Of a stretch of DNA of 64,000 nt, positions 1-64,000 are shown one piece after another (within the stretch, counting starts at the first letter, position 1; every line of letters begins with the position of its first letter). Position numbers and translations under genes: made by a program. Origin of the DNA: Ostreococcus lucimarinus (lineage: Eukaryota); assembly GCA_000092065.1 (NCBI GenBank), contig CP000583.1. The stretch is one strand, 5' to 3'. Below the pieces are notes generated by a model. The model had not been told where the DNA came from, did no database searches, and saw only the letters and a list, made by a program, of their open reading frames with translations.

Positions 1-2106
1 GGCGATTTTCTTCAAAATTCTTCGCATGATCTTTCCGCTTCGAGTCTTCGGCAAATCTTTCACGATGACGACGCGTTCTGGCGCCGCGAAGGGGCCGATT
101 TCCATGCGAACGTTCGTGATGAGTTCTCGTTGATGGATTTCGAGCGACGACCGTTTCTCGATGCTTCGAGACGGATCTAAGATGACGTAAGCGACGATGG
201 ATTCGCCCTTGACTTCGTGCGCGATTGAAACCACGGCGGCTTCGATGCAACTCGAGTGCTGCACTAATGCAGACTCAACCTCGGCGGTCCCGATGCGATG
301 ACCACTGACGTTCATGACGTCGTCCAAGCGACCCGTGATGAAGAGGTATCCATCGGAATCGCGTCGCGCGCCATCGCCCGAGAAGTAGTAACCACCCTCG
401 TACACCTTGAAGTAAGAATTTTCGTACCGCTCGTGCGCGCCGTGAACGTCGAGAAACATCCCCGGCCATGGTTCTTTGATGCACAAGCATCCTTCGCCCT
501 CGCCTTGAATTTCAGTTCCATCTTTCGGATCAAGCAGCACGGGAACGATTCCAAAAAACGGAAAAGTCGCGCTCGAAGCCTTCAAGGGTGTCGCACCGGG
601 TAACGGTGTGATGATATGACCGCCCGTTTCTGTCTGCCACCACGTGTCACAAATCGGGAGTTTATCGTCGCCGACGACGCTGTGGTACCACAGCCACGTC
701 TCGCTCGAAATCGGCTCGCCGACAGTTCCAAGGATTCGCAAAGAAGCGCGCGAACTTCGCTTGACAGGATCCTCACCGTAACCTTGCAACGTGCGCAACG
801 CCGTCGGCGAAGTGTAGAAGACAGTAACGTCGTATTTGTCCACAGTTTGCCACCACACACCTGCATCTGGATACGTAGGCACGCCTTCGAAGAGCACAGT
901 CGCGCATCCATTCAACAGCGGTCCGTACAAGCCGTATGAATGCCCCGTGATCCATCCTAGGTCGGCGGTGCAGAACAAAACGTCCTCTCCGGCATGTAGA
1001 TCGAAGACGAACTTGCTGGTGGCGTACACGTACGTCTGATAACCGCCGACGCTGTGTACGACGCCTTTGGGTTTACCAGTCGAACCAGACGTGTAGAGAA
1101 TGAACGCCGTGTCGCAACTGTCCAGAAATTCAATAGGTGCTGGCTTTCCATCCGTCCTAAACTCGGCGACACTCTCGTTCCACCACAAATCCCGATCCGA
1201 ATGAAAAGGTACGTCTTCGACGTGCGGAACGCCTTCGATCTCAATGTCAGCGTTATGCTTCACGACAACTTTGTTTACGCAAAACCCATCGCTCTTGCAA
1301 ATCTCCATTGCTTCGTCCACGATTTTCTTCAGCGGAATGATCTTTTCGGCGCGACGGGACGCGCTCGCGGTGATGACCATTTTGGCTTTGCAATCGTGAA
1401 CGCGCTGCGCGAGAGATTTCGCGCTGTACCCGGCAAACACAACGCTGTGCACTGCGCCGATTCGCGAGCACGCGAGCATGGCGATCGGTAACGCTGGAAT
1501 CATCGGCAAGTACATGACCACGCGATCGCCCTTCTGCACGCCGTGCGCTATCAAAAATTTTGCGAAAGTCTCCACCTCGACGAGCAACTCACGGAACGTA
1601 AATTCCGTGCAATTAATCTCATCATTCGCTTCGAAAATCAAGGCTCGTTTGTCACCCATACCATTTTCAATTTGTTTTTCGAGGCAGTTGTACGCCATGT
1701 TCGTCCTCGCGCCCTCGAACCATTTCACGTGAACGGGCCCCCGAGACGGGTCAAAGTTGTGCGTCGACGCGCTCGAGTCCAAATTTTCAAAGTACAGTTC
1801 GCCCGCGATCTCGGTCCAGAACTGATCACGCTCGTGAATTGAGCGATGATACATGCTCCGGTACTGTTCGATCGTGCGCACGTGCGCGCGCGATGCGAGC
1901 TCGATCGGTGGAAAGAACACATCTGACGCCTCCTCCACTTCTCTGAGGCGGTGCGCGTTGTTCTGTATGTCAATGGAACTACTGCGCGAATTCGGCGAGC
2001 CTGGTGGATCCGATGTAGCGGTTATGGCGACTGATTTACGACGTGATCGAGAGTTTCGCTTCGGGGCGAAGTGCGTTGGCACGTGGCGCGAAGTTGCCGA
2101 GCGCAT
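1..2106 (-). CDS. ACS: Acetyl-CoA synthetase (AMP-forming), 3' end runs off the window; single exon within the window
   Basis: My own reverse-strand translation is continuous from 2106 to position 1. It contains the hallmark ACS motifs YTSGSTGKPKGV, PMIPALPIAMLACSRIGAVHSV and DTWWQTETGG, and a C-terminal KTRSGKIMRRILKKIA. The N-terminus aligns with bacterial and eukaryotic ACS (RAHVRTIEQYRSMYHRSIHERDQFW) after a roughly 55-aa extension. The ORF is not in the track because it has no stop inside the window. Confidence 0.88.
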   Translation of the reverse strand, partial: MRSATSRHVPTHFAPKRNSRSRRKSVAITATSDPPGSPNSRSSSIDIQNNAHRLREVEEASDVFFPPIELASRAHVRTIEQYRSMYHRSIHERDQFWTEIAGELYFENLDSSASTHNFDPSRGPVHVKWFEGARTNMAYNCLEKQIENGMGDKRALIFEANDEINCTEFTFRELLVEVETFAKFLIAHGVQKGDRVVMYLPMIPALPIAMLACSRIGAVHSVVFAGYSAKSLAQRVHDCKAKMVITASASRRAEKIIPLKKIVDEAMEICKSDGFCVNKVVVKHNADIEIEGVPHVEDVPFHSDRDLWWNESVAEFRTDGKPAPIEFLDSCDTAFILYTSGSTGKPKGVVHSVGGYQTYVYATSKFVFDLHAGEDVLFCTADLGWITGHSYGLYGPLLNGCATVLFEGVPTYPDAGVWWQTVDKYDVTVFYTSPTALRTLQGYGEDPVKRSSRASLRILGTVGEPISSETWLWYHSVVGDDKLPICDTWWQTETGGHIITPLPGATPLKASSATFPFFGIVPVLLDPKDGTEIQGEGEGCLCIKEPWPGMFLDVHGAHERYENSYFKVYEGGYYFSGDGARRDSDGYLFITGRLDDVMNVSGHRIGTAEVESALVQHSSCIEAAVVSIAHEVKGESIVAYVILDPSRSIEKRSSLEIHQRELITNVRMEIGPFAAPERVVIVKDLPKTRSGKIMRRILKKIA

Positions 2107-2163
2107 GCCGAGTTGTGACGTGCTTCGTCTCGGGATCGCAAACGCAATCGACAGGACGGCGTG

Positions 2164-4023
2164 TCATTGAAACAATGTCGACAAGTTTGTGACGTCGACG
2201 CGCATGTTCGGAGCTGGCTGCGCGGACGGAGAGCTGTTCGCATCGTCGGGTTTACGCTTCGCGTCGTCGGTCGACTCGTCTTGTTTCGGCTTTGCATCCT
2301 CCTTTGACTCGGCGACGATCGGCGCTACGATCGGCACGTAGCTGCTCGCGCTTTTCACGATTGACGAAAGCCATTCTTGATCTGGTTGCTTCATCGATGA
2401 CGATGACGATGACATAGATGACATAGACGATGATGGTCTTCGCTTTGAAGCGGGCGGTTTTCGGATCGGTTTCTTCGGCGGCGTTTTCGGCGTGTCAATC
2501 TCGCTCGCCACTTCTTCATTCAGAGCAACTTGCGCGAGGGACATGTCGTGGATGACAGACTGCGGTACGCCAGTGTAATTTTCCAACGTAGGCGGAGCCG
2601 CGAGCATGGTTTTCAAGTTTTCAAGCTCTTCGATACCAGTCTGCAAATCAGGACGAGTCAACCAGAAGAATTTTTCTTGACGTGCGACGCCCACACCGAG
2701 TACAAGAGCAAAAGCCCGCTGCGAACGGTCGTTCGGTAATGGATACTTGATCACGGGCATTCCTAACGCGCGCGCGTTTTCTATTGCATCAGTATCACCA
2801 GATCGCGTCGCGCGACAGAACACTTCAGCTCGGTGTCTCGTGATACGTTGCACGATCTGTTCTGATCGTGGACGCTGACGCGAGTACATGAGTACCAAGT
2901 CATCATTCGCTGGCGTAAGCCAAAACTCGAGTGCACTTTGCGTGAAACGCGTAGATACATCGTGTTTAAGTGTACACGGTCCCGATAATCGTCCCGACCT
3001 TCCGTAGCATGGTAAAAGAATTCCGCATCGTACAGCGGCGATGGGCTCGTCGAGCGCTTTGGCGACGCTCTGAATATCGTCAATTGTCAGAACGATTTCC
3101 CGACTCGTCGTGACCATTTTATACTTCGTACTAGTATTGCTCGTCTCGTCATTTCGCTTCTGTAAGTGCTTCACCTTGATGCTCATTCCGATACTCGTCA
3201 TGCTCGAAGCCTCGACGCGCTTGAGTTCGGCTTCGGACGCCCCGGCAAATTCTGCGTGCTGATCACGACATCCCGCGAAGTGCGCGATTATCGGGACGTT
3301 TTCTGCCGTGGAAGTAGACGCTAAAGATTCGTCGTCCATGTCACTGTCGTCGATACGAAGCATTCCAATGTCGATCAAGTCATCAGGAATCGAAAAGTTG
3401 GCATTCAGCCCGACGCTTACGCCGCACTCGTAACAGCATCCAAGAGAAGGGGTCAAGCATTCTCCGCTATCGACTGGACAACATCGACAGAGCGTACGAA
3501 TCACACTCGCCTCGGCCGCGCTCGCGTTCGCGCTAAAGCTCCGAATGAAGTGAATCTTGACTTTGTTCTTGTGCGCCGTTTCTAGAATCGCCGCAGCTTC
3601 GTCGTGGGTCATCTCCAACGCCTCGTCCGCCAAAACGACACAGTGCTTGTTGTCCTTATCGCCTCGATAACTCTTCAAAGCTAAGATGGCGTACCTCAAC
3701 GCCGATCCAACGAATCCCGCGTTGTGCGAACCTGGCTCTCTCAATTTTCGCACGTCGCGCTCCAACGCCGACCACCACGCGTCGTTAAACTCCGTCGTCA
3801 TCGAACGCACCGCGCATCCTCTCGACTTCCCGCGGCCTACGCTCCCATCTATGATTATCGCACCGCACGCGCGCGCGCGCTCACCGCGGCAAATCGCCTT
3901 CGCCGTCGAAACGAAACGATCCTCCGCGGCGTTTGTCTCTACATCTTCCACCGCCTCTCCCGCAGCCGTGCGCGCGAACACGAACGCCACCGCGGGTTCG
4001 CGCGCGACGTCCTCGACGAACAT
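2164..4023 (-). CDS. Hypothetical 619-aa protein with a Walker-A-like motif (DGSVGRGKS), a following VVLADEA, a Cys cluster (CRCCPVDSGECLTPSLGCCYECG) and a Ser/Lys-rich basic C-terminal tail; family not recognised
   Basis: Long minus-strand ORF between the ACS start and the PPR gene. The motifs were read from the translation. The first 50 to 70 codons overlap the GC-rich PPR promoter region and may not be coding, so the true start may be an internal Met, and hidden introns are possible. Confidence 0.35.
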   Translation of the reverse strand: MFVEDVAREPAVAFVFARTAAGEAVEDVETNAAEDRFVSTAKAICRGERARACGAIIIDGSVGRGKSRGCAVRSMTTEFNDAWWSALERDVRKLREPGSHNAGFVGSALRYAILALKSYRGDKDNKHCVVLADEALEMTHDEAAAILETAHKNKVKIHFIRSFSANASAAEASVIRTLCRCCPVDSGECLTPSLGCCYECGVSVGLNANFSIPDDLIDIGMLRIDDSDMDDESLASTSTAENVPIIAHFAGCRDQHAEFAGASEAELKRVEASSMTSIGMSIKVKHLQKRNDETSNTSTKYKMVTTSREIVLTIDDIQSVAKALDEPIAAVRCGILLPCYGRSGRLSGPCTLKHDVSTRFTQSALEFWLTPANDDLVLMYSRQRPRSEQIVQRITRHRAEVFCRATRSGDTDAIENARALGMPVIKYPLPNDRSQRAFALVLGVGVARQEKFFWLTRPDLQTGIEELENLKTMLAAPPTLENYTGVPQSVIHDMSLAQVALNEEVASEIDTPKTPPKKPIRKPPASKRRPSSSMSSMSSSSSSMKQPDQEWLSSIVKSASSYVPIVAPIVAESKEDAKPKQDESTDDAKRKPDDANSSPSAQPAPNMRVDVTNLSTLFQ

Positions 4024-4164
4024 ATTTTTCTATACCGATACGCTCGCCGACGCGCGACGTCGCTCGAGCGACACCGCTGGGGCGTCGCGCTCTGCATTTC
4101 GTGCGAGCGTTTTTTTTCGCCTCGTGACCTGAACCTTCAACCTTCAGTGCGCGACTCTCGCGCG

Positions 4165-6499
4165 ATGTTTCGCGCGGTCGCGCGCGCCTGCGCCCGGGCG
4201 CGATCGCGCGCGGACGCGCAAACGTGCGGTCGAACGCGCGCGCGCGACGAGTCGGCGGTGTGGACGTCGGTGCGCGCGACGACGCCGAGGTGTTGGCTCG
4301 GGACAAAGGTTGAACTCGCCGAAGACGACGGGACGAGCGCGAGCGCGAGAGAGGACAGCGCGAGAGAGCAGACGCTGCGCCGACGGCACGTGGCGAGCAT
4401 GCGACGCGCGCTTCGCGCGAATGATTTTGAGGGCGTGCGGAGAGAGTTTGAGGCGCTCGCGGCGTCGACGACGAAACCGGGACGCGCGGCGTGGAACGTA
4501 AACGTGCTCGCGGCGGCGCGAGCGCGAGAGCCCGAGGCGGCGCTGTCGATCGTCGAGTCAATGCTCGCGGATAATATCGGACCGGATGTGAGCACGCACA
4601 CGGCGGTGATGCAGGCTTACGTGCGCGCGGGACGATACGGGGACGCGTTTAACTGGTTGAAGATGCACCTGTACGGCGTACCGAAGGACGTTGAACAAGG
4701 CTTTGATGGCGAAGATAACGTAGAAATGGACACGAGGTATGATCTATCACATGTGATTGGGGACATGATCGATGGCGATGAGGAACACGTGTCGAAGACG
4801 CGCGTGAATAGCATGATGTTTACAACCGTGATGAACGGCGCGGCAAAGGCGGGCGACCGAGCAACGGTGCAAGAAATCGAGACGATGATGTTTGAGTTCG
4901 ATGTGGCACCTTTAGCAGATACGTTACACTGTTTGCTCAAGCTCGAGCGCGTCGCGGGGACGAGTGCATCGGTGGAATCTGTGTGGGATCGTTCCAAGCT
5001 CAAAGCGCGCGCGTTGAAAGCACATCAAGAACGCGTCGTCGCTCACGCGTTTCTGGGTCGCCAAAGAACGCAGCGCGCCGCCGAATCGCGTGCGCTCGCA
5101 GTGAAAGCATTAGAAGATCTGTACGATCGCGTGGGTCGGAAGCGCTCGGACGAAGACTTTGCGAAGCTGGAGAAGAACAATCATTCAGGGTCGAGATATG
5201 CTCGCTGGACCGGCGAACGTGGTTTAGAAGAGTACCGAAACAACTTGGTGAGCGACGACGATATCAAGAAAGTCGGAACGAAGGAAGTTTTAATAGCCAC
5301 GAACGCCGTGATGCTCGCGCATGCTGCGGTCGGTGACACGGACACAGTCAATACATGGTTTGTTCGAATGGAAGAGGATTTGGGCATCAACGCAGACGTG
5401 CGAACGTTCAACGCAGTACTACGCGCCGAATACATGCGAGATAAGATAAAGCTCGGTGTCGTGGATCATGAGCAAGCAATGATGCGATTTCAAGAAGTGA
5501 TGCTTGCGATGGAAGATCGAGAAGTCGAGCCGACGACGTACACGTTTTCGACACTTCTCTTGGCGCACGCAGAACAAAGCCACTTACCCGGTGTCGCAGA
5601 GGTTTTGAAGCTCATGCAAGAGCGAGGACTCGCGCTTGATACTACGATGTACAATATTTTATTGGGTGCTTGCGCGCGAGCGGGTGATTTAGACGCTGCG
5701 CTCAACGCGCGGGCAAGCATGGTCAAGTCTGGCATTGCCGCCGGCCCAGACACGTTCGTGCCGCTCTTCGCCGCGTGCACGAAACAGGCGGAGGAACTGG
5801 ACTTGGACGGTGATATGTTTGAATTAGATGAAGAAGTCGTTGGACCTCTGTTAGATCGCACACGAGCGACTTTAGATAGCGTGGAGTTGGATATGCTCTC
5901 AAGCAACGTCGAGCACAACACGCAGTCGTTCACGGCTTTGGTCAAAGCCAGAGGGGCTTTGGGTCAGCCAGACGCCGTGTTCGACATGATCAGCGAATTG
6001 CCAGAAAACATCGAACTCGACGAAGTCGCCATCGGCCTGAGTGTTTTGGCGGTTGCGAAGCGTGAACCAACCAAGGCTATTGCGCTCGCCGATTCCCTCA
6101 TGGACGAGTCGATGGTGCTGGATCCGTGGCTTCTCAACTGCATCATCACCGCTTACTCTCATCTCGGTCAAATCAAAGCAGCTACCGAGCGCGTGCAAGA
6201 CTTCATCAAGCGAGGCGGTGTGCCGACTGTCGCAACGTACAACGCGCTCTTCCGATGCGCCGCCCAGAGCGGCAGCTTTGCCGAATACGCCCCGCTCGTC
6301 ATGAACGAGATGTCATCGCGCGATCTCAAACCGGACAAGTACACTCGCAAATTTATCGCTGCTGTCACCGCCGGTTCATCCGTCCTCGATCGCGAGACGG
6401 CGGAAGCGCTTCTCAAAAAGTGTCCCGGCGGCGACAAGTTCTTCGTCGCCGAAGACGCCGCCGGACAGGACGACTTCGATTTCCTCGCCGACGCCGGCT

Positions 6500-6530
<31 letters not shown>

Positions 6531-6543
6531 TCTATTATTGTAA
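4165..6543 (+). CDS. Pentatricopeptide-repeat (PPR) protein with an Arg-rich, presequence-like N-terminus and a poly-Asp C-terminus
   Basis: Repeated 35-aa helical PPR-like units (HTAVMQAYVRAGRYGDAFNWL, TVMNGAAKAGDRATVQEIETMM, TYNALFRCAAQSGSFAEYAPLVMNEM, LKPDKYT). The track ORF 3724..6543 is an in-frame 5' extension through GC-rich leader; I placed the start at ATG 4165 (MFRAVARACARA). The C-terminus [12 protein letters not shown] is encoded by a (GAC)n run at 6511..6537. Confidence 0.7.
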
Positions 6544-6695
6544 TCTCCTTCTGCACACATCCCACGCAGTTCGCGCGTCCACCGCTCTTCGCTCTTCGCT
6601 CATCGCTCAAAGCGTCTCGACTCGCGCCGAGCGCGAGCGCGCGCCAACGAAAAACCCGAACCGCTTTTTCCCCACTCGCGCGCGCTGCCCTCGCG

Positions 6696-8597
6696 ATGCC
6701 CTCGACCGCGTCCGACGCGCGCGAGCGCCGCGCGCGCGCGAGCGCGATGTCCAGCGCATCGTCTCCGAAGCGCCGAAGCACGCTCACGCTGCCGAGGCGC
6801 GACGCCGTGACGCGAAACACGAACAAGCTGCAATTGCCCGGTTGGGTCTCCATGCCGAACTCTGCGCTCGCGTCCTGCCTCGCGGTGCTCGCGACGAACC
6901 CGATGGACCGCGCGAAAACGATCATGCAACTCCCGGGCGTCGGCGCGTCGTGGGGCAAGAACATGCGGGAGGTGACGATGAATATGGTGAAGAAGGAAGG
7001 CGCGCTGCGCGGGCTGTACAGAGGTTTACCCGTGGCGATGGTGCGAGAGTCGTCGAAGAATGTGTTTCGAATTGGGCTGTTCTTACCGGTGCTGAAGGTG
7101 ATACACACGGATGATGATAACCCAGCACCGGCGTGGAAACGGTTCATGGCGGGATGTCTGAGCGGGGGGATCGGGGCGGTGTCGAGTAATCCGTTTGATT
7201 TGATCAAGACGCGGATGCAAGTGCCGGCGGCGATGTGCGAATACGAAAATGGAATGGTGGCGTTGAAGAAGATTTGCGCCAAGGAGGGGTGGAAGACGTT
7301 ATATAAAGGTGTGGGCGCGAGTGTTATGAGGGACATGCTCGGCTCGAGCGTGAATTTGACCGTGCAGTCCATCGCAAGCGAGGCGCTCGTGAGGAATATG
7401 ATTTTATCGCCGGGTTCGCCCGTGCTCGGCGCGCTGAGCGGCGTTTTAAGCGCGGCGGCGTCGGTGGCGGTGATGCAGCCGATCGACACGTCGCGAGCGT
7501 ACGTGTATCTCAAGCCGCACATACACAAAGATACTATTAGAGCATTTAGGTACATAGTTTTGAGGGAAGGGCCGTTGGCGTTGTACAAAGGCTCGCGCGC
7601 ACACTTTTTCCGCACCGCGCCGCACTATGCGGCAATGTTTGCGCTACTGGAGATGATCACCGGCGGTGAACGGAAGGTTTTACTGTCAAGGAACAAGAAT
7701 GTACTGGAGAACGTGCATATGTTCGACGCTCTGTCCAAGGACAAAAGAATCCGACTGGCGAGCATGGTCCAAATGAAACACTTTAAAGCGGGTGAGCAAA
7801 TCATCGGCGCCGGCGACGAAACGCCTGGGGAGATGTACATCATGACTCGTGGATGCGTCAAGATTGACCAAGCGAATAAAAAGGGGAAGAAGGGGAAGAA
7901 TACGGAAGATCAAGGGAGCGACGTCATCCATAGTGGCGGTTACTTTGGCGAATCCTACATGTTCTCCTCTGAGGCGAGCAATGAGACGGTCACGGCCGTC
8001 AACGACGTGACGTTGATGGCTGTGCCACGAGAAGCCTACGAAACGTGTCGCAAGGGCGAATTTGCTTCTGCTACTCTCTTCGACGAAGGGTTCGATGACC
8101 CTTCGAAGGAAATCGGTATGGCTTGGCGTCGGCTTCGCTACGAACGCACGTTGGCAAAGATCCCTGTTTTCGCCGACCTCGGCTCCTACGAGCGTGCCAT
8201 GGTAGTTAAACAAGCCAAACGGTTCAGTTTTAAGCCCGGTGAGAAAATCATACGCCAAGGTGAAGTTGCGGACAAGTTTTACGTCATCCTTAAGGGTTCA
8301 GCCGTTTCCACTAAATCCGACGGCGACGTCGACCACGTCGCCCCGGGATCAAAAATCCCTCCCGACCGCATCATGCGCAACTTTAGCCAGGGTCAATACT
8401 TTGGCGAGCTCGCGCTGCTTACTGGCCAGCCTCGCTTAGCAACCATCGTGGCGAACGACTCCTTGGAAGTTCTCGCCATCGATCGCGACGTCTTGAAATC
8501 GTTGCGCGAAACATTGCCGACGCTTGAAGACGAGATCATTCGCAATCTTCGCAGATTCGACCACATGGATTCATTTACCACAATGTCTATAGCGTAG
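6696..8597 (+). CDS. Mitochondrial carrier family (SLC25-like) domain fused in one ORF to two C-terminal cyclic-nucleotide-binding (cNMP) domains
   Basis: Carrier signatures PMDRAKTIMQ, PFDLIKTRMQ and PIDTSRAYVY lie in three roughly 100-aa repeats (about 6780..7690). Two cNMP-binding domains follow, about 7700..8100 (FDALSKD..GEMYIMTRGCV..GGYFGESY) and about 8130..8570 (FYVILKGSAV..GQYFGELALLTGQPRLATIVA). There is no in-frame stop and no GT..CTGAC..AG intron signature between the modules. Track ORF 6126..8597 is a 5'-extended version; start taken at ATG 6696, with 6747 as an alternative. Confidence 0.8.
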   Translation: MPSTASDARERRARASAMSSASSPKRRSTLTLPRRDAVTRNTNKLQLPGWVSMPNSALASCLAVLATNPMDRAKTIMQLPGVGASWGKNMREVTMNMVKKEGALRGLYRGLPVAMVRESSKNVFRIGLFLPVLKVIHTDDDNPAPAWKRFMAGCLSGGIGAVSSNPFDLIKTRMQVPAAMCEYENGMVALKKICAKEGWKTLYKGVGASVMRDMLGSSVNLTVQSIASEALVRNMILSPGSPVLGALSGVLSAAASVAVMQPIDTSRAYVYLKPHIHKDTIRAFRYIVLREGPLALYKGSRAHFFRTAPHYAAMFALLEMITGGERKVLLSRNKNVLENVHMFDALSKDKRIRLASMVQMKHFKAGEQIIGAGDETPGEMYIMTRGCVKIDQANKKGKKGKNTEDQGSDVIHSGGYFGESYMFSSEASNETVTAVNDVTLMAVPREAYETCRKGEFASATLFDEGFDDPSKEIGMAWRRLRYERTLAKIPVFADLGSYERAMVVKQAKRFSFKPGEKIIRQGEVADKFYVILKGSAVSTKSDGDVDHVAPGSKIPPDRIMRNFSQGQYFGELALLTGQPRLATIVANDSLEVLAIDRDVLKSLRETLPTLEDEIIRNLRRFDHMDSFTTMSIA

Positions 8598-8727
8598 TTA
8601 CTCTTGTTATTTTAGCTTTTCATTCACGCGACGCCCGTCATCACCGGCCAAAATCGCGTCTTCGTCGCCGCTGGCGCGAACCCTCCGCCGCCGCTGGGAG
8701 CGCCGCACTCGTCGTCGCGCGTGCGCC

Positions 8728-10614
8728 ATGGACTCCAAGTGGTTCACGCGCGATGTCGCGGAGCTGAGGACCTGGCGAATCATCGGCGCGTGCGCGTGGT
8801 CCACGCTCGCTATTTTCGTCGCCGTACGTCGCGCTCGCGTCGATTTGATTTCGATTTCGCCAACGTCCGCATTTGATTCTCGACGAAGGCGACGACTGAC
8901 GGAGCGCCATCGCGACGCGCGCGCACAGGCATACGCATACTTCACGTGTGTACACATTCTTGGTGGTGACTTCCCGCACTGGTCGCGCGTGGCCGTGGCG
9001 TTGACGTACGCGGCGACGCAACTGCCAGCGAGCGCGGCGACGGCGATGTGCGCGAGAGCGAGCACGGCTGATTTCGTGCCGAACGGCGAAAGGGACGCGT
9101 GTGGAATCGTGCGAGGGGAGAGAATCGGTGAACGGTTCGCAACGGCGATGATGCGGGATGGGATGACGATCGGGGCGTTGGGCGGCGCGTTTGCATGCTC
9201 GGGGAGTTTGGCGTGCTCGCTCGCAGCGAGGACGACGCCGACGCGGGGCTTGGTGGGGATGATGACGGTGAACGCGTCCGACGCTACGTTCGCAGCGCAA
9301 TTTGGCTGTGTGTTGGGGGTGATGACAGTGGTGAACTTTTGGTTCAACGATGGTTTGGTGGTGAAGTTTTCATCGGTGCAGCGACCGCGCGGGTTGCGGT
9401 TGAAACGCGCATTTGCGCCGTGCGCTCTAAGTGGATTGAAGCGTTCCCTTTATGCGTGCGTGGTGCATATTTTGGTGGTAATTGCGAGTCGATTCCTCGT
9501 CCAGCTCAGCGCGAAATCGTCTCGAGGTTTGTTCTTGGGGTCGATGTCGTGTTGGGGCGCTGGGGCGCTCGCGAGCGCTTCGTGGGCGCTCGCAATTTTC
9601 TGCGCCGAGATCGTGCACACCGAGCGCTATGAGTTCAGACCGCAAAGTTTGACGCAAGGTCCGAAAGTTGCGAGCGAACCTCTGATGGCGGCTTTGCATT
9701 ATTTCGAAGTTCCGTTCGTGCAGCACTTGGCGTTTGCAGACTTGTGCAACGTCGCCGAGAGCGGTGGACGCGGACGGCGCCAGCTCATCTACGGCGATAC
9801 CCCCGATGCGGCGTGGTCTGTGGTGATATCGATCGCTCTCGCGCCGTTGGCATCGATTTCGCGTTCGGTGAACAAGGCGATGGACCGCACTATGTTGGCG
9901 GCGTTGCGAGACACGGATGCGGATGCGGCGCAAAGGATTAGTGAAAAGTACGCGCAAATGAATACGCCAAAGCCCAAATTTCGACACGAGAGCGCGCAGA
10001 CGCAACAAGCGTGGAATGCGTTGCGTCAAAGCGAGGTGCTCTCGACCGATGTTGCGGCGCGTGAGTTGTGCACGGTGGTCAAGGCGTACGGGCAATTGGC
10101 GATTTGGGGCGCGCGCGCTTCGTCTTCGCTCGCCGTCGCCGCGAAAAAGGAAGATGTTCGCGGAAACGCGCGTTCGATCAATCCGTCGCTCAGTGCGATT
10201 GTGCGAACGTTACTTACGGCACAATTAGCATGTCGGACGATCATCGAGCAAGGTTCTCCTCCCGTGCGCGCCTCCAGTGGGTTCACCTCTAGCGATTTGG
10301 CGTCGACGTCAAAGGCGAATTCCATCGTCGCGAAGCGAAACGAGATCATCAACAACGTCTTGTACGTTTTAGGAATCACCGCCACCAATAGAAATGATGC
10401 AAACGGTGCTGTGACGCCGGCTTTCACGCCCGCAGTGGAGACTGCGAAGAGAATATCGGACACCGTGGAGATCGCTTTGGGCGCGCTCGTCGTCGAGTAC
10501 GGCGACGACGTCAAAGTCATGCTTCGCGAATCCGAACAATTCGGGCCGCCAGAGTTCGGCACACCGAACGAGCTGTTTGATGCCTTAGAAACAATCGCCA
10601 CCGACTTGGCGTGA
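8728..10614 (+). CDS. Predicted multipass membrane protein of unknown function
   Basis: A 628-aa ORF with several hydrophobic segments (LAIFVAV, VVHILVVIASRFLV, WALAIFCAEIV) and an Ala-rich soluble C-terminal half. I recognised no family signature. Confidence 0.35.
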   Translation: MDSKWFTRDVAELRTWRIIGACAWSTLAIFVAVRRARVDLISISPTSAFDSRRRRRLTERHRDARAQAYAYFTCVHILGGDFPHWSRVAVALTYAATQLPASAATAMCARASTADFVPNGERDACGIVRGERIGERFATAMMRDGMTIGALGGAFACSGSLACSLAARTTPTRGLVGMMTVNASDATFAAQFGCVLGVMTVVNFWFNDGLVVKFSSVQRPRGLRLKRAFAPCALSGLKRSLYACVVHILVVIASRFLVQLSAKSSRGLFLGSMSCWGAGALASASWALAIFCAEIVHTERYEFRPQSLTQGPKVASEPLMAALHYFEVPFVQHLAFADLCNVAESGGRGRRQLIYGDTPDAAWSVVISIALAPLASISRSVNKAMDRTMLAALRDTDADAAQRISEKYAQMNTPKPKFRHESAQTQQAWNALRQSEVLSTDVAARELCTVVKAYGQLAIWGARASSSLAVAAKKEDVRGNARSINPSLSAIVRTLLTAQLACRTIIEQGSPPVRASSGFTSSDLASTSKANSIVAKRNEIINNVLYVLGITATNRNDANGAVTPAFTPAVETAKRISDTVEIALGALVVEYGDDVKVMLRESEQFGPPEFGTPNELFDALETIATDLA

Positions 10615-10784
10615 CGGATGACGTCGTCGATAGAAGTTAAATTTGTAACAGCGAGCGCGTCGAGAGCTCTACCTACGACCCACACCGCACCTCGCGACGC
10701 GACGCTCTCGGCGCCGCCGAGCGCTCGCTTTCGAGCGTCGACGGTTTTAACTGCGCACGTCGCGACCACGTTTCGTTCCGCGCG

Positions 10785-12041
10785 ATGTTTCGCGCGTCTG
10801 TGGCGCTCGGCGCGCGTCGTCTCTCGAATGGGTACCTTTTCGCGTGCCCGCGCGCCGCCGGCGCGCGCGCGCGACGACGATACCGCCCGAGCGGCGCGAC
10901 GTGTCGACTCGACGTAGAATGTCGTCCGTCGTCGTACGACGAAGAATTGCGAGAGAAGACGGCGCACGCGCGCGCGCACTTTGACGGCGTGGCGACGCTG
11001 CCGAGCCGCACGGAGACGTTCGAGAGCGCGCGAGAGGAGTTTCGCATGCGCGCCGAATTCAAGGTGTGGCACGACGGCGATAGGAGTTACTTCGCCATGT
11101 GTGATTCCGATCGACCGAAGGACCCGGTGGAGGTGGTGGACTTTCCGATGGCGAGCGCGCGCATTCGCGAACTCATGCCAGAGTTGCTGCGCGAGGTGAC
11201 GGCGACGGAGACGCTGCGAAGAAAGCTGTTTCAAGCGAATTTCCTCACCACGACGACCGGAGATGCGGTGGTGAGTTTGTTGTACCACAGACAGTTGGAT
11301 GAAGATTGGGAACGCGAGGCGGAGGCGATGCGGGCGCGGTTGGGGATCGACGTCATCGGTCGCGCGAGGAAGCAAAAACTTGTCCTCGCCAAGGATTTCG
11401 TGACCGAGAAGGTGTTGATCGATGGGAAGGAATTTAGTTACAAGCAGTTGGAGGGGTCGTTCACGCAACCGAACGCTGGAATTGCGGCGCAAATGCTCGC
11501 GTGGGCTCGCTCGGCGGCGGTGAGCGATTCACCAGACGTCGTCGCGGCGGCGACGCCGCGAGACGCGAATCGAGATTTTCTCGAGCTCTATTGCGGCAAC
11601 GGACATTTCACGATCGCGCTCGCGCCCTTGTTTCGCAAATGTTTGGCGACTGAAATATCGAAATCGTCCGTCGCCGCCGCGCACGTGAACATGGCCGCGA
11701 ACGGAATCGACAACGTCGTCACCGCGAGACTATCGGCGGAGGAGCTGTGCGACGCCCTCGACGGCGGACGCGAGTACACGCGCCTGAAGGATATAGATCT
11801 CACGACGTACGATTTGAGCACCGTGCTCGTCGATCCGCCGCGCGCCGGCATGGGCGACGAAGTGAGCAAATTCTGCGCGCGCTTCGACAGGATCATTTAC
11901 ATCTCGTGCAATCCGGAAACTTTGGCGCGAGACTGTAAAATTCTCGGCGAGACGCACGAAATCAAACGATTCGCCGTCTTCGACCAGTTCCCTTACACCC
12001 CGCACTTAGAGTCGGGCGCGCTCTTGGTGAAGCGCGCGTGA
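10785..12041 (+). CDS. trmA: tRNA (uracil54-C5)-methyltransferase, bacterial TrmA type, with an N-terminal presequence-like extension
   Basis: Colinear with E. coli TrmA: RMRAEFKVWHDGD, KLFQANFLTTTTGDAVVSLLYH, NSFTQPNAGIAAQML, LELYCGNGHFTIALA, VDPPRAGM, ISCNPETLARD and C-terminal FDQFPYTPHLESGALL. There is an Arg-rich N-terminal extension of about 45 aa. Confidence 0.85.
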   Translation: MFRASVALGARRLSNGYLFACPRAAGARARRRYRPSGATCRLDVECRPSSYDEELREKTAHARAHFDGVATLPSRTETFESAREEFRMRAEFKVWHDGDRSYFAMCDSDRPKDPVEVVDFPMASARIRELMPELLREVTATETLRRKLFQANFLTTTTGDAVVSLLYHRQLDEDWEREAEAMRARLGIDVIGRARKQKLVLAKDFVTEKVLIDGKEFSYKQLEGSFTQPNAGIAAQMLAWARSAAVSDSPDVVAAATPRDANRDFLELYCGNGHFTIALAPLFRKCLATEISKSSVAAAHVNMAANGIDNVVTARLSAEELCDALDGGREYTRLKDIDLTTYDLSTVLVDPPRAGMGDEVSKFCARFDRIIYISCNPETLARDCKILGETHEIKRFAVFDQFPYTPHLESGALLVKRA

Positions 12042-12095
12042 TGCGCGGCGAAACGTCCCGGCGGTGATCTCATTGTACAAATAAATATTCTACAA

Positions 12096-12680
12096 CTAGT
12101 GATGATACGGTTCGCCGCGTAAAATCGTGTGCGCTCGATACAACGCCTCCGTCACCACCAACCTCGCCACTTGATGATTCAGCACCATCTTCGACAACCG
12201 CAGGCTCTCGTTCGCTCGATCGATCACGTCTTTCCCGTGTCCGAACGGCCCACCCAAAACGAACACCCCTCGCTCGTAGCCCTCGTCCCCGATCCTCGCC
12301 ACCAATTCCGCCACCTCCTCGCTCGACGCGTCCCGCCCGCGCTCGTCCAGCAGCACGACGTAATCCCGCGCCGTGATCGCCCGCATCACCCGCTCGCCCT
12401 CGTGAACCTTCTGCAGCTCGGTATCCTTGACGTTCTTCGGGTTTTGTTTCACCGTCTTCTCCTCGAACGGCGCGTAGCGCGCGCACCGCCGCGCGTACTC
12501 GTCGACCGCGTCGTCGACTTTCGCGCCGCCGCCCTTGCCGACGACGACGACGACGAGCGGGACCGCGCGCGTGGACCGCGCGGTCGAGGACGCGGACGAC
12601 GCCGCGCGCGCGGACGCGGCGATGCGTCGACCGCGTCGCGCGCACGCGCCGGACGCGCGCAGGAGCGCCGTCGTCGCCAT
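12096..12680 (-). CDS. rlmH: RlmH-type (SPOUT, YbeA/DUF163) rRNA pseudouridine-N3 methyltransferase with a transit-peptide-like N-terminus
   Basis: The C-terminal 150 aa of minus ORF 12096..13133 align with E. coli RlmH (VVVVGKGGGAK..YVVLLDERG..LGGPFGHGKDVIDRANESLRLSKMVLNHQVARLVVTEALYRAHTILRGEPYHH). I placed the start at Met codon 12678..12680 (MATTALLRASGACARRGRRIAASARAASS, an R/S/A-rich presequence). The upstream part of the track ORF is antisense to the APE gene leader and was judged non-coding. Confidence 0.72.
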   Translation of the reverse strand: MATTALLRASGACARRGRRIAASARAASSASSTARSTRAVPLVVVVVGKGGGAKVDDAVDEYARRCARYAPFEEKTVKQNPKNVKDTELQKVHEGERVMRAITARDYVVLLDERGRDASSEEVAELVARIGDEGYERGVFVLGGPFGHGKDVIDRANESLRLSKMVLNHQVARLVVTEALYRAHTILRGEPYHH

Positions 12681-12978
12681 GCGTCGCGCTCTGCGCGCGG
12701 CGTCGAGCGACACCGCGAGGTCGCCGCGCCGCGCGCGCGCCGACGCCGCCCCGGCGCGACCGGGCGTCCGAGCTCGTTTTTTTTCGTCGATCCGCGCGCG
12801 ACGCGACGCGACGCGATCGCGCCGTCGCGTCGACGCGCGTCGCGGTCGCGCGCGTCGTCTCGATCGTCGATTCGTTTCGCGTTCGCGATTCGAACGCCGT
12901 GCGATCGATCGCGACCGCGACCGCGACGCGCGACACACGACGACGACGACGACGGACCGACGCGCGACGACGACGGTG

Positions 12979-14046
12979 ATGCGAGCGAAACGAACGCCGT
13001 CGCCGACGGCGCGCGACGGCGCGGACGTCGCGCCGACGGGGAATAAAAAACCGAAAAAGGCGACGACGACGACGACGGTCGAGCGGAGCGACGCGGCGCG
13101 ACGGGACGCGCCGCGAGACGCGCGCGCGTTCACGGCGATCGCGTGGAACGTCGCGGGATTGCGCTCGTTTCACGAGAAATCGCTCGATCGGTTGCGAGGG
13201 GTGATCGCGGGAGAGGCGCCGGACGTGGTGATTTTGCAAGAGCACAAGCTGCAGGAGACGCACTGCGCGGCGTTTACGGAGCGGTTGAGGCGGGACTTTC
13301 CGATGTATAAGACGGTGCAGTTCGCGGTGAGCGTGGCGAAGAAGGGGTACAGTGGAGTGGTGGTGATGTGTAAGGCGGCGCGGAATGGGACGAGTGGGTC
13401 GACGCAGGGCACGTTGGACGCGATGTTCGGCGGCGGGGCGAAGGACGAGGAGGCGACGTACGACGGGCCAAAGTTGTTGGAGATTCGCGAAGGGTTGGGC
13501 GCGCGAGGATACACGGACGAGGGACGGACGATGACGCTGGAGTTTGAGGGGTTTTACCTCGTCACCGCGTACGTGCCGAACAGTGGACAAGATCTGAAGC
13601 GTTTGGATTATCGAATCGGCGAGTGGGAGCGCGACATGCGCGCGCATCTCAAAGAACTCGACGCGAAGAAACCGGTGGTGTACATGGGCGATTTGAACGT
13701 CGCGCATCTGGATTCTGATATTTGGAACGTCGGTGCGTCGCATATTAAGAAGAGCGCGGGGACGACGCCTCAAGAGCGCGAGGCTTTCGGGGTCATGCTC
13801 GAGGAGAACGACTTGCGCGACGCGTTTCGACATTTCCACGGCGACGCCGTCGGTTGGTTTTCTTATTGGAGCGTTCGCGCGGGGAATCGCCCGTTCAACA
13901 AAGGTCTTCGACTCGATTACACCTTGGCGTCGAAAAGAGTCTTCGACGGCGGCGCTGATGGCGTCGAAGTTGTGGACGCGTTCATTCTCGACAAGGTCCT
14001 TGGGTCTGACCACGCGCCAGTCGGCGTGACGCTCGCGCTCCGATGA
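12979..14046 (+). CDS. AP endonuclease, exodeoxyribonuclease III / APE1 family
   Basis: The track ORF begins at 12535; the conserved body is WNVAGLR, ILQEHK, KGYSGVVV, FYLVTAYVPNSG, MGDLNVAH, LDYTLAS and SDHAPV, colinear with human APE1 / ExoIII. The N-terminal region is K/R/T-rich (NLS-like). Start taken at ATG 12979; 12535 is an in-frame upstream alternative. Confidence 0.88.
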   Translation: MRAKRTPSPTARDGADVAPTGNKKPKKATTTTTVERSDAARRDAPRDARAFTAIAWNVAGLRSFHEKSLDRLRGVIAGEAPDVVILQEHKLQETHCAAFTERLRRDFPMYKTVQFAVSVAKKGYSGVVVMCKAARNGTSGSTQGTLDAMFGGGAKDEEATYDGPKLLEIREGLGARGYTDEGRTMTLEFEGFYLVTAYVPNSGQDLKRLDYRIGEWERDMRAHLKELDAKKPVVYMGDLNVAHLDSDIWNVGASHIKKSAGTTPQEREAFGVMLEENDLRDAFRHFHGDAVGWFSYWSVRAGNRPFNKGLRLDYTLASKRVFDGGADGVEVVDAFILDKVLGSDHAPVGVTLALR

Positions 14047-14106
14047 TTTCTCGCCGCGAGAAAAAATTGGGGGTTAGGCCGCTGCAATTAAAATACAAAT
14101 TTTATG

Positions 14107-16059
14107 CTATGGGTCGCCGACGATCTTTTGCCGTTTCGCCGGCGTCGTCGACGTCGAACGTTTTTGCCGCGTTTTCTGCCATCGCAGCCGTTGTCGTTGG
14201 TAAGTCAAGTTCTCGATGACTTCGCTCGACAGTCCGTAATCGTCGTCTTCCGCGTCTTCCGCGACGTGTCGCGGCGCCGTTTCTAATCTCTTTTCTTTTT
14301 TCCTCCTGATCCTTGTTTCAGCGGCACGCTTGGCCGGGTCCAACATGCGTCCGTACAAATCTCTTCGGCCCTTCGCGGTATCTCTGATTTGCGCGCTGAA
14401 CGCTTTGTATTCCTTACTCGCGGACTCTTTACTTTCAATGTAATCGAGGCGTGCCTCGACTTGACGATAACGAGCCTCGGTGGGCTTTCCCGGATAGAGC
14501 ACAACCATGATAATGTAATGCACGCGCAACCATACGATTTCTTCTTTTGAAGGACGTCTAATTTCTCCAACCTTCAACGGTGCTTTTTCATCCTTCTTTT
14601 TGAAAAGGGTATCCGGCCACCATTGTCGTTCGTCGTCGAAAACGTGCTGAATCGTCGCCTCATCAACCGGGTTGCATGCAAACATCTCAGCCGCCTTGTC
14701 CACTTCCAAATCGTCGTCTTCTATACCCGTGAGTTCGCTGCGAATATCGCTGATGTCAGTATGCGTGATACCCAAGCCTTTGATACCAGTCAACATCGTC
14801 GCCAGCATGACCCAGGCGCGTTTATTCGTTGGTTGTACCTCGACGCACGTCGCGATCGACTCGAGCATAATTCGTCTCATCTGCTCAACGTTTGCTTTTT
14901 CTTTTTCTCCAGCTAGTAGCTTCCACAGCATCATCAACGATGTGTTCGACGTCGGATCGATTCGCAGCACAGCCTTGCACGCGTTGGTTACTTCTAGTCG
15001 AAAGGCGTCCGAGTCCAAAGTTGAGCCTTTCGGATGTCGCGTCTGCATGGCGTTCATCAAGAGTTCCGCGTACGCTGCGTTTACGTCCGCATCGTTGGGG
15101 TTCTTCATCAAGCACTTTGTCAGTACTTCTCTCGTTCTCAGAAAGCTGCCTTGAAAAGCTTCAACCTGCGCCAACGCCACCGCGCACGCGGCATCGCCTT
15201 CATCTAAACGAATCGCCTCTTGCAACGCCGCCTTGGCCTCACCGCCTAATTTCACCGCCTCGACGTCATCCACGGGTTTGTGATGTTTACTCCCCGGCCG
15301 CCACACGAGTGGTAGCACCCTATCTCCATCGTCCGATAACCCTGAAAACCTAATCGCGCGCATCCTTCGCACCCAACGTAAATGCCGCAGCAGCGCCGTC
15401 GTCTTCGCCAACGGGAATTTCGTATCGTCTCGCACGGGATTTTTCGGCGATTTTTTCCGTCGCTCTCGGAGCACGGCAATCGCGCCTTCGATATCATCAT
15501 CGTCAACTAAAAGTCTCGCCGCGCGTTCCATCGTATCCGCGTCGCTCCGCGCGCTTCCCACCGCGCTCAGCGTCTTGACGCGCTCCCGCACGCGCGCTTC
15601 GTCCATCCTCGTCGACGCCGCGACGCGATACTCGCTCGATCCCGCCATCGCTTCCTCGCTGATCAGCGTCTCCAGCGCGCAGTACAGCACCTCACGATCG
15701 ATCCAAGACCGCTTATCCGAAACGCCAGCCGCTCCTCGCGCTCGGTCTCGCGTCTCCGCCTCGCGCGCGCCGGCGCCGCTCAGCGTCCCCATCGTCGCCC
15801 TGAGCATAGTCACCGCGCACAGCGCCGCCCGCGCGCGGTCGCCTCTTCCGCACGCATCGCGAAGCAACGCAATGAGGCTTCGCGCGACGTTCGACGCGCT
15901 TCCGCACCGCGACACGAGCGTCGACGCGCATAACTCGGTGGATTCCTGACGAACCGCGCGCAGGCGCCGACGCAAATCGCTGCGAGCGTCGTCGAAGCTC
16001 GCGAACGCGCGCACGGCGACGGGAAACGTGCGCTCGTGTTCGTGGTGTCGAGCGAACAT
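14107..16059 (-). CDS. Hypothetical 650-aa all-helical (TPR/HEAT-like) protein, unknown function
   Basis: Uninterrupted minus ORF of ordinary amino-acid composition, unlike the R-rich antisense artefacts. Low-complexity basic C-terminus. No family signature recognised. Confidence 0.45.
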   Translation of the reverse strand: MFARHHEHERTFPVAVRAFASFDDARSDLRRRLRAVRQESTELCASTLVSRCGSASNVARSLIALLRDACGRGDRARAALCAVTMLRATMGTLSGAGAREAETRDRARGAAGVSDKRSWIDREVLYCALETLISEEAMAGSSEYRVAASTRMDEARVRERVKTLSAVGSARSDADTMERAARLLVDDDDIEGAIAVLRERRKKSPKNPVRDDTKFPLAKTTALLRHLRWVRRMRAIRFSGLSDDGDRVLPLVWRPGSKHHKPVDDVEAVKLGGEAKAALQEAIRLDEGDAACAVALAQVEAFQGSFLRTREVLTKCLMKNPNDADVNAAYAELLMNAMQTRHPKGSTLDSDAFRLEVTNACKAVLRIDPTSNTSLMMLWKLLAGEKEKANVEQMRRIMLESIATCVEVQPTNKRAWVMLATMLTGIKGLGITHTDISDIRSELTGIEDDDLEVDKAAEMFACNPVDEATIQHVFDDERQWWPDTLFKKKDEKAPLKVGEIRRPSKEEIVWLRVHYIIMVVLYPGKPTEARYRQVEARLDYIESKESASKEYKAFSAQIRDTAKGRRDLYGRMLDPAKRAAETRIRRKKEKRLETAPRHVAEDAEDDDYGLSSEVIENLTYQRQRLRWQKTRQKRSTSTTPAKRQKIVGDP

Positions 16060-16168
16060 GGTCGAGAGGTCAGGGCGGTGGGCGAACGCGCATCGCGCGC
16101 GAGTGGCGGTTTGAGGCGACGCGCGCGCAGTCTAACAGTCTAAAATGAAATTACACGAAGAAGGGCGA

Positions 16169-17176
16169 TCAGTCGTCGCCGTCGCGAAATAAGTCGTCCA
16201 ATTCGCCCCCGCGCAGTTGGTTCATGTGTTTGTGAGCCTTGCGCGCTTGCTTCTTTTGAACTTTTTGTTGGTACTTGGTGACGTCGCGCTTTTTGGATTC
16301 GGCGCGCTGGGCGTTCGGGGAGACAAAGGTTTCGTCCTCGAATAATACCGCGCCGCCGAACGCGCCAGCGAAGATTTTGATCGGGTGCAAGCACAACCGA
16401 GGACCCGTCTCGGAGAGGGTCAAGCCTTGGGTTTTCACCTCCTTCCCCGCGGGATGGACGACTTGATAATTCCGAAACCACACGCGATTGTCCTCCCAGT
16501 AAAAGCACATTTGATGATCGTAGAACGGCTTAGATTTGAAGTGTCGGTACGGCGTCGCGAAGGTTTGAATCAACGCTTCCTTTATCAACCGTCTGTGCGC
16601 CGTCTCATCGAACGCCGGCGCGAAGTGCAACGACGGTCGACTAAACTTCAAGTGATTCCCCGTCATCTTCAGCTCCGCCATCGTGTGCACGTTTTCCACG
16701 TGAAATTTAATCGAAGGCCCGCTCGGCGTCTTCGCCAGCCACATGTAACAATCTTGTTTCTTCCTGCACTCAAAAAACATCGCGCTCGAGCATCCTCGCA
16801 GATCCGCCGCCTCCACGACGACGTTTCTCTCGTTCTTCGTGTCCAACTTCGCGTCCTTCTTCGCGTTCGGCACGAGCGTCAGCAGGTCCAGCATCAGGTG
16901 TCTGTACCTCGACGTCGCCCCTCGGCTCGTCAGCACGAGCGTCTTTTCGTTTTTATTCACCAGGCTCGCGTCGACGCTCTTCGCCTTTCCCTCCGGGACG
17001 TAGCCCGTGCCCGGGACGACGCTCGCGCGTCGTCGCTTCGCGTGCGCGTCGTTCACGGTTTCGTCCTCGCTGTCGCTCGCGACGTCGCCGAGCGCGCTCG
17101 CGGGGCGCGCGCGGAGCTCGGCGAGGGCGTCTTCGTCCGCGCGCGCGCGCTCTTGGCGCTTCTTCTTGTTCTTCAT
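16169..17176 (-). CDS. BRX1: Ribosome biogenesis protein BRX1 (Brix domain)
   Basis: Colinear with human BRIX1 / yeast Brx1: LVLTSRGATSRYRHLMLDLLTLVPNAKKDAKLDTK, FFECRKKQDCYMWLAKTPSGPSIKFHVENVHTMAELKMTGNHLKFSRPSLHFAPAFD, PFYDHQMCFYWEDNRVWFRNYQV. Start taken at Met codon 17174..17176 (MKNKKKRQ); 17272 is an alternative. The rest of track ORF 16169..17893 is an R-rich in-frame leader. Confidence 0.88.
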   Translation of the reverse strand: MKNKKKRQERARADEDALAELRARPASALGDVASDSEDETVNDAHAKRRRASVVPGTGYVPEGKAKSVDASLVNKNEKTLVLTSRGATSRYRHLMLDLLTLVPNAKKDAKLDTKNERNVVVEAADLRGCSSAMFFECRKKQDCYMWLAKTPSGPSIKFHVENVHTMAELKMTGNHLKFSRPSLHFAPAFDETAHRRLIKEALIQTFATPYRHFKSKPFYDHQMCFYWEDNRVWFRNYQVVHPAGKEVKTQGLTLSETGPRLCLHPIKIFAGAFGGAVLFEDETFVSPNAQRAESKKRDVTKYQQKVQKKQARKAHKHMNQLRGGELDDLFRDGDD

Positions 17177-17307
17177 CGCGCGCGCGTCGTGCGAGCGACC
17201 GCGGGCGGCGGCGTGTGCGAACGAGGCGCGGCGGCGGCGGCGGCGGACCACCGGGACGGCGCTGGGGGACATTTCGCGAGCGGGACGGAGGCGAGGGAGA
17301 TTTTGGA

Positions 17308-18894
17308 TTACAGCTCCGCGGACGGCGATGCGAGGTCGAAAGGGGGAGAAGACGGCCGCGTTGACGCGTTGGAATCGCGCGCGGCGTCGTCGACGGTGGC
17401 GTGGGATCGATCGGCGTCGGCGGGGAGGAGGGAGAAGTCGGCGGCGCGCGAACGCCGAGACGCCGACGAAAGGAGCGGCGGCGCGGAGACGCACGGGATG
17501 ATGATCTTGCACGCGGCGACGAGCACGAGGAAGGCGGTGAGAGGTGACCACGAACGATCGGTTGGAATGACGGCGCCGGTGGTGTCCGTGCGCGTGGGCG
17601 CACCGATGTGTAGGGCGCGGACGACGCCGGCGGAGACGTAGGCGGAGACGAGCGCGCCGACGTCGCTGGCGAAAATCAGCGCCGCGAAACCGACGGCTTC
17701 GAGGTTTTGCGGAGCCATGATCGCGCCTAATGTGACGATTGGCATGTAACCCACGCGCAAGCCAAAAATTGCGAGCGCGTTGACGATAGATAACGCCGCC
17801 ACGGCGCCGGTTGCGGGCGGCCGCCACACGATGAAGAGTCGACAGAGACCCAGCGCCGCGTCTACGACGGCGCCGAAGACGAACATCATCCACGTGGGCG
17901 ACGAGACGAGAAGCGCACGAATCTTCGTCAACGTTCCGGCGTCGTTTTCACCCACAGAACTACCAGACGCGCTTGCGTCTCCGAACGCCCAACCGAACGC
18001 CGCCGGCGCGGCGAGCGCGCCGAGCGACGTAAAGAACGCCACCAAACCAAACTCATAATCCTTCATCCTATCGCTGAACACGGCGTACGTATACGACGCG
18101 AATGTATCCAACGCCGTCGGTGCGATGCGGTATAAAAACACCAACGCGGCGCACCGTAAAAAATCAACCTCGGCGAGCGGCGCGTACGCCTCCTTCGCTC
18201 GCGCCGTCCACGACGCGCACGACCGCGACTCCATTTCACGCTCATCTTCTCTTCCCGAATCGACATCTCGCGATATATCACTCTCATCCACGCTCACTAA
18301 CGCCACAGCGATCGCGACGAGCATCCAAATCCCGCTCGCCGCCGCCGCCGTCCGCGCGCTCGCCGCCGCCAGTCCTCCCGCGCTCGCTAAATCCCCCACC
18401 ACGCTCCCCGCCGTCCTCGCCGCCATCGCGCACGCCTGCGCCATCACCACCTCATCCCTCGACCTTCCCGCTTCCCCGCCGAACCTCTCGACGACGTATC
18501 CATCCAACGACGCGTACGCGTGCGCCGCGCCCGCGCTCGCCAGCGTCCCGAACCCGTACGTCTGCGCCGTCGTCCGCGCCGCGCTCGACCCGAGCGCGCC
18601 CGCCAGCGCGACCGCGCATCCGAGCGCGACGTGCGCCGCTCGCGTGCCCCCCCTCGCGCGCGATCGGTCGCTCACCGACGCGTACAGCGGCTTTAACGTC
18701 GCCACCGCGAACACAAAGGCGTAAAAGCGATTCGCGCCCTCGGGCGTTTCGTCCCACGCGAGCGCGCGATTCCGCACCAGCGCGAGCGGCGTCGTCGACG
18801 ACTCCACGGCGAGGGTCAGGAAAAAGTAGCACGCCAGCGCCGGGGCGTGACGCGCGAGCTCGGCGCGCGTCGGGCGCGTCATACTCTGACGCAT
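17308..18894 (-). CDS. Predicted multipass membrane transporter (MFS / folate-biopterin-transporter-like), family uncertain
   Basis: About 10 to 12 hydrophobic segments across the ORF. The start is uncertain (the track ORF starts at 18993; internal Met candidates at 18894 or 18882 avoid overlap with the first exon of the divergent UBL gene). Confidence 0.4.
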   Translation of the reverse strand: MRQSMTRPTRAELARHAPALACYFFLTLAVESSTTPLALVRNRALAWDETPEGANRFYAFVFAVATLKPLYASVSDRSRARGGTRAAHVALGCAVALAGALGSSAARTTAQTYGFGTLASAGAAHAYASLDGYVVERFGGEAGRSRDEVVMAQACAMAARTAGSVVGDLASAGGLAAASARTAAAASGIWMLVAIAVALVSVDESDISRDVDSGREDEREMESRSCASWTARAKEAYAPLAEVDFLRCAALVFLYRIAPTALDTFASYTYAVFSDRMKDYEFGLVAFFTSLGALAAPAAFGWAFGDASASGSSVGENDAGTLTKIRALLVSSPTWMMFVFGAVVDAALGLCRLFIVWRPPATGAVAALSIVNALAIFGLRVGYMPIVTLGAIMAPQNLEAVGFAALIFASDVGALVSAYVSAGVVRALHIGAPTRTDTTGAVIPTDRSWSPLTAFLVLVAACKIIIPCVSAPPLLSSASRRSRAADFSLLPADADRSHATVDDAARDSNASTRPSSPPFDLASPSAEL

Positions 18895-18906
18895 CGGCGC
18901 CGCGTC

Positions 18907-21194
18907 ATGGCGACGGCGTCCATCGACGCCCTCGGGCCGAGCGAGCGCGACAGCGTGCGCGTGAAGATACGCGTGCATCCGAGCGGCGAACACTTCGTGC
19001 GCGTGCCGAAGACGGTGCGCGAGACGACGCGAACGCGACGACGCGAAGCGAAGCGAGGGGACATCTTAAAATAACCGACGCGAGCGCGCGGCGGCGCGGT
19101 GACGATCGCGGCGGCGAGGCGGAGGCGCGAAAACGGCGCGCGGCGAGGCGTTCTCGAGGACTGACCGAGCGACGACGGCGACGATCGCAGGCGCTGATGC
19201 CGGCGGTGAAGCGAATCGTGGAGGGCGTCTCGGGCGTGCCGGCGAACGCGCAGCGGTTGCTGTGTCGAGGACGCGTGCTCGCGGACGAAGCGTCGATGGA
19301 GAGCGCGCGAGTGGAGGATGGAGACACGCTGCTGCTGGTGACGCGAGCGCCGGAGACGGAGGCGAATCCGAATTTGGCGAGGGATCCGCACGCGCCGGAA
19401 AACGCGGAAGCTCGCGGAAACGGACGAGGCGAGGGGACGATCGGGGACTTGTCGCAGATGATAACGTCGTTACTCACGGCGAATCCAGCGATGTTAGGGG
19501 CGGTAGGACCGGCGGGGGGGGCGGTGACCGTGGAGTTTAGCATCGGCGGACCGCCGATGGGGGGCGGGGGGGCGCGAGCTCCGGCGGCGGGTCAACGCCG
19601 CGAAGAGCGGGCGGCGGGCCGGGGTGGGCGTGGACAACCCACGAACGCCACGGCGACGACGGCGGTGCAGCAAAACACGCCCGAAGAGACCTTGCGTAGA
19701 TATCTGCAGAACGTTTTACGGTTGTTGCGCGGTTTACAAGTGCGCTCGACGCCGTTGTCCACGCCGGGTGATGGAAACTCGGTCGCGAGCGAGGACGCAT
19801 CTCGGACGATAGAGCAGCGTCCCATACATTTTGGCGTGCAATGCGATGCGTGTGAGGTTATTCCCGTCCGAGGGACGCGGTACAAGAGCGTGGCTCACGA
19901 CGATTACGATCTGTGCGAGCGTTGTTTCTTCGCTGGTCGAGGCGCCGCGTGCGGACCGTACGCGAAGCTCGACTTGCCGTTGCCGGCTGGTTTACCCCCA
20001 GTCGTTCAAAACGACGATGAAACGGACATGAATCAAGGCACAACACGTGAACAACGCAGTGAAGCCGATGTGGATACTCTCGGTGGCATGTTGAGCACGG
20101 CGGGAGAGATCGCTCGTCAAGCCGCACCGCTCATCGATGTCGTCGCGGCGAGATTCGCTCGAGACAGTAGGCAAAACACAGTCGAGACGCAGGCCGCGAA
20201 CTTGCAAGTCGCCAGTCTAATGCATTCAGTCGGCGCGCTTTGGTGTGAGCTCGCGCGATGCATGGCTGTCGTGCCACCGCCTCCAGGCGTCATGACACCA
20301 CAGGGTGCCGCGATCGCCGGCGACGACATCAACAACGCCCAAAGTTTTTTTAGCTATCCGCAGGTATCTTACATCGCTAATTCAGGTGAGTTTCCGCACA
20401 CTCGACCGCCTGGGATGCCATTGCATACCCAAGACGGCCTTTTTGTGCAAGGAAACCCTCAAGCTCAGGCTGTGAGACCTGTAGGCGTCATGCATGTCAT
20501 GCACCAGGTGCATGGATTGCAGCAAGGCTTGGAAGGTTTGCCGCCAGAGCTTCGCGAACTGCTGATGCGTCAGGCGGCGCAAGCTACACCAGCGCCAGGT
20601 ACTAATCCTGCCGCCTCTGCCGCTACGACTGAGGCGCAGCAACCGCCGCCGCCTTCTCAAATGGTCAACCCGCACGGTCGTCGGCAAGCGCAAGCGCAGT
20701 CTTCACAGAGAGCGTTGAGTCGATTTTTGGGATCTGTACTTAGGGCAATTCCGAGTCCGAGCTTCATGACGTCGCAAGCTGATCACACCATCGACGCGAC
20801 GACACAAAGCGGCGGTATTCAAATCCCTACCGTCCCCGCGCATCGGGATTCAACGACTCTCGCGCATGATTTGAACTCTGCGGTGACGGGCGCGGCGGGT
20901 CAACGCCCTCCAGTGGCGCCGAGTCAACCCGTCGGCACGGTCCCAACGAGCGCGACGAGCGCAAACGACAGCATTTCTCGCTCTGGACAAAACGAAACGC
21001 CGAATCGCGCTCGAACGCGTGGTGATTCCAAGGAGGAGGACGCCAATGGGCGCGCGGCAAAGGCGTCCAACACTGGGAACGGCATGTCTCCCGCCGCGAG
21101 CGCCGCTCACCTCGCGAGAGATCAAGCGACGAAATCGAACTTAGGAGCGAGCACTTCGCACGTCACTCGAAATGAGGAAGACGACAAAGAATAA
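18907..21194 (+). CDS. Ubiquitin-like domain plus ZZ-type zinc-finger protein with a Pro/Gln-rich C-terminal region; two exons
   Basis: Exon 1 18907..19014 (MATASIDALGPSERDSVRVKIRVHPSGEHFVRVPKT) and exon 2 19191..21194. The intron 19015..19190 has a GTGCGC donor and CTGAC 26 nt before the CAG. Splicing reconstitutes a complete ubiquitin fold (..VRVPKT|ALMPAVKRIVEGVSGVPANAQRLLCRGRVLADEASMESARVEDGDTLLLV). The ZZ finger is CDACEVIPVRGTRYKSVAHDDYDLCERCF. Track ORF 18102..21194 includes a non-coding 5' extension. Confidence 0.65.
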
Positions 21195-21260
21195 TTGATT
21201 GATGATGAGTGCACCAGTGATTGCGACGCCGATTGATTTGTAAAACAAATTTGCGAACAT

Positions 21261-22373
21261 TTACATGGATATTCTCCCGCGCCGTCCCCTTGTGCGCAGC
21301 ATCGCGAGCGCTAACGCTCCGACGGCCGCGCCTCCGAGATGACCAGCGTGCGCCACACCAGACCCACGCGAATCTTGAATGCCCACGATATCTCTCATGA
21401 GGAATAAACCTCCTAGTAGTATGCTAGGCACTGGTACGATCGCGTAAAGGTAAATCGTCCGCAGTGGGTAAAGCAACACCTCGAACGCCACGATCGCGTT
21501 CACCGCCCCGCTCGCTCCGAGAGCGGCGGGAGTGAAGTAATACCCTCGCTTCGCACCGCTATCTTCTACGAACCTAGCGACGTACGCGTCGAGACGGTCG
21601 AAGAAGTTCCCTCGGCCCTCCTTGTACCGCTCCATTCGTTTGCGTCGTTGCCTCGCGCACCACGCCACGTGCGCGGCCGAAGCCCCGACGCCCCCGACGC
21701 AATACAGCGTGAGCAAATACCGACCTCCGAATCGCTCGCACACGCTTCGCCCGAAAAAGTACAGCGCGATCATGTTCATTCCCAGATGCGTCAAATCAAA
21801 ATGAGAAAACGCCGAAGTCAACATCGTGTGCCATCGCCCGTGCGCGAGCGCCTCCTCGCTCACCATGAAATTCTTCCGCATGAACCGCCCGTCCTCGGTC
21901 GTGGCCCAGGCGTAATACACCGCCCCATTCAGTCCTATCAGCGCCCACAGCGCGCGATCGCCGTCCGCGGATCCACCGAGCGCGTCCCAACCGCGTCCCG
22001 GCGGCGGCGCGCCGCGGTACGCGCGTCTCGTCCCGTCCCACCCCCCGGTCCTCCCCGCCTCCCTTCGCGCGCCTTCGAACAGCGACGACGACGCGTGGGA
22101 CGCGCGCGCGGACGTCGCCGTCGTCGCCGTCGCCATCGCGCGTCCCGCGGCCGTCGTCGCGCGCGGCCGTCGTCCAGTCATCGTCTCCGTCTCAACCACC
22201 CTCGCGCCCGCGCGCGCGCCCGCGCGCGCCACCTCGCGCGCGACGCGCGTCGCCGTCGACGCGCGCATGATTTTAGACGACCGCGCGCTCGAGCGAGCGA
22301 ACGCGCGCGCGCGCGAGCGACGGACGCGTCGTGAAGTCGCACTACAAATCATCCGCGTCGAGCTAAAATACAT
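21261..22373 (-). CDS. Rhomboid-family intramembrane serine protease (PARL/Pcp1-like) with a long R/A/S-rich N-terminal presequence
   Basis: Catalytic serine in ALGASGAVNAIV and histidine in AHAGHLGGAAVG, within the conserved TM architecture. Start Met uncertain. Confidence 0.68.
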   Translation of the reverse strand: MYFSSTRMICSATSRRVRRSRARAFARSSARSSKIMRASTATRVAREVARAGARAGARVVETETMTGRRPRATTAAGRAMATATTATSARASHASSSLFEGARREAGRTGGWDGTRRAYRGAPPPGRGWDALGGSADGDRALWALIGLNGAVYYAWATTEDGRFMRKNFMVSEEALAHGRWHTMLTSAFSHFDLTHLGMNMIALYFFGRSVCERFGGRYLLTLYCVGGVGASAAHVAWCARQRRKRMERYKEGRGNFFDRLDAYVARFVEDSGAKRGYYFTPAALGASGAVNAIVAFEVLLYPLRTIYLYAIVPVPSILLGGLFLMRDIVGIQDSRGSGVAHAGHLGGAAVGALALAMLRTRGRRGRISM

Positions 22374-23097
22374 CCCAGCCTCCCTCGCCTCGCCTCGCGC
22401 GCCTCGCGCGCCGCGCCGCGCGCGCTACAAGAACTTCTTCCTCGGTCGTCCGTACCGATCGTCGTTCGCGTCCTGCGATCGTCGTCGTCGTCGTCAGTCG
22501 TCGGTCGATTCGATTTAGGTTCGTTCGATCCCTCGCCCGTTCGCCGCGTCGCGCCCGCGCGCGCGCGTCGCCCCCGCGCGCGCGCCGCCCGCGCGCGCGC
22601 ACGCCTCGCGTCGCCTCGCGTCGCGCACGCACGAAATCCCTGACGGCGCCGCGATAGATGAGCGCCGGGACGAAGACGCCGAAGACGGCGAAGAGCCCGA
22701 TCGTTCGCGGCGTCAGGCGGAACGCGCGCTCGATCGTCTCGCGCGCCGCGCCGTTGGCCTCGATGAAGGCGTTGGGCTTGAGCCCGGTGGGGTCGGCGCC
22801 GGCCATCGCGCGCGACGGCGACGCGACGACGCGCGGGGGTGTGCGAGCGCCAGAGCGGGACGCGGCGGGGACGACGGGACGACGGCGCCCGCGGACGCGA
22901 TCGCGCCCGCGCGTCGGCGACGAGACGACGCGCGCGGACGTCGGCGACGACGCGACGCGCGCGGACCCGCGCGCGGGCGCGACGCGACGACGCGGGGGGG
23001 AGAGGATTCGGCGTCGGGATTCGGGACGGGGACGTTCGCGTCGCCGAACGGCGTCGACGCGCCGGGCGACGGCGACGCGGGCGCGGAGAATAAGAGT

Positions 23098-24396
23098 TTG
23101 AGCTCGCTCGGGGTGTCGCCGGGAGATCTGGCGCGGCGCGCGGTGAAGGCGCGCGGCGAGGGGGACGGCGGCGCGCGAGGGACGGCGACGACGCGACGAG
23201 ACGAGACGAGGGCGCGCGAACGCGAGCGCGAACGCGAGCGCGACGAGGGAGACGCGAGCGCGATGGAGTCGGACGCGACGAGGACGCGCGACGAGGACGC
23301 GGGCGCGATGCCGAGGACGATGCGAGAGGCGCTCGGGGAGTGGCGGGGCGAGTTGGAGGCGGCGGAGGCGGCGTTTTTGGCGATTCACGCGTTGATGCTG
23401 GATTCGGGGGCGAAGACCGCGGGAGAGATTGAATTGCGCGATGGACTCGCGCGGCGAGGGTGTTACTCGGCGCGCTATGCCGTCGGAGCGCGCGGGAGAG
23501 AGGATACGGTGACGTGCTCGGTGCGCGCGCAGCCGGTGGAGTCGCGACTGTCGGTGTTCGGGACGCTGGAATCGGACGCGGGATCGGCTGGCGTCGCGTA
23601 CGCGACGCTGATTCAAGCCAGCGATTACGTGGACGAGGGGGGGTCGATCACGCCCGAGGGTTGTCGCGCGCTGTGGGCGAAAGTGAAAGAAGCGATGACT
23701 ACGAAGCTCTTCGAAGCGGCCGAGGCGCAGTTGGCGGGGATCCTTTCGCCCGGCACGCTCATGTCTCTTCCCACGGACGTCAAACGTAGAATCGCCGAAA
23801 ATCTAGACGCGTACGGGTTGGCTTACTGCGCGTGCACGTGCAAAGAACTCCGCGCGGTGTGCTCGGACGACGAGCTTTGGACGCGGCTTTTACAGACGGA
23901 TTTCGACGTGCCTCCGATGCCAACTGGAATTTCTTCTCGCTCGTTGTACAACAAGCACGCGATGCGTAGATCGGCCGAGCGAGAGGAACGATTACGGATG
24001 GAGTCTTACCATCCGATGCCTGGTCGTTTGCCGCGTCATGGCTTCATGCCCGATCCCGATCGCGACATTTACGCCGGAATTCCCGGCCACGTGCCCGGCA
24101 TCATCGGCGGCGATTACGATTTGTGGCCCGGCGGTCTCAACCCGAATCCGCCGCCGCGCCCGATCCCTGGTTACGGTAGAGGAGGATTAGGTGGACCCGG
24201 ACGACCGAGAGGAGGCTGGCCCGGCGGAGGGCCTCCTTTCCCGCCGCAACCGGGCGGGTTGCCTTACAATCCCGATCCCGACGCCGATTTGCGAAACCCT
24301 CCCGACATTCCCGGGCGAGGCCGAGGCGGATTCCCGAGCATGCCTCCCAATCCGGGATGGGACGGACGACCACGACCGCCGCCTGATTTCTTTTAG
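23098..24396 (+). CDS. F-box protein with a Gly/Pro-rich C-terminal tail (FBXO7/PI31-like architecture)
   Basis: F-box motif LMSLPTDVKRRIAENLDAYGLAYCACTCKELRAVCSDDELWTRLL. The C-terminus has dense PG/RG/PDPD repeats. The N-terminal part is Arg/Glu-rich and the start is uncertain (internal Met candidates MESDATR, MPRTMREALGEW). Confidence 0.55.
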   Translation: MSSLGVSPGDLARRAVKARGEGDGGARGTATTRRDETRARERERERERDEGDASAMESDATRTRDEDAGAMPRTMREALGEWRGELEAAEAAFLAIHALMLDSGAKTAGEIELRDGLARRGCYSARYAVGARGREDTVTCSVRAQPVESRLSVFGTLESDAGSAGVAYATLIQASDYVDEGGSITPEGCRALWAKVKEAMTTKLFEAAEAQLAGILSPGTLMSLPTDVKRRIAENLDAYGLAYCACTCKELRAVCSDDELWTRLLQTDFDVPPMPTGISSRSLYNKHAMRRSAEREERLRMESYHPMPGRLPRHGFMPDPDRDIYAGIPGHVPGIIGGDYDLWPGGLNPNPPPRPIPGYGRGGLGGPGRPRGGWPGGGPPFPPQPGGLPYNPDPDADLRNPPDIPGRGRGGFPSMPPNPGWDGRPRPPPDFF

Positions 24397-24520
24397 CTCC
24401 CTTTTAGCGGTCAGATTTAGCGAAACGAGATCGATTTGAATGTATAAAACAGTTGCCGCTTTTGCTTGCATTTAAAGCCGCGTTCGTGTCGTGGTATCGA
24501 ATTCGAATTTTTAGTCGGGA

Positions 24521-24605
24521 CGCTATGGTTCTACTTGTTTTTCTTTTTTCGTAAAGCATCGGCCGCTATGGTTCTAGTTGTTTTTCTTTTTTCGTAAAGC
24601 ATCGG
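24521..24605. repeat. Imperfect direct tandem duplication of a 42-bp AT-rich unit (one mismatch plus a 1-bp indel)
   Basis: Copy 1 cgctatggttctacttgtttttcttttttcgtaaagcatcgg and copy 2 ccgctatggttctagttgtttttcttttttcgtaaagcatcgg, read directly from the sequence. The pair overlaps the stop codon and 3' end of the minus-strand coiled-coil gene, about 125 bp downstream of the F-box gene stop. Confidence 0.85.
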
Positions 24606-25407
24606 CGCGCAGGTAACGCGCCTCGCGTCGCACGCGATCGAGAAGTATGTCCAACCGAGCGAGCTGCCGCTTTTCGTTCGCGATTGATTGGTTCACCCGT
24701 TCGCGAGCGTTCGTGAGGTCTGAAATCGACTCTTTGCTGCATTCCTGCATCTCCATCAGGTCTCTCTCGAGCAATCGAACGAAATCCGCGTCGAGCGACG
24801 ACGGTATCGCCGCCGCGGAGTCCTCGACCTCCGCCGCCGCCGCGCTCGCGGGGGCCTCCGCCGCCGTCTCCGCCGCCGTCTCCGCCGCCGTCTCCGCCGC
24901 CGCCTCCTCGACCGCCTCCTCGACCGCCGGCTTCTCCGCCGATTTCTTCTCCGCCGATTTCGCCTTCATCGCTCGCTCCGCCTTCACGCGCTCCATGATC
25001 AGCGCCACCTCCGAGTCGATCTTTTCCTTCTCGCGCGCCCGCTCCGCGCGCTGCCGCGCCTGCGCCCCCGCCAGCGCCTCCCGAAACGCGTCGTTGAAGT
25101 ACGGCGAGTCCTCAGCCGCGGCGACTAAATCCTCGATGTCCTCTCCCGCCGCCTCCGCCGCGCGCGGTCGCCCGTCGTCGTCGTCCCGCGCGTCGAAGAC
25201 GCCGTCGAAGAGGTCCCCCGCGCGTCGCCGCGGCGTCCTCGCGCGCGCGCGCGCGCGCCTCGCGCCCGGCGCGCGCGCGACCGCGACGCGCGGCGCGCGC
25301 GACGTCGCCCGCATGTCCTCGCCGCGCCGCGCGCGCGGTGTCGGCGCGCGCGCGAGTGAAGGCGCGACCGGCGGTCGGTCGGACGCGGCGGCGAATGTTC
25401 CGCACAC
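24574..25407 (-). CDS. Hypothetical coiled-coil protein containing an (AAETA)n pentapeptide repeat
   Basis: Minus ORF with E/K/A-rich heptad-like sequence. Its 15-nt tandem repeat lies at about 24857..24901. The real start is probably an internal Met (MRATSRAPRV near 25314). The last codons sit inside a 42-bp tandem duplication. Confidence 0.4.
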   Translation of the reverse strand: MCGTFAAASDRPPVAPSLARAPTPRARRGEDMRATSRAPRVAVARAPGARRARARARTPRRRAGDLFDGVFDARDDDDGRPRAAEAAGEDIEDLVAAAEDSPYFNDAFREALAGAQARQRAERAREKEKIDSEVALIMERVKAERAMKAKSAEKKSAEKPAVEEAVEEAAAETAAETAAETAAEAPASAAAAEVEDSAAAIPSSLDADFVRLLERDLMEMQECSKESISDLTNARERVNQSIANEKRQLARLDILLDRVRREARYLRADALRKKKNN

Positions 25408-25439
25408 CGCGACGCGCGCGAGCGACGCGCGCGGCGGCG

Positions 25440-26321
25440 ATGGCGCGACGCGCGCGCGGGACGCGACGCGAGCGATTCGCGCGCGCGTGCGCGGCGCTGG
25501 CGCTGGCGACGACGCGCGCGGCGCGCGCGTCGACGCCCGAACGCGACGCGAGCGAGTGTCAGTGCCTGAGCATTCACGACCCGCGGTTCGTGTGCGCGCC
25601 GCGCGCGCACGCGGGAGCGCTGCCGACGGAGACGGCGCGACGAGTGCTCGAACAGGCGATAAAACGCGGCGACGCGCACGGCTGGGAGCGGACGAGGCTG
25701 AGGCACGCGTACCTGGACGAGACGTACGAGGTGAAGGTGAGCGACTTGCCGGAGACGACGAGAAACGAGGTTCGAAGCGCGTACGAAAAGTACTTCATAC
25801 CGCTCGCGCGCGAGCAGTGCATGGTGGATGATCACTTTAAGTTTGAGGATGAGGAGTTTTTCGTGGTGAAGTACGACGCGAAGGGAGATTTTAAGAGCGC
25901 GGCGACGCACGTCGACGGGAAACACTTGAGCTTCGTGGCGTCGCTAAACAACGTCACGGAATACTCGGGCGGGGGGAATAATTTCGAGGGAATGTCGTTT
26001 TCTGTCCCACACGGTGGCGTGCATAAGTTGGACGATCACGTCGTGCCCGCGCAGCCGATCGGGAGCGTCGTCGTGCACGGCTCGCAGCTGGAGCATAGTT
26101 CGTTTGACGTCACCTCGGGACAGCGATACGTGCTCGTCGTCGAGGCGCACGTGAATAAGTCGTGTTGCTTTGATTTCACCACATTCATGAACAAATTCGT
26201 CACGAGATTGCTCATCGTCATTTTTGCCGTCATCGCCGTCATGGGTGGCGTCGTGGACTACATGCAAAAGAGCATTCAAAAAGCGCGCAACGGCGGCGTC
26301 GCGCACGAAAAGGTGTGGTAA
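25440..26321 (+). CDS. 2-oxoglutarate/Fe(II)-dependent dioxygenase-like protein (prolyl-4-hydroxylase-like fold) with N- and C-terminal hydrophobic segments
   Basis: H-x-D motif (THVDGKH) and distal His (VVVHGSQLEHS) with typical spacing. The C-terminus LLIVIFAVIAVMGGVV looks like a TM anchor. Start taken at 25440 (MARRARG..AALALATTRAARAS, signal-like); the track ORF begins at 25338. Confidence 0.5.
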   Translation: MARRARGTRRERFARACAALALATTRAARASTPERDASECQCLSIHDPRFVCAPRAHAGALPTETARRVLEQAIKRGDAHGWERTRLRHAYLDETYEVKVSDLPETTRNEVRSAYEKYFIPLAREQCMVDDHFKFEDEEFFVVKYDAKGDFKSAATHVDGKHLSFVASLNNVTEYSGGGNNFEGMSFSVPHGGVHKLDDHVVPAQPIGSVVVHGSQLEHSSFDVTSGQRYVLVVEAHVNKSCCFDFTTFMNKFVTRLLIVIFAVIAVMGGVVDYMQKSIQKARNGGVAHEKVW

Positions 26322-26499
26322 CTCAGCGTGGGACGGACTCGAGCCATGCGATTCCATAATTAATATTACATAGCTTTTCTTTTTTCGAATCATCGTGCGT
26401 AGAATCGACATCGCCTCGCCGCGGCTCGGTGAAAGTCGCGTCTATCCGCGTCGTCTGCGTCTGCGTCTGTTAACGTCACACACGCGCGCGTCTTTAGTC

Positions 26500-27765
26500 A
26501 TGGACCCCGATGGGCAACCTAGCGCGGACGCGGGTCCGTCAAAGTCTCCGCGTTCGCCTCGTCCGCGCGGCGCGACGATCGGCGACGACGCGAGCTGGCG
26601 TTTGGACGCGCACGAACTCAGTTCGAGAATGGCGCGTACGCCCTCGCAAGCCGACGTCCCGAACGGCGAAAGACCGTCCGTAAGCGCGTCCGCGAACGTT
26701 AACGGTACCGCGACGACGCTGCGTCGCCGGTCGGCGCCGCGACACGCCGCGGCGGAGGCGAAACAAGTGGCTGGATACTACAAGAAGCAAAACCAACTCG
26801 TCGAGCAGTTTCACGAGTTGGAAAGTTTCCTCGAACGCACGAGTGGAAGAAGCGACGAAGAGTCGCGTGGGAAGACGGAAGCGGAAGAAAACGAGGAAAG
26901 AAGAACGCAAATTGCGCTCCAAGTGTCGTTCTATGCGAATATCGTGCTGCTCGGGGTAAAATTGTTCGCCGCTATTAGCAGTGGGTCCCTGAGCATCATC
27001 ACGAGCGCGTTGGATAGTTTTTTAGATTTGGTGAGCGGTTTGATTTTGTTCATGACGGATAAGACCATTCGAAAGCAAAATAAGTACCTGTATCCGATCG
27101 GCAAGAGTCGAATGCAGCCTTTGGGGATCATCGTGTTCAGTTGCATCATGGGCACGCTCGGCTTCCAGGTGCTCATTGAAGGCATTCGGCAGCTCATCGG
27201 CGACGAACACACGCATCACCTGGAGCATTTAGTACTCACGATTGGGATCATGTGCGGAGTCATTGTGCTGAAGTTTTTTCTTTTTTTGTTCTGCCGCAAC
27301 AGCACGTCTAGTTCAGTTCAGACGTACGCGCAAGACCATAGAAATGACGTCGCGACGAACAGCATCGGGTTAGCCGCCGCGCTCGTGGGCGATAGGGTGT
27401 ACTATTGGGTCGATCCTTTAGGGGCTATTTTGCTCGCAATCTACATCGTCATCAACTGGAGTCAAACGGCTATGGAGAATATACGCTCGATGGTCGGTAT
27501 GAGCGCCCCTCCAGAGTTTTTAGCGTCGTTGACGTACCTGGCGTGGAACCACCATCCAGACATCGTGCTCATCGACACCATTCGAGCGTACACGTTTGGG
27601 CCGAAATACTTTGTCGAAGTCGACATCGTGCTCGAGGAAGATATGCCATTGAGACGCGCGCACGACATAGGAGAGCAATTACAAAACCGCATCGAGCGAC
27701 TGGAAGACGTCGAGCGAGCTTTCGTTCATCTTGATTTTGAAAGCGAACACGCGCCCGAGCACTAG
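26500..27765 (+). CDS. Cation diffusion facilitator, Mn-type (plant MTP8-11-like) metal transporter
   Basis: Six TM segments; Mn-CDF signatures DSFLD (ALDSFLDLVSG) in TM2 and HRNDVATNS (AQDHRNDVATN) in TM5; conserved YPIGKSRMQPLG; cytoplasmic C-terminal domain. Start at ATG 26500 (MDPDGQ); the track ORF is extended to 26395. Confidence 0.8.
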   Translation: MDPDGQPSADAGPSKSPRSPRPRGATIGDDASWRLDAHELSSRMARTPSQADVPNGERPSVSASANVNGTATTLRRRSAPRHAAAEAKQVAGYYKKQNQLVEQFHELESFLERTSGRSDEESRGKTEAEENEERRTQIALQVSFYANIVLLGVKLFAAISSGSLSIITSALDSFLDLVSGLILFMTDKTIRKQNKYLYPIGKSRMQPLGIIVFSCIMGTLGFQVLIEGIRQLIGDEHTHHLEHLVLTIGIMCGVIVLKFFLFLFCRNSTSSSVQTYAQDHRNDVATNSIGLAAALVGDRVYYWVDPLGAILLAIYIVINWSQTAMENIRSMVGMSAPPEFLASLTYLAWNHHPDIVLIDTIRAYTFGPKYFVEVDIVLEEDMPLRRAHDIGEQLQNRIERLEDVERAFVHLDFESEHAPEH

Positions 27766-27804
27766 AAAGGTTGTACACAAATTTCAATTCACATTAAATG
27801 TTGA

Positions 27805-29325
27805 TTATACGTGATGATGCGCCTGCGTCATCGGCTGGGGCATGAGGCAGGAATGCGTAGTGTAGTCCGCCGTGCGTTTGTTGAACGTCACCACGAACAG
27901 CTTGCTCAATTGCTGCATCACGCCTTCCACTGGTGGAGGCAAAAGAACGCTCACGAGTGAATCCTCTGCTTCCAAACTGGTCTGTTCCGAAACTTTCGTG
28001 ACGTTTTCTCGACCACTCGGCAGTGGAATGGCACCCGAATACTTTTTGCGTTCCATTTTCTCCCTTTGTTCGTTCGTCCAAGCGCTCGTCGTCGCGACAG
28101 CACCGGGTTCGGCGTTAGCTTCATCGCTTCCCTTGAATTTGAAAACCTCGGTACACGACACGCGACTGAGAAGGTTGACGTGCTGTGGCATTCCCGCCGC
28201 CTTGAACGCGCTGAACCACGGATCGTTGACGTTGGTAGATTTAAGGACATTCACGATTCGGCCATCAGAAGTCTTATCTCCCCACAGCGCGATACCTTCC
28301 GCCACGGCTCTGTCCGGTAACGAAAACGTCCGCTCGTCGTCGTTTCTCATGATTTCCTCTCGCAGGGAAGTCACATTGACGCCAATCTTCGTCAAAGGAT
28401 CCTCCGGTGCCGCTGTGATGGCTAATAATCGACGACTGCTTGACGAGAATTGAGTCCCCGCCGAATTCGAGCGCGGCGCCGCGAGTCCCACCACGGATAG
28501 GGCACCCAACGCCAACGCCGTCACTGACGCGGCGACCGTTTTCTTCCGCCGCTTCGGCGCCGGTTTCTTCAAATCTAACTGCGGTGATGGCGGAGTTTCA
28601 ATGATTGGAGCGTCTAACGGCGGTAACGGCAACTTGGGCGTCATCGTCGGGTACGGCGCCGGCACCATGACGGTCGGCAACGCCACCCCCGTGGCGGCTT
28701 GCAGATTCATCCTCAGCGCGTGATTCTCATTCGTCAAGTGCATCACCATCCCTTGCAACGCCCCGTTTTGTTTTTCCAGCGCACTCGCGCGCTTTTCTAA
28801 ATCCCTGACGTACTCCCGTTTCCGCGCTCGCATGTTCTTCGCGCTCTCGCGATTGCGTCGCAATCGCTCCAATCGCTCCGCCTCCGTCTCCGTCGCGTTC
28901 CCGTCCACCTTCCCCGCGCTCCTCGCCGACATCGACGACGTCCCACCGTCGTCCGACGACGTCCCTCCGCCCTTCCTTCCGCTCCCGCACTCGCTCTCCG
29001 CGCGTCCGCTCGCGTCCTCGTTCGTCGTCGTCGTCGCCCATCCCTCGCCGTCGTCGTCCGGCAGCCAATCGTCCAACATCGACTCCAGCGCCCCGAGTTC
29101 GTACGGAAACCCCTCCAGCACCCCGTCGTCGCGCGCGCCGTCGAATTCCAACCACTCGCTCGCGTCCGCGCGCGCTCGCGCCGTCGCGTCCGTCGTCGTC
29201 GTCGTCGGCACCGTCGCGTCGTCGCGCCGCGGTCGCCGCGCGATCGTCGCGTCGCGCTCGGGCGTGCGCGGCGGCGACGTCGACGACGCGCGGCGCGCGA
29301 CGTCGACGCCGTCGGACGGTTTCAT
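27805..29325 (-). CDS. Membrane-anchored bZIP transcription factor (ATF6/CREB3/bZIP28-like topology)
   Basis: The bZIP basic region and zipper ERLERLRRNRESAKNMRARKREYVRDLEKRASALEKQNGALQGMVMHL lie near 28860. A single TM segment KRRKKTVAASVTALALGALSVVGLAAP lies near 28440..28520. It is followed at about 25 aa by RRLL (RxxL, S1P-like) and a roughly 220-aa lumenal/extracytoplasmic domain. Confidence 0.68.
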   Translation of the reverse strand: MKPSDGVDVARRASSTSPPRTPERDATIARRPRRDDATVPTTTTTDATARARADASEWLEFDGARDDGVLEGFPYELGALESMLDDWLPDDDGEGWATTTTNEDASGRAESECGSGRKGGGTSSDDGGTSSMSARSAGKVDGNATETEAERLERLRRNRESAKNMRARKREYVRDLEKRASALEKQNGALQGMVMHLTNENHALRMNLQAATGVALPTVMVPAPYPTMTPKLPLPPLDAPIIETPPSPQLDLKKPAPKRRKKTVAASVTALALGALSVVGLAAPRSNSAGTQFSSSSRRLLAITAAPEDPLTKIGVNVTSLREEIMRNDDERTFSLPDRAVAEGIALWGDKTSDGRIVNVLKSTNVNDPWFSAFKAAGMPQHVNLLSRVSCTEVFKFKGSDEANAEPGAVATTSAWTNEQREKMERKKYSGAIPLPSGRENVTKVSEQTSLEAEDSLVSVLLPPPVEGVMQQLSKLFVVTFNKRTADYTTHSCLMPQPMTQAHHHV

Positions 29326-29562
29326 CGTCGGCGTCCGGGCGCGGCGCGCGTCGCGATCGCGATCGCGCGGCGTCGCGAGATGACGTCAAGATGAATCTTC
29401 GATCGCCGTCTCGGGGCGTCTCGGAAATCTCGGACGGATCGACGGCGATCCGATGGTCCGATTGTCCGATCGGACGCGCGAGGGCGAGGGAGACGCGAAG
29501 GCGAAGGCGAAGGCGAGACGAAGGTAAAGCGTGAAACGATGCGATGAAAAGAGACGAACGAA

Positions 29563-30753
29563 TCATGGATGGTCGAAGATGTCGCGCTCGGGGGAGGCGG
29601 CGATGCTGGCGAAGACGGGGAGACGACGGAGGTCGTCGTCGTCGTCGTCGTCGTCGGAGACGTCGTCGGAGGCGCGCGCGGAGACGCGCGCGGCGGAAGG
29701 ATCGGTGGTGGTGGTGAGGGAGACGGGTTTGACGTCGGTGGTGCGCTCGGGGACGGCGCCGGGGACGGCGCGCGCGGTCGAACGGTCGTCGGTGGTGGTG
29801 AGAGTGGCGTCGTCGACGAGGGCGGAATCGTCGCGGAACGCGGCTCGACGCGCGGGACGCGGATCGAGCGGCGCGGGGGTGCCTAAGAATGCGTCTCCCC
29901 AGTCCGTGACGCCCGTCGATGCGCCGGATATGAGCGCCGATAGCGCCGTGCGGTGTTGCGTGGCCATCTCACCGGTAGACGCGACGTCATTCGGTCTGTA
30001 ATGGATGAATCGACATCGAGAACCGTACGGGCAATTGCCCTGCGCGGCAAACGTCCTGCACACCTCCGTCTTGTACTTTGGGTGACGTAGCACCGGACGA
30101 AGCTCATCGCGACCGTGTGCGAATTGACATTTGGCGCCATAACGACACGACCCACTCTCCTCCCAGCTGCGACAGAGCTCCGTCTTGTACAACGAGTGCT
30201 GTTGCTTGGGCGATCCCGGACTCGCGCCGCCGCCGTACGCCGGACTCGCGCTCAGAGACCTCGCGCCGTCATCCCGCGAGTTTCCGCCTTGATCGCCGTA
30301 CCCACCGTACGCGGGGGAGCGCGGTGACGTGAGACTGACTCCGAAACTCGATGCCGGCGACGTCGGGCTGAGATTGAGTTGAAACATCCCTTGCGCCAGG
30401 TGCGCGTCGTTCGCCTGATGCGAAGACCGAGAGTACGCGCTCGCGCTCGATCCCGTGAGATCGCTTCCATACGGCGTTTGGTGCATCGCGCGCTGCGGTG
30501 ACTGCGATACCGAATGTACACCATATCGAGACAGTATGGGCGACTGCGGTAACACCGTCGCGGTCGGGATGTCATCGTACGCGCTCGTCGGCGTCCTCGG
30601 GGGCGTTCTCGGCGGGCTCGCGCGCTCCGCGTCCGCGTACGTCGAGATCAACGCGCTCGAGAAATGCTCGGAAAGCTCCCGCGCGCGCTCGAGGGGGTCG
30701 AACAGCGCGCTCAAGTCGTCATCCTCGGCGTGCTCCGCGCCCGAGCGCCGCAT
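29563..30753 (-). CDS. Tandem CCCH zinc-finger protein (TIS11/tristetraprolin-type TZF)
   Basis: Two canonical C-x8-C-x5-C-x3-H fingers with the YKTELC lead-in: [26 protein letters not shown] and [26 protein letters not shown], 18 aa apart. Acidic poly-Asp C-terminus. Confidence 0.85.
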
Positions 30754-31059
30754 ATCGAAAGATAAAGTTTTTGGGACGGTGCTCGCGCGGAACCTCGGCG
30801 CGCGCGCGCGACAGACGGAGAAGGCTTAAGCGTCGACCGACACGTCCGCGCGCGCGTGTGCGCGGGTAAAATATACCGAGAATAAATCTTCGATAAGATT
30901 CGCGCGTTGGTCGCGGCGCGTTGGACGCGCGCGCTTGTGTTCACACGACAAATTTTCGTGGGCACTCAGAACCAACATTGTTAGCTTACGAGACGAGAAC
31001 ACGAGAACGACGACGCATCGCGTGTGTAGCGCCGTCGGTTGCGCTGTTATTGAATAGAG

Positions 31060-32625
31060 CTAGACGTATTTCAAGTACGTATCGAGGTGCACGCCGAGGT
31101 TTTGTGCGAGTCTTTCGGCTAAATCACGAGAGATGTTGCATTGGTACAGCCCACCCTCCATCGCGCTCCCGCGGTTGATGGAGAGCATTCCGAGCTGCGT
31201 CATGCTCGAGATTTGCATAAAGACGTCGGCGCTGAGGAGCTCCTCCTCAAGATCTGCGACTTCAGCGCCGTGTTCATCGCATGCTGAGCGTGTGATAAAG
31301 TGAAACCACGCGATAAGACGTTCGAGCTTGAAGACACGTCGTTTATCCACGGCGGCTTCAGCGGCGGCGGCTCGTTCTCGATCTTGCGCGTTTCGATCCT
31401 TGCGCTTGGCCCTTGCCACGTGCCCTTCTATTTGACCGCCAAACATGCGCTTGTCCACCTCATCAGAGTTGTGCGAGCACAGAAATGCTGCGACTAATAA
31501 GAATTTCGTCAGACGCGGGATCTCGAAATCCAAACGTCCACCCGCGCCGCTTCCCGTGGCGTCGCGCCGCACCGGCCATTCGCCGCGACCGAGAGCCAAC
31601 GCCGCCGGGCTCAGCGGCACGGTTAATCCCGTGTGCACGTTCGGTTGCTCCCGCTTCGGCGCCGACGACGAACCTCCGTCTCTCGCATTAGCGCACTCAT
31701 CTCCTTTCGTCGATCCTTTCTTCGAGTTCAACGCCGCGTACAGCGCTCGAGGTTCGGGAAGCGGATCGCCCCGCGCGCGCGCTTCCTCGTACGGCTTGAC
31801 GTACTGCGCCCACAATGGCGCCACAGTGGCGCGCAGCTCGTGTAAATTCCTACACGTCGCCGTGAACGTGTTCAGCATAACACCTAAGAACCCATTGTAC
31901 AGCATCTCGTCCGCATCCGACGGGCGTTCCTTTAACAAGATGTACCGCAGCTCCTCTCGAGAGTACGCCGGAAAGTAAACGCCCTCGTACGGCGTCGTCC
32001 CCGACGCCGAACAAAACGTATCCCAACCCTGTTCACCGATGAAAATCACGATCACCTTCCGACAACTCAACTCCGCGAGTCGCAAAAACGCATTCAACAC
32101 CGGTTCACCTCGCCACTGTAACATTCTCTGCGCCTCGTCGACGACGACGTAACACGCCCGCGCGCCCGGACTCGCCGGCAAGTGCGCGCGTAAAATCTCC
32201 ACTAAATCACTAAACCTATCGCACTTCAGCGCCTTTTTCACCTGCTCTGCGCTCGCACGTCTCAAACTCTCGCTCGACCGCACCAAATACGGCGTCAGCT
32301 CCTCCACCACCGCCTCGTACAACAGCTTCGGCGCGTGCTCCGTGGCGCACGACGCGTACGCCCACGGCCGTCCGCTCCTCCCGACGACGTCCCGCACGAT
32401 CGACGTCTTCCCCGTCACCGGCGGTCCGTGGACGTACATCGCCGGATGATCGTCCCTCGCGCCTCCCAGCGCGCGCACCAGGCCCTCGATCGACGCCTTC
32501 CGTCCTCCCCAGCGCGCGCACGCGTCGCGGATGAATCCTTCCTCGTCCCGTTCGATCGCATCGCGCGACGCGCGCGCGTCGTCGTCGTCGCTCGCGTCGC
32601 CCATCGCGACGTCATCGACGCGCAT
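31060..32625 (-). CDS. ORC5: Origin recognition complex subunit 5 (ORC5)
   Basis: AAA+ Walker A MYVHGPPVTGKTS, Walker B CYVVVDEAQ, and an ORC5 C-terminal region (RLTKFLLVAAFLCSHNSDEVDKRMF). Start at Met codon 32623..32625 (MRVDDVAMGD). The track ORF continues as an R-rich leader to 32955, abutting the RPS6 ATG. Confidence 0.7.
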   Translation of the reverse strand: MRVDDVAMGDASDDDDARASRDAIERDEEGFIRDACARWGGRKASIEGLVRALGGARDDHPAMYVHGPPVTGKTSIVRDVVGRSGRPWAYASCATEHAPKLLYEAVVEELTPYLVRSSESLRRASAEQVKKALKCDRFSDLVEILRAHLPASPGARACYVVVDEAQRMLQWRGEPVLNAFLRLAELSCRKVIVIFIGEQGWDTFCSASGTTPYEGVYFPAYSREELRYILLKERPSDADEMLYNGFLGVMLNTFTATCRNLHELRATVAPLWAQYVKPYEEARARGDPLPEPRALYAALNSKKGSTKGDECANARDGGSSSAPKREQPNVHTGLTVPLSPAALALGRGEWPVRRDATGSGAGGRLDFEIPRLTKFLLVAAFLCSHNSDEVDKRMFGGQIEGHVARAKRKDRNAQDRERAAAAEAAVDKRRVFKLERLIAWFHFITRSACDEHGAEVADLEEELLSADVFMQISSMTQLGMLSINRGSAMEGGLYQCNISRDLAERLAQNLGVHLDTYLKYV

Positions 32626-32953
32626 CGACGCCCGCGCGTCGCTCGCCGCGCGCGGTCGCGCGTCGCGCGCCGTCGTCGTCTCTCGCGCCGCGCGCGCGCG
32701 CGGCTGTCGACGCGCGTTCGAACGCGCGACGGCCGACGCGCGACGCGCGCGCACGTGGGGTTCGCGCGAGCTCCGATGCGTGCGCGTCAACCAACCGAAT
32801 GTCCGAAATAAATACAGATTCAAAACAGCACGCGGACTGTTTGCGCGTGCGATGCACACGCGTCCGTGTTTCTTCGCGGCGCGCCCCCGAGACGCGACGC
32901 GCGCGCGGGCGCGCCGCGCCGTCGCCCTCTTTCGACGACGCGCGCGCGCGACC

Positions 32954-34039
32954 ATGAAGGTGCGTCCATCGACGGGCGACGCGGGATGACGATGGGGATG
33001 ATTACGGCGCGCGACGACGGACGGCGCGCGACGACGGACGCGCGACGACGCGCGCGGACGCGACGGCGGACGCGAACGACGCGGGTTTGCGCGACGCGAC
33101 GATCGGGGACTGACGACGACGACGACGACGACGCGCGTGATCCACAGCTCAACATCGCGAACCCGCAGACCGGGGCGCAGAAGAAGATCGAGATCGTCGA
33201 TGAGAACAAGCTCCGATGCTTCTACGATAAGCGCATCTCCGCGGAGGTGGAGGGCGATGAACTCGGTGATGTGCGTGTTAGGGCTTTGCGATGCGACGCG
33301 ACGCGATGAAGCCGAGGACGCGAACGATGCGCGCGCGCGGACGCGACGGTGGTGCGCGTGGATGATTGATGAAGATAATGATGATCGTGAATTCGTACTG
33401 ACCGCGCGTGTGATGCGCTCGTTTCGTCGATAGGAATGGAAAGGCTACATCTTTAAGATCATGGGTGGCAACGACAAGCAAGGGTTTGGGATGAAGCAAG
33501 GCGTGTTGACGAACCAACGCGTGTTCTTGCTCATGTCTCAGGGCACGAGTGGTTTCCGTGGGAACGGTCGCCGTAAGGGTGAGCGCCGTCGTAAGGCGTG
33601 CCGTGGTTGCATCGTCTCCCAAGACATCGCTGTTTTGAACTTGCTCATCGTCAAGCAAGGCGACGCCGAGGTTCCGGGTTTGACGGATACCGAAGTCGCG
33701 CGCTTGCGTGGTCCGAAGCGTGCGAGCAAGATTCGCAAGCTCTTCGCGTTAACGAAGGAAGACGACGTTCGTCAGTACGTGAACACGTACCGCCGTGAGT
33801 TTGAATCCGCGACTGGCAAGAAGAAGTCCAAGGCGCCGAAGATTCAACGTCTCGTCACCCCGCTCGTCATCAAGCGCAAGCACGCGCGCGCGGCGGCGAA
33901 GAAAGTTAAGCAAGCCAAGTCCAAGGCGGAAGCCGCGGAATACCACAAGGTCCTTGCCCTCCGCATCCGAGAACAACGCGAGCGCAGAAGCGAATCCCTC
34001 GCCAAGCGCCGTGCGTCCTCCGTCGCGAAGAAGGCGTAG
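32954..34039 (+). CDS. RPS6: 40S ribosomal protein S6 (eS6), three exons
   Basis: Exons 32954..32959 (MK), 33148..33270 and 33434..34039. Introns 32960..33147 and 33271..33433 both start GTGCGT, carry CTGAC 30 to 35 nt before the AG, and end CAG/TAG. The spliced product [88 protein letters not shown].. is colinear with eS6 throughout. Confidence 0.93.
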
Positions 34040-34284
34040 GCTGAGGCAAAGATTTCTACTAGTGAAATGGATGGGATTTGGTGATTTAGTGTACTCAGAG
34101 ACGGAGATTGATCGCGACGCCGGTGACGCATCGCGAAACAAAGCTTAGCAGCTTACTATTCTTCGCACGCGACTTGTAATCGATGCGACGAAAATTCAAA
34201 AACACGCCGACGCGCATCAAACGCCCCCTCCGGAAAGTGGAATTCATTTTGAAACCAACCGTCGGCATCACACATCGCCGCGCG

Positions 34285-34914
34285 ATGGATTCGCTCGCCT
34301 CGCGCGCTGTCGCGTCGACGACCGTGTTAAAGACCGGTCCACGATCGATGCGCTCGCCGCGTCTGTCGATGCGACGCGCGGGTTCGTCGCGCGACAAAGT
34401 GTTAACTCGAATGGGACACGGCGACTCGTCGATGAGCGAAGACGAAGACGATTACGCGAGCGACATCAATCGCACGCCGTACTACACCCAAACCGAGCGC
34501 AAGTTTTTAGACATGATCACGATTCAGGCCTTGAAGAACTTGCTGCACTTTTTGCAGGAGACGAACGGCGAGATGCACATGTATTTGCACAACCACATCA
34601 CCGAAAATCCGTTTGAGCTCAGCGAGACGAGGTCGATGGAGGATTGGTTGACAGATCTCGCGGCGAAACCGTTGACGCGGGTGAACGATCCGCGGCGTTC
34701 ATCCGTGCCCGGGCCGGCGATGGACGAGGAGGCGTTGAGAAAGGGGCGAGAGATATCGCCGAGAGATTTAGTTGAGAGGATATTACAAGCGCGCTCAAAC
34801 GTCGCGGAAGAACTAACCAGAGAGCTGAGCGCGCCTCGTCTGGCGGTGAAAAACAATAAAATATTTACCGCGGCGTTGGCGTCGACGTTTCGATTGAGTG
34901 ATGACGACGTTTGA
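34285..34914 (+). CDS. RBCX: RbcX-like RuBisCO assembly chaperone with a plastid-transit-like N-terminus
   Basis: The core ERKFLDMITIQALKNLLHFLQETNGEMHMYLHNH.. and DLVERILQARSNVAEEL align with cyanobacterial and plant RbcX (YLTYQAVR..LSETNP..WL..; ELVLRILTVRENLAEG). N-terminus MDSLASRAVASTTVLKTGPRSMRSPRLSMRRAGSS; ATG at 34285 (the track ORF starts at 34183). Confidence 0.65.
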   Translation: MDSLASRAVASTTVLKTGPRSMRSPRLSMRRAGSSRDKVLTRMGHGDSSMSEDEDDYASDINRTPYYTQTERKFLDMITIQALKNLLHFLQETNGEMHMYLHNHITENPFELSETRSMEDWLTDLAAKPLTRVNDPRRSSVPGPAMDEEALRKGREISPRDLVERILQARSNVAEELTRELSAPRLAVKNNKIFTAALASTFRLSDDDV

Positions 34915-35128
34915 TGACGACGTTTAGTTTAGGAAAACATCCGCGCGCGCAAAGTAGCCACGCGCGCGGGGATTTAAATTAATGTGACCTGTCGCGTTCC
35001 AACAGCGCATCGTTCGCGCGTCGTCGATTCGTCCGCGCGCGCGTCGACGCGCTGTCGCTCGTCTCGTTTCAGTATAGTACATCTAAAAGTTTCAAGTTTC
35101 TAGTCGACAAAACGTCGATGAAAAAAGT

Positions 35129-37489
35129 CTACGCGAGATAAACGTACATTTTTCGATCGCTCGGATCCCTCTCGATGTATTCACGCTCAATCAAGGTCTC
35201 GATGTGTTTTTTGATATCCGCGGGTGTGGGCATGAAACGGTTCCTGACTTGAGCCGTGACTTCCATGACGATGCTGTTGTGATCGAGCCGCTTCTTCGCC
35301 TTCATCACGCGCACAATGGTGGCCTCGATCTGCGGCTTACGATCGTCTACGATTTTGCTTTTCGTCAACGATCTTTCGTGATCGTTCTCTCGCTTGGCAG
35401 AAATGGACAAGATTTTGACCTTGGTCGTCTTAGATGAGAAGTCTCGATTGACTTGAAACGAGTCTCCCAAGCTCACATCTTTCCCAGCGGGCAACTTTGT
35501 GAGAATATTTTTCCCCTTGACGCACGAAAGCGCTTGCAAGCAACCCTTGAGCTCGTCGCCTATCATTCCAGTAAGATCCGAAATATCTTTTGTGGTCAAA
35601 GTCTCGTGCGTGTTGAAAAGCATGAGGACACACATGTGCAGCGTCGACGCAGAAATTTCATATTCACCGCTCGCAAACCTAGCCTTAATGTCGGCCCGGC
35701 CCATGTTCGCCTGCCAAGTGAGCTTTCGACCGGCGTGACGCGAGAGGTAGAAATTTTCAAAAACCTTGCACGTCCTCTCGCATTCATGGGGTAAGTTGAT
35801 CGGAGTTTTATGCACCTTCAAGGGCCAGGCTCCGGTGGTCAACACCGAGACATTTACTTCCATCGATCCCGAGCCTCTTGAGTAAACACCTTCAAACTCC
35901 CTCGTCAAGTCACCCGAAGTGAGCATGTCGTTGAACATGCCCTCCATTCTACTCGTGAATGTAAATCCACAATCGTCCTTGAGTTTACCGATGAACGCGA
36001 GCTCGTTATCGTCGCTTGCGGAGCGCTTGTTTAGCAACCTCTTCGACAAGTGTTGGCGATAATAATTCTCAAACACATCCTTCTCGTGAAATAGGTGGAA
36101 GAGCCCCATCGATCGGTTCAGGATGATCTCCAGTTCGCTCTGACTCGCGTCTTTTGACGATTTCCTCAACATGTGATCCAAATAAAGCGACAAATACTCG
36201 GGTGATCTAGGATTCAAGTTTGCGACGAGTTGATACGCCTGATTGCACTGCGACTCGATGAGGCGATTATTTGCAAACGCCTCGATCAAGATTGTGTCAT
36301 ACTTCTCCTTGAATTTGAAAAGCTCTTCGACAAACTGTGTCGGATTCTTTTCATTTTCTAAATCATTCACGATCGACTTGCCGATTTCCTTAAGATGATT
36401 GAACATCACGTCTGGAATACCCTCGAGATCGTCCATCGTCGAAAACAGCGAGTACATGCGACGCAAGTTTTCGATCTGGTTCGCTCGAAGCATGTGCACC
36501 ATGCCACTCGTAGCGTTATGCAATAGTGATTGTGACATCTCCTTCAATAACTGGTTGCGCGCTTGCTCAAGTAAAAGGCCTGTTGTTCGAGGAGCCATGT
36601 AAGCTTCACTTCGGTCCTTCTCTTGCGCCAGTCTCGCCTCCGCCATCCTCAAGAACGTCGGGCAGTCGTCGATATCGATTCGTTTCTGCGCCACCGCCTT
36701 GTAGTAAGATCTTGTCTCATCGAGCATTTTAACTTCGAACTCATCTACGTAAACAGATTCGTGCAAAGTGAGTAACATGGACGTCACCTTTTGCAACGCG
36801 TCCCTATCCACGCTCTCGCCGTCGCGCTCGCGGCGGATCAAATCTAACATGCACGAGTGCATCCGTCGTCTAATGCGTGGATTATTTACCACACACTCCC
36901 TCCAAAGCGTTATTACGAGATCCCCCACGGGTTCTAAGTTCGCGTTCCCGCTCCGCTTCAAGTGCACGCGATCGAGATAGATGAAGACGTCGGTCAGCAT
37001 TTGCGCGCTCTTTCTGTGCCGCGCAAATCGCGTCTCCAAATCCTTCAAAAATTCAACATCCCCCACCACGTCCGCGATCTTACTCGCCACGTGCAAGCAC
37101 AAATGATCTGTTACCGCGTCGCTTATGGTGTTATACAGCGCATCACCCTGTTTCCGAAGCACCAACGCGTACGCCTTACCGTACAGCTCCTCGTACGACA
37201 ACCCTTCGCTGCTCAGGTTCAACAGCTCCGTCGTCGCCGTTCGAAGCGTTCGAAGCGTCGTCTCCACGAACGACGGATCGGCGTCCACGCGATGTCTGAA
37301 CGGTTCCAACGCCGTCGTCGTCGCCGTCGTCGCCGCGCGCGAGCGCGCGCGCGACGCCTGTCCCGACGCGTCGCGTTTCCGTCCCACGACGCCGTCGCGC
37401 TCGCGCTCGCGCGCGCGCGCGTCGCTCGCCGCGCGCGCGCGCGCGTCGTCGCCGTCGACCGCGTCGCGCGCGTTCGCCGCGCGCGTCAT
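35129..37489 (-). CDS. Cullin (CUL4-like) with a C-terminal neddylation/winged-helix domain
   Basis: The N-terminal helical bundle matches CUL4 (GLSYEELYGKAYALVLRKQGDALY; MLTDVFIYLDRVHL). The C-terminus IVRVMKAKKRLDHNSIVMEVTAQVRNRFMPTPADIKKHIETLIEREYIERDPSDRKMYVYLA includes the conserved neddylation Lys context (VMKAKK). R/A-rich N-terminal extension. Confidence 0.82.
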   Translation of the reverse strand: MTRAANARDAVDGDDARARAASDARARERERDGVVGRKRDASGQASRARSRAATTATTTALEPFRHRVDADPSFVETTLRTLRTATTELLNLSSEGLSYEELYGKAYALVLRKQGDALYNTISDAVTDHLCLHVASKIADVVGDVEFLKDLETRFARHRKSAQMLTDVFIYLDRVHLKRSGNANLEPVGDLVITLWRECVVNNPRIRRRMHSCMLDLIRRERDGESVDRDALQKVTSMLLTLHESVYVDEFEVKMLDETRSYYKAVAQKRIDIDDCPTFLRMAEARLAQEKDRSEAYMAPRTTGLLLEQARNQLLKEMSQSLLHNATSGMVHMLRANQIENLRRMYSLFSTMDDLEGIPDVMFNHLKEIGKSIVNDLENEKNPTQFVEELFKFKEKYDTILIEAFANNRLIESQCNQAYQLVANLNPRSPEYLSLYLDHMLRKSSKDASQSELEIILNRSMGLFHLFHEKDVFENYYRQHLSKRLLNKRSASDDNELAFIGKLKDDCGFTFTSRMEGMFNDMLTSGDLTREFEGVYSRGSGSMEVNVSVLTTGAWPLKVHKTPINLPHECERTCKVFENFYLSRHAGRKLTWQANMGRADIKARFASGEYEISASTLHMCVLMLFNTHETLTTKDISDLTGMIGDELKGCLQALSCVKGKNILTKLPAGKDVSLGDSFQVNRDFSSKTTKVKILSISAKRENDHERSLTKSKIVDDRKPQIEATIVRVMKAKKRLDHNSIVMEVTAQVRNRFMPTPADIKKHIETLIEREYIERDPSDRKMYVYLA

Positions 37490-37569
37490 CGCCGCCGGGC
37501 GCGCTGTGCCGATCGTTCGCTGGATTCGAATCGAGCCGAGTCGAATCGCGACAGACGGCGACGCGCTTC

Positions 37570-39540
37570 ATGGGCGCCGACGGCGACGCCGTGCGCGACG
37601 CGCTCGCGAACGCGGTCGAAGCGATCGCGCGCGATGTCCCGAACGCGCGCGGCACGGACTTATCCCTCGAGAGCGCGAAGGAGAAGGCGACGCGCGCGCA
37701 AAAGCTGCCCGCGCGGGACGCGCTGCTCGCGGTGAAACGGTGCTGGACGACCGCGACGCACGAACCGGGGAATCGACTGCGGGAAAAGGAGCTGGCGGAG
37801 GTGATGCGAACGTTTAACGAGGCGTGGTTGAAACAAGGCCTGACGGGGACGCCGTTGGACGATGGGACGTGGTCGTTTAGAGTGGCGCGAGTGAATCGAA
37901 ACGCGGCGAAGCGATGCCTCACGGCGCTGGGGAACTGGGCGAGGAAGGGAGCGTGGGAACCGTGGACCGGGGAGTGCCGAAAGATGAGGGATGAGGTGAT
38001 GAAGAAGGAGGACGGGGCGTACGATACGTACGCGCAAGTGCATCGGGGATTGGAAGCGTTGCGAGCGCGCGCGACGACGGGCGTGAGAAATTTGGTAAAC
38101 GATGGCGAGAGCGAGGTGACGTACGAACATGCGCTGGAGTTTGATAAAGAATTACAGAAATGGATCGAAACGTGCTGGCTTGAGAACGGACTGCCGCCGT
38201 TGGACGAATTGCCGAAGTCGAACGAGGTGTTTTACGCGAGCGGAATGGTACACACAGAGATGCCTCTTTCGTCCAAGCGAGCGCCGCCAAGGGATCGTTC
38301 GCAACCGATAAGCCCCGCGACGGCGCCGGCGAAGAAGGCAAAAACGATAAAAGATGAGAGATTACAGAGCCCGGTGAGAGCAAATGCGGAATTACCGCGA
38401 TCGGTGAAAAAGGAACCGAAGGAGCCCGGCGCGGCGGCAGTGCTGCGCTCACCGACGCCGCATTCGCCGACGCCATGCGAAACCGCCAAGCCGCCGGCGC
38501 GCGAGACGGAGATGCACGTCATCAGACACTCTGTTGCAGTCACGGTGAAGGTGCGCTGCTACGGACTAGACGCAGACTTGGTCATCATCCCGCCCTTTGG
38601 AGTGCCGAGCGGAGTGAAAACAAATGGCGAGATGGCTGCCATGGTATTTCGAGAGACTCAAGCCGCGCAGCAAGCGAATGTGCAACCAGCTGAATCTTCG
38701 ATGAGATGCACGCATAACGATGGTAAGGCGTGGCGGTGTCCCGGACGTAATCTGGAAGGTACGCCGTTCTGCACGAAGCATCAACCAGCGAAATTTTCCA
38801 CTTTGGCTCGCGTCAATCCAGTCACGTTTGAAACGGCACAAGGTTTATCGATTACGTACGCCGGTCCTCCATCGGCGTGCGTTATTCGAAGTGTTTCTGG
38901 CGTGCCAATCGATGACTCGGATTTGTTGATGCTTAAAGATCCGGAAAAGTTTGAAGCCTTTGCGTGGGACATCGAGCGTCAATTGAAATCTTGTGAAGGG
39001 CTCGTTCGACGAGACGGTGCCGGTGGACGATTCCGTGAGAATGCTTTCGTACTCGAACGCGGAGGATTTTGGGTCCCATACACTCAGTATGAAGCTCGAT
39101 TAACCACGCTTCTCCCAGGCACGCCACCCGGTTCGACCACCACGTCGGAAAGCGTGTTCAACCAATGTATTGAAGACATCGGCGCAATCAACACCGCACG
39201 CGTGGCCGAGCAAGCGAACGACGACGAGACTGAGAAAAGCAACGATGATGATGACAAACGAGAGAGCGCGCCGCCTGCAGAGCGTCCGGCTTTCGACGAT
39301 CCGATGGATACCGACAGTCCGGGACGAGCCAAAGTGCCAGCACCGACTGGCGCTCGAGAAGTGCGTCTGAAACTTGCAGAGCTTCATAGACAACTCCTCA
39401 ACGTGGATCGAGAAATCGTAGGCATGCGCGATGCTGGCTTCGCGCACGCTAAGAAACGTGATCCACAGAGTCTCGACAATAGCGAAAATAGCGAATATGA
39501 CGCGTACGAGCAGAGCGTGAATCGCGCGCTTCGCCTTTAG
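37570..39540 (+). CDS. WRC-domain protein (plant GRF-type C3H WRC motif), otherwise unknown
   Basis: Central CTHNDGKAWRCPGRNLEGTPFCTKH matches the WRC signature (C-x4-DGKxWRC-x7/9-C-x2-H). The remainder is low-complexity, acidic and basic; I see no QLQ domain. Confidence 0.55.
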   Translation: MGADGDAVRDALANAVEAIARDVPNARGTDLSLESAKEKATRAQKLPARDALLAVKRCWTTATHEPGNRLREKELAEVMRTFNEAWLKQGLTGTPLDDGTWSFRVARVNRNAAKRCLTALGNWARKGAWEPWTGECRKMRDEVMKKEDGAYDTYAQVHRGLEALRARATTGVRNLVNDGESEVTYEHALEFDKELQKWIETCWLENGLPPLDELPKSNEVFYASGMVHTEMPLSSKRAPPRDRSQPISPATAPAKKAKTIKDERLQSPVRANAELPRSVKKEPKEPGAAAVLRSPTPHSPTPCETAKPPARETEMHVIRHSVAVTVKVRCYGLDADLVIIPPFGVPSGVKTNGEMAAMVFRETQAAQQANVQPAESSMRCTHNDGKAWRCPGRNLEGTPFCTKHQPAKFSTLARVNPVTFETAQGLSITYAGPPSACVIRSVSGVPIDDSDLLMLKDPEKFEAFAWDIERQLKSCEGLVRRDGAGGRFRENAFVLERGGFWVPYTQYEARLTTLLPGTPPGSTTTSESVFNQCIEDIGAINTARVAEQANDDETEKSNDDDDKRESAPPAERPAFDDPMDTDSPGRAKVPAPTGAREVRLKLAELHRQLLNVDREIVGMRDAGFAHAKKRDPQSLDNSENSEYDAYEQSVNRALRL

Positions 39541-39696
39541 AGGAATAAGCAACTCGTGTAAATGGGATTTTAAAAATAATCGCACAGTTAGCAGCACAAA
39601 TCCTTTCCTCGTCAATTCGATCGACATCAGAGGTGGATCTAAAGTTCTCTAAAGTGTTCCGCTCTCTTAATCAGTTCGTTCTTCATCCCTCAATGC

Positions 39697-41118
39697 TTAC
39701 TTGTACTGAGACATGAATTCGCCGTGGAAGTTGGTGAGCTTGACGGCGACGCCAGCGATATCTTCCTCGCTCGGAAGGAAAGTGGTCCGGAAGTGCCACG
39801 TGCCCGGCTTTTGCCCGAACCCAGACCCCGGAACGGTGACGATACCGGTCGCCAACAGTAAGCGGGTGCAGTACTCTGCATCGGCAACCTTGTTCGCGGC
39901 GGCGCATTCGTCAAGGAACTTTTGCGGGAACACCAGGTTCGGAAAGCAGTACATCGCGCCATCCGCTGGTTGGCAAGTCACACCCTCCAACGAGTTCAAC
40001 GCGTTGCTGAGTGTGATGGAACGTCTCTTCAGAGATGCGAGAATGTCATCGCGTTCTTGCGCAAACTGCTTGTACGAAGGGTCGCCTTCCACCGGCGGGT
40101 CCATGACCATCGAGGTCACGATTTGGCCCGCCAAGTTGGGGCAGAGAGCGATGGACGCGAGCTTCAGAATCGCATCCAGCACGCCTTGTTCCCACGCACC
40201 GATGAGTTCCATGAAACCACCGCGACGACCGCATTCACCGTAGTACCCTTTGCTGATACTCTGGAAGCTCGCCAAGGCGACCCGCTTGTCCAAGCCCGCC
40301 TCGAGCACGACTTTGCGCATGCTCTTGAACTTTTTGCCATCGGCGTAGATGTTTTCTTGGTACACTTCGTCGGAGATGATGAGAAGTCCTTCATCGGCGC
40401 AGAACTTGGCGATATCGAGCAAGTTGTCATCGCTCAACACGTTACCCGTAGGGTTACCCGGGTTGATGACGACGAGCGCGCGAACGTTTTTCCCTTGCGC
40501 TCGCGCCGCGTTCAACTGACTCTTGACGTGTTCGACGTCCATCGACCACCCAGTCTCTTCGTCCAGGTAGTACGGCGTCAGCGTACCGCCATACAGCGTT
40601 AACGCCGCCGAGTACAGCGGATACTGCGGGATCGGGCACATGATGGCGTCCTGTTCCCCTCGAATCAAGACGTTCATCAAATAATGGCACCCCGCCGAGG
40701 CCCCGTCGATGAGATACACGTCGTCGATGTTCGCCGGAATCCCATCCCTCTTCGTGATCCCTCTCACCACGCGCTCTCGCAAAGATTCCACGCCCTTACT
40801 CTCCGAGTACGCTCCCGTCCCGCCCTTAATCTTCCGCTTACACTCCTCCGCGCGTTCGAGGACGTCCGCCGCGAACGCCCCCGCCACCGCCTCGCAGTCG
40901 ATCGCCGCGAGCACCTGCCTGAAGAACGAGATCGGCCGCTGCCCGAGCGAGTGCGGATTCCCGATGTTGCAGTACACCACCTTATCGAACGGCAGTTTCT
41001 CCCCGTCCCGCAGCGCCCGCTCGAGCTGCTGCGCCCGCGCGACGATCGGCCCTCGCACCGCGTACTCCGCGTCGACGACGCGGTGATTGATCGTCCCGAC
41101 CGTGATCGCGTCGCGCAT
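39697..41118 (-). CDS. Alanine aminotransferase (PLP-dependent, class I/II)
   Basis: YAVRGPIVARAQ, LPFDKVVYCNIGNPHSLGQRPISFFRQVLA, ISKGYYGECGRRGGFMEL (PLP-Lys context) and a C-terminus colinear with AlaAT. Start at Met codon 41116..41118 (MRDAITVGT). Track ORF 39697..42111 continues as an R-rich leader. Confidence 0.85.
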   Translation of the reverse strand: MRDAITVGTINHRVVDAEYAVRGPIVARAQQLERALRDGEKLPFDKVVYCNIGNPHSLGQRPISFFRQVLAAIDCEAVAGAFAADVLERAEECKRKIKGGTGAYSESKGVESLRERVVRGITKRDGIPANIDDVYLIDGASAGCHYLMNVLIRGEQDAIMCPIPQYPLYSAALTLYGGTLTPYYLDEETGWSMDVEHVKSQLNAARAQGKNVRALVVINPGNPTGNVLSDDNLLDIAKFCADEGLLIISDEVYQENIYADGKKFKSMRKVVLEAGLDKRVALASFQSISKGYYGECGRRGGFMELIGAWEQGVLDAILKLASIALCPNLAGQIVTSMVMDPPVEGDPSYKQFAQERDDILASLKRRSITLSNALNSLEGVTCQPADGAMYCFPNLVFPQKFLDECAAANKVADAEYCTRLLLATGIVTVPGSGFGQKPGTWHFRTTFLPSEEDIAGVAVKLTNFHGEFMSQYK

Positions 41119-41778
41119 CGCGTCCCGTCCGCGGCGCGCGCGATCGAAAGAGTTCGCGCGTTCGTCGCCGATCGCTCGCGCGCGCGCGCTCGCGTCGCGC
41201 CGAGTCGCGTCGCGGTGCGTCGATCGATCGCTCCGACGCGCGCGCAGGGGGGGTGCGCGCGCGCGTCGACCGACGCGTCGATCGAATCGATCGCGCGGTC
41301 GGTCGTCGACCCGCGGTCGAGGGTCGCGCGATCGAGACGATCGACGACGCGAGGGTGACGCGCGTCGCGCGGTGATGTGTGTGGGTAAACAGTGCGAGGG
41401 TGGTTTCGGTCGATGCGTTGTGTGGGTAAACAGTGCGGCGTGGGTTTTCGTGGACACGCGCGCGAATGCGCGTCCGTCGTCGTCGACGGCGCCGGCACAC
41501 GGCGCGCGTCGTGGATGCGCGCGCGATCGACGGCGAGCGATCGCGGGACGGGCGCGACGAGGACGATCGCGCGAGGGCGCGCGCTGCGGCGCGCGCTGGC
41601 GCGCGCGGGGGGGGGGGGACGCGAAACGACCGCGGCGGGACGGCGCGACGGACGCGACGGCGTCGCGGGCGACGGGACGCGCAGGGCGGGGACGGCGCGC
41701 GCGCGGGCGGATTTCGAGAGCGCGGCGGAGACGGCGGCGGCGCGGGCGCGGCGCGCGAGGGTCGGGCGAGGCGGAGGG

Positions 41779-43356
41779 ATGCGATTTTTCGCGGGACGGG
41801 TGGACGCGAGGCGCGGCGGAGGACTCGAGGGGGCGACGATCGGCGAGGTGCGGTGCACGGCGAAGGAGAGGGAGGTGTTCGACACGCTGTTGGCGGTGGT
41901 GGAACACTTTAAGCTGGACGTGACGCTTCGCGTGGCGGGGGGGTGGGTTCGGGATAAGCTCGTCGGACGCGAGAGCGACGACATCGACGTGGCGCTGGAT
42001 ACGATGTTGGGGAAAGAGTTCGCGGAGAAGGTGAACGCGTACTTGGAGGCGCAGGGGATGGAGACGAAGGGGATCGGAGTGATTCAGAGCAATCCTGAGC
42101 AGAGTAAGCACTTGGAGACGGCGACGATGCGCGTGCGAGACGTGTGGTTGGATTTAGTAAACTTGCGCTCGGAAAACTATTCCGAGGACAGTAGGATTCC
42201 GGAGATGCAGTTCGGCACGGCCAAGGACGACGCGTTCAGGCGGGATTTGACCATCAACGCCTTGTTTTACAACATTAACGAGAAAAAAGTGGAGGATTTC
42301 ACCGAGCGCGGGATTGAGGATTTGAGTCGCGGCGTCGTGCGCACGCCGCTCCCGCCGCGAACGACGTTTTTGGACGATCCGTTGCGGATTTTGCGCGCCG
42401 TTCGCTTCGCCGCGCGATTCGGTTTCGATGTGGACGAAGAGATCGGGGCGAGCGCGAGTGATCCGGACGTGCAACACGCATTGAAGCATAAAGTGAGTCG
42501 AGAGCGTTTTGGAAAGGAAGTCTTGGGGATGCTCAAAGGACGCTCTCCCGCGGACGCGGTGGCGCTCATGGCGGCGTTCAAGATTTCCCCGATCGTCTTA
42601 CAGGTTCCCACGCAAAGCGTTGTGGATGCCGTCACGGACGCGGCGGACCGCTTGTCACAATACTCCACGAGATGCGTCGAAGGCGCGCTCGAAGAAATCG
42701 CATCAACCGACGCTTGGATGGACGAAGAGAAGCGGGTGTGGTTGTATCTCGCCTCGTGGTTGTTGCCGTACCGCGAATTGCAGTCGGACGGAAAGAAAGG
42801 AAAGAAGGTTCCCGCGGTGGGCGACATCATCAGTAACGCACTCAAGCTCCGCTCGAAAGATGCGGAAACGACGGTGCACGTGCATGAATCGATGGCTCTC
42901 GCAAAAACCTTGTTGACGAACAAAGACTTTACTCGGCTTGAGGGCGGCTTAGCGCTGCGAAAGATGGGTGAGACGTGGCGTCTTGCCGTGCTCTTAGAAG
43001 CTTTATGCGCCGTCGTGCCCGGCATGAGCGATGCCGAGGTCCCGACTTGGGCAGGCGAATACGCGTTCGAACCGGACGCCGCGCCTGCGGATGTGCGCGA
43101 GCGCGTCGCCGCGGGCGTGAAAGCCGCCGTAAGTAAATTTGAGGCGGTCGAGCAGCGAGTTGCATCGCTCGAATTGAACGAGTGTTGGGAGACTAAGCCA
43201 CCAGTCACCGGACAAGACGTCATGGCGGCGTTGAACATGACGAAAGGAGGTCCAGAGTTGAAAAAGTGGATCGATAAATCCGTGGAGTGGGCGCTAGAAA
43301 ATCCAAACATCACGAAGGAGGAGTGCGTGGAGAAGATAAAGCAGGGCGGGCATTAA
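41779..43356 (+). CDS. CCA tRNA nucleotidyltransferase (class II)
   Basis: Head-domain motifs GGWVRDKLVGRESDDIDVALD and RRDLTINALFY, with DDPLRILRAVRFAARFGF. Start at ATG 41779; the track ORF begins at GTG 41392. Confidence 0.85.
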   Translation: MRFFAGRVDARRGGGLEGATIGEVRCTAKEREVFDTLLAVVEHFKLDVTLRVAGGWVRDKLVGRESDDIDVALDTMLGKEFAEKVNAYLEAQGMETKGIGVIQSNPEQSKHLETATMRVRDVWLDLVNLRSENYSEDSRIPEMQFGTAKDDAFRRDLTINALFYNINEKKVEDFTERGIEDLSRGVVRTPLPPRTTFLDDPLRILRAVRFAARFGFDVDEEIGASASDPDVQHALKHKVSRERFGKEVLGMLKGRSPADAVALMAAFKISPIVLQVPTQSVVDAVTDAADRLSQYSTRCVEGALEEIASTDAWMDEEKRVWLYLASWLLPYRELQSDGKKGKKVPAVGDIISNALKLRSKDAETTVHVHESMALAKTLLTNKDFTRLEGGLALRKMGETWRLAVLLEALCAVVPGMSDAEVPTWAGEYAFEPDAAPADVRERVAAGVKAAVSKFEAVEQRVASLELNECWETKPPVTGQDVMAALNMTKGGPELKKWIDKSVEWALENPNITKEECVEKIKQGGH

Positions 43357-43417
43357 TAAACACAACACAATTGTATGATACACAAATGATACATAAATTT
43401 GACTACGTTTGCTAATC

Positions 43418-45568
43418 TCAAAACCAAGGCTCGTCGAACGGCGTCGCCTTGACGACAATATTTGCCTCGGCGGGGACCGCCAATTTCCCTGGATGTCTAA
43501 GCATGACGAACACTTTCGTTTTGCCGCGACTAAAGTTTTCAGTGAGCATTTTCACTGCGTTGGCCTGAATCAAACCGGACGCTAGACCGACAGATGCCGC
43601 TGGTGCGGATACAGAAGTAATATGCCCGATGGTGTCGCCGAAGACGTCGCCGAGGTTCACGTCGCTTCGATGCTCCGAGCGAAGCGCTTTGTCCTTCTTC
43701 GACCATTGCGAGAACATACCCGACACCGTCCGATCACGACGGCGCGTCGTGTCGTCCGTCTTTTTGACACACCAAGCGTCGCGTTGTGCTTCGTTGGGGA
43801 AGAAGATCTCCGCACCGAGCGTCGGTTGACCAGACCACGGACATCGCAGGGCGACGCGAACCATCGCGTCGCGCGGATGCGAATCGCGTTCCAACTTCTC
43901 ATCGCGCACTCGAAGCACATTTCTCACCTTTACGAACGGCTCGGCGTGTCGCACGAGCGCTAAATCGCACTGAGAAACCTTGCTTTTTGGTTTCGCTCGA
44001 ATGTCGTCGAGAATATCGTCGAAAATCTCCAGACGCTTGTCCGCTCCAGCTTGGGTGTCGAGGTAATCGTCCGGGAATAGGGCGCGCGCAAAACGTTGCG
44101 CACACCACGACCATTCAGTGATTCCCACCGGACGTGCGCCGGTTTGGCACACGCCGTGCCAAACGGGAAGCATCCAAGACGAAGAAACGATCAGAGTGTA
44201 CCCTTCTATCGCTGTCACACCTCGATTGATGAGCGTCGCCGAGTATGATTTGACACCGACGGCGGCCGTTTCCTCCCATGGTCGCTCGAGCGCAGCCGCG
44301 CGCGATGCGCGTCGACTTTCGTCGTACTCGGCTTGCGTCGGCGCAACTTCCGTCGGCACCCGCATTTCACTCGAATCGGTTTGAACGCCCCAAGCAGCCG
44401 CACGAGCGTCTGGACAAACGATTCGACGGATGCCTCGGGTAGTATGCGCGCTCGAGTAAAAATCTAAATCCGGAGCCAGTTTCTGCACAATCTCGAAAGC
44501 TTTAGCACCGATGATTTCGATGCGCGCGAATGCGTCACTTTCTTCCACTTCTACGTCAGCTTTCGTGTTTGTCGCGACTCGCACCGCGACGGCGTCACGA
44601 AACGCTTCTGACGCCGACTCTTTCGCGCTCGGGTGCACCCAAACGTGCGCCTCGGCGACGCTCAACGTCTCCTCTCTCGGCGTACAGTACACCAGCGCCG
44701 GACAAATCACGCGACGTTTTGAATCCACAACGTGAATCGCAATCGCGCGTTCTCCGTCCTTGAACGCGCGCAAGTTTAGCGCTTTCTTTTCAGCCGCCGT
44801 CTTTGCTAAAACTTTGTGCACGTCGGTTCGGGCGCCCTTCACGACGAAACACGCGTTGTACGAGGAATCGTGGGCGAGCGCGGCTTGCGATATCGAACGC
44901 ATGATGAATCGCCAACCTCGACCTCGCCCCGGTCTCGCGGCGGGGACGACCCATCCCCACCCGCGAGGCTTTCGCATCGCGAACCTGCGAGCGCGCGCGC
45001 CGTCAGTCATCTCTCCAACATTTCGCCTCGTCTTCAAAAATCGAGCTTCCAAACGCCTCAGTCGATGTACCGTGCGGTAACTCTATACGCTCGTCTCCAG
45101 CGAACGCCGAAACGTTCTCGGATTGGCTGGGCGCGTGATTTCGTCATCACCGGCGTCTCTCGCGTTCGCGCGCGTCGCCTCGCGTCACCCTCCCCACCTC
45201 TTCGCGTGCCACGCGTGCGCGCGCAGCGCCTTCACCGCCGTCCCGCCTCCCGCGCGCGTCCTCGCCGCGTTCAGACGCCCTCGTCGCCGCGCGCGTCGTC
45301 GACATCCCTCCGTCGTCGCGTCCTCGCCCGCCGCCGCCGCGCGTCGCCGTTTCAAATTCGGCCTTCGCCGCGTCGCTCGCGGCGCGTGCGACGTCGCCCG
45401 TCTTCGCGCGTGTCTCGCCAGCGTCTCCACGCCCAGCGCGCGTCGTCCCTCGATCGCGCGCGTCGTCGCGCGCAGCTCGCGCGCGCGCGCCGCGACGAAA
45501 TCCCACACGCGCACGTAACGCGGCGTCGCGCTCGCGTCGCGCGCGTCGGCGACGACGACGACGTCCAT
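43418..45568 (-). CDS. POP1: RNase P/MRP protein subunit POP1, two exons
   Basis: Exon 1 45198..45568 (MDVVVVADARDASATPRYVRVWDFVAARARELRAT..ARHARRRATSHA..KALRAHAWHAKR) and exon 2 43418..44984 (FAMRKPRGWGW.. POPLD-like GYTLIVSSSWMLPVWHGVCQTGARPVGITEWSW..FPDDY). Intron 44985..45197 on the minus strand has a GTGGGG donor, ACTGAC 22 nt before the CAG, and phase 2. Splicing restores the conserved W-H-A-K-R-F-x-M motif. Confidence 0.75.
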
Positions 45569-45907
45569 CGCGGCGCGACGTCCGGCGCCGGCGATTCGAC
45601 GGCGCCGCGCCGCGCGGTCGGTCGGTTCGCTTCAATACGACGCTCGATGGGACGGGCGTTTCGAGATCGTGGCCGCGTGACTGTTTGCGCACACGGAAAA
45701 GCGCGCGGGCCGGCGGCGTCGCCGGATCGATCGCTCGATCGCGTCGGCGTCGGCGGCTCGGCGGCGCGCGCGGCATCGCGCGACGCGCCGTCGGTCGTCG
45801 GAGGCGCGAAGGCGTGGACGCTCGACGCGCGGGACGCGACGTCGATCGGCGACGCGGCGCGGCGACGCGTTCGACGCGAGACGACGACGACGCGGGACGA
45901 CGGGACG

Positions 45908-48900
45908 ATGGCGCGCGAGGGCGCGATGGACGACGCGGCGACGGCGACGGCGACGGCGCTGATGGAGAGGGCGACGATCGATCCGGAGAAGGCGGCGAAG
46001 AAGGCGGCGAAGCTGGCGGAGAAGGAGGCGAAGAGGGCGAAGGCGGCGGCGAAGGCGGCGAAGGCGGCGGAGGAAAAGGCGAAGAGGGACGCGGGCGGCG
46101 GCGGCGAGGGCAAGGCGAAGAGGGAGAAGAAGGCGAGCGGGCCGAGCGAGGAGGACGTGCGAGCGCTGGAGAGCGCGCTGAAAACGCCGAGGGGGGAGAT
46201 GAAGGATTTGGTGGGGACGCCGATGGCGAAGTCGTATAATCCGGTGGCGGTGGAGGCGGCGTGGTACGACTGGTGGGAACGGTGCGGGATGTTTACGCCG
46301 ACGATGGGGACGAATAAGCCAAAGTTTGTCATCGTGATTCCGCCGCCGAACGTCACGGGTGCGTTGCACATTGGACACGCGCTGACGAACGCTATTCAAG
46401 ACACCATCGTGCGGTGGCGACGAATGCAGGGATATGAAGCGCTGTGGGTTCCGGGGACGGATCACGCGGGCATCGCGACGCAAACCGTGGTGGAGAAGAA
46501 ATTGCAGCGCGAGGAAGGCGTCACGAGGCACGATCTCGGGCGAGAAAAGTTCCTCGAGCGCGTGTTCGAGTGGAAAGACGTGTATGGGGGCAAGATCTGC
46601 AATCAGCTTCGCCGAATCGGCTCTTCTATGGACTGGACTCGAGAGGCGTTCACGATGGATGAAAAGTTGAGCAAAGCCGTCAAGGAAGCCTTCGTGCGCA
46701 TGTTCGACGAAGGTTTGATTTATCGCGACAATAGATTGGTGAACTGGAGTTGTCAGTTGAAGACTGCGATCAGTGATATCGAGGTGGATTACATCGAGCT
46801 CGATGGGCCGACGATGCTCGCGGTGCCGGGGCACACCAAAAAGGTGGAGTTCGGCGTCATCACATCCTTTGCGTACCCGTTCGAAGACGGGCAAGGCGAA
46901 GTTGTCGTGGCGACGACGCGTATTGAGACCATGCTTGGTGACACCGCTGTTGCGGTGCACCCCGAAGACGAACGCTACAAGAGCTTACACGGAAAATTCG
47001 TTCTTCACCCGTTCAACGGTCGTCGTATTCCCATCATTTGCGACGCCGAACTTGTCGACATGGAATTCGGTACAGGTTGCGTGAAGATCACCCCAGCCCA
47101 CGATCCGAACGATTTCAACACCGGTAAGCGTCACGATCTTGAGTTTATCAACGTATTCACCGAGGAAGGATTGGTGAACGAGCAAGGCGGCGAGCAATTC
47201 CAGGGCATGAAGCGCTTTGAGTGCCGCGTCGCCATCACGGAGGCGCTCGACAAGCTTGGTCTTTACCGGGGCAAGGCGAACAACCCGATGCGTTTGGGTC
47301 TTTGTAGCCGTAGTAAGGATGTCATCGAACCGATGCTCAAGCCGCAGTGGTGGGTCAATTGCCAAGACATGGCAAAGGAGGCGTGCGATGCCGCTCGCGA
47401 CAAGCGACTTGAAATTCTCCCTACTTTCATGGAACCGACGTGGTTCAGATGGTTGGAGAACATTCGTGACTGGTGCATCTCCCGTCAACTTTGGTGGGGT
47501 CATCGTATTCCAGCCTTCTACGTTCGTTTCGCCGGCGAAGGTGACGACGACTGTGGGATGCCAGGCGGTAGCTCTGAGAAGATGGATCGATGGGTCATCG
47601 GTCGTGACGCCGATGAAGCGCGCGTTTCGGCCGAGAAGAAGTTCCCGGGTCGAGAATTCACACTCGAACAAGACGAAGACGTGCTCGACACTTGGTTCTC
47701 GTCCGGTTTGTTTCCGTTTTCCGTCTTTGGCTGGCCCGACGAGACACCGGATTTGGCCGAGTTTTACCCAACGTCCCTCCTCGAAACTGGACACGACATT
47801 TTGTTCTTCTGGGTCGCTCGTATGGTAATGATGGGCATGAAATTGACTGGTAAGGTGCCGTTCAAACAAGTGTACCTGCACGCCATGGTTCGTGACGCGC
47901 ATGGTCGTAAAATGTCAAAGTCTCTCGGTAACGTCATCGATCCTCTCCATGTCATTGAAGGTATCGACTTGGCCGCCCTCAACGAGACTCTCGTCGGCGG
48001 TAACCTCGACGAGAAGGAACGCAAAAAGGCGCAAGCGGGTCAAAAGGCTGACTTCCCCGATGGCATTCCAGAATGTGGGACCGATGCTATGCGCTTCGCG
48101 CTCGTGTCTTACACCGCTCAAGGTCGTGACATCAACCTGGACGTTCTCCGTGTCGTTTCGTACCGCCACTGGTGTAATAAGCTTTGGAACGCGACTAAGT
48201 TTGCGATGATGAATTTGGGTGACGAATACGTGCCGCCGGCCGATTTCAACGCTACTTTCGATGTACAAAGTCTTCCGCTCGCGGCCAAGTGGGTTCTCAG
48301 CCGCTTGAATGCAACATGCGCGTCGACAAACGCGGGTATGGAAGTGTACGATTTTAACACCGCCACGAACTCTGTGTACGCGTTCTGGCAATACGAACTC
48401 TGTGACGTTTACATCGAGATCATCAAGCCTGTTATGAGTGGATCGGATGAAATGGCGAAGAAACAACTGCGAGATGCGCTTTGGATTTGCCTCGACGCTG
48501 GTTTGAGACTTCTCCACCCGTTCATGCCCTTCGTCACCGAAGAGCTCTGGCAGCGACTTCCGCGCACTCGCAATGAGAACACACCGAAGAGTATTATGAT
48601 TGCTGAGTACCCAGTCGCGGTCGATTCTTGGGCCAACGCCACGGCTGAGTCGCAGATGCAAATCATAATGGACTCTGTTAAGGCGTTCCGATCGTTGAAG
48701 TCCAACTACAACCTTCCTCCCAGAGCGAGACCGGATGTTTTCTACAGTGTCAAGACGGATGACAGCGAAGCGGCGATGAAGATTGATCCAGAAGGTTTGG
48801 TCTCTCTCGCGGGCGTCGGTGAGTTGAAACAGCTGGCTCAAGGTGAATCTGCGCCGCCGGGTTGCGCGGTGAGCATCGTGAACGAGTCCGTGACGGTCTA

Positions 48901-49132
48901 TGTTCTCTTGAAGGGAATCGTCGACGCCGCGACGGAAATTGCCAAGCTCGATAAGAAGCTTGATTTGCTCACCAAATCGACAGAAGCGCTCGTCAAAAAG
49001 ACGCAAGAAGATGGCTACGAGACCAAGGTTCCGGAGAAGGTTCGCAACGAAAACGCCGACAAGATCGCTAAGCAAGCTGAAGAAATTGATTCCATCAAGG
49101 CCGCACGTGCGGACTTTGAAGCGTTGCTGTAG
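45908..49132 (+). CDS. Valyl-tRNA synthetase (class I) with a Lys-rich eukaryote-type N-terminal extension
   Basis: HIGH (PPNVTGALHIGHALT) and KMSKS (GRKMSKSLGNVIDP), editing/CP1 domain, anticodon-binding and C-terminal coiled-coil, about 1070 aa. Start at ATG 45908; an in-frame upstream Met exists. Track ORF 44816.. is a 5' extension antisense to POP1. Confidence 0.95.
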   Translation: MAREGAMDDAATATATALMERATIDPEKAAKKAAKLAEKEAKRAKAAAKAAKAAEEKAKRDAGGGGEGKAKREKKASGPSEEDVRALESALKTPRGEMKDLVGTPMAKSYNPVAVEAAWYDWWERCGMFTPTMGTNKPKFVIVIPPPNVTGALHIGHALTNAIQDTIVRWRRMQGYEALWVPGTDHAGIATQTVVEKKLQREEGVTRHDLGREKFLERVFEWKDVYGGKICNQLRRIGSSMDWTREAFTMDEKLSKAVKEAFVRMFDEGLIYRDNRLVNWSCQLKTAISDIEVDYIELDGPTMLAVPGHTKKVEFGVITSFAYPFEDGQGEVVVATTRIETMLGDTAVAVHPEDERYKSLHGKFVLHPFNGRRIPIICDAELVDMEFGTGCVKITPAHDPNDFNTGKRHDLEFINVFTEEGLVNEQGGEQFQGMKRFECRVAITEALDKLGLYRGKANNPMRLGLCSRSKDVIEPMLKPQWWVNCQDMAKEACDAARDKRLEILPTFMEPTWFRWLENIRDWCISRQLWWGHRIPAFYVRFAGEGDDDCGMPGGSSEKMDRWVIGRDADEARVSAEKKFPGREFTLEQDEDVLDTWFSSGLFPFSVFGWPDETPDLAEFYPTSLLETGHDILFFWVARMVMMGMKLTGKVPFKQVYLHAMVRDAHGRKMSKSLGNVIDPLHVIEGIDLAALNETLVGGNLDEKERKKAQAGQKADFPDGIPECGTDAMRFALVSYTAQGRDINLDVLRVVSYRHWCNKLWNATKFAMMNLGDEYVPPADFNATFDVQSLPLAAKWVLSRLNATCASTNAGMEVYDFNTATNSVYAFWQYELCDVYIEIIKPVMSGSDEMAKKQLRDALWICLDAGLRLLHPFMPFVTEELWQRLPRTRNENTPKSIMIAEYPVAVDSWANATAESQMQIIMDSVKAFRSLKSNYNLPPRARPDVFYSVKTDDSEAAMKIDPEGLVSLAGVGELKQLAQGESAPPGCAVSIVNESVTVYVLLKGIVDAATEIAKLDKKLDLLTKSTEALVKKTQEDGYETKVPEKVRNENADKIAKQAEEIDSIKAARADFEALL

Positions 49133-49190
49133 ACAAAAATTATTCAATACATATGCATAATATAACAACGGACTAATATTGGTATAGACT

Positions 49191-50843
49191 TCACAGCCTG
49201 TGTAGAGTCTGCTCTTTCGTTTGCGGGCTACGCGGTGAAGTCGCTCGCGCCGACTGGGAGCTCACGGCGTCGTACGCGTCGATGCCCGGCGACACCGTGG
49301 GCTTCACGTTCACGTGAACTCGCGTGCCAGACAAAGTTCTGCTCACACCTGGGCTGAGATTAGTTCTTTCGCTCGCGGGAGACACATTTTCTGACATTGG
49401 AAACGAAGCGGACGTGCGCTTGATCTCCTCCAATTTTTTGCGCAACTCTTCTCGCTCTCGCGCTTTTTGTAGGGAATCGACGCGTGTTGTTTCTGCTTTC
49501 GACTCTCGCTGAGACTTTTCGCGCTGCATCTTCTGCAACTCTCGCCAACGTCGAGCAGCTTCGGTACGCATACGATTTTCTGCCTCAGTGGCTTCCTGTT
49601 TGGCTTTTTGTACGAACGCGGCGTTCACTTCGGACTGATTATCTCGCGCCTCAGCTTCAGCGGAGCGTCGGCCAGCTTGGTAGCTTTCGTACGCGGCGTT
49701 ATTGTTCGGTGGAGACGTCGAGTATGTCTGCGTGCTCGAACTCGTCGCGCGAGTCCACTGCCTCGTCATCGACGGCTGCGCGCGAGTGAACGCCTTGTTG
49801 GGTTTGCCCATATTTTCCCAAACCTTTCGACACGCTTGCAGGAGTTTGAAGGTTTCCTCGCAACGCGCGTTGTCCTCTAACGTTCCTCCGCGCGCCGCGG
49901 AGCGATCGGGATGAAACTTCAATAAAGCCTTTTTGTACGAAGTTTCGATGTTCTTACCGTCCTCGTGCGTTCCCAACCGCAGCAATAACGTCGCCAAATC
50001 GCCGTTTTCCGCTATGAAATACAACCCCTCCGACTTGAGCGCCGTCTGCGCCGAGACGCGATATTCATTCAGTGAATCCGCTTCCTTGGCGCGATCTTCA
50101 GCCTCTTGCCTAAACGTCTGAGAGCGTTCCATCATGCGTCTCTCCTTTCTCGCCGCTTGCTTCAGTCGCCGCGCCTCCTCGCGCTGCTTCGCCAGCTCCT
50201 CGGCGCGTCGTTCCCACTCAATCTTATTCGCCTCCGCGCGAGCTTTGGCGCGCTCGTCGTCCGCGGCGTTTAAAGCGCTCGTGGCCTCCGACACTTGTTC
50301 GGCGACAAAGTACATCTTTTCCTTCGTCTCCGCGGAGTCACTCTCGTCCTCGGCCGCGGATCCGGACTCGTCCCCCCGCGACGTCTCCGCCGCGACGTCC
50401 CCGCCCGTCTTCGCCGTCCCGTTCTCCTTACTCGCGAACGTCGCGGGCGCGCTCCCGAATCTCTCGCTCGCTCCCTCGCCGTCGTCCCCATCGCCGCGCG
50501 TCTCGCTCTCGTCCACGAACGCGTCCTCCATCTCGTCGTCCATCCCCGCGAACGCCGACTCGGCTTCCTCGCCGTCGCGCGCCTCGCCGTCCGCCTCGCC
50601 GCCGCCCGCCGCGCTCGCGCTCTCCCCCAAATCCATCGGCGCCGCGCTCGCCGTCCCCGTCGTCGTCTCCGAGCGCGCGCTCGCCGCGCGTCTCGCCCTC
50701 GACGCCGTCGCCGACGTCTCGTTCGCATCCTTTCGCGTCGTCGCGCGCCGTCCCAACGACGCGCTCGCGCGTCCGAGCGCGCATCCGAGCGCGAACCACA
50801 GCGCGCACGCGAGCCTGAACACGAAACGATGGACGTCCGCCAT
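49191..50843 (-). CDS. DnaJ (J-domain) protein with an N-terminal signal/anchor sequence and acidic and coiled-coil regions
   Basis: J-domain with an HPD tripeptide ([13 protein letters not shown]). N-terminus [28 protein letters not shown] is hydrophobic. Start at Met codon 50841..50843. Confidence 0.62.
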
Positions 50844-50950
50844 CGTCGCGCGAACGCCGCGCGCGACGGCGCGGGACGCGAGCGTCGCGCGCGCGCGCGA
50901 GTGACGGTGGCGATCCGTCGCGCGGACGGCCCGTGTGCCGTTGGGCGTCC

Positions 50951-51062
50951 GACCGACCGCGCATGCTTCACATCCGCCGGACTGTTTGCGCGTACGAAAA
51001 CGCGTCCGGTCGGTCGCATGGACGGTCCGACCGACCGCGCGTTTACACTGTTTGCGCGTACA
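50951..51062. promoter_or_regulatory. Imperfect tandem repeat (two copies, about 66 bp apart) in the bidirectional DnaJ / RPT2 promoter, each containing CCGACCGACCGCGC .. ACTGTTTGCGCGTAC
   Basis: ccgaccgaccgcgc occurs twice and actgtttgcgcgtac twice (50981..50995 and 51047..51061), between the divergent start codons at 50843 (minus strand) and 51224 (plus strand). Confidence 0.5.
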
Positions 51063-51223
51063 GACATACGAACACGCCCGCGCCGGCCGTTCGGTCAAAC
51101 GCGCGGGCCGATCTCGCGCGCGCGCGCCACACGGCGACGCGTCTCGACGCGCGACGGCGACGGCGCGAGCGACGGCGCGAGCGACGGCGACGATCGACGC
51201 GCGACGCGCGCGCGCGAGCGAAC

Positions 51224-52555
51224 ATGGGCCAGGGACAGAGCGCGGACGGCGGCGACGGCGCCGACGGACGCCACGGCCGGGGCAAGAAGAAGGAAAAGAA
51301 GAAGTACGTCCCGCCCGCGCCGCCGATGCGCGTGGGAAAGAAGAAGAAGAAGACCGGGATCGAGGGCAGCACGCGATTGCCGAACGTCGCGCCGCAGTCG
51401 AAGTGTAAGCTGCGGATGCTGAAGCTGGAGCGGGTGAAGGATTATTTGCTGATGGAGGAGGAGTTCGTGGGGAATCAGGAGCGGTTGAAGCCGCGAGAGG
51501 AGCGGGACGAGGACGAGCAGAGCAAGATTGACGAGATGCGGGGGGCGCCGATGAGCGTGGGGTCGTTGGAGGAGATCATCGATGACACGCACGGGATCGT
51601 GTCGTCGTCGATCGGGCCGGAGTATTACGTGAACATCGCGTCGTTCGTGGACAAGAGTCAGCTCGAACCGGGGTGCGCGGTGCTGTTGCATCACAAGAAT
51701 TCTGCCGTCGTGGGGACTCTGGCGGACGACGTCGATCCCATGGTGAGCGTGATGAAGGTTGATAAGGCGCCGTTGGAGTCGTACGCCGATGTTGGGGGAT
51801 TAGAGGATCAGATTCAAGAGATCAAGGAAGCCGTGGAGTTGCCGCTGACGCACCCCGAACTGTACGAAGACATCGGCATCAAGCCGCCGAAAGGGGTGAT
51901 CTTGTACGGAGCTCCGGGAACTGGGAAGACGCTGTTAGCTAAGGCGGTGGCGAACTCAACGAGCGCGACTTTTTTGCGCATCGTTGGATCTGAATTGATT
52001 CAAAAATACTTGGGCGACGGCCCGAAGCTCGTGCGCGAGCTCTTCCGCGTCGCCGACGAGATGAGTCCCTCTATCGTTTTCATGGATGAGATCGACGCCG
52101 TCGGTACGAAGCGATACGATTCTCAATCGGGCGGCGAGCGCGAGATCCAACGTACGATGTTAGAGTTACTGAACCAGATGGATGGTTTTGACTCGCGCGG
52201 CGACGTCAAGGTCATCATGGCTACGAATAGAATCGAATCGCTCGACCCCGCGCTCTTACGCCCGGGTCGAATAGATCGAAAGATTGAATTCCCTTTACCG
52301 GACGTCAAGACAAAGCGACACATTTTCAACATTCACACCGGGCGCATGAACCTTTCCGCCGACGTACAGTTGGAGGAATTTGTCATGGCCAAGGACGAAC
52401 TCTCGGGCGCCGACATCAAGGCGCTTTGCACCGAAGCCGGTTTGCTCGCCTTACGTGAGCGCCGAATGCAAGTAACGCACGCCGACTTCAGCAAGGCTAA
52501 AGAAAAGGTTTTGTACAAGAAGAAGGAAGGCGTGCCGGAGGGAATGTTTACGTGA
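51224..52555 (+). CDS. RPT2: 26S proteasome regulatory ATPase subunit Rpt2 / PSMC1
   Basis: Near full-length colinearity with human PSMC1, including the N-terminal MGQGQS (myristoylation context), [19 protein letters not shown], Walker [16 protein letters not shown], Walker B FMDEIDA and the C-terminal hydrophobic-Tyr-X context. Start at ATG 51224. Confidence 0.95.
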
Positions 52556-52634
52556 TTAGAACCGTTTTAGGAGCGACGACACCGTGTAGTAGAAACTGCC
52601 AAGCATCACACGCGAGCGCCCGATCGCCCGAATA

Positions 52635-53526
52635 ATGTCCTCCGTCGACGACCTTCGACGCGCGTTGACCGCCGTAGGCGGTGAACGACGAGAGGTACGA
52701 CCTCGTTTTTCTCGAACGACGCGACGGCGACGATAAAAACCGACCGACACTGACGACGCGACTCGTTCGACGGAACGCGCAGGCGAACGAGAGATTACGC
52801 GCGCTTGCGTCGAGTAGACGCGCGAAATCCGCGCACACGGTGCGAAATGCGAAAGCTCGTCGGGTGATGCGCGATGAGGACGGAGCGGACGATCGCGAGA
52901 TGGATGAGGCGAGCGCGGTACCGAGGCCGAAGGCAGAGGCGGGACAGCGCGAGCGACGTCTGTTCGCGGGACTTCTCGGGACGCTGAGAAAGAGTAAATC
53001 AAACATAGAAGAGAAGGAAAAAGAGGTTTTGGCGAAGAGAAAGTCCATCGAGGCAGCGGTTTCGGGAAAGAACGAGGAGATTAGTCGGGAATTGAAGGAG
53101 GCGCAGTACAAGGCGTTTTTAGAAAAGCGCGAAGCCGACGAAAGGAAAAAGTTTGAGTTGGATTTGAAGTTTAAGGAGACAGAGGGAGCATTGATCGAGG
53201 CAGAATACGAAGAGATGAAATCTAAAATACATGATGGGGGTATATTGACCACGACTGAGCCCGTGCTCGTGTATAAGCCGAAGAATCCCACGAGCGAAGA
53301 CGCCGCAGCTTCGCAAATGAGTTTGGAAAAGTTGGACGCTTGGCGCGCGTCGCAACTCGAAAGAATCAGAAAAGCTTTGGAAACGATTCGCAGAAGGCGA
53401 GAAGAGATTGCCGAGCGCCGCGCACAATCAAAGGCGAGGGGTGAAGCGCACGATGACGTCGATGTCGAGGACGCAGAGGAAGGCGACGACGCGATGGAAG
53501 GTGACGCCGGCGACGCGGCTGCGTAA
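52635..53526 (+). CDS. Pinin/SDK/memA-domain protein (pinin-like), two exons (model tentative)
   Basis: The SDK/memA core RRLFAGLLGTLRKSKS is followed by a long charged coiled coil. Proposed exon 1 52635..52694 (MSSVDDLRRALTAVGGERRE), intron 52695..52782 (GTACGA donor, CACTGAC 28 nt before the CAG), exon 2 52783..53526. The frame is preserved across the junction. Confidence 0.5.
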
Positions 53527-53587
53527 TCTAACATTTGTAGTATCGACAATACGAACAGTTTAGTGCTAACGGCTAAGAATTAGTCAT

Positions 53588-54667
53588 CTAGTCCTTCAAC
53601 ACGCGGACAAAATCACGCGCGTAAGGCTCCAAGTGATCCGCTTCTGCCGGCATCTTTGCGCCGCCTTTTTCATTCCAGTTGAGCACGAAATCGACATGAC
53701 CCTCCTTTAGGTACAATAGCAACCTGGACGACACCCCAGCGTCTTGAAGTCTCCAGTAAAAGTCCGCGCTCTCGTGCCACGGCACGGTGATATCGGCGCA
53801 GCCCGCCATGAGGACTGTCGGCGGGAAATTGAAAGCGTCCGTTGACGCGTCGGCGGCAATTACGCTTCTCCTGTGGAATCCAGCCATCTTGGACATCGAA
53901 TCGCCCACTAAATCTGTAGGCCCTGGAATCGCGGGCTCAGCAGTTTTACTACGCTGCGGCATCAACTGTGCTGGACTGCACACGTCAAAGTTTTCAGCTC
54001 CATTCATCGCTCGTGCCATCGTGCTCACGATGGCGACGCCGCGCGAGTCTTCGTAGTCGTAATGATACCCAACGTCATAAACGCCCGCGATGCCGATAAA
54101 CTTCCGAGGCATCCTCGCATCGGCGTGCCACTCACGCTTATTCGTCGTCGATTTCACGTTCTGCACTCCCGCGCGCTGTAGAAGCGCCCTGGCGCACAGT
54201 TGCGCCCCAGCCGAGTGACCGACGATGGAAACGCGGTTCGCATCGCCGCCGTATTCACCAATATTATCCAATGTCCAAGACAGCGCCCGCGAAACTTCAT
54301 CCCACATTTGAATCGCATCGGCTCTCGGAAACAACGAGTACGTGACGACACAACAAATGACTCCTTCCTTTGCGAGCGCCGTCGCCATCGGAGAAAACTG
54401 CCAAGCCTCGCCGCTCGCCCACACGCCGCCGTGCACAAAGAGCGACACCGGCGCGTTCGCGCCCGCAACCAAGCCATCTGGAACGTAAATATCCATCACG
54501 CATCTCTCACCTTCGTCGTAGCGAACTTTACGGGACAACGTCACCCCATCCCGCGCGGCGCTCGCGGCGGCGCCGTCCCGCTCGCCTCTCCTCGGCAGCT
54601 TTCTGTGCGTCCTAATCGCCCTGTACCCGTACGGTACCTTCACGACGAGCCCTGAGATTTCATCCAC
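53588..54667 (-). CDS. Alpha/beta-hydrolase fold esterase (HGG oxyanion motif plus GHSAG nucleophile; prenylcysteine-methylesterase / arylformamidase-like)
   Basis: LFVHGGVW and IVGHSAGAQL with downstream Asp/His candidates; length and spacing typical of the family. Confidence 0.6.
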   Translation of the reverse strand: MDEISGLVVKVPYGYRAIRTHRKLPRRGERDGAAASAARDGVTLSRKVRYDEGERCVMDIYVPDGLVAGANAPVSLFVHGGVWASGEAWQFSPMATALAKEGVICCVVTYSLFPRADAIQMWDEVSRALSWTLDNIGEYGGDANRVSIVGHSAGAQLCARALLQRAGVQNVKSTTNKREWHADARMPRKFIGIAGVYDVGYHYDYEDSRGVAIVSTMARAMNGAENFDVCSPAQLMPQRSKTAEPAIPGPTDLVGDSMSKMAGFHRRSVIAADASTDAFNFPPTVLMAGCADITVPWHESADFYWRLQDAGVSSRLLLYLKEGHVDFVLNWNEKGGAKMPAEADHLEPYARDFVRVLKD

Positions 54668-54942
54668 GATGAGTTTCGCCAGTTGCGTGCATCTCGTCAG
54701 CTTTTGCGCGGGCGTGGCGCACCGTGCGAGGTCCTGCGCGCAGAAAGTCGTCGCGTCAGAGAGTTGGATAAAAAGCGATGGGGGCGACGTTCGGACGCGG
54801 GTCGCGCGCGCCGAGACGCGTTTATACCTGGGGTATCGCTTTAAACGCCTCGGTGAAGGACATCGCGCGCGCTCGCGCGAGTTTTAGTCGAGCGCAGGCG
54901 CTGATCAATGGAGTATTTACTACAACGTGAAGATTGAGAATA

Positions 54943-55877
54943 TTATTCGCTGGCTTGCGCGGCGGCCTGTGCTTCAGCCTTCTTCGCCATGCGCTCCGCC
55001 GTCTTGCGCTTTTCCCGCTCCAAGAACTCTTCTTGCAACTCCTTCGCAGAGGCAAGCTTGGAGAGCAAACCCTTGTACATGGCGAGATCCCCGTTCACCT
55101 TCTTGAAAGACAATCCGCCGGCTTGCGCGAGCGCTTCGAGCGCCTTCGGATCCGTCGCCTTGGCGAGTTCCAACATTCTGAAGATACCGATCGCGATGTA
55201 CTTGGTGTACATGAGCTTATTCTCCGCACTCTTCGCCGCCATCGTCGCGAAGATCGGGTTCGCGCTCAGGCCATCCACGCCGCCGGCCGACGCCGCGAAC
55301 GCGCCGAGCGCCTCCGCGTCCGCGCGCGTCTTCGCCGCGTCCTCCCCGAGGGCGCCCAAAAACGCGTTGAAAATTTTAACCTTCTCCGTCTCGCTCGGGA
55401 ATCCCTCGTAGAGCTGATCGAACACGCTCACGAATCCCAGCGACGCGAGTTCGCTGTATTCGCTCTTCGCGTTGTACTTCGCAAAGTGTCCCTGCACGAG
55501 CAGCTCCTGCGTGACGGTCGACCACACCGACGGGATCGGGTACGGGTACGCCTGCAAGAACTTCGCCTTCGTGTCGCTCACCGTCACGTCTGCGTCGCGT
55601 AAACCCGCGATCGCGTCGTCAGTCTCGCGTTCGCGTCGCGCGCGTCGTTCGTCGCGTCGCGCGTCGCGCGTCCCGCGTCCCGCGTCCCGCATCTCGCGAA
55701 CCCTCTATCCATCCATCTCGCGTCGTCGCGTCGTCGTCGCGTCGTCGTCGTCGCACCGTAGGCGCTCGCGCGGACGGCGACGGCGGAGGCGCGTCGCGCG
55801 ACGCGCGATCCGCGCTCGACGCGCGGGCGCGCCGCGCGCGGGGTCAGGACGGAGGCGGTCGAACGCGCGGCGGACAT
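54943..55877 (-). CDS. THF1: THF1 / Psb29 (thylakoid formation 1) with a plastid transit peptide, two exons
   Basis: Exon 1 55757..55877 (MSAARSTASVLTPRAARPRVERGSRVARRASAVAVRASAY; S/A/R-rich). Exon 2 54943..55589 begins DVTVSDTKAKFLQAYPYPIPSVWSTVTQELLVQGHF, colinear with cyanobacterial Psb29 ([29 protein letters not shown]). Intron 55590..55756 on the minus strand has a GTGCGA donor, ACTGAC 25 nt before the CAG, and phase 1. Confidence 0.78.
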
Positions 55878-55976
55878 GGCGTCGAAAAGTGCGGCCGCGG
55901 CGTCGACGTCGACGCGGGCGCGCGCGCGATGAAACGGTGGTCGAACTGTTTGGCTATAGGGGGATGGCGGACAAGG

Positions 55977-56999
55977 CTAGGACGCGCAACGCGCGGGAAA
56001 TCGTCGGTCGTGCTCGCGCGCGGTGGCGATCAAGTCCCCGGCGTCGCAGCGGAGGGCGAGCTTTTCGATCAACGCGCGCGCGCTGGTGAGCTGGGACTCG
56101 TAATCGGTGATGAGGGCGGCGACGGCGGCGTCGGCGCGAGACGCGCGCGCGTCGGAGGACGCGCGAGACGCGCGCTCGGAGACGAGAAGACGCTCGACGC
56201 GAGCGAGACGAGCGGAGACGCCCTCGGCGTGACGCTTGATGAGACTCATCTGGCGCTCGCGGCGGGCGACGTCGGCGAGTTTGACGGTCACGGCGTCGCG
56301 CTCGAGGGTGACGGCGCGAAGCGCGCGGCGGAGGCGCGGCGACTCCTCGTTCGCGTCCGAGACCTCGTTCGCGGACAGCCTCTCGGCGAGCTCGAGGTGA
56401 CGGCACTCTCGTAACGCGAAGTTTTCTTTCCCGAGTCGATCGATCTCGTCGTCGTACGACTCGAACACGCCCAACCATCGCTCTGGGACGTCGCGGCGCA
56501 ACTGTTTGCACCGCTCTCGCCACTCGTTCGCCGTCGATCGCGCATCTTCCACCGCTTCCCACGCCTCGGCGTCTCGCTTCGATCGATCCGCTTCTAATTC
56601 ATCTAACTTCATCTCCACTCGAGCGCGCGCGCGCTGCTCTTCGCGGAGTAAACGTAAGAGCGTCTCCGGCGTCTCGAGCGCGCGCGGTCGCGGACTCGAA
56701 TTCGCCCCCGCGTCCTCCCTCCGCGTCTCTTTTCGCCGTCTCCCTCCCTCCCGCGACGCGAACGCCTCGAACGCGCGCTCGAACGTTTCGTCCTCCTCGA
56801 CGTCGAGCTCGCTCGCCGGCGCCGCGCGCTCGGCGCGAGGAATCCGAACGCGCTCGACGAGCTCGCGCAAATCTTTTGCAACGTTCGGCGACTTTAAACT
56901 CGTCGACGTCGACGCCTCGCTCGCCTCGTTCGCGCGCTCGCGCGTGAGTTCGTCGTAAAGCGCATCGAAGGTTTCCGACGACGACTTCGCGCGCGGCAT
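55977..56999 (-). CDS. Hypothetical coiled-coil protein
   Basis: A 340-aa ORF dominated by E/R/A/L heptad-like sequence. No domain recognised. Its composition is distinct from the R-rich antisense artefacts. Confidence 0.35.
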   Translation of the reverse strand: MPRAKSSSETFDALYDELTRERANEASEASTSTSLKSPNVAKDLRELVERVRIPRAERAAPASELDVEEDETFERAFEAFASREGGRRRKETRREDAGANSSPRPRALETPETLLRLLREEQRARARVEMKLDELEADRSKRDAEAWEAVEDARSTANEWRERCKQLRRDVPERWLGVFESYDDEIDRLGKENFALRECRHLELAERLSANEVSDANEESPRLRRALRAVTLERDAVTVKLADVARRERQMSLIKRHAEGVSARLARVERLLVSERASRASSDARASRADAAVAALITDYESQLTSARALIEKLALRCDAGDLIATAREHDRRFPARCAS

Positions 57000-57237
57000 G
57001 GCGCGTCGATGTGCGGCCCGAGTTTGTTTTCTAGCTTCTAGTGCGACAAGGAACGACGCCTCGGCGCCGCGACTACGTGAATTAGATTAGATGATTCCCG
57101 ATCGCGAACGCACCGCGACCGGGATCGCGTCCGAAGACGCGCGGCGCGAAAGCCGTCGTCGATCGCGCGCGCGCGTCCCGCGCGCGTCGAGCGATCGATC
57201 GAACGAACGACGATTCGCGCTCGCGCGTCTTCGGACG

Positions 57238-57723
57238 CTAGAGCGAATACGTCGACATCCAGTACACGAAGTGCGCGTACGCCACCGACATCCCTAATAT
57301 CGCCCCCACCACCACCTGTATCGGCGTGTGTCCCAACGTGTCTCTCAGCGGCCTCGAATCCGTCAGCGGATGATCCCTGGGCAGTTCGACGATCAACTGA
57401 TTCAACACCTCCGCCTGTCGTCCCGCGTGCAGGCGCACCCCCGTGGCGTCGTACATGACCACCAGCGAGAACACCAGGCACAGCGCGAATATGCTCGACT
57501 GCATCCCCTCCTTCAGTCCGATCGACGTGCACAGGCCGACGACCAGCGCGGTGTGCGAGCTCGGCATCCCGCCCGAGCCGACGATCCGCGAGTAGTCCAC
57601 CTTGCCCGTGGCGTGATAGTGCGTGAACACTTTCGCGATTTGCGCGATGCTGAAGCTCAGCAGCGCGGCGATGAGCGCGGGAGAGCTGACGACGGCGGGG
57701 ATGTGGCTGATCTTCGACGCCAT
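57238..57723 (-). CDS. Divergent PAP2 / YuiD-like membrane protein (acid phosphatase/vanadium haloperoxidase-related, DUF212)
   Basis: MASKISHIPAVVSSPALIAALLSFSIAQIAKV.. and the SGGMPSSHTALV motif characteristic of the family. Start at Met codon 57721..57723; the remainder of track ORF 57238..58623 is a leader antisense to the PRMT gene. Confidence 0.62.
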   Translation of the reverse strand: MASKISHIPAVVSSPALIAALLSFSIAQIAKVFTHYHATGKVDYSRIVGSGGMPSSHTALVVGLCTSIGLKEGMQSSIFALCLVFSLVVMYDATGVRLHAGRQAEVLNQLIVELPRDHPLTDSRPLRDTLGHTPIQVVVGAILGMSVAYAHFVYWMSTYSL

Positions 57724-57960
57724 GGCGCGCGCGCGCGCTCGCGCGTCGCGAGACGGCGCGTCGAGCGGAGGCGAGCGGAGGCGCGTGCCGCGCGCGTCCC
57801 GGGCGGGACGCGCGATCAAAAAAGGTCCGTGTGTGTGGTCTCGCACGTGAGCGTTTTTTCGAAACGCTCGAGCGCGCGCGAGGACGCGACGTCGCGGCGC
57901 GCGAGGACGCGACTCGGCGACGCGCGGTGGGCGAGCGGCGAGGACGACGCGCGGGTGAGG

Positions 57961-60777
57961 ATGGCGCGCTCGAGCGCGGAGGCGCGGGAAATCGACGCGG
58001 GGGCGCTTCGACACGCGGTGGAAGCGGCGAAACGACGAGGGAACGAGGCGTTCGCGAGACGGGCGTACGGGGAGGCGATGGAGGCGTACACGGTGGCGAT
58101 CGCGGGACGCGAGGACGATAAAACGCTGTATTCGAATCGGAGCGCGGCGGCGCTGGGGATGGGGTTGGTGGAGGAGGCGTTGCGGGACGCGGCGGCGTGC
58201 GTGCGCGCGGACGAGACGTGGGCGAAAGGGTATTATAGGTTGGGATGCGCGCTCATGTCGGCTTTTGAGAGCGGTAAGGCCGTGGCGGCGTTTAGACGTG
58301 GATTGGAGCTCGCGCCGGAGAGCGTGGACATGAAAGAGCGGCTGGAAGAGGCGGAAGTGTTGTACGAGGACGAGCGCGAACGCGTCGTCGCGGAGACGAG
58401 AGCGGCGCGGAGGAATTTGGCGTATAAACTTCGACAAGCGCGCGCGGAAGATCGTCGCACGGAGACCCTTAACTCTTGGAAGCAGGCAATGTCTGGACCG
58501 GATTGGGAGTTGGAGGATTACGAGTGGAGACCGACGTTTATTCCTCAGATGTGTTTGCGAAAACTCGACGCCAGTCTCTTCGACATGGATCCCGGAAGGT
58601 TGAATATCATCGCTTACGCGCACGCGTTGAGCGAGCTCGGGGCGCCCAAGAAAGCATTAAAATTGCTCGAGGATAACGTGCGCATCGCTGCGTATAAAGA
58701 GGCGATAGAGTTGACGGTTGCGGACGCTGAACCCGGGGAATTAAACTCGGCGTTGGTCGTCTCGGCAGGGGGGGGCATCTTGCCGCTCATCACCGCTCGG
58801 GCAGGGCTGAAGAGCGTGATAGGCGTCGAACGAAACCGATTTTTATATCGTATGGCAAAACAAGTTTTAAAATCCAACGCTGGACAGTTTGCGAAAGGGA
58901 CGATTCAATTACTAGATCAAAAACTCGACAAGTGTTCGCTCATGGAGGAAGATGACGCAAGCGACGACAAGCCGCAAATCGTACCTCAGCCGTCCGATCT
59001 CGTAGTCACGGACTTACTCGATCACGCGACGTTCGGATTAGGGCTGTTGAGAGCCATCGATCACGTGGGAGAGAAGAAGTTGGCGACTCCCGGCGCTCGT
59101 GTCATTCCTTCTCGCGTTCGAGTAAAGGCTCAACTCATCGAGCTTCGTTTGGATCAAGTCAGCGGATTTGATTTGAGTGCGTTGAATGCTTATAGATGGC
59201 ACCCGCAAGCAGCGAAGTTAGACCTCTTTTCGGAACCTCACATTGTGCTTTCTGATCCTTTCGACGTGTCAGATATTGACACGCAACAACGCTTGACGAC
59301 GGCGCTCGCCGGCAAGAAGCCCTCGAGCTCGATGGAGCAAGACGATATCACGTACGTCACATCGATTAAAGAGGGGACATGGAACGCGATTGCCTTTTGG
59401 TTCGAGTGTGAGCTTTGCGATGGAGTCGAGCTGAAAAGTTACGATGTCGACGGCGATCGGGGCGCCGCGGCGAGCTCTTGGGGCGCGGCGGTGCAGTATT
59501 TGGATGAGATACCCATCAAGTGCGGTGAATCCATCGAACTTCGAATTCAGCGCGATTCTGATCGACTTTACTTTTCGTCGACCCCGCCCTCGACGCGTCC
59601 ACGGCACGCCAATATTCCCAGTTGGCATTACGACATGTTGAACGACGCCTCGCGCAACAACGCATACGAATGCTCGATCAAGAGCGCGATAGCACGTCGT
59701 AAAGAACTGAAGTTGCGGAATGAAGTCTTGGACGTCGGCGCGGGTAATGGGCTACTTTCCATGTTTGCCATGCGTGCCGGTGCCGATTCTGTGTATGCGG
59801 TCGAGATGAGCCCTCACATGTGCGACGCGGGTGAGGAAACGGTTTGCATGAACGGTTATGGAACTTCCATCATGTATCTCAATCGCGATGCTCGACGATT
59901 GTTCACCAAGGAATCGGAAGGATTGATCAAGCACGGCTTGAAACCTGACGGCAACCCGCCCGAGATGGAGAGGAAATCGAATGTGCTCGTGTATGAGGTG
60001 TTTGACAGCGGGTTGATCGGCGAGGGCGCGCTGCACATTGTTGGGATGGCGAAGCATCGTTTACTTGCCCCAGATGCGACGCTTATACCTCGAGCGGCGA
60101 CAGTATACGCTCAACCTATTCAGTTGCGAACTCACGAAGTCTCGGGATTTGATTTTTCTCAGGCCAACCGCTGGCGTTGGCGAGACGACTACGAGGGCAT
60201 CAACCTCGAGCTTTGCCGCGAGAAGTGGAAGCCCCTTGCGCCATGGAAGCCGGTGTTTGACTTTGATTTCAACAAGTACATCGAAAATTTGAACCCGGCG
60301 CAAAATATGATGGAGTTTGAGGTCGATGAGGATGGAATATTCAACGCTGTGGCCTTTTGGTTCAAGCTCGAGTTGGACGACGAAAACGAATTGACGACTT
60401 CGCCGTACGTTGGCTCGCAAAAAGGGAAGACGTGGCAACAGGCGGTGCAGTACGTCGAGGAACTTAAGGTCAGCGTGGGAGACATCATGCCTTTGATTGC
60501 ATCTCACGACACGTATGGGATCAATTTTGAAGTGGACGATACGAAGCTGAAAAATAGAGTGACGAAACGCACGGGCGTCCCGGCGTACGACTCGAGCTGG
60601 CACGTCGCCCATGAGAGAATCAACGATGCATCCAAAGGCATCGCGAAAGCCGTGGCGCAGAATCCGATCGCGTACAGAGAAGCTGCAGAAACCGCAGTTG
60701 CGATCGGAAGTCGATCGCAAGACTTTGGGATGTGCGCGGAGGACGGCGCCGACTATTGCTTAAAATTTATGGGGTGA
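57961..60777 (+). CDS. Protein arginine N-methyltransferase with N-terminal TPR repeats and two tandem PRMT-like modules (PRMT9-like)
   Basis: TPR region (RRGNEAFARRAYGEAMEAYTVAI..YYRLGCALM). Module 1 has a degenerate motif I (LVVSAGGGILPLITARAG..VIGVE). Module 2 has canonical motif I VLDVGAGNGLLSMFAMRAGADSVYAVE and a THW-like region. Start at ATG 57961; the track ORF starts at GTG 57328. Confidence 0.68.
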   Translation: MARSSAEAREIDAGALRHAVEAAKRRGNEAFARRAYGEAMEAYTVAIAGREDDKTLYSNRSAAALGMGLVEEALRDAAACVRADETWAKGYYRLGCALMSAFESGKAVAAFRRGLELAPESVDMKERLEEAEVLYEDERERVVAETRAARRNLAYKLRQARAEDRRTETLNSWKQAMSGPDWELEDYEWRPTFIPQMCLRKLDASLFDMDPGRLNIIAYAHALSELGAPKKALKLLEDNVRIAAYKEAIELTVADAEPGELNSALVVSAGGGILPLITARAGLKSVIGVERNRFLYRMAKQVLKSNAGQFAKGTIQLLDQKLDKCSLMEEDDASDDKPQIVPQPSDLVVTDLLDHATFGLGLLRAIDHVGEKKLATPGARVIPSRVRVKAQLIELRLDQVSGFDLSALNAYRWHPQAAKLDLFSEPHIVLSDPFDVSDIDTQQRLTTALAGKKPSSSMEQDDITYVTSIKEGTWNAIAFWFECELCDGVELKSYDVDGDRGAAASSWGAAVQYLDEIPIKCGESIELRIQRDSDRLYFSSTPPSTRPRHANIPSWHYDMLNDASRNNAYECSIKSAIARRKELKLRNEVLDVGAGNGLLSMFAMRAGADSVYAVEMSPHMCDAGEETVCMNGYGTSIMYLNRDARRLFTKESEGLIKHGLKPDGNPPEMERKSNVLVYEVFDSGLIGEGALHIVGMAKHRLLAPDATLIPRAATVYAQPIQLRTHEVSGFDFSQANRWRWRDDYEGINLELCREKWKPLAPWKPVFDFDFNKYIENLNPAQNMMEFEVDEDGIFNAVAFWFKLELDDENELTTSPYVGSQKGKTWQQAVQYVEELKVSVGDIMPLIASHDTYGINFEVDDTKLKNRVTKRTGVPAYDSSWHVAHERINDASKGIAKAVAQNPIAYREAAETAVAIGSRSQDFGMCAEDGADYCLKFMG

Positions 60778-60901
60778 TGGGTGCGGCGAAGATGATTTTA
60801 AGTGAAAGATTTAGACTTTGATTACATCGCAATCGCTTCTTCTAAACAAAATCTTCCGTTCGAATCTAAATTATACCAAACAGCCAAGCTCAGCCAAAGA
60901 A

Positions 60902-61483
60902 TTAAGCGACAATCATGTTGTTCGCCTCCGCGAAGCGCTTCTTTTCGGCCGCCGCCGCCGAGGCGTCCATCTTCGCCAACTTGGCCTCCTTCCACTTCGG
61001 GATGTAAAGCGGCTTCGGGCCCTTCGGCGCGCGCTTGTTCTGCTTCACCGGTTCCGAACCATTTTCCGCCAACCACTGCTTGCGTTCCGGATCCGCATCA
61101 ATGTACGGCAACGACGCCAAATCCAACCCGGCGCGCTTCGCCATCTCCTCCAACCCGAGCTTGTTGAGCGTCTTCAACGCATTGGTGGAGATGCGCAGGC
61201 GCACGTAGCGCTTTTGCTCCGGCCAGTAGATGCGCTTGTACTGTTATCGATAAAATATTCTCTCCGTCAGTCTCTCACTCACACACTCGTCCTGCGCGTC
61301 GCCAAGTCGTCGCGCGCGCCCGTTCAGGGTTTCAGGGTTGCCCCCAGCCTTTCGCCATCGTCCTCGCGCGTCACGCACCTGTAAGTTAACCTGCTGCAGC
61401 GTCTTGTTACGAATGTGCGAGAACGAAACAGTGCGACCGTTGTTCGCCTTCTTCCCCGTCAACATGCACTTGCGTCCGGACAT
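60902..61483 (-). CDS. Ribosomal protein bL28 (organellar type), two exons
   Basis: Exon 1 61379..61483 ([35 protein letters not shown]) and exon 2 60902..61240 ([33 protein letters not shown]..). Intron 61241..61378 on the minus strand has a GTGCGT donor, ACTGAC 29 nt before the CAG, and phase 0. The product is colinear with bacterial L28 ([64 protein letters not shown]). An in-frame upstream Met at 61546 is an alternative start. Confidence 0.7.
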
Positions 61484-62001
61484 CCCGTGAAGGTCTGTTT
61501 CCGCGCGCGAAATCGCGACCGTCAGTCCGCCATCCAAATCACCCAATCGCGCGCGCGAGCCCGTCCATCGTCATCGTCCGCACCGCCGCGAACGCGCGCT
61601 AAATATTTCGCCGCGCGCGTTTCCGCGACGTTCACGACGCCCCGCGCGCGAACGCGCGCGCGCGACGCTCGCATTCGCGCGCGGGTCGCCCGACCCCAGC
61701 CTCGCGTCGTCGCGTCGCGACACGTACTCTCCACGACGAGCGGCGCGCGCTTGACCGCGGCGGCGCCGCGCATCATCGTTCGCTTTAATCCATCGTTATT
61801 CCCGGTGACGAACGAGTTCGTCGGGCGCGCGAGGGACGTCGTCGAGGACGCGAACATCGTGCGCGCGGTGTGACGTCCGCGCGCGAGGGTTTTCGTCGAT
61901 CGATCGTCTTTGGTCCGTGTTGCGGTCGTGCGCGAAAGGGAGACCGAGGTCGCGCGCGCGCGCGAGTTCGCGACGCGACGGGGCGCGCGATCGTCGCGCG
62001 G

Positions 62002-62427
62002 ATGGACGCGTCGCGAGATGGGATCTCGAAGCTCATGCTCGCGGAGAAAGAGGCGCAGGCGATCGTGAGCGCGGCGCGCGAAGGTGCGAACGCGAGGGCG
62101 ATCGAAACGACGGGGCGACGGACGACGGGGGGAACGCGTCGCGGTGACTGACGACTGCGCGCGCGCGATGCGCGGTGAAACGCAGAGAAAACGGCGCGGT
62201 TGCGCGCTGCGGTGGAGGAGGCGAAGGGGGAGATCGCGGCGTACAGGGCGGAGCGGGAGGCGCGGTACGCGCGCATGGTGGCGGAGCAAACCGGGAACAA
62301 GGCGGAGACGGATTCGAGGTTGAAAGCGGAGTACGATGAGGAGATGGCGAAGCTTCAAGCGAAAGTGAGCGCGGCGAAGTCGACTGTGGTTCACGATTTG
62401 CTCTCGGCGGTGAAAGATGTGAAATGA
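62002..62427 (+). CDS. V-type H+-ATPase subunit G, two exons
   Basis: Exon 1 62002..62083 (MDASRDGISKLMLAEKEAQAIVSAARE+G), intron 62084..62185 (GTGCGA donor, TGACTGAC 36 nt before the CAG, phase 1), exon 2 62186..62427 (..KTARLRAAVEEAKGEIAAYRAEREARYARMVAEQ..KSTVVHDLLSAVKDVK). Colinear with V-ATPase G (VMA10). Confidence 0.7.
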
Positions 62428-62720
62428 AGTAGCGAGCGCGAGTAGCGACGACGCTTTTAGCCAGCGCGCGAGACGCGAGTTGTGTAGTTGCATCGATTTT
62501 AGTGCAGTATTGTACAATGGTAAGCAAATTCTAATGAGTACGCAGCGAAAAGCCAAAAAAAACAGCGCGAACAATGTGTTTGTGTGTTCGATTTTTCTCT
62601 TCCGAGATGGGATGTTGGTGTGTACAGGAAGATGGAGGTGAAGTTCGCACTCTCTCCGTGTTGCAAGCCAGCCGACGATTTTCGATGTGATGCACATCGT
62701 CGGCGCGCACGAGGACCAAT

Positions 62721-63404
62721 TTAGTCCTTGCCCGTGGCAGAAGTGATGTCGTGAATACTCGACCTTCGCTTATTATCCTTCTTGCTCATGCTGTTAAGCC
62801 TGATGAAGTATTTCTGAGCGTGGGATGCCACTTGAGTGGGCGTTCGTGAGATGACAAAGTTTCTGCTGATACTTCGCCAATCTCCCTTGCCGAACTTGTT
62901 CAAACCGAGAAGGAACAATTTGTGCTCTTCTTCAGTCCATGGAACGCCTTTGCGACGCTCTTGTTCGCCAGTCTTAGGGGCAGCTTTGGACTTTTTCGCC
63001 GCCGGCGCCTGCACGGGCGCGGGCGCCGGCGTTGGCGGCGGAGCCGTCGCCTTGAGAGGTTTCGCCGGCGCAAAGTTGAAGCTCACTTCCGCGGTGACGT
63101 GGTGATCACTGTCATCGTCATAGTCTGGAAGCTGTACGAGACCAGCTTCGATATTTCGCACGTCTTCTTCCAACTTGCTGAATCGATTCTTCAAGTCGTG
63201 GACGCCCTTTTGCGGCATCTGTTCTTGAAGTTGGCCCCAGTAATCATCGCCCGTGATGGGCCAAGACCCATCGTACTGCGCCAAACTCGTTTCAAAGAAT
63301 TTGTCCTCCTCAAACGTCCAGCTCACCGAGTCGCTCCCGAGCAACCCGAGGTTAGCGTACGTGAAACCGGCGTCGCCGCCGTAGCCAAAATCCAACGTCG
63401 ACAT
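62721..63404 (-). CDS. R-R-type MYB transcription factor (DIVARICATA-like; SANT plus SHAQKYF-class MYB)
   Basis: N-terminal SANT/MYB ([16 protein letters not shown]) and a C-terminal MYB with the diagnostic SHAQKYF ([48 protein letters not shown]). Confidence 0.8.
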
Positions 63405-64000
63405 GTTCGGCGTTTGTCGTTAATTTAATGAAGGTGAGAAAATGTGCGTTCGGTCGTCGAACAATGTGTTCGCTCGATCGATCTAGATGTGGTTCCTTAC
63501 GACGACAACGCGACTAGACCCGACGTCTAGCGCAAAAAATTGATATCAATCACTCGTCCGTCCTCTGTCGTTCGCGCGCGCGCCACGTGTCGTCAGTCAC
63601 TTCGCACTGTTTACCCATACGCCAATTTGGGATCTGATCTCGGTTCGTTCGCCTTCGCCGACCCTCCACGAGTCGAAACTCAAGAAATGACCCCCCGCCC
63701 CGGGAAAATCCCAGTGAAATCTTTCCGGGTGTCCGCGCGTTCGGTCCCCCGTTTCGAGGTTACCGCCGACGCCCGCCCCCCCCCCGCGCGCGCGTCGCCG
63801 CGTCCCGCCCCCCCCGCGCGCGCGATCGACGCTCAATCTTTCCCTCCACCGTTTCCGATCGTCTCCCAGGGCTCACCGCGTTCGCGCGCGCGTCCCCACC
63901 GCCCGCGCGCCGTCGCGAAATCCCGAGGGCGCGTCGCGTCTGATTCCGTTGCCGCACCTCGTCGCGACGCGTTCGCGCGTCGCGCGTCGCGCCTTTTCGC

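What the first reader, a model, noticed from the sequence alone, without database searches (positions are those of the whole stretch)
6696..8597. Mitochondrial-carrier domain fused to two cyclic-nucleotide-binding domains in one continuous ORF
An SLC25-type carrier (three repeats carrying P-x-[DE]-x-x-[KR]-x-[RQ]-type signatures PMDRAKTIMQ / PFDLIKTRMQ / PIDTSRAYVY) runs directly into two canonical cNMP-binding domains (FGE..A and PRLATIVA phosphate-binding cassette motifs). There is no intervening stop and no GT..CTGAC..AG intron signature at the junction. Established knowledge: regulated carriers are known with N-terminal EF-hand calcium sensors (Aralar/SCaMC). A carrier regulated by cAMP/cGMP through covalently attached CNB domains is not an architecture I can place among described carriers. 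If real, it would couple cyclic-nucleotide signalling directly to metabolite transport across an organellar membrane. The third carrier repeat is degenerate, which may indicate altered gating.
Basis: partly seen in the sequence, partly recalled or inferred. Interest (0 to 1): 0.78.

Follow-up and report, generated by a model that had tools for sequence, protein, structure and literature searches.

The report
Mitochondrial-type carrier fused to cyclic-nucleotide sensor
A picoalgal (Ostreococcus-type) gene really does encode a mitochondrial-family metabolite carrier joined to two cyclic-nucleotide-binding domains, a conserved but uncharacterised design in which cAMP/cGMP probably takes the place that calcium sensors hold in related carriers.

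Summary
Window 6696-8597(+) is one uninterrupted 633-codon ORF. Three Mito_carr repeats and two cNMP_binding domains each pass Pfam's cut-off on their own. It is not a gene-model artefact. The same fusion, without gaps at the junction, occurs in O. tauri (XP_022838497.1, syntenic), other Ostreococcus lineages, Micromonas (including complete MMETSP transcripts) and a third marine clade.

Three refinements:
- The third carrier repeat is not degenerate: PxDxxR is invariant and the repeat scores 50 bits. What is missing is the cytoplasmic salt-bridge network.
- Only CNB-B has a canonical phosphate-binding cassette in Ostreococcus. CNB-A has lost its arginine there but keeps it in Micromonas.
- The carrier belongs to the OAC1/SLC25A34-35 clade. 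Its nearest relatives carry EF-hands at the same C-terminal position, so the cyclic-nucleotide module looks like a replacement of a Ca2+ sensor.

Most likely it is a cNMP-modulated organellar anion or metabolite carrier whose sensor faces the cytosol/intermembrane space. That is inferred, not shown. No paper describing the architecture was found, and public annotations obscure it. I rate it a new variant of a known kind (sensor-fused SLC25 carriers), interest about 0.62. Substrate, organelle, ligand (cAMP or cGMP) and direction of regulation are unknown.

The parts
6696..8597 (+). Complete CDS (633 aa plus TAG) of the carrier-CNB fusion protein
   Evidence: It is 100% identical to metagenomic protein P0001, and orthologues start at the same Met.
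6696..6842 (+). N-terminal extension (res 1-49). Rich in R/S/A, net charge +8, poorly conserved, predicted disordered. Possibly an organellar targeting sequence.
   Evidence: Composition. Amino-acid identity is 38-62% between Ostreococcus lineages with the highest dN. pLDDT is below 50. The targeting role is an inference.
6849..7082 (+). Carrier repeat 1 (H1-h12-H2). Matrix-gate motif PMDRAK at 6900-6917; contact point I is R117-E118.
   Evidence: Pfam 48.1 bits, UCP1 alignment, conservation.
7125..7391 (+). Carrier repeat 2 (H3-h34-H4). Motif PFDLIK at 7191-7208; contact point II is R212-D213.
   Evidence: Pfam 71.9 bits. R212 and D213 are invariant in 33/33.
7419..7658 (+). Carrier repeat 3 (H5-h56-H6). 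Motif PIDTSR at 7479-7496; contact point III is R306.
   Evidence: Pfam 50.5 bits. P262, D264, R267 and R306 are invariant.
7659..7730 (+). Conserved linker (TGGERKVLLSRNKNVLENVHMFDA) that continues helix H6 into CNB-A. G323, E325, R326, N333 and F343 are invariant.
   Evidence: AF2 predicts one continuous helix over residues 300-338 (medium confidence). dN/dS is about 0.10.
7776..8042 (+). CNB-A beta-barrel. Its phosphate-binding cassette FGESYMFSSEASNETVTA (7944-7997) lacks the Arg.
   Evidence: Pfam 49.3 bits. Arg is absent in 7/7 Ostreococcus-clade sequences and present in 26/26 others. It is the fastest-evolving folded module, at 49-72% aa identity.
8100..8213 (+). Interdomain helices of the PKA-R type (B/C helix of CNB-A and N-terminal helices of CNB-B). 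W477, R481, E499 and R500 are invariant.
   Evidence: Helices 469-488 and 497-506 appear in the model. The PKA RI-alpha tandem aligns over residues 478-624.
8226..8510 (+). CNB-B beta-barrel with a canonical cassette, FGELALLTGQPRLATIVA (8400-8453).
   Evidence: Pfam 67.3 bits. G570, A573, P579, R580, T583 and A586 are invariant in 33/33.
8517..8594 (+). C-terminal helix and tail, PTLEDEIIRNLRRFDHMDSFTTMSIA. It is the most conserved segment of the protein. The likely role is a lid for CNB-B, and possibly a docking element.
   Evidence: Identity is 91-100% among Ostreococcus lineages although synonymous sites are saturated. F627, M630 and the terminal A633 are invariant in 33/33. The role is inferred.

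Best explanation
The gene encodes a nuclear-encoded SLC25 (mitochondrial carrier family) transporter of the OAC1/SLC25A34-35-like clade. Its sixth transmembrane helix runs through a short conserved helical linker straight into a PKA-regulatory-subunit-type tandem of cyclic-nucleotide-binding domains.

Both termini of SLC25 carriers lie on the cytosolic/intermembrane-space side (established topology). The sensor therefore reads cytosolic cAMP or cGMP.

In Ostreococcus only CNB-B keeps a complete phosphate-binding cassette. CNB-A has lost the phosphate-binding Arg and probably acts as a relay between CNB-B and the carrier.

Proposed mechanism (inferred):
1. Nucleotide binding to CNB-B rearranges its lid/C-terminal helix and the interdomain helices, as in PKA-R.
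2. The change is passed through CNB-A and the rigid H6 linker to the cytoplasmic gate of the carrier.
3. In this clade that gate has lost its salt-bridge network, so it would be especially sensitive to an external clamp.
4. The result is cNMP-dependent opening or closing of transport of a small anionic metabolite, of the oxaloacetate/PEP/dicarboxylate/sulfate type or an amino acid.

Evolution: the CNB tandem occupies the position where the nearest relatives carry EF-hand pairs, so a Ca2+ sensor was exchanged for a cNMP sensor in the ancestor of Ostreococcus and Micromonas.

Shown: domain content, continuity, conservation, purifying selection, and the identity of the relatives. Inferred: ligand, topology, organelle, substrate, and that binding controls transport.
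For: - Single ORF; all five modules exceed the Pfam cut-offs.
- The carrier half aligns end to end with UCP1/UCP2 (E=4e-24). The CNB half aligns with the PKA RI-alpha tandem (E=2e-24; Foldseek E=4e-16).
- The fusion is collinear in 33 orthologues from three clades, with invariant linker residues.
- Relatives have complete MMETSP transcripts with both modules: P0008, and P0157/P0158 from Micromonas polaris.
- Synteny PPR / fusion / Ndc1 / tRNA-U5-methyltransferase holds in O. tauri chromosome 3 and in Tara scaffolds.
- Purifying selection acts on every module: dN/dS is 0.06-0.13 for the carrier, about 0.15-0.18 for CNB-A and 0.05-0.16 for CNB-B, with dS near saturation.
- Transport machinery is kept: the matrix network PxDxx[KR] is present in all three repeats, and R117, R212 and R306 at the three contact points are invariant.
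- The CNB-B cassette is invariant.
- Nearest non-fusion relatives carry C-terminal EF-hands. P0050, at 50% identity, shares the derived motifs of the fusion clade.
- The named relatives beyond those are oxaloacetate carriers and SLC25A34. IMG assigns the KO 'SLC25 protein 34/35'.
- AF2 predicts H6 and the linker as one helix, residues 300-338.
- A review reports modular rhodopsins in Ostreococcus lucimarinus homologous to the algal ones that carry cyclase effector domains, so a cNMP source may exist (PMC7693036). Whether the Ostreococcus proteins carry the cyclase domain was not checked.
Against: - There is no experimental evidence for cNMP binding, transport or coupling.
- The AF2 interdomain geometry is uncertain (pTM 0.50), and the conserved tail is modelled at pLDDT below 50.
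- One of the two sites is degenerate in Ostreococcus. In the third clade CNB-B has FGG instead of FGE. The sensor is therefore evolving and could be losing its ligand.
- The residue after the cassette Arg varies (L/S/G/V/I/R/Q), so cAMP versus cGMP cannot be called.
- Loss of the cytoplasmic network is shared with the EF-hand sister P0050, so it is not specifically linked to the CNB module.
- Contact point II is R-D, the signature usually linked with amino-acid carriers. Oxaloacetate carriers and SLC25A34 have R-[TAV] there. Substrate inference from the clade is therefore weak.
- The organelle is unknown. Some SLC25 members are plastidial or peroxisomal (own knowledge).
Confidence: 0.55

Rival explanations
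1. Membrane-anchored cNMP receptor or scaffold. The carrier domain mainly tethers a PKA-R-like module to an organellar membrane. The module controls a partner protein, for example by sequestering a kinase, rather than controlling transport.
For: The CNB tandem is most similar to PKA regulatory subunits, and IMG names the protein 'cAMP-dependent protein kinase regulator'. The cytoplasmic gate network of the carrier is eroded. The extreme C-terminal tail is invariant, which would fit a partner-binding peptide.
Against: There is no RIIa/dimerisation-docking domain and no RRxS/A-type inhibitor sequence between H6 and CNB-A; the linker is only about 20 residues. The substrate-site arginines and all three matrix-gate motifs are invariant, and the carrier is the most constrained large module (dN/dS 0.06-0.13, 84-88% identity). 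A mere anchor would not need that.
Confidence: 0.15
2. The CNB domains no longer sense cyclic nucleotides. They bind another ligand, as trypanosomatid PKA-R binds nucleosides, or they are constitutive structural domains like the CNB-homology domains of KCNH channels.
For: CNB-A has lost the cassette Arg in all Ostreococcus lineages, and CNB-B has lost the cassette Glu in the third clade. PDB relatives include cAMP-independent PKA-R proteins bound to inosine or guanosine.
Against: CNB-B in this protein keeps every hallmark residue (F-G-E-L-A...P-R-x-A-T-x-x-A), and its Arg is invariant in 33/33. Micromonas-type orthologues keep both cassettes canonical.
Confidence: 0.15
3. Annotation or assembly artefact: two neighbouring genes (a carrier and a PKA-R-like gene) read as one ORF.
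For: Such chimeras exist. P0318 is a carnitine-carrier fragment joined to a complete PKA RII, including its RIIa domain; I judge it a merged gene model.
Against: Here there is no stop, frame change or spacer. H6 is followed within about 10 residues by the N-terminal helix of CNB-A. The junction is conserved and gap-free in independent genomes, metagenomes and complete transcripts of three clades.
Confidence: 0.02

Closest known systems
Ca2+-regulated SLC25 carriers: ATP-Mg/Pi carriers (SCaMC/APC, SLC25A23-25) and aspartate/glutamate carriers (Aralar/citrin, SLC25A12/13)
   Same: An SLC25 carrier domain covalently joined to a soluble second-messenger sensor on the intermembrane-space side. In APC the sensor controls transport through a linker helix, the 'locking pin' (PMC12410006).
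   Different: Here the sensor is C-terminal rather than N-terminal, and it is a tandem CNB module rather than EF-hands. The carrier belongs to a different clade (OAC1/SLC25A34-35-like, not AAC-like or AGC). Regulation is untested.
Carriers with C-terminal EF-hands in the same clade (e.g. Balamuthia KAL6053934.1, Spizellomyces SPPG_05734, Cyanophora, diatoms; MMETSP protein P0050). I found no description of them in the literature.
   Same: They are the closest relatives of the carrier half: 35-43% identity, and 50% for P0050. They share the H2 motif R-E-[GS]-S-K-N. Their sensor domain attaches at the same point after H6.
   Different: They carry EF-hand pairs instead of CNB domains. Apart from P0050, they keep part of the cytoplasmic network and the YNQP motif, and have R-[SA] rather than R-D at contact point II.
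Yeast oxaloacetate carrier OAC1 and vertebrate SLC25A34/35
   Same: They are the nearest named or characterised subfamily of the carrier half (the IMG KO name). Arg is conserved at contact points II and III, and the overall fold is the same. SLC25A34 is reported as a PEP importer (bioRxiv 10.64898/2026.05.26.727879).
   Different: They have no appended domain. Identity is only about 24-31%. Contact point I is Y-Q rather than R-E, contact point II is R-[TAV] rather than R-D, and the third matrix-gate position is not basic.
Regulatory subunits of cAMP-dependent protein kinase (PKA RI/RII) and PKG tandem CNB-A/B
   Same: Two consecutive CNB domains with PKA-R-type interdomain helices. They are the best sequence and fold matches for residues about 335-630.
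   Different: The fusion has no dimerisation/docking domain and no kinase inhibitor sequence. It is fused to a membrane transporter, and CNB-A is degenerate in Ostreococcus.
Other cNMP-modulated membrane transport proteins: CNG/HCN/MloK1/SthK channels, and the sperm Na+/H+ exchanger SLC9C1 (own knowledge)
   Same: A C-terminal cytosolic CNB domain is coupled through a helical linker to the last transmembrane helix of a transport domain. SthK and MloK1 CNBDs are detectable sequence matches.
   Different: The membrane folds are unrelated and those proteins are tetrameric or dimeric assemblies. SLC25 carriers work as monomers by alternating access. I found no SLC25 example in the literature.

Membership tests
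SLC25 / mitochondrial carrier family | Three tandem repeats of about 100 residues, each matching Mito_carr (PF00153) | tested here: met
   The three repeats score 48.1, 71.9 and 50.5 bits individually against a cut-off of 22.3. The whole protein gives E=5.5e-46.
SLC25 / mitochondrial carrier family | Matrix salt-bridge motif P-x-[DE]-x-x-[KR] on H1, H3 and H5 | tested here: met
   PMDRAK, PFDLIK and PIDTSR. Each is conserved in every orthologue that covers the position; the H3 and H5 motifs are invariant in 33/33.
SLC25 / mitochondrial carrier family | Cytoplasmic salt-bridge motif [FY]-[DE]-x-x-[KR] on H2, H4 and H6 | tested here: not met
   By alignment to UCP1 the motifs read F-L-P-V-L, Q-S-I-A-S and L-E-M-I-T. 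Only 1 of 6 charged positions is kept, and the loss holds in every orthologue covering those positions. This feature varies in strength among bona fide carriers, so it does not exclude membership.
SLC25 / mitochondrial carrier family | Location in the mitochondrial inner membrane with N- and C-termini in the intermembrane space | not testable with these tools
   There is only an R/S/A-rich, fast-evolving N-terminal extension. Mitochondrion versus plastid envelope or peroxisome needs localisation experiments.
OAC1 / SLC25A34-35 subfamily | Closest named relatives and orthology-level similarity | tested here: inconclusive
   Beyond the EF-hand group, the named relatives are oxaloacetate carriers and SLC25A34, and IMG assigns the KO name 'SLC25 protein 34/35'. 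Identity is only 24-31%, however, and contact-point residues differ. No phylogeny against all SLC25 subfamilies was made.
Cyclic-nucleotide-binding domain (PF00027) proteins | Beta-barrel matching the cNMP_binding profile | tested here: met
   CNB-A scores 49.3 bits and CNB-B 67.3 bits against a cut-off of 27.5. The AF2 secondary structure shows two beta-barrels.
Cyclic-nucleotide-binding domain (PF00027) proteins | Phosphate-binding cassette F-G-E-[LI]-A-L-x(4)-P-R-[AS]-A-[TS] with the Glu (ribose) and the Arg (phosphate) | tested here: met
   Met for CNB-B: FGELALLTGQPRLAT, with R580 invariant. Not met for CNB-A in this protein: FGESYMFSSEASNET has Ser in place of Arg. CNB-A does meet it in Micromonas-type orthologues.
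Cyclic-nucleotide-binding domain (PF00027) proteins | Actual binding of cAMP or cGMP | not testable with these tools
   Needs a binding assay on recombinant protein.
PKA regulatory subunit | N-terminal dimerisation/docking domain (RIIa) and a pseudosubstrate/inhibitor site upstream of CNB-A | tested here: not met
   There is no RIIa hit (compare the chimera P0318, which has one). The linker TGGERKVLLSRNKNVLENV contains no RRx[SA] site. The protein is therefore not a PKA-R, despite the IMG name.
Ca2+-regulated carriers (Aralar, SCaMC/APC) | N-terminal EF-hand regulatory domain | tested here: not met
   There are no EF-hand hits. The N-terminal 49 residues are disordered.

The most novel reading that the evidence does not exclude
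This is the first cyclic-nucleotide-gated member of the SLC25 family. In abundant marine picoalgae, a cytosolic cNMP signal, possibly produced by light-regulated rhodopsin-cyclases, directly opens or closes an organellar anion or metabolite carrier. The carrier's own cytoplasmic salt-bridge gate has been lost, and the C-terminal sensor and its invariant tail functionally replace it. The C-terminal 'sensor slot' of this carrier clade is modular, taking EF-hands in many other eukaryotic lineages and CNB domains in Mamiellophyceae.
Probability: 0.3. Interest if true: 0.8.

Novelty: new variant of a known kind. Interest (0 to 1): 0.62.

Why it matters
The 2025 SLC25 review I consulted describes only one kind of built-in sensor, N-terminal Ca2+-binding EF-hand domains, and it questions that role for the aspartate/glutamate carriers.

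A carrier with a covalently attached cAMP/cGMP sensor would show that second messengers other than Ca2+ can act directly on organellar metabolite exchange. It would also give a compact, intron-free, genetically tractable test case: O. tauri can be transformed (own knowledge).

The same data reveal a broad carrier group with C-terminal EF-hands, for which I found no description in the literature. This suggests a modular sensor position after H6 that could be used to study how SLC25 gates are controlled.

Ostreococcus and Micromonas are major marine primary producers. A cNMP-controlled step in mitochondrial or plastid carbon or nitrogen exchange could therefore matter for their light/dark metabolism.

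Tried and rejected
1. Gene-model artefact. Rejected: the ORF is continuous, the junction is conserved, complete transcripts exist in relatives, and synteny holds.

2. Independent fusions in other lineages. I ran an exhaustive HMMER search of 1.84 billion representatives, then local phmmer with each half against all fetched proteins. The only outside protein with both modules was P0318. It has two repeats of a carnitine/acylcarnitine-type carrier plus a full PKA RII with its RIIa domain. I regard it as a merged model of neighbouring genes. From memory, SLC25A20 and PRKAR2A are neighbours in vertebrate genomes. Only the best 150 representatives were visible, so weaker fusions could have been missed.

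3. 'Third repeat degenerate'. Rejected on profile score and invariance.

4. Foldseek against AFDB50, to find the architecture in UniProt. The library was unavailable. The PDB search only returned PKA/PKG tandems.

5. Literature searches for the architecture found nothing relevant. Terms tried: 'mitochondrial carrier' + 'cyclic nucleotide-binding domain'; Mito_carr + cNMP_binding; SLC25 + 'cyclic nucleotide-binding' + fusion; 'mitochondrial carrier family' + Ostreococcus + cAMP; 'C-terminal EF-hand'. Subscription journals are not covered.

6. Naming the organism of the third clade and of P0050. No names were on record. The third-clade locus has 51% GC, compatible with Bathycoccus but unproven.

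7. dN/dS per domain. Synonymous sites are near or beyond saturation between Ostreococcus lineages, so the ratios are rough.

8. Reading interdomain contacts from the AF2 model. Not possible, because only summary confidence is returned and pTM is 0.50.
Full report
**1. What is in the sequence**

Window 6696-8597(+) is a single ORF of 633 codons ending in TAG. The frame stays open upstream to 6126. That stretch overlaps the 3' end of the preceding PPR gene (stop at 6543) and translates to low-complexity Arg-rich sequence. Orthologues start at or near the ATG at 6696, so this is the start.

The window is a gene-dense eukaryotic nuclear region of about 60% GC. Its neighbours include a PPR protein, an Ndc1 nucleoporin, a tRNA U5-methyltransferase, and Brix, rhomboid and CDF-transporter genes.

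The order PPR / fusion gene / Ndc1 / methyltransferase is the same on Ostreococcus tauri chromosome 3 (CAID01000003.2) and on Tara Oceans scaffolds of other Ostreococcus lineages. The window therefore comes from an Ostreococcus-type picoalga. Its protein is 100% identical to metagenomic P0001, 81% to P0002 and 75% to O. tauri XP_022838497.1.

**2. Domain content**

Pfam finds Mito_carr (E=5.5e-46, three stretches) and cNMP_binding (E=2.3e-31, two stretches). Scanned separately, all five modules exceed the curated cut-offs:

| Module | Bits | Cut-off |
|---|---|---|
| Carrier repeat 1 | 48.1 | 22.3 |
| Carrier repeat 2 | 71.9 | 22.3 |
| Carrier repeat 3 | 50.5 | 22.3 |
| CNB-A | 49.3 | 27.5 |
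| CNB-B | 67.3 | 27.5 |

Against solved structures, residues 53-321 align end to end with UCP1 (E=4e-24) and UCP2. Residues 478-624 align with the tandem CNB-A/B of PKA RI-alpha (E=2e-24). The AF2 model has mean pLDDT 72 and pTM 0.50. It shows six long helices plus matrix helices, then two beta-barrels. Its best Foldseek matches are PKA/PKG tandem CNB structures.

**3. It is one gene, and it is conserved**

A 33-sequence alignment of full-length homologues is collinear through the junction. H6 ends at ...LLEMITG. An invariant G-x-E-R...N...F linker follows, and then CNB-A.

There are three clades:
- Ostreococcus-type, at 70-82% identity.
- Micromonas-type, at about 48-51% identity. This clade includes M. 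polaris MMETSP transcripts and a truncated M. commoda gene model.
- A third marine clade at about 46% identity and 51% GC, with no organism on record.

Complete transcriptome ORFs with both modules (P0008, P0157/P0158) show a single mRNA in relatives.

All modules are under purifying selection between Ostreococcus lineages. The ratios are rough because dS is about 1 or saturated.

| Module | dN/dS | aa identity |
|---|---|---|
| Carrier | 0.06-0.13 | 84-88% |
| CNB-A | about 0.15-0.18 | 49-72% |
| CNB-B | 0.05-0.16 | 72-81% |
| C-terminal 23 residues | not estimable in most pairs (dS saturated) | 91-100% |

A real chimeric artefact turned up for contrast. P0318 joins two repeats of a carnitine-carrier-like protein to a complete PKA RII, including its RIIa docking domain. 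The window protein has neither a docking domain nor an inhibitor site.

**4. Anatomy of the carrier half**

The matrix-gate motif P-x-D-x-x-[KR] is present in all three repeats and conserved in every orthologue that covers it. Only the residues after PIDTSR (AYVYLKP instead of T-R-x-YNQP) are unusual, and they are themselves invariant.

The real anomaly is on the other side. Aligned to UCP1, the cytoplasmic-network positions [FY][DE]xx[KR] read F-L-P-V-L on H2, Q-S-I-A-S on H4 and L-E-M-I-T on H6. One of six charged residues is left, and the loss holds in every orthologue covering those positions.

In the accepted alternating-access model this network closes the carrier toward the intermembrane space (PMC12410006). 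A weak network is associated with uniport rather than strict exchange (own knowledge of the Robinson/Kunji symmetry analysis).

The three contact points of the common substrate site carry R117-E118, R212-D213 and R306-T307, all conserved in every orthologue covering them.

**5. Which carriers are the relatives**

I ran an exhaustive HMMER search of 1.84 billion representatives followed by Pfam scans. After the fusion family itself, the closest carrier halves (35-43% identity) belong to proteins of about 500-550 residues. These have two to four EF-hands after the carrier domain, that is, at the C-terminus.

They come from Amoebozoa (Balamuthia, Vermistella), Holozoa (Syssomonas), glaucophytes (Cyanophora, Gloeochaete), diatoms and many chytrids. 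I found no paper describing C-terminal EF-hand carriers.

One MMETSP protein, P0050, has C-terminal EF-hands yet is 50% identical to the window carrier. It shares the fusion clade's derived features: R-D at contact point II, QPxDTSRAYVYLxP, and the missing cytoplasmic network. Its nearest relatives are the CNB fusions themselves.

The simplest reading is that the ancestor carried C-terminal EF-hands, and that a PKA-R-type CNB tandem replaced them in the lineage leading to Ostreococcus and Micromonas. The gate erosion came before that swap.

Further out, the named relatives are fungal oxaloacetate carriers (OAC1 type) and vertebrate SLC25A34. This agrees with the IMG KO name 'SLC25 protein 34/35'. 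SLC25A34 was recently reported to import phosphoenolpyruvate (bioRxiv 10.64898/2026.05.26.727879).

The contact points differ from those relatives, however. Contact point I is R-E here against Y-Q there. Contact point II is R-D here against R-[TAV] there. R-[DE] at contact point II is the signature usually linked with amino-acid carriers (own knowledge). The substrate can therefore only be narrowed to a small anionic or zwitterionic metabolite.

**6. Anatomy of the sensor half**

CNB-B has a textbook phosphate-binding cassette, FGELALLTGQPRLATIVA. G570, A573, P579, R580, T583 and A586 are invariant in all 33 sequences.

CNB-A reads FGESYMFSSEASNETVTA in the window. The phosphate-binding Arg is Ser, and all seven Ostreococcus-clade sequences lack the Arg. 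All 26 Micromonas-type and third-clade sequences keep FGE...R. Conversely, the third clade has FGG in CNB-B.

Every lineage thus keeps at least one complete site. In Ostreococcus it is CNB-B. CNB-A there is still a constrained fold, which fits a relay role.

The residue after the cassette Arg varies, so cAMP versus cGMP cannot be predicted.

The interdomain helices carry invariant W477, R481, E499 and R500. They align with the PKA-R B/C helix and with the Y/W-E-R capping region.

The last 26 residues are the most conserved part of the whole protein. F627, M630 and the C-terminal Ala are invariant. AF2 does not place the last ten residues confidently. This tail is unexplained. A lid-plus-docking ('pin') function is my guess.

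**7. How it most likely works**

Shown: one polypeptide, an intact substrate site and matrix gate, one intact cNMP site, a conserved rigid-looking linker, and a sensor attached where relatives have Ca2+ sensors.

Established knowledge: SLC25 termini face the intermembrane space, which small solutes reach from the cytosol. EF-hand domains of ATP-Mg/Pi carriers regulate transport from that side through a linker helix.

Inferred:
1. cNMP binding to CNB-B rearranges the lid and the interdomain helices.
2. The change passes through CNB-A and the H6 extension to the cytoplasmic gate.
3. That gate lacks its own salt bridges, so the sensor switches transport on or off.

The direction of regulation, the ligand, the substrate and the organelle are open. 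A review reports that O. lucimarinus has modular rhodopsins homologous to the cyclase-bearing ones of other green algae (PMC7693036). A cNMP source, possibly light-controlled, is therefore plausible. I did not check whether the Ostreococcus proteins themselves carry a cyclase domain. I give this explanation about 0.55.

**8. Rivals**

- A membrane-anchored cNMP receptor that regulates a partner rather than transport (0.15). The strongly constrained transport residues and the lack of PKA-R docking and inhibitor elements argue against it.
- CNB domains that bind something else, or nothing (0.15). One site is degenerate, but CNB-B is canonical.
- A merged gene model (0.02). Effectively excluded.

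A non-mitochondrial location is possible under any of these. The fast-evolving, R/S/A-rich, +8-charged N-terminal 49 residues look like a targeting sequence, but the organelle cannot be assigned.

**9. Novelty and score**

The protein is already in public databases under names that hide its architecture:
- 'RmlC-like jelly roll fold' in O. tauri.
- 'cAMP-dependent protein kinase regulator' or 'SLC25 protein 34/35' in IMG.
- A 266-residue 'partial' carrier in M. commoda.

Five literature searches and two SLC25 reviews gave no description of a CNB-fused carrier. Subscription journals are not covered.

It is a new variant of a known kind: sensor-fused SLC25 carriers, and CNB-coupled transport proteins such as CNG/HCN channels and SLC9C1. 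It is not a new category. I score interest at 0.62. The fusion is solidly real and conserved in ecologically dominant algae, and it opens a testable question about second-messenger control of organellar transport. All functional claims are still inference.

Noticed in passing
Related proteins P0204, P0206, P0208, P0216, P0221, P0260, P0448, P0461, P0464 and others (not in the window): There is a widespread SLC25 sub-branch with 2-4 EF-hands at the C-terminus rather than the N-terminus. It occurs in Amoebozoa, chytrids, diatoms, glaucophytes and holozoan protists and shares the H2 motif R-E-[GS]-S-K-N. I found no description of it in the literature searched. Public names vary ('Tricarboxylate transport protein', 'Kidney mitochondrial carrier protein 1', 'EF-hand domain-containing protein').
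   Followed up: partly
P0050 / locus L005:289-1941: A single MMETSP transcript of unknown organism encodes a carrier 50% identical to the window carrier but with C-terminal EF-hands instead of CNB domains. It is the apparent sister of the whole CNB-fusion clade and a singleton in the database.
   Followed up: partly
P0318 (not in the window): This 597-aa protein has two repeats of a carnitine/acylcarnitine-type carrier followed by a complete PKA RII subunit (RIIa plus 2 CNB). It is almost certainly a merged model of two neighbouring genes, and a warning for domain-architecture surveys.
   Followed up: yes
window 8517-8594 (residues 608-633): The extreme C-terminal tail is the most conserved segment of the protein: 91-100% identity while synonymous sites are saturated. 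F627, M630 and the terminal Ala are invariant in 33/33 orthologues. No known motif was recognised, and AF2 gives low confidence for the last 10 residues.
   Followed up: partly
window 4174-6543 (+): The upstream PPR-repeat gene ends in a run of nine Asp followed by LLL, encoded by a GAC repeat at about 6505-6531. Its stop lies only 152 bp before the carrier gene's ATG.
   Followed up: no
window 12073-14013 (-): A 647-aa ORF in a 65% GC stretch has no Pfam match at E<=0.001. Several long ORFs overlap it on both strands, as expected for GC-rich DNA.
   Followed up: no
window 1-64000: GC content in 2-kb windows swings between 0.52 and 0.71, for example 0.713 at 22001-24000 and 0.522 at 34001-36000. 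I did not examine whether this tracks genes, intergenic regions or foreign DNA.
   Followed up: no
O. tauri L003:4001-5884; M. commoda XP_002501272.1: Public annotations obscure the architecture. The O. tauri orthologue is named 'RmlC-like jelly roll fold'. The M. commoda model is a 266-residue 'partial' carrier, although longer metagenomic members of its cluster have both modules.
   Followed up: yes

Follow-up and report, generated by a model that had tools for sequence, protein, structure and literature searches.

A predicted membrane-tethered group-B-type bZIP factor of Ostreococcus lucimarinus and its candidate site-1-protease site

Does the open reading frame on the minus strand at 27805-29325 encode a transcription factor that is held in a membrane, and if it does, by which cut might the factor be set free? 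The window is a stretch of 64,000 nucleotides of nuclear DNA from Ostreococcus lucimarinus CCE9901, and the frame in question runs through 506 amino acids without interruption (Table 1). Its full-length homologues (45-99% identity) are colinear with it and start and end alike. Judged by sequence, the gene is the O. lucimarinus orthologue of the green-lineage group-B (“Proto-B”) bZIPs, which include Arabidopsis bZIP17/28/49 and O. tauri CEF97129.1. This is a known kind of system: the family was recognised in Ostreococcus in 2008, and the gene was therefore to be expected in O. lucimarinus. The exact sequence is nonetheless absent from the public protein collection, and the reference annotation seems to lack this exact model, which may thus need curation. 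Group-B identity together with membrane tethering is very likely, and identity together with release by regulated proteolysis, as a joint claim, is probable. Upstream of the gene, TGACGTCA lies 56 bp before the ATG; it was considered as an autoregulatory CRE and rejected, its frequency in the window being that of chance (2 found, 1.55 expected).

Table 1. Features of the predicted bZIP factor, listed from the N- to the C-terminus, with positions in the window.
Feature	Position	Strand	Basis
Complete single-exon CDS, 506 aa plus stop; membrane-tethered group-B-type bZIP factor	27805..29325	-	ORF list and sequence read; homologue alignment
Acidic/hydrophobic N-terminal stretch, aa 55-100, EWLEFDG...LGALESMLDDWLPDDDGEGW; putative transactivation region	29026..29163	-	sequence read
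bZIP domain, aa 147-208; basic region RLRRNRESAKNMRARKREY, five heptad leucines (176-204)	28702..28887	-	Pfam
Proline-rich linker motif TPKLPLPPLDA, aa 228-238, conserved	28612..28644	-	alignment
Basic cluster KKPAPKRRKK, aa 253-262, predicted cytosolic side of TM	28540..28569	-	alignment and charge count
Single predicted transmembrane (TM) segment TVAASVTALALGALSVVGLAA, aa 263-283; G274 and G280 inside, P284 directly after	28477..28539	-	hydropathy
Predicted lumenal domain, aa 284-506, 223 aa	27808..28476	-	lumenal-only profile search
RRLL, aa 298-301, then A302; candidate site-1-protease-type site	28423..28434	-	alignments
N-glycosylation sequon N317-V-T; N[VI]TSL motif conserved in Mamiellales	28369..28377	-	alignment
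Conserved C-terminal subdomain, aa 359-506: DPWFSAF, SRVSCTEVFKF, AIPLP, SLVSVLLPPP, KLFVVTFNKRTADYTTHSCLMP	27808..28251	-	30-sequence alignment
Cys391, one of only two lumenal cysteines, invariant	28153..28155	-	alignments
N-glycosylation sequon N441-V-T, just after AIPLP	27997..28005	-	alignments
Cys493, second of the two lumenal cysteines, invariant	27847..27849	-	alignments

In the alignment of Mamiellales homologues, the acidic and hydrophobic N-terminal stretch shares an LGxLESxLDxL consensus, and it may act as an activation region. The basic region and leucine zipper described in the first-pass annotation are borne out by Pfam, which detects bZIP_1 over aa 148-208 (E=1.3e-9; score 38.5 bits, cut-off 27.6) as well as bZIP_2 (E=2.3e-7). 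The bZIP signature N158-x7-R166 is present, the heptad leucines fall at 176, 183, 190, 197 and 204, and in the full-length alignment algae and plants share without exception the basic-region residues L155, R157, N158, R159, E160, A162, R166 and R168. Between the zipper and the membrane segment, P230, K231 and P235 of the linker are invariant in the algal set, and the motif aligns with land-plant VPLVPIPRLK.

The same annotation had placed a K/R-rich stretch ahead of a single membrane helix, and both elements were found. The best 19-residue stretch of TVAASVTALALGALSVVGLAA has a Kyte-Doolittle value of 2.09, above the usual transmembrane threshold of 1.6; shuffled versions of the protein score 1.16 +/- 0.29, with 2.09 attained in 28 of 5000. 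Outside this segment the highest value is only 1.06, leaving no second TM candidate. Besides hydropathy, the direct test applied to the O. lucimarinus protein is charge bias: over the 15 residues on either side, net charge is +6 towards the N-terminus and +2 towards the C-terminus, an asymmetry that fits an orientation with the N-terminus in the cytosol. On these grounds, the product is predicted to be a type II membrane protein, with its acidic N-terminus and bZIP in the cytosol and the 223-residue domain in the ER lumen. Within the basic cluster, the algal alignment shows no variation at K258 and R260 and next to none at R259, and G274 is nearly invariant in it too. The cluster would act as a stop-transfer or positive-inside signal, and it is a candidate counterpart of the paired lysines that serve bZIP28 in Sar1/COPII export (PMC3935173, PMC5826264). 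Both the dibasic cluster and the TM glycines that define the bZIP17/28 type (PMC3935173, PMC5826264) are thus present, as KKPAPKRRKK and as G274 and G280 followed by P284. No Asn or Pro occurs within aa 263-283 that could form a helix-destabilising NP or NxxP motif; the TM of plant bZIP28 uses glycine instead of such a motif (PMC5826264). A soluble nuclear bZIP of the usual kind, whose C-terminal domain is globular and whose hydrophobic stretch anchors nothing, would be in keeping with the moderate hydrophobicity of a segment rich in Ala, Ser, Thr and Gly, for which a simple Hessa-scale sum is slightly positive (~ +0.9 kcal/mol). However, the Kyte-Doolittle value is rarely reached by shuffling, every full-length homologue keeps the segment, which aligns with the more hydrophobic KKVASxSFLGL...GGL domain of plant bZIP17/28-type proteins (Kyte-Doolittle 2.2-2.7), whose membrane role is experimentally established (PMC3935173), and both the charge asymmetry and the conservation of sequons and cysteines in the lumenal domain are in line with a membrane protein. 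A soluble factor is therefore extremely unlikely.

The anchored reading supposes that bZIP and hydrophobic segment belong to one transcript; the first-pass annotation had named separate transcripts as grounds for refutation. In the MMETSP transcriptome of the congener O. mediterraneus, complete ORFs do carry the bZIP, TM and lumenal domain together. The anchor might still be lost through unconventional, IRE1-type splicing of the mRNA, in the manner of bZIP60, CrbZIP1, XBP1 and HAC1. Such a route has its precedents, since Correa et al. (2008; PMC2492810) propose Proto-B as the source of group K (bZIP60), and Chlamydomonas bZIP1 is spliced by IRE1, with the added remark that green-algal substrates may lack a perfect CxGxxG (PMC11077094). 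Yet none of the CNGCNGN pairs between zipper and TM would shift the frame: the excised lengths are 33, 39 or 72 nt, and the TM is retained. The whole CDS has only one CxGxxG pair whose members both fall in a 7-nt hairpin loop closed by a stem of 3 bp or more, and this excision too is in frame (39 nt). A frameshifting splice was accordingly rejected, as every candidate excision keeps the frame and the TM. Moreover, bZIP60-type proteins do not have the long lumenal domain that this protein shares with bZIP17, and mRNA-level removal of the anchor is hardly credible here.

This lumenal domain, which had been estimated at about 220 residues and proves to be 223 long, links the protein by sequence to land-plant relatives. 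A profile built from it, with neither bZIP nor TM, retrieves 83 proteins at E<=1e-3 among 1.84 billion, green-algal relatives first and then land-plant proteins at E of 1e-5 to 1e-9. Matches of 600-830 aa align at their own C-termini. Among them are proteins named “bZIP transcription factor 17” from Brassica (XP_013636928.1) and Linum (CAN0890649.1), along with a Spirogloea protein. The order of motifs is colinear with that of plants, running from the bZIP over the PxPxLK linker, the basic cluster, the TM and the juxtamembrane R-x-L as far as the C-terminal motifs. The likeness to bZIP28 and bZIP17, first proposed from topology alone, is now one of homology. In the algae-plant alignment the lumenal invariants are C391, E393, F395, V458, S459, L461, F477, V479, Y488, T490, C493 and P496, and six of these (C391, E393, V458, V479, Y488 and C493) are still invariant across 30 diverse green-lineage sequences. 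The stretch SLVSVLLPPP matches group-B motif B6, [PS][AV]SS[MV]VVSVL[AV]DPRE, of Correa et al. (PMC2492810). The sequon at N317 fits lumenal exposure. Land-plant bZIP17-like proteins have a sequon at the position aligned with N441 (NFT, NVT, NIS or NIT), and of the 48 homologues scored, 45 have one or more sequons between CTEVF and YxTxSC. A Pfam search of the lumenal domain found no model, and a PDB sequence search with the lumenal profile gave only chance-level matches (E ~0.8). In the AF2 model of the C-terminal subdomain, two helices and four strands form a core of moderate confidence. The model of the whole lumenal domain, made from a nine-sequence alignment, was discarded as unusable (pLDDT 41).

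The feature that would tie the protein to site-1 protease (S1P) is the RRLL. The first-pass annotation was right about the motif but not about its distance from the membrane, which is 15 residues from the 19-residue hydrophobic core rather than about 25. It is the sole R-x-x-L in the lumenal domain, and it conforms to the ATF6-type pattern, R-x-(hydrophobic)-(L/K/T) within ~20-30 lumenal residues of the TM. A cut after L301 would leave a stub of ~18 lumenal residues. Taken by itself, RRLL is weak evidence, because it comprises four residues and because 1.7% of shuffles also have an R-x-L-[LM] among their first 40 lumenal residues. As far as sequences can tell, the real evidence for the site is its conservation across homologues and not the motif itself. 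In the lumenal alignment (A2), neither R298 nor L300 varies; in the full-length alignment with plants, RRLL lines up with the G-R-V-L core. All 20 full-length chlorophyte/prasinophyte-type homologues scored have the basic cluster, the TM segment and an R-x-[LVI]-[LMT] at 15-52 residues from the TM, and the algal forms of the juxtamembrane site include RRLL, RKLL, RRLM, RHLL and RSLL. Among streptophyte-type homologues, 11 of 28 fit the same pattern and the aligned core reads G-R-V-L-x.

The distal motif that is called the “canonical S1P site” of the group (B5, KNRRI[LM]) has the opposite distribution. It is absent from the O. lucimarinus protein, where ERKKYSGAIPL is aligned in its place. Distal R[RK]x[LM] is found in none of the 20 chlorophyte/prasinophyte-type homologues versus 26 of the 28 streptophyte-type ones. 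The S1P motif is already reported as missing from some group members by Correa et al. (PMC2492810). On the strength of these alignments, the distal RRIL is treated here as a feature of a streptophyte subgroup and not as defining the family. We would tentatively suggest, with less than even confidence, that the juxtamembrane R-x-L-L is, for green-lineage group-B bZIPs as a whole, the functional first-cut site and the ancestral one, kept perfect in prasinophytes and chlorophytes and degenerate (G-R-V-L-x) in streptophytes, and that the distal RRIL is a later streptophyte addition. If so, Ostreococcus would keep the simplest ATF6-like relay of S1P and site-2 protease (S2P), this unfolded protein response (UPR) arm would have originated before the chlorophyte-streptophyte split, and a possible reason would emerge why mutating or bypassing RRIL or S1P gives confusing results with Arabidopsis bZIP28.

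Does the candidate protease exist in these algae? The supplement of PMC6713707 lists S1P (MBTPS1) homologues for O. tauri, M. commoda and B. prasinos. A fragment of the O. tauri S1P (first 399 aa) matches animal MBTPS1 and plant SBT6.1 at E ~1e-100; the matches listed for it are animal and plant S1P at ~50-70% identity, and neither an O. lucimarinus nor an O. tauri protein is among them. At its prodomain junction, the O. tauri S1P carries RRGRRLL-ARS, whose RRLL-A is the same as in the bZIP factor. This junction is where S1P autoprocesses, site C of human S1P being RRLL. Sites of the RRLL or RHLL form are those cut in arenavirus glycoproteins, at S1P site C and in ATF6. In the window itself, none of the 20 large ORFs scanned encodes S1P or S2P, the only candidate being an unrelated rhomboid.

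The gene, its topology and an intramembrane release could all be as proposed and the lumenal trimming still be done by something other than S1P at RRLL, either by another lumenal or Golgi protease or by S2P alone, with R-x-L-L serving as a retention, BiP-binding or export signal. Arabidopsis offers a precedent: according to secondary accounts of Iwata (2017), bZIP28 is cut by S2P and not by S1P, its processing being unchanged in s1p mutants (PMC9237531, PMC5826264), so the family paradigm is not uniform. In addition, the streptophyte core G-R-V-L-x would put Arg at P3 if the cut fell after Leu, and only 11 of the 28 fit R-x-[LVI]-[LMT]; conservation of the motif therefore need not mean S1P specificity. 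Against this stand the algal RRLL, a textbook S1P site at an ATF6-like distance from the membrane, its recurrence as RRLL-A in the O. tauri protease, and the report that Arabidopsis bZIP17 is cut by S1P (PMC9237531). Weighing these points, trimming by other means appears unlikely, and for S1P acting at RRLL specifically we put the chances as even. The contrast between juxtamembrane and distal sites bears on which protease first cuts bZIP28-type factors, and perhaps it will be useful to researchers on the plant UPR.

Extrapolating from the plant and animal paradigm, the following sequence of events can be proposed for the S1P/S2P route. At rest, the lumenal domain would hold the protein in the ER through BiP binding and/or its disulphide state. 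Upon ER stress, the factor would leave in COPII vesicles, aided by the dibasic cluster. In the Golgi, a site-1-type protease would cut after R298-R-L-L301 and leave the short stub, after which a site-2 metalloprotease would cut inside the glycine-containing TM. The freed fragment of ~270 residues would then enter the nucleus and activate chaperone and secretory-pathway genes. Release of the O. lucimarinus factor by regulated proteolysis, which had been put forward from topology, is likely when the plant and animal factors are taken as guides; that ER stress is its trigger is somewhat less so, though still favoured. A protein that stays anchored, subject only to constitutive turnover or sequestering partner bZIPs at the membrane, would agree with the lack of a processed form in the dataset. 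But what is conserved from prasinophytes to angiosperms, namely dibasic cluster, TM glycine, juxtamembrane R-x-L, lumenal sequon and cysteines, is what characterises the regulated intramembrane proteolysis (RIP) route of bZIP28 and ATF6 (PMC3935173), and an invariant basic region would be useless to a DNA-binding factor kept permanently out of the nucleus. A factor without regulated activation is accordingly very improbable.

By best match, the O. tauri orthologue of the factor is CEF97129.1/XP_003078183.2/OUS43874.1 (52-55% identity, 96% coverage), which matches it wholly or almost wholly in basic cluster, TM, SRRLLA site and C-terminal motifs. CEF97129.1 is probably OtbZIP3 (JGI model 31718), which was placed in “Proto-B” and for which a UPR role was proposed (Correa et al., 2008; PMC2492810). 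With land-plant bZIP17/28/49 the O. lucimarinus factor shares the colinear bZIP, PxPxLK linker, dibasic cluster, glycine TM and juxtamembrane R-[VL]-L core, and also the lumenal motifs WF, CTEVFxF, (A/I)PLP with its sequon, VVSVLxxP and FVVxx...YxTYSCxLP. It differs from them in a lumenal domain shorter by ~100-150 residues, in an overall identity of only ~24-26%, and in the position of the arginine motif: the land-plant RRIL directly precedes IPLPG, 200-280 residues beyond the TM, whereas the alga has its perfect RRLL 15 residues past it. Proteins of the bZIP60/CrbZIP1/XBP1/HAC1 class also combine a bZIP with a C-terminal hydrophobic anchor and a UPR role. Unlike them, the alga has no frame-shifting twin-hairpin site and has the long conserved lumenal domain that they lack. 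CREB3/OASIS proteins are likewise type II membrane bZIPs that have an RxxL close to the membrane and are processed by S1P and S2P, but they carry lumenal tails that are short or bear no relation to the algal one, with no homology detected. The layout of the cleavage site is closer to that of animal ATF6 than to land-plant bZIP28. Like ATF6 alpha and beta, the algal factor is predicted to be a type II membrane bZIP with lumenal N-glycosylation sequons, and its R-x-L-L lies at the ~15-20 residues past the TM seen there; the ATF6 site is RHLL, and one prasinophyte-type homologue has exactly this sequence. Each also has two conserved lumenal cysteines, C391/C493 in the alga and C467/C618 in ATF6 (PMC10739154). 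The helix-breaking NxxP/NP motif of ATF6 and SREBP is missing from the algal TM. A membrane-tethered bZIP arm of the ER-stress type, lumenal sensor domain included, would thus be present in one of the smallest free-living eukaryotes, and it would therefore be older than the divergence of chlorophytes and land plants.

The gene is encoded on the minus strand by a single uninterrupted ORF (27805-29325; 506 codons and a stop), which begins at the earliest possible start codon downstream of an in-frame stop. On it the first-pass annotation had read a bZIP domain, a K/R-rich stretch, a single transmembrane (TM) helix and a C-terminal domain of about 220 residues, and all of these are found (see table). 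Judged by Pfam curated thresholds, the bZIP domain is matched by bZIP_1 and also by bZIP_2 (E=2.3e-7), and it carries an N-x7-R signature. The best Kyte-Doolittle 19-mer of the hydrophobic segment scores 2.09, against a maximum of 1.06 elsewhere in the protein and 1.16 +/- 0.29 in same-protein shuffles (2.09 reached in 28/5000), and the N-side flank carries a charge of +6, the C-side flank one of +2. Hydropathy and flank charge together fit a predicted single-pass protein with a cytosolic bZIP domain. The proposed RRLL motif is present too, but its distance from the hydrophobic core is 15 residues and not about 25.

Parts of the bZIP protein (506 aa)
Feature	Position (aa)	Detail
N-terminal start	upstream of 55-100	Ala/Arg/Thr-rich
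Acidic-hydrophobic stretch	55-100	
bZIP domain	148-208	Pfam bZIP_1, 38.5 bits vs threshold 27.6, E=1.3e-9
Heptad leucines	176-204	five
Proline-rich linker	between bZIP domain and basic cluster	
Basic cluster	253-262	KKPAPKRRKK
Hydrophobic segment	263-283	TVAASVTALALGALSVVGLAA; sole one in the protein
C-terminal domain	284-506	223 residues
RRLL	298-301	only R-x-x-L in the C-terminal domain
Cysteines of the C-terminal domain	C391, C493	exactly two
N-x-T sequons of the C-terminal domain	N317, N441	two

A full-length search returns 17 proteins, two of them remote (~30% identity), and every relative at 45-99% identity has the bZIP, the TM and the same C-terminal domain. The O. tauri relative (CEF97129.1 / XP_003078183.2 / OUS43874.1 by cluster look-up) is recorded as “Basic-leucine zipper domain” and “putative bZIP family transcription factor.” To keep bZIP similarity from deciding the outcome, family membership was tested with a profile restricted to the lumenal domain (alignment A2). 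An exhaustive HMMER search of 1.84 billion representative proteins with this profile finds 83 at E<=1e-3. Below the prasinophyte-type relatives come many proteins of 600-830 aa, matched over profile positions ~106-225 at their extreme C-termini, whose sequences show land-plant group-B architecture. Their cluster names include “bZIP transcription factor 17” (Brassica, Linum), in keeping with the bZIP17/28-like character first proposed, and a Spirogloea (zygnematophyte) protein. Full-length algal and plant sequences are colinear from one end to the other: they have in common the basic region and zipper, the basic cluster, the juxtamembrane R-[LV]-L, S-x-x-x-C-T-E-V-F-x-F and LSKLFVV...Y-x-T-x-S-C-x-x-P, and also, in algal and land-plant forms respectively, the linker (PKLPLPP and VPLVPIPRLK), the TM (VAAS...LG...G and VASISFLGL...GGL), DPWF and QQWF, AIPLP and IPIPLPG with an N-x-[ST] sequon after it, and LVSVLLPP and VVSVLVDP (motif B6 of Correa et al., PMC2492810). 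C391, E393, V458, V479, Y488, and C493 are invariant in 30 diverse green-lineage sequences. As judged from these alignments, the likeness is homology rather than resemblance, and the gene belongs to the group-B-type bZIPs. Eight O. tauri bZIPs were listed by Correa et al. (2008; PMC2492810), who grouped OtbZIP3 with B and b as “Proto-B”; they noted a TM domain and a site-1 protease (S1P) site in group-B members and proposed an unfolded protein response (UPR) role for OtbZIP3. The O. tauri orthologue identified in our searches is probably this same gene (JGI model 31718, a putative match of model to accession), so this kind of protein is already known, in Ostreococcus too. The gene is an orthologue within a family that has been described in Ostreococcus and is well studied in Arabidopsis.

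That the protein is soluble, its hydrophobic segment being no membrane anchor, is unlikely, because this segment is conserved among homologues and aligns with the plant TM domain established experimentally, and because conservation extends to the lumenal sequon and cysteines. Nor are the bZIP and TM found on separate transcripts, the case raised against the original proposal: the O. mediterraneus relative in the MMETSP transcriptomes, a congener only, is flagged as a complete ORF on one transcript, and its ORFs carry bZIP, TM and RRLL together. There is no support for removal of the anchor by an IRE1-type splice of the bZIP60 and CrbZIP1 kind, since every candidate CxGxxG pair excises a multiple of 3 nt, in frame, and the TM is kept. 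The observation of a membrane-tethered bZIP is real, and its interpretation is supported.

Around the bZIP gene lie nuclear genes that are ordinary for a green picoalga. Four neighbouring ORFs (cullin, tRNA m5U methyltransferase, Ndc1-like protein, and WRC-domain protein) are residue-for-residue identical to RefSeq proteins of O. lucimarinus CCE9901, and others encode a PPR protein, ORC5, a tandem CCCH zinc finger, a cation-diffusion facilitator, a proteasomal ATPase, and an aminoacyl-tRNA synthetase. The exact 506-aa sequence has no match in a collection of 15 billion proteins, and a 99%-identical protein (P0001) has the same neighbours on contigs from marine metagenomes; this bZIP model is therefore probably missing from the reference annotation or drawn otherwise there. 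The exact sequences of 31060-32955, 21261-22373, and 18102-21194 are likewise missing from that collection, and their models too are probably absent or drawn otherwise. These ORFs interleave with the exactly matching neighbours, and the CCCH ORF (29563-30753) is in the collection from a sequencing-run assembly only, not from NCBI. This hint of a missing gene model is one part of the modest added value of our analysis. A perfect CRE/C-box palindrome, TGACGTCA (29381-29388), stands in the 237-bp spacer between the bZIP and CCCH genes, 56 bp upstream of the bZIP start codon; with 2 copies in the window against 1.55 expected by chance, it is not significant alone. Elsewhere, 6126-8597 (+) joins three mitochondrial-carrier repeats (E=1.5e-45) and two cyclic-nucleotide-binding domains (E=5.7e-31) in one ORF, an unusual fusion among mitochondrial carriers whose uncertain GTG start overlaps the preceding PPR ORF. 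In the 1438-aa ORF at 44816-49132 (+), a class I aminoacyl-tRNA synthetase of Leu/Ile/Val type, the catalytic domain begins only at residue 483, reflecting either a long N-terminal extension or a wrong mechanical GTG start. The 1149-aa ORF at 57328-60777 (+) has both a BSK1-like TPR region and a PRMT/PrmA-type methyltransferase domain, with weak Pfam scores throughout (E 1e-6 to 1e-7), and at 22001-24000 a local G+C peak (0.71 vs ~0.60 for the window) has overlapping mechanical ORFs on both strands.

The position of the candidate cleavage site was scored in 48 non-redundant full-length homologues (20 chlorophyte/prasinophyte, 28 streptophyte). A juxtamembrane R-x-[LVI]-[LMT] occurs 15-52 residues past the TM in 20/20 of the former and in 11/28 of the latter, whereas a distal R[RK]x[LM] before (A/I)PLP occurs in 0/20 and in 26/28, 200-280 residues past the TM. 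At the juxtamembrane position the algae have RRLL, RKLL, RRLM, or RSLL; one core-chlorophyte-like sequence has RVLT, and two more have RHLL and RHLT. In streptophytes this position is reduced to a G-[RK]-[VI]-L-x core, and the distal site is mainly RRIL, which is motif B5 of Correa et al., their “S1P canonical site” (PMC2492810). The RRIL contrast sets land-plant bZIP17-like homologues (P0043-P0104) against algal ones (P0002-P0031, P0051, P0097). Since the site is juxtamembrane in every algal homologue scored and distal in none, and ERKKY aligns in our protein where plants have NRRIL, the alga has a geometry of ATF6 type, in which the putative cut leaves a short stub, rather than that of land plants. 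This layout bears on reports, as relayed in reviews, that Arabidopsis bZIP28 is cut by the site-2 protease (S2P) and not S1P, and that S1P acts on bZIP17 (Iwata 2017, via PMC9237531 and PMC5826264). The comparison of the two R-x-x-L positions is the sole point beyond the literature found, and the other part of the modest added value.

A scan of 20 large ORFs finds no S1P or S2P gene within the window. A rhomboid-family intramembrane serine protease ORF (21261-22373, minus strand; Pfam Rhomboid E=2e-23) lies ~5.4 kb from the bZIP gene, by proximity only. MBTPS1/S1P homologues are recorded in O. tauri, Micromonas commoda, and Bathycoccus prasinos (Xu et al., 2019 supplement, PMC6713707), which represent the three sequenced Mamiellales genera. 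In the O. tauri S1P (CEG00474.1; PMC6713707 supplement), residues 1-399 match animal “membrane-bound transcription factor site-1 protease” and plant SBT6.1 (E ~1e-100), and RRGRRLL-ARS stands ahead of the catalytic domain. Its R-R-L-L-A string is identical to that of the Ostreococcus bZIP juxtamembrane site. Human S1P autoprocesses at RRLL (site C), and this is the position where animal S1P does so. If the algal enzyme autoprocesses likewise, it would cut the R-R-L-L-A string that the bZIP also carries. The presence of S1P in O. lucimarinus rests on phylogenetic bracketing, because none from this species is among the matches listed for the 399-residue O. tauri fragment, a saturated list. A first cut by a protease other than S1P is the serious alternative.

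No Pfam model covers the C-terminal lumenal region and a PDB sequence search finds no relative of it, so the gene is filed as a green-lineage group-B bZIP which would be ATF6-like in its working, its demonstrated homology to ATF6 being limited to the bZIP domain. Like ATF6, the algal protein is a type II bZIP with R-x-L-L ~15-20 residues from the membrane, lumenal glycosylation sites (sequons in the alga), and two conserved lumenal cysteines, C391/C493 here and C467/C618 in ATF6 (PMC10739154).

Follow-up and report, generated by a model that had tools for sequence, protein, structure and literature searches.

A non-palindromic element of about 15-19 bp, with the consensus ACTGTTT-RCSC-RYRC, was found to recur in a subset of bidirectional promoters of Ostreococcus lucimarinus and to reappear upstream of genes in a second lineage of related algae. 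From comparison of its copies, the element is probably a directional, promoter-proximal candidate binding site for one DNA-binding protein in the Mamiellales. The smallest free-living eukaryotes belong to Ostreococcus and its relatives, which are also major primary producers in the sea. The spacers of these algae measure about 200-400 bp and, as far as we found, hardly any experimentally defined cis-elements are available for them; a rigid 15-nt word on a subset of bidirectional promoters would give a handle on transcription in such a compact genome. Its recurrence across families and its variation in copy number among strains make it a ready probe for finding the factor and a possible building block of synthetic promoters. 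The element also provides a clean case of how high-information sites arise in several adjacent promoters of one species, although general principles are left unchanged by it. The element appears to be undescribed in the literature searched: no description of it was found in work on Ostreococcus cis-elements, and the words themselves matched primers only.

Positions given without a locus prefix refer to the window, meaning the whole 64,000-nucleotide stretch of DNA that was analysed. Within it, the 11-mer ACTGTTTGCGC was present in four exact copies, at 32836, 45680, 50981 and 51047, all on the + strand. Only 0.05 copies were expected, and none of 100 dinucleotide shuffles reached four. The recurrent word that a preliminary description of this DNA had reported at four sites was therefore real and in excess of what base composition predicts; three of its coordinates were correct as given, while the second (45679) was one base off. 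The inverted variant mentioned in the same description was also present, on the - strand, and belongs to the same family as the ACTGTTTGCGC copies, all of them fitting the 15-nt pattern ACTGTTTRCSCRYRC. This pattern had seven perfect sites in the window and no additional site at one mismatch, and so represents a discrete class of sites rather than the tail of a composition effect. The next-best matches carried two mismatches and lay in coding sequence. An expectation of 0.26 was calculated for ACTGTTTRCSCRYRC, which is indicative only, as the pattern was built from the same seven sites; the 11-mer statistic is independent of that. Alignment of the copies revealed that the one on the ValRS side (GCGC-ACAC) bridges the GCGCGTRC and ACCCAYAC forms of the element, the latter being referred to below as the B form. 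The copies and the features associated with them are as follows:

32836..32850, + strand: A-form copy ACTGTTTGCGCGTGC in the 329-bp ORC5/RPS6 divergent spacer, 105 nt 5' of the RPS6 ATG and about 80 nt 5' of a TOP-like CCCTCTTTC tract
41378..41396, - strand: 19-nt block CGCACTGTTTACCCACACA holding the first B-form copy, sense to the aminotransferase (ALT) gene
41379-41393, - strand: first B-form copy, ACTGTTTACCCACAC, in the ALT/CCA-enzyme divergent spacer
41420-41434, - strand: second B-form copy, also ACTGTTTACCCACAC, within the 19-nt block 41419..41437 and 41 bp from the first
45613..45705, + strand: 93-bp unit, variable in number (VNTR), which starts with GGTCGGTCGG and ends just past the ValRS-side motif
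45680..45694, + strand: copy ACTGTTTGCGCACAC in the 340-bp POP1/ValRS divergent spacer
50947..50962, + strand: companion word GTCCGACCGACCGCGC, the reverse complement of which contains GGTCGGTCGG, repeated identically at 51025-51040
50981..50995, + strand: copy ACTGTTTGCGCGTAC in the DnaJ-like/RPT2 divergent spacer, with an extended match ending in CGAAAAC
51047..51061, + strand: identical second 15-mer of the DnaJ-like/RPT2 spacer, 66 bp downstream of the first
62721-63404, - strand: DIVARICATA-like MYB gene, downstream of the B-form copy at 63606
63606-63620, + strand: B-form copy ACTGTTTACCCATAC within a long non-coding stretch, 202 nt 5' of the MYB gene

As two pairs of these sites lie in local duplications, the seven represent five independent loci. 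The shorter matches to ACTGTTTGC, at 4928 and 56501, fall in coding sequence, and the one at 56501 is conserved as coding in orthologues.

All seven sites are intergenic according to an approximate gene table, in which intergenic DNA makes up 12.4% of the window. Spacers containing the motif comprised four of the 11 divergent ones in the window, none of the 14 tandem ones and none of the 11 convergent ones, which bore out the idea of a shared element confined to 5' intergenic DNA. The further statement that every copy found sits in a bidirectional promoter held for six of the seven; the copy at 63606-63620, in its long non-coding stretch, had been missed. The four motif promoters are consecutive large divergent spacers, from 32.6 to 51.2 kb. 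Distances from the motif to flanking start codons in the window ranged from 105 to 386 nt, and those to the ATG of the gene in sense, which were variable between promoters, from about 100 to 340 nt. Searches against Pfam confirmed the motif-flanking genes as ORC5, RPS6, a class I/II aminotransferase, a CCA-type nucleotidyltransferase, POP1 (POPLD domain), ValRS, DnaJ (a weak match) and RPT2, and also gave identities to most other genes of the window. The window ValRS was 100% identical to proteins in NCBI, JGI and Tara assemblies, 87% identical to that of O. tauri and 69% identical to that of Bathycoccus prasinos, and gene order was kept across the Ostreococcus and Bathycoccus loci carrying these ValRS relatives.

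A coding origin of the sites was considered and rejected. An in-frame ATG at 45647 is where gene callers begin ValRS; the O. tauri ValRS (1076 aa), however, differs little in length from the window product read from the ATG at 45908 (1074 aa), and in BLAST the O. tauri and window proteins aligned only from residue 57 on. The RPT2 product at 51224 starts MGQGQS, the glycine at position 2 being what we take to be expected of the true RPT2 start. With the ValRS length match and this RPT2 start, the motif sites were judged not to be coding. Neither Rfam at the gathering cut-off nor a tRNA scan detected an RNA gene in the window, in its extensions or in the related loci, and no match was obtained with Rfam at E<=5 across 32.5-51.3 kb.

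Local duplications bearing the motif were observed in three of the four motif promoters. Within the 41-bp duplication of the ALT/CCA spacer, the 19-nt block TGTGTGGGTAAACAGTGCG is identical at 19 of 19 positions, and the other positions at 12 of 22. In the DnaJ/RPT2 spacer, the 15-mer and the 16-mer companion GTCCGACCGACCGCGC are each repeated perfectly, with a gap between them of 18 nt in one case and 6 nt in the other. Perfect blocks across an altered spacer are what selection on the blocks would produce. The companion word may, tentatively, be regarded as part of the element. A comparison of seven strains of the species (the window and L009-L014) showed variation at nearby spacer positions but none in the first RPT2 copy (50981) or in either ALT copy. 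The second RPT2 copy (51047) contained a C>T SNP in one strain, and an adjacent 8-bp indel was present in several. The 93-bp unit of the POP1/ValRS spacer is single in the window and repeated in tandem in other strains, with two copies in L011 and L014, three in L009 (L009:9782-10060) and at least two in L010, where it was counted across an assembly gap. Beyond about 19-20 nt the flanks of the aligned window copies are unrelated, with no extended similarity, and no terminal inverted repeats, target-site duplications or flanking repeats common to the sites were found. A hairpin or cruciform was also rejected as an explanation, the inverted repeat in question flanking the first RPT2-promoter copy only.

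The 93-bp unit corresponds to 31 codons and includes both the motif and an ATG, and strains varying between one and three copies share an identical ValRS. As 93 is a multiple of three, a spurious upstream open reading frame remains open, and automated gene callers give ValRS products of 1151-1161 aa that start within the promoter.

In five other Ostreococcus clades and in Bathycoccus, none of the orthologous spacers (ALT/CCA, POP1/ValRS, DnaJ/RPT2 and ORC5/RPS6) contained the exact word. As the orthologous spacers of other clades could not be aligned with those of the window, k-mer and weight-matrix tests were used in place of alignment. A 20-nt weight matrix was built from eight copies of the window species and used to scan 19 orthologous spacers, 18 of which scored at background. 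The ALT/CCA spacer of the clade represented by L004-L006 contained a diverged copy, ACTGTTCGCCCACGC, with its strand matching that of the window copies and a score of 17.8 bits that was attained in none of 300 shuffles. TGTTTRC showed no enrichment as a general spacer word in the sister clades. The sites thus lack conservation in the promoters in which a classical footprint should appear. Further copies were located outside the orthologous promoters: a bZIP gene of another Ostreococcus clade is preceded by a perfect B-form copy (L263:13709-13728), and another such copy is present in the RPS4 divergent promoter of the window species (L256:1569-1588). The latter was the one site gained from about 28 kb of this species outside the window, for a total of about 92 kb examined. 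Absence from orthologous promoters, which the preliminary description had set against its own proposal, was therefore largely what was seen in Ostreococcus and Bathycoccus, but the word is kept at an orthologous promoter, that of a peroxiredoxin gene, in a second lineage that looks like Mamiellaceae.

This second lineage was reached through metagenome contigs, which were scanned with ACTGTTTGCGCGTNC, and viral contigs were scanned with both ACTGTTTGCGCGTNC and ACTGTTTACCCANAC. Almost only chance matches in bacteria and phages were returned from the viral contigs. The metagenome matches listed were likewise mainly bacterial chance matches; three contigs were alga-like (L192, L222 and L158), and the match in L205 was coding. 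In the alga-like contigs the gene downstream of the word encodes a plastid 2-Cys peroxiredoxin in L192, phytoene desaturase in L222 and, in L158, a protein whose N-terminus resembles a transit peptide; the word is always sense to the gene and about 135-200 nt 5' of the ATG. The L192 peroxiredoxin is 91% identical to P0258, which represents a 90%-identity cluster with Mantoniella antarctica among its members; its identity to the representative of the O. tauri protein's cluster is 85%. These values point to the Mamiellales as the source of contig L192, and within them probably to the Mamiellaceae (the Micromonas/Mantoniella family). The orthologous peroxiredoxin/TPI locus of a related, intron-rich species that likewise looks like Mamiellaceae was available as L264, the spacer of which could not be aligned with that of L192. 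The sole word of at least 10 nt common to the two spacers was TGACTGTTTGCGC, sense to the peroxiredoxin gene in both and located 201 nt (L192) and 335 nt (L264) 5' of the ATG. In a single test fixed beforehand, the motif was found in none of 2000 spacer shuffles. This shared word is the strongest evidence that the element may be functional rather than a quirk of a single genome. In L222 and L158, a CCAAT-box word, GGCCAATC, lies about 30 nt downstream of the motif.

Being non-palindromic, the element is directional, and a non-palindromic footprint of 15-19 nt suggests that the putative factor would contain several recognition modules, for example as a multi-repeat Myb/SANT or zinc-finger protein. 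The genes in sense to the motif are RPS6, ValRS, RPT2, the aminotransferase and peroxiredoxin, with ORC5, POP1, the DnaJ-like gene, the CCA enzyme and TPI as their opposite partners; in most pairs the motif therefore faces the gene for which high expression would be expected, and a directional activator would be in keeping with this. We infer that a protein binds the site, that its action is directional and that transcription is affected: the motif would probably drive or organise transcription of the gene pointed at, these being RPS6, ValRS, RPT2 and the aminotransferase gene here and the peroxiredoxin and phytoene desaturase genes in relatives. Single sites would be gained and lost quickly between species, and local tandem duplication would supply extra copies, whose flanks would then decay while the motif block was kept. 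Counting against a binding site are the background scores of 18 of the 19 orthologous promoters, the 11-15 invariant positions, which are unusually rigid for a transcription-factor site, and the fact that a single functional theme is not evident in the flanking gene set. The growth-related theme previously assigned to these genes is suggestive only: RPS6, RPS4 (L256), ValRS and RPT2 agree with it, and the aminotransferase, MYB, bZIP, plastid peroxiredoxin and phytoene desaturase genes do not.

Several other explanations of the same sites were weighed. A short dispersed repeat of no regulatory function, spread by copying (as a mobile-element end, by template switching or by ectopic gene conversion) and marking unstable spacer DNA, would account for copies that are perfect over 11-15 nt, for their presence in four adjacent divergent promoters of one species only, and for motif-bearing duplications in three of the four promoters, including the 93-bp repeat with its one to three copies. 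We regard it as unlikely, given that similarity ends by about 19 nt with neither terminal inverted repeats nor target-site duplications, that the motif block is preserved while the flanks of duplicates decay, that the word is strictly absent from 3' spacers and coding DNA of the window, and that a second lineage has it again, its orientation unchanged, at an orthologous peroxiredoxin promoter. Point mutation would nonetheless hardly produce four flawless copies in adjacent promoters of a single species when all but one of the orthologous spacers are devoid of the motif; some form of copying is hinted at, and the duplications and the 93-bp repeat show that copying does act here. If the element belonged instead to the core promoter, the transcription start or the 5' untranslated region of the gene pointed at, its constant orientation to the peroxiredoxin gene in two species and its location 105-335 nt 5' of the sense ATG would be explained. 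The distances to the ATG are variable, however, and an upstream element would better explain promoters in which two copies lie 41-93 bp apart. A pyrimidine tract about 30 nt 5' of the RPS6 ATG (window about 32921-32929), kept in two other clades (L262 and L263) with the variants CCCTCTTTC, CCTCTTTCC and CCTCTTAAA, resembles the TOP start sites of ribosomal protein genes. TOP tracts mark the start of transcription in other ribosomal protein genes, and if the CCCTCTTTC tract marks that of RPS6, the motif lies about 80 nt upstream of the start. A core-promoter role is accordingly thought improbable. The binding-site reading was preferred to both.

The preliminary description had pointed to an E2F/DP cell-cycle site, on the grounds that the word lay one mismatch from the E2F consensus; the TTTGCGCG part would then bind E2F and couple these promoters to S phase. 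The motif does contain TTTGCGCG, and shares with E2F/DP sites (TTTSSCGC) a short T-run followed by a CG-rich core and a location in promoters; moreover, ORC5, a typical E2F target in other eukaryotes, flanks one site. The claimed proximity did not survive direct alignment, in which TTTGCGCG showed a one-base register shift and three mismatches to TTTSSCGC. No motif site matched this consensus on either strand, contradicting the proposal at the sequence level, and TTTSSCGC was not enriched in the window (33 occurrences against 36 expected), with none in the ORC5/RPS6 spacer. Furthermore, the invariant ACTGTTT half falls outside any E2F consensus, the B form TTTACCCA keeps this half but lacks the CGCG core, its ACCCAYAC part has no E2F counterpart, and ORC5 is the only flanking gene associated with replication or the cell cycle. 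An E2F site is, as a result, scarcely credible. SNAPc sites, like the motif, are long and directional, and a relative of the upstream sequence element (USE) of snRNA genes, bound by SNAPc at protein-coding promoters or at hidden small-RNA genes, was also considered. The USE consensus is CCCRTAA in O. lucimarinus and ACCCAYAW in Micromonas pusilla (Fajkus et al. 2021, PMC8287931, Table 1). The B form, as ACCCATAC or ACCCACAC, matches the Micromonas consensus at seven of eight positions and CCCRTAA at six of seven, and the two elements are both long, directional and promoter-proximal and come from the same algal group. The genes at the motif are protein-coding, however, with no snRNA or other Rfam family near any site in the window, its flanks and the related loci, even at E<=5, and no TATA box was seen at a fixed spacing when the sequence was read by eye; in addition, the A form GCGCGTAC is divergent and matches the USE poorly. 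This relationship is considered very unlikely. A broader version, in which a Mamiellales-wide 'promoter organiser', possibly of the SNAPc or Myb type and related to the snRNA USE system, would have been recruited to bidirectional promoters of protein-coding genes, its dosage tuned in wild populations by minisatellites that carry the motif (such as the 93-bp unit) and its new sites seeded by local copying instead of point mutation, is a doubtful proposition, and the candidate binding site of a single DNA-binding protein was retained as the best explanation.

Likenesses to other known elements were also noted. The yeast general regulatory factors Rap1 (ACACCCAYACAYY) and Reb1 (TTACCCG) act at ribosomal-protein and bidirectional promoters in a compact genome; their sites are long, rigid and directional and are bound by Myb-type proteins. 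The B-form ACCCAYACA resembles the Rap1 core by eye only, but yeast belongs to another kingdom and no homologous factor was identified, making this a functional analogy rather than membership. A perfect forkhead core (TGTTTRC; the consensus is RYMAAYA, i.e., TGTTTAC or TGTTTGC) is present in both forms of the motif, although conservation of the motif extends far past the 7-nt core on both sides and forkhead factors are not known from algae or green plants. Five of the six positions of CNGTTR, a plant MYB site, are likewise fitted by eye. The evening element is bound by a clock MYB. According to PMC2850359 (2010), the evening element of the O. tauri TOC1 promoter is conserved and was characterised by genetic transformation in Ostreococcus, and it is, like the motif, a short promoter word in a very compact genome. 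Its sequence is unrelated and is conserved with land plants, whereas no land-plant counterpart of the motif was identified.

Other words were observed in the same spacers. The word GGTCGGTCG, of (GGTC)n type, occurs six times in the window against 2.04 expected, always in intergenic DNA (25373, 41297, 45616, 50950, 51008 and 51028), and elsewhere at L001:5250, L263:767, L262:9957 and 13384, L004:19051, L007:14871 and L256:375-391. All copies from other Ostreococcus clades that were checked against gene calls were intergenic, including those in the orthologous ALT/CCA promoters; the word was not found in the Bathycoccus and Mamiellaceae-like loci. Three of the four promoters contain both this word and the main motif, and the 93-bp repeat unit begins with it. 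The copies at 41297, 45616 and 51008 are related to the companion word GTCCGACCGACCGCGC. A different word, GGTCAAACGCG, is common to the otherwise unalignable DnaJ/RPT2 spacers of three Ostreococcus clades (window about 51092-51102, L004 about 15283 and, inverted, L001 about 15217) and may represent a conserved footprint of the RPT2 promoter. In another clade, the ORC5/RPS6 spacer (L263, about 9936-9996) contains a tandem duplicate of GTTTACCACGGTTACGGGTGCGCA, which is loosely motif-like (TGTTTAC...). A partial copy of the motif, ACTGTTTGG, scoring 11.8 bits, is located at 55945-55953 in the tandem spacer that precedes the Thf1 gene; this copy is kept among strains and comprises the motif without its 3' half. 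The G-box CACGTG occurs at 32752-32757 and 63584-63589, 80 nt and 20 nt upstream of motif copies, respectively.

Two further observations concern the structure of the region. At 24521-24606, in a spacer between genes without assigned function, an AT-rich 43-bp unit occurs twice at 97% identity, unlike the CG-rich low-complexity repeats found elsewhere. Past the right end of the window, comparison of L255:1-9600 with L256:1-9600 revealed an identical MYB gene with wholly different upstream neighbourhoods, consisting of PPIP5K, patatin and EF-P genes in one assembly and RPS4, transaldolase, KH and OTU genes in the other. A structural variant at the long spacer beginning at 63405, or else a chimeric assembly there, accounts for this discrepancy.

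Follow-up and report, generated by a model that had tools for sequence, protein, structure and literature searches.

Introns with a near-invariant branch box in a 64-kb stretch of the Ostreococcus lucimarinus genome very probably belong to the ordinary, already described U2-type class of this alga

Are the introns that share one set of splice signals in a 64-kb stretch of Ostreococcus lucimarinus DNA genuine, and, if so, do the signals reflect ordinary splicing, common descent, a specialised machinery or chance? The stretch (contig CP000583.1; referred to throughout as the window) carries a cullin gene identical to XP_001416954.1 of O. lucimarinus CCE9901. A sequence-only reading of the window had described eight introns, and the donor hexamers, the single CTGAC and the CAG or TAG acceptor claimed for them were all present (Table 1). 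The donors were GTGCGT (three), GTGCGA (two), GTGCGC, GTACGA and GTGGGG (one each), in agreement with the claim that six of the eight begin with GTGCG[TAC]. Each of the eight introns, which are 88–213 nt long, contains exactly one CTGAC, as ACTGAC in seven and GACTGAC in six, and ends in CAG (seven) or TAG (one). Counted from the C that opens CTGAC, the AG lay 20–36 nt away; thus, the spacing of 20–40 nt proposed earlier stands, whereas a narrower figure of 22–36 nt is correct only to within 2 nt, POP1 being the short one. As CTGAC occurs 61 times in the 128,000 strand positions of the window, its chance of falling in a given 26-nt interval is ∼0.012, and that of its doing so in eight of eight is ∼5e-16 if the introns are defined independently of the motif.

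Table 1. Introns and one acceptor-like site in the window. The first eight rows are the introns noted originally. A slash marks the exon-intron boundary; the distance is counted from the final C of CTGAC to the end of the intron. The last column gives the signals of the orthologous intron at the Ostreococcus locus named.
Feature	Coordinates	Strand	Length (nt)	Donor	Branch box	Distance (nt)	Acceptor	Orthologous intron
RPS6 intron 1	32960..33147	+	188	aag/GTGCGT	GGACTGACG	33	CAG	L009: GACTGACG, 25 nt, CAG retained
RPS6 intron 2	33271..33433	+	163	GTGCGT	GTACTGACC	31	TAG	L009: GTACGT, TACTAAC, 32 nt, TAG
UBL-ZZ gene	19015..19190	+	176	GTGCGC	GGACTGACC	25	CAG	L010: GTGCGT, GACTGACG, 25 nt, CAG
Pinin-like gene	52695..52782	+	88	GTACGA	ACACTGACG	28	CAG	L004/L006: GTGCGT or GTAAGC, CTGAC present
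V-ATPase subunit G	62084..62185	+	102	GTGCGA	TGACTGACG	33	CAG	L004: GTGCGC, GGACTGACG, 19 nt, CAG
POP1	44985..45197	-	213	GTGGGG	TGACTGACG	17	CAG	L004: GTGCGT, GGACTAAC, 16 nt, CAG
THF1/Psb29 (transit peptide/mature domain boundary)	55590..55756	-	167	GTGCGA	AGACTGACG	28	CAG	L004: GTGCGT, GGACTGACG, 25 nt; L006: without CTGAC
bL28 intron 2	61241..61378	-	138	GTGCGT	AGACTGACG	25	CAG	
bL28 intron 1	61495..61727	-	233	GTACGT	GGACTGACG	26	CAG	L004: GTGCGT, AGACTGACC, 21 nt, CAG
Ndc1 nucleoporin gene	8824..8928	+	105	GTACGT	CGACTGACG	28	CAG	L007: GTACGT, TCTGACG, 25 nt, CAG
Complex I subunit B15/NDUFB4 gene	22473..22632	-	160	GTGCGT	CGACTGACG	20	CAG	
Esterase gene	54734..54827	-	94	cag/GTATAA	TCTCTGACG	21	CAG	L004: GTGCGC, without CTGAC
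Acceptor-like site	63565..63600	-			TGACTGACG	27	CAG	

Motifs as short as these could be an artefact of ascertainment, with GT..AG intervals picked for chance motifs in a GC-rich genome. The window does offer such motifs freely: the donor pentamer GTGCG occurs 263 times, the loose pair GTGCG..CTGAC..AG was not enriched over dinucleotide shuffles of the window (54 compared with 84.6 ± 12.7), and ACTGAC overall stood at expectation (21 compared with 20.9). However, each junction was set independently, by protein homology, orthologous Ostreococcus loci or cDNA-type contigs, which already refutes an artefact and bears out that the introns are genuine; further, GACTGAC occurs 11 times in the window, and 9 of these occurrences fall inside verified introns, which together occupy ∼1.5% of the strand space. 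We therefore give this explanation practically no chance of being right.

The evidence for the eight junctions was as follows. Both RPS6 junctions (MK/LNIANP.. and ..LGD/EWKGY..) agree with O. tauri XP_022838503.1, and the congener cDNA-type contig L012 joins ATGAAG straight to CTCAAC at the first and likewise lacks the second intron. After splicing, the UBL-ZZ product covers positions 1–71 of 72 in the ubiquitin Pfam profile, compared with 24–71 for exon 2 alone, and in L010 exon 1 is conserved and the exons lie in different frames. L004 and L006 both conserve the 20-codon exon 1 of the pinin-like gene and have the intron at the same codon; spliced V-ATPase subunit G covers positions 3–105 of 105 in the V-ATPase_G profile, and the L004 orthologue has its intron at the same place. 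In POP1, the POP1_N profile crosses the junction WHAKR/F, and the homologues P0191–P0197 contain an unbroken ..THVWHAKRFEM... The sequence ..RASSIY DVTVAD.. is contiguous in two transcript-type THF1 orthologues (P0164 and P0172), and the THF1 intron is found at the same codon and phase in L004 and is also present in L006. Finally, the 147-aa spliced ORF of bL28 is exactly an MMETSP transcript ORF of Ostreococcus 'lucimarinus', the L28 profile (1–59 of 60) crosses the junction of intron 2, and the cDNA-type contig L011, which is 99.8% identical to the window, skips from 61379 to ∼61244. Transcripts thus show that three introns are removed precisely: the second of bL28, in O. lucimarinus itself, and the two of RPS6, in the congener.

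The same pattern had been put forward as a predictor of hidden first exons, and this was correct for the branch box, whereas the donor hexamer adds almost nothing. GTGCGT is under-represented in the window (41 observed compared with 62.7 in shuffles) and, because the loose donor-branch pair was not enriched, the donor was dropped as a predictor, and the branch box followed by YAG was kept. ACTGAC followed by its first YAG at 15–40 nt occurs at 14 sites, compared with 4.25 ± 1.96 in 200 shuffles (maximum 9), and 11 of the 14 are true introns; this 3.3-fold enrichment also argues against chance motifs. The rule yielded four further verified introns, three of which expose a first exon missed by ORF reading, and the earlier count of eight was consequently not exhaustive: the window contains no fewer than four others of this type. 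Candidates from this rule and from looser CTGAC scans were rejected at 14738–14848 on the minus strand, which falls in conserved coding sequence; at 40516 on the plus strand, antisense to an aminotransferase gene; at 3090 on the minus strand, inside a 619-aa ORF whose orthologue is likewise an uninterrupted 619 aa; and at 30335 on the plus strand, which lies antisense to a zinc-finger gene and has GAG following it.

Among the further introns, bL28 intron 1 separates an exon 1 (ATG at 61857) that codes for the transit peptide. The resulting three-exon model encodes 194 aa, starts MFASSTTSLARP..VKRAPLVVE/NLHGMSGRK and is collinear with O. tauri XP_022838513.1 (196 aa), and its intron 1 lies at the same place in L004; an earlier model of this intron (61495–61583, with a GTGCGG donor and an exon MRASRARV) was refuted by L011 and the O. 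tauri protein. The Ndc1 intron is in frame and is therefore hidden inside ORF 8728–10614. The gene has a Pfam Ndc1_Nup match, and in L007 exon 1 is conserved (MDARWFTRDVAEL..) and exon 2 lies in another frame. Two junction-spanning chimeric protein queries returned orthologues for THF1, pinin, UBL-ZZ, POP1 and Ndc1; the same two queries gave a single read-through ORF for V-ATPase subunit G and none for B15. B15 was instead settled against solved structures: its 73-aa spliced product matches Arabidopsis B15 (PDB 7a23 chain l; E = 3.4e-15) in an alignment that passes ..VRDF/DAND.. without gaps and reaches the final residue of the Arabidopsis protein. L004 conserves both the 12-codon exon 1 of the esterase gene (MSFTEAFKAIPQ; ATG at 54863) and the first residues of its exon 2 (DLARC..). 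One further acceptor-like site, ∼160 nt upstream of the ATG at 63404, possibly belongs to a 5′UTR intron; donor and transcript evidence were looked for at this site, and neither was found.

Taken together, all 12 verified introns begin with GT and end with AG, and their removal restores conserved, uninterrupted proteins, as judged by Pfam profiles, the B15 alignment and collinearity with O. tauri RPS6 and bL28. CTGAC is present in 12 of 12, as ACTGAC in 11 and GACTGAC in 9, in a set that may favor motif-bearing introns because the branch box was used to find some of them. The donor is GTGCG in seven and GTACG in three, with one GTATAA and one GTGGGG; the acceptor is CAG in 11, within CGCAG in seven. 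A putative CTRAY-type branch site lies within 10–50 nt upstream of the acceptor in each case, with 17–33 nt between the box and the intron end, and the pyrimidine fraction between box and acceptor is only 0.44. None of the 12 has the U12-type signals, that is, an [AG]TATCCTT donor and a TCCTTAAC branch box near the 3′ end. The introns are 88–233 nt long with a GC content of 0.59–0.76 in a window averaging ∼0.60, and this GC content, together with the intron type, fits the normal, non-outlier class. They differ in this from the introns of the big outlier chromosome (BOC1) of the same Mamiellales genomes, which are AT-rich, 40–65 bp long and without detectable branch or splice motifs (PMC3491373). 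We conclude, with a probability of roughly 95%, that the introns of the window are of the ordinary U2-type GT-AG spliceosomal class that serves the bulk of this intron-poor, GC-rich genome.

This class has been described before. Irimia & Roy (2008, PLoS Genet; PMC2483917) surveyed EST-confirmed introns of O. lucimarinus CCE9901 outside chromosome 2 and reported a GTGCGTG donor consensus, a branch box that reads ACTGAC in 87% of introns and GACTGACG in 66%, a spacing of 20–35 nt between branch and AG, and a preference for a CGCAG acceptor. The EST basis of the 87% figure is another point against an artefact of ascertainment, and its comparison with ∼8% for the commonest branch hexamer in human and Arabidopsis (PMC2483917) upholds the view that the constraint lies far above that of most multicellular eukaryotes. 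The introns of the window come from the same genome and show no difference of substance from those surveyed; the window adds individual introns. Because the architecture was published in 2008 for the same alga, the finding is correct and ordinary.

We also considered that the shared motifs might stem from common descent within a mobile, repeated intron family rather than from selection on splice signals. The precedent is the introner elements of Micromonas, reportedly described by Worden in 2009. Such elements belong to the sister genus and have recognisable branch points (Simmons 2015, PMC4540971; van Baren 2016, PMC4815162), but they are near-alike over their whole length and lineage-specific, whereas the introns of the window have only their splice signals in common and conserved positions. 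It is true that the introns have in common stretches of low complexity and high GC of the kind (GACGCG)n and (GACGAC)n, and that non-orthologous pairs were slightly more alike than shuffled ones (mean global identity 0.51 compared with 0.46). However, among 11 window introns compared (the esterase intron, found later, was left out), no introner-type family was found: exact matches between any two were no longer than ∼20 nt, longer matches of ∼70–80% identity (up to ∼130 nt) were GC-rich low complexity, and these low-complexity matches were also obtained outside introns, in intergenic as well as coding DNA and on either strand. Between introns, nothing but the three signal elements aligns.

Comparison across four related Ostreococcus populations likewise speaks against a mobile family. 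Orthologous introns occupy the same codon and phase, and since their positions are shared between species, the introns are old. Overall identity between orthologues is only 35–71%, and the signals are conserved while the remainder diverges. Of 11 orthologous introns counted, CTGAC is present in eight, CTAAC in two and neither in one (THF1 in L006), and all 11 end in YAG; the esterase orthologue in L004, which is also without CTGAC, stands outside this count. CTRAC is thus wholly lacking in two orthologous introns, indicating that the motifs are not absolute. Among orthologues, the donors interchange between GTGCGT, GTACGA, GTAAGC and GTGAGC, and the boxes between CTGAC and CTAAC. Given these results, a mobile intron family is an extremely improbable source of the pattern.

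In this class the signals are packed into three short and nearly invariant elements: a G/GTGCGT 5′ splice site, a (G)ACTGAC(G) branch box and the first YAG (mostly CGCAG) 17–35 nt further on. How they are probably read can be pieced together from what is known of the spliceosome and from the papers cited, and it is from these that we infer which snRNA bases pair and which adenosine forms the branch. U1 snRNA with a standard 5′ end would pair with intron positions +1, +2, +5 and +6, form a G-pseudouridine wobble at +3 and tolerate a mismatch at +4. SF1/BBP, and then the GUAGUA box of U2 snRNA, would base-pair with ACUGAC so that the branch adenosine, presumably the second A of (G)ACTGAC(G), bulges out, and the G preceding it would form a G-U pair where yeast has A-U. 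The 3′ splice site would be the first AG past a steric exclusion zone, with no polypyrimidine tract helping. A C at +4 has no pairing partner in either U1 or U6 under the standard models, which therefore do not account for the preference for GTGCG.

A similar arrangement is found in hemiascomycete yeasts, whose introns have a GTATGT donor and a TACTAAC branch site. As in Ostreococcus, the genome is intron-poor, the branch box is near-invariant, the donor is strong, atypical and mismatched to U1 at +4, and the first YAG after the branch serves as acceptor without a strong polypyrimidine tract; the yeast-like ACTAAC is even found in two of the orthologous Ostreococcus introns. Ostreococcus departs from yeast in having a G where yeast has an A ahead of the branch adenosine, in its GTGCGT donor (GTATGT in yeast) and in the GC-richness of its introns. 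The yeasts are a different lineage, and the likeness is one of convergence.

The mismatch of the +4 C to standard U1 could also point to a second, specialised machinery, in which, for example, variant U1 or U2 snRNAs complementary to GUGCGUG and GACUGACG would serve these introns and the standard machinery those of the outlier chromosome. Irimia & Roy named this possibility as worth exploring (PMC2483917), and the window carries no snRNA gene to decide either way, as an Rfam scan of it returned no RNA genes. However, a study of Mamiellales (Micromonas, Ostreococcus and Bathycoccus), in which GYGCGY donors are preferred just as in the window, covers the snRNA side: it found a single strong U1 candidate with a standard pairing region in five Mamiellales and no compensatory change (bioRxiv 10.1101/2022.06.08.495308). 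Moreover, spliceosomal RNAs occur only as single copies in O. tauri (cited in PMC2483917), and the interchange of donors and boxes among orthologous introns fits one tolerant machinery. Separate machinery is accordingly highly improbable, and the natural follow-up question, whether U1 has coevolved with the donor, was answered in the negative in 2022 by the same Mamiellales study. It is also unlikely, though somewhat conceivable, that the rigid GTGCG/GACTGACG signals, the missing polypyrimidine tract and the standard U1 together reflect an altered early-recognition protein in Mamiellales (for example SF1/BBP, U2AF or U1C), with what would follow for bL28 and for annotation. With respect to bL28, intron 1 is kept in the cDNA contig L011, which takes the transit peptide off the only ORF; such partial splicing might then be regulated and yield two differently targeted isoforms.

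Overall, the observation is correct but already known: the 2008 paper gave the consensus, its strength, the spacing of branch and acceptor and the way these introns differ from those of the outlier chromosome, and the pattern carries little weight as a discovery. Its sole added value is a few gene-model corrections. That ORF-based annotation misses these introns, as the sequence-only reading had maintained, was evident both from metagenome ORF calls, which start inside exon 2 (P0169 and P0183) or run through the intron (P0007, P0163 and P0165), and from the RefSeq pinin model XP_001416671.1, which has 219 aa and lacks exon 1. In an exact look-up of seven spliced products in the protein collection, six, including RPS6, were absent, and bL28 alone was found. 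Within these 64 kb, 4 of the 12 introns lay outside the original list, RefSeq contains at least one truncated model, and there appear to be introns beyond the 2007 gene models, as exemplified by pinin exon 1. In the compact genomes of Mamiellales and in marine metagenome assemblies, ORF callers of the prokaryotic type routinely cut such genes short or run through their introns. Applied genome-wide, the rule might even show, as the more modest form of the speculative reading above, that a substantial share of first exons is absent from the reference annotation. In the window, ACTGAC followed by the first YAG at 15–40 nt recovered hidden first exons with a precision of ∼80%, among them transit-peptide exons, on which the predicted localisation of the protein depends.

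Evidence independent of the splice motifs was obtained for all eight introns proposed in the sequence-only reading, which are listed below with four further introns. The spliced RPS6 product matches O. tauri XP_022838503.1 over both junctions, and L012, a 914-bp cDNA-type contig from a congener, has ATGAAG fused to CTCAAC and exon 2 fused to exon 3. Similarly, the 147-aa ORF produced by splicing bL28 intron 2 is an exact MMETSP transcript ORF of Ostreococcus 'lucimarinus' (UniRef100_A0A7R9XQ07), and L011, a 946-bp cDNA-type contig with 99.8% identity to the window, jumps from 61379 to about 61244; transcript support covers 3 of the 12 window junctions. Pfam profiles also cross the junctions: the ubiquitin profile aligns over positions 1–71 of 72 in spliced UBL-ZZ compared with 24–71 using exon 2 alone, V-ATPase_G over 3–105 of 105 and Ribosomal_L28 over 1–59 of 60, and POP1_N runs through the junction between WHAKR and F. 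POP1 homologues read unbroken ..THVWHAKRFEM.., and ..RASSIY DVTVAD.. is contiguous in transcript-type THF1 orthologues. At the orthologous UBL-ZZ locus, exon 1 is conserved in a frame different from that of exon 2, and an intron is therefore required. The pinin-like intron follows a 20-codon exon 1 that no domain covers, and its support was the weakest at the outset; at two orthologous loci the exon 1 protein is conserved and the intron lies at the same codon, which settles the matter.

Introns of the window and distance from the end of CTGAC to the intron end
Intron	Coordinates	Strand	Distance (nt)
Ndc1	8824-8928	+	
UBL-ZZ	19015-19190	+	25
Complex I B15/NDUFB4	22473-22632	-	
RPS6 intron 1	32960-33147	+	33
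RPS6 intron 2	33271-33433	+	31
POP1	44985-45197	-	17
Pinin-like	52695-52782	+	28
Esterase	54734-54827	-	
THF1	55590-55756	-	28
bL28 intron 2	61241-61378	-	25
bL28 intron 1	61495-61727	-	
V-ATPase G	62084-62185	+	33

The signals ascribed to the eight introns were borne out: every donor hexamer is present (GTGCGT in three, GTGCGA in two, and GTGCGC, GTACGA and GTGGGG once each), each intron of 88–213 nt contains a single CTGAC box, reading ACTGAC in seven and GACTGAC in six, and the acceptor is CAG in seven and TAG in one. The proposed spacing of 22 to 36 nt was right to within 2 nt, the distance to the AG, counted from the first C of the box, being 20–36 nt. AGs lying 4–8 nt past the box are bypassed in both introns that have them (UBL-ZZ and bL28 intron 2).

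The eight are not the full set. Listing all CTGAC in the window and examining those with a YAG (CAG or TAG) 15–40 nt downstream revealed four more introns. The Ndc1 intron is hidden inside an ORF because it is 105 nt long and in frame; the orthologous locus has a conserved exon 1 whose frame differs from that of exon 2. The 73-aa product of B15 splicing gives a gap-free alignment that reaches the final residue of Arabidopsis B15 (PDB 7a23 chain l, E = 3.4e-15). The esterase intron has the donor GTATAA and follows a 12-codon exon 1, MSFTEAFKAIPQ, identical in the related species. The fourth, bL28 intron 1, follows an exon (ATG 61857) encoding the transit peptide, and the three-exon model gives a 194-aa protein collinear with O. 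tauri XP_022838513.1. L011 has intron 2 of bL28 spliced out and intron 1 kept. The retained intron contains in-frame stops, and the sole complete ORF, which starts MSGRKCML and lacks the transit peptide, corresponds to the 147-aa MMETSP ORF; this form could be unfinished pre-mRNA or a genuine isoform. Among all 12 introns, a set probably skewed to motif-bearing introns, the box reads CTGAC in 12, ACTGAC in 11 and GACTGAC in 9, donors begin GTGCG in 7 and GTACG in 3, and acceptors are CAG in 11 and CGCAG in 7. The pyrimidine fraction between box and acceptor is 0.44; thus, a polypyrimidine tract is absent.

The suggestion that the pattern is a usable predictor held for the branch box but not for the donor. 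GTGCG occurs 263 times in the window, the loose pair GTGCG..CTGAC..AG shows no enrichment (54 versus 84.6±12.7 in dinucleotide shuffles), and GTGCGT is rarer than expected on both strands (41 versus 62.7±7.8, dinucleotide shuffles). ACTGAC counted without regard to position is at expectation (21 versus 20.9). However, ACTGAC with the first YAG at 15–40 nt occurs at 14 sites versus 4.25±1.96 (200 shuffles, maximum 9), and the information is the position of the box. Verified introns account for eleven of these sites; of the other three, one falls within conserved coding sequence, another lies antisense to an aminotransferase gene and the third is at 63565-63600 (-). The last (TGACTGACG, 27 nt, CAG), ∼160 nt upstream of ATG 63404 (ORF 62721-63404), looks like a candidate 3' end of a 5'UTR intron; a convincing donor and transcript support were sought for it, and neither was found. 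GACTGAC is nearly restricted to introns (9 of 11 window sites are in verified introns), and this confinement, together with the scarcity of GTGCGT, may reflect selection against cryptic exonic splice signals.

Membership of a repeated intron family was examined by comparing eleven introns (the esterase intron, found later, was left out) with each other and with the whole window. No introner-like family was found among them: all matches between introns are low-complexity and GC-rich (exact runs of ∼20 nt or less; ∼70–80% matches up to ∼130 nt) and also occur, on both strands, in intergenic and coding DNA, and non-orthologous pairs have a mean global identity of 0.51, versus 0.46 for shuffled partners. 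The introner elements of Micromonas (PMC4815162) are a separate class, whose defining features the window introns lack. The window is densely packed with genes and averages ∼0.60 in GC (0.52–0.71 in 2-kb windows), and an Rfam scan of it gave no known RNA genes. Its 786-aa cullin (35129-37489 (-)) is exactly XP_001416954.1/ABO95247.1 of Ostreococcus lucimarinus CCE9901, encoded on a 982,987-bp contig that also carries the pinin-like gene XP_001416671.1. Introns (GC 0.59–0.76) and intergenic spacers exceed coding sequence in GC (e.g. 22473-22632 and 32560-32760) and are full of (GACGCG)n/(GACGAC)n-type runs, the reverse of the usual pattern of AT-rich introns and GC-richer exons.

We also tabulated eleven orthologous introns from loci L004–L010, which represent at least three related Ostreococcus-like marine-metagenome populations. 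GT and YAG are retained in all eleven, and the box is CTGAC in eight, CTAAC in two and neither in one (THF1 in L006); the esterase orthologue in L004, outside this table, is also without CTGAC. These two introns (L006 9859-10079 and L004 about 11010-11100) contain neither CTGAC nor CTAAC, the nearest sequences being ATTGAC and GCTCAC. An intron can therefore lack the box, in line with the published figure of 87% for ACTGAC. The distance from box to intron end is 16–37 nt, with the short POP1 spacing conserved (17 and 16 nt). Donors vary freely within a family (GTGCGT, GTGCGC, GTACGA, GTACGT, GTAAGC and GTGAGG). Overall identity is just 0.35–0.71 while the signals are conserved; thus, selection holds the signals and the remainder drifts. 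V-ATPase G in L004 has an additional 109-nt intron (3357-3465 (-)) after ..YAQLVAE, with GTGAGG, AGACTGACG, 28 nt and CAG; the window gene (62186-62427) has no break there. An intron with full consensus signals has been gained or lost between close species.

The intron architecture is correct and already known, because an EST analysis of the same genome reported the same consensus (Irimia & Roy 2008, PMC2483917). Among 319 confirmed introns outside chromosome 2, it found ACTGAC in 87.2% and GACTGACG in 66.5%, an 'atypical consensus GTGCGTG' whose information content is 4.8 bits, branch-to-AG distances peaking at 20–35 bp and a preferred CGCAG acceptor; the intron-dense half of chromosome 2, by contrast, has weak signals, and a second spliceosome was considered and judged unlikely. 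The window introns lack the defining features of outlier-region introns, which are small, AT-rich and motif-less (PMC3491373). What is added here is the junction-level check of eight introns, the four extra introns, and corrections to protein models. RefSeq pinin-like XP_001416671.1 (219 aa; gene 52635-53526 (+)) begins at an internal methionine, lacking the conserved first exon and 28 codons from the start of exon 2, and six of seven spliced products have no exact match in a 15-billion-protein collection in which other CCE9901 proteins are present.

Established spliceosome biology supplies a pairing scheme for these signals. The U2 GUAGUA box would pair with ACUGAC, leaving the second A bulged, and the G preceding it would form a G-U pair in place of the A-U of yeast. 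U1 (5'-ACUUACCUG) would pair with GUGCGU at +1, +2, +5 and +6, with a G-pseudouridine wobble at +3 and +4 left mismatched, and the acceptor would be the first AG more than about 10 nt past the branch. Mamiellales U1 has a standard pairing region without compensatory change for GYGCGY donors (bioRxiv 10.1101/2022.06.08.495308). These introns have the anatomy of spliceosomal splicing dominated by branch-point recognition, as in yeast.
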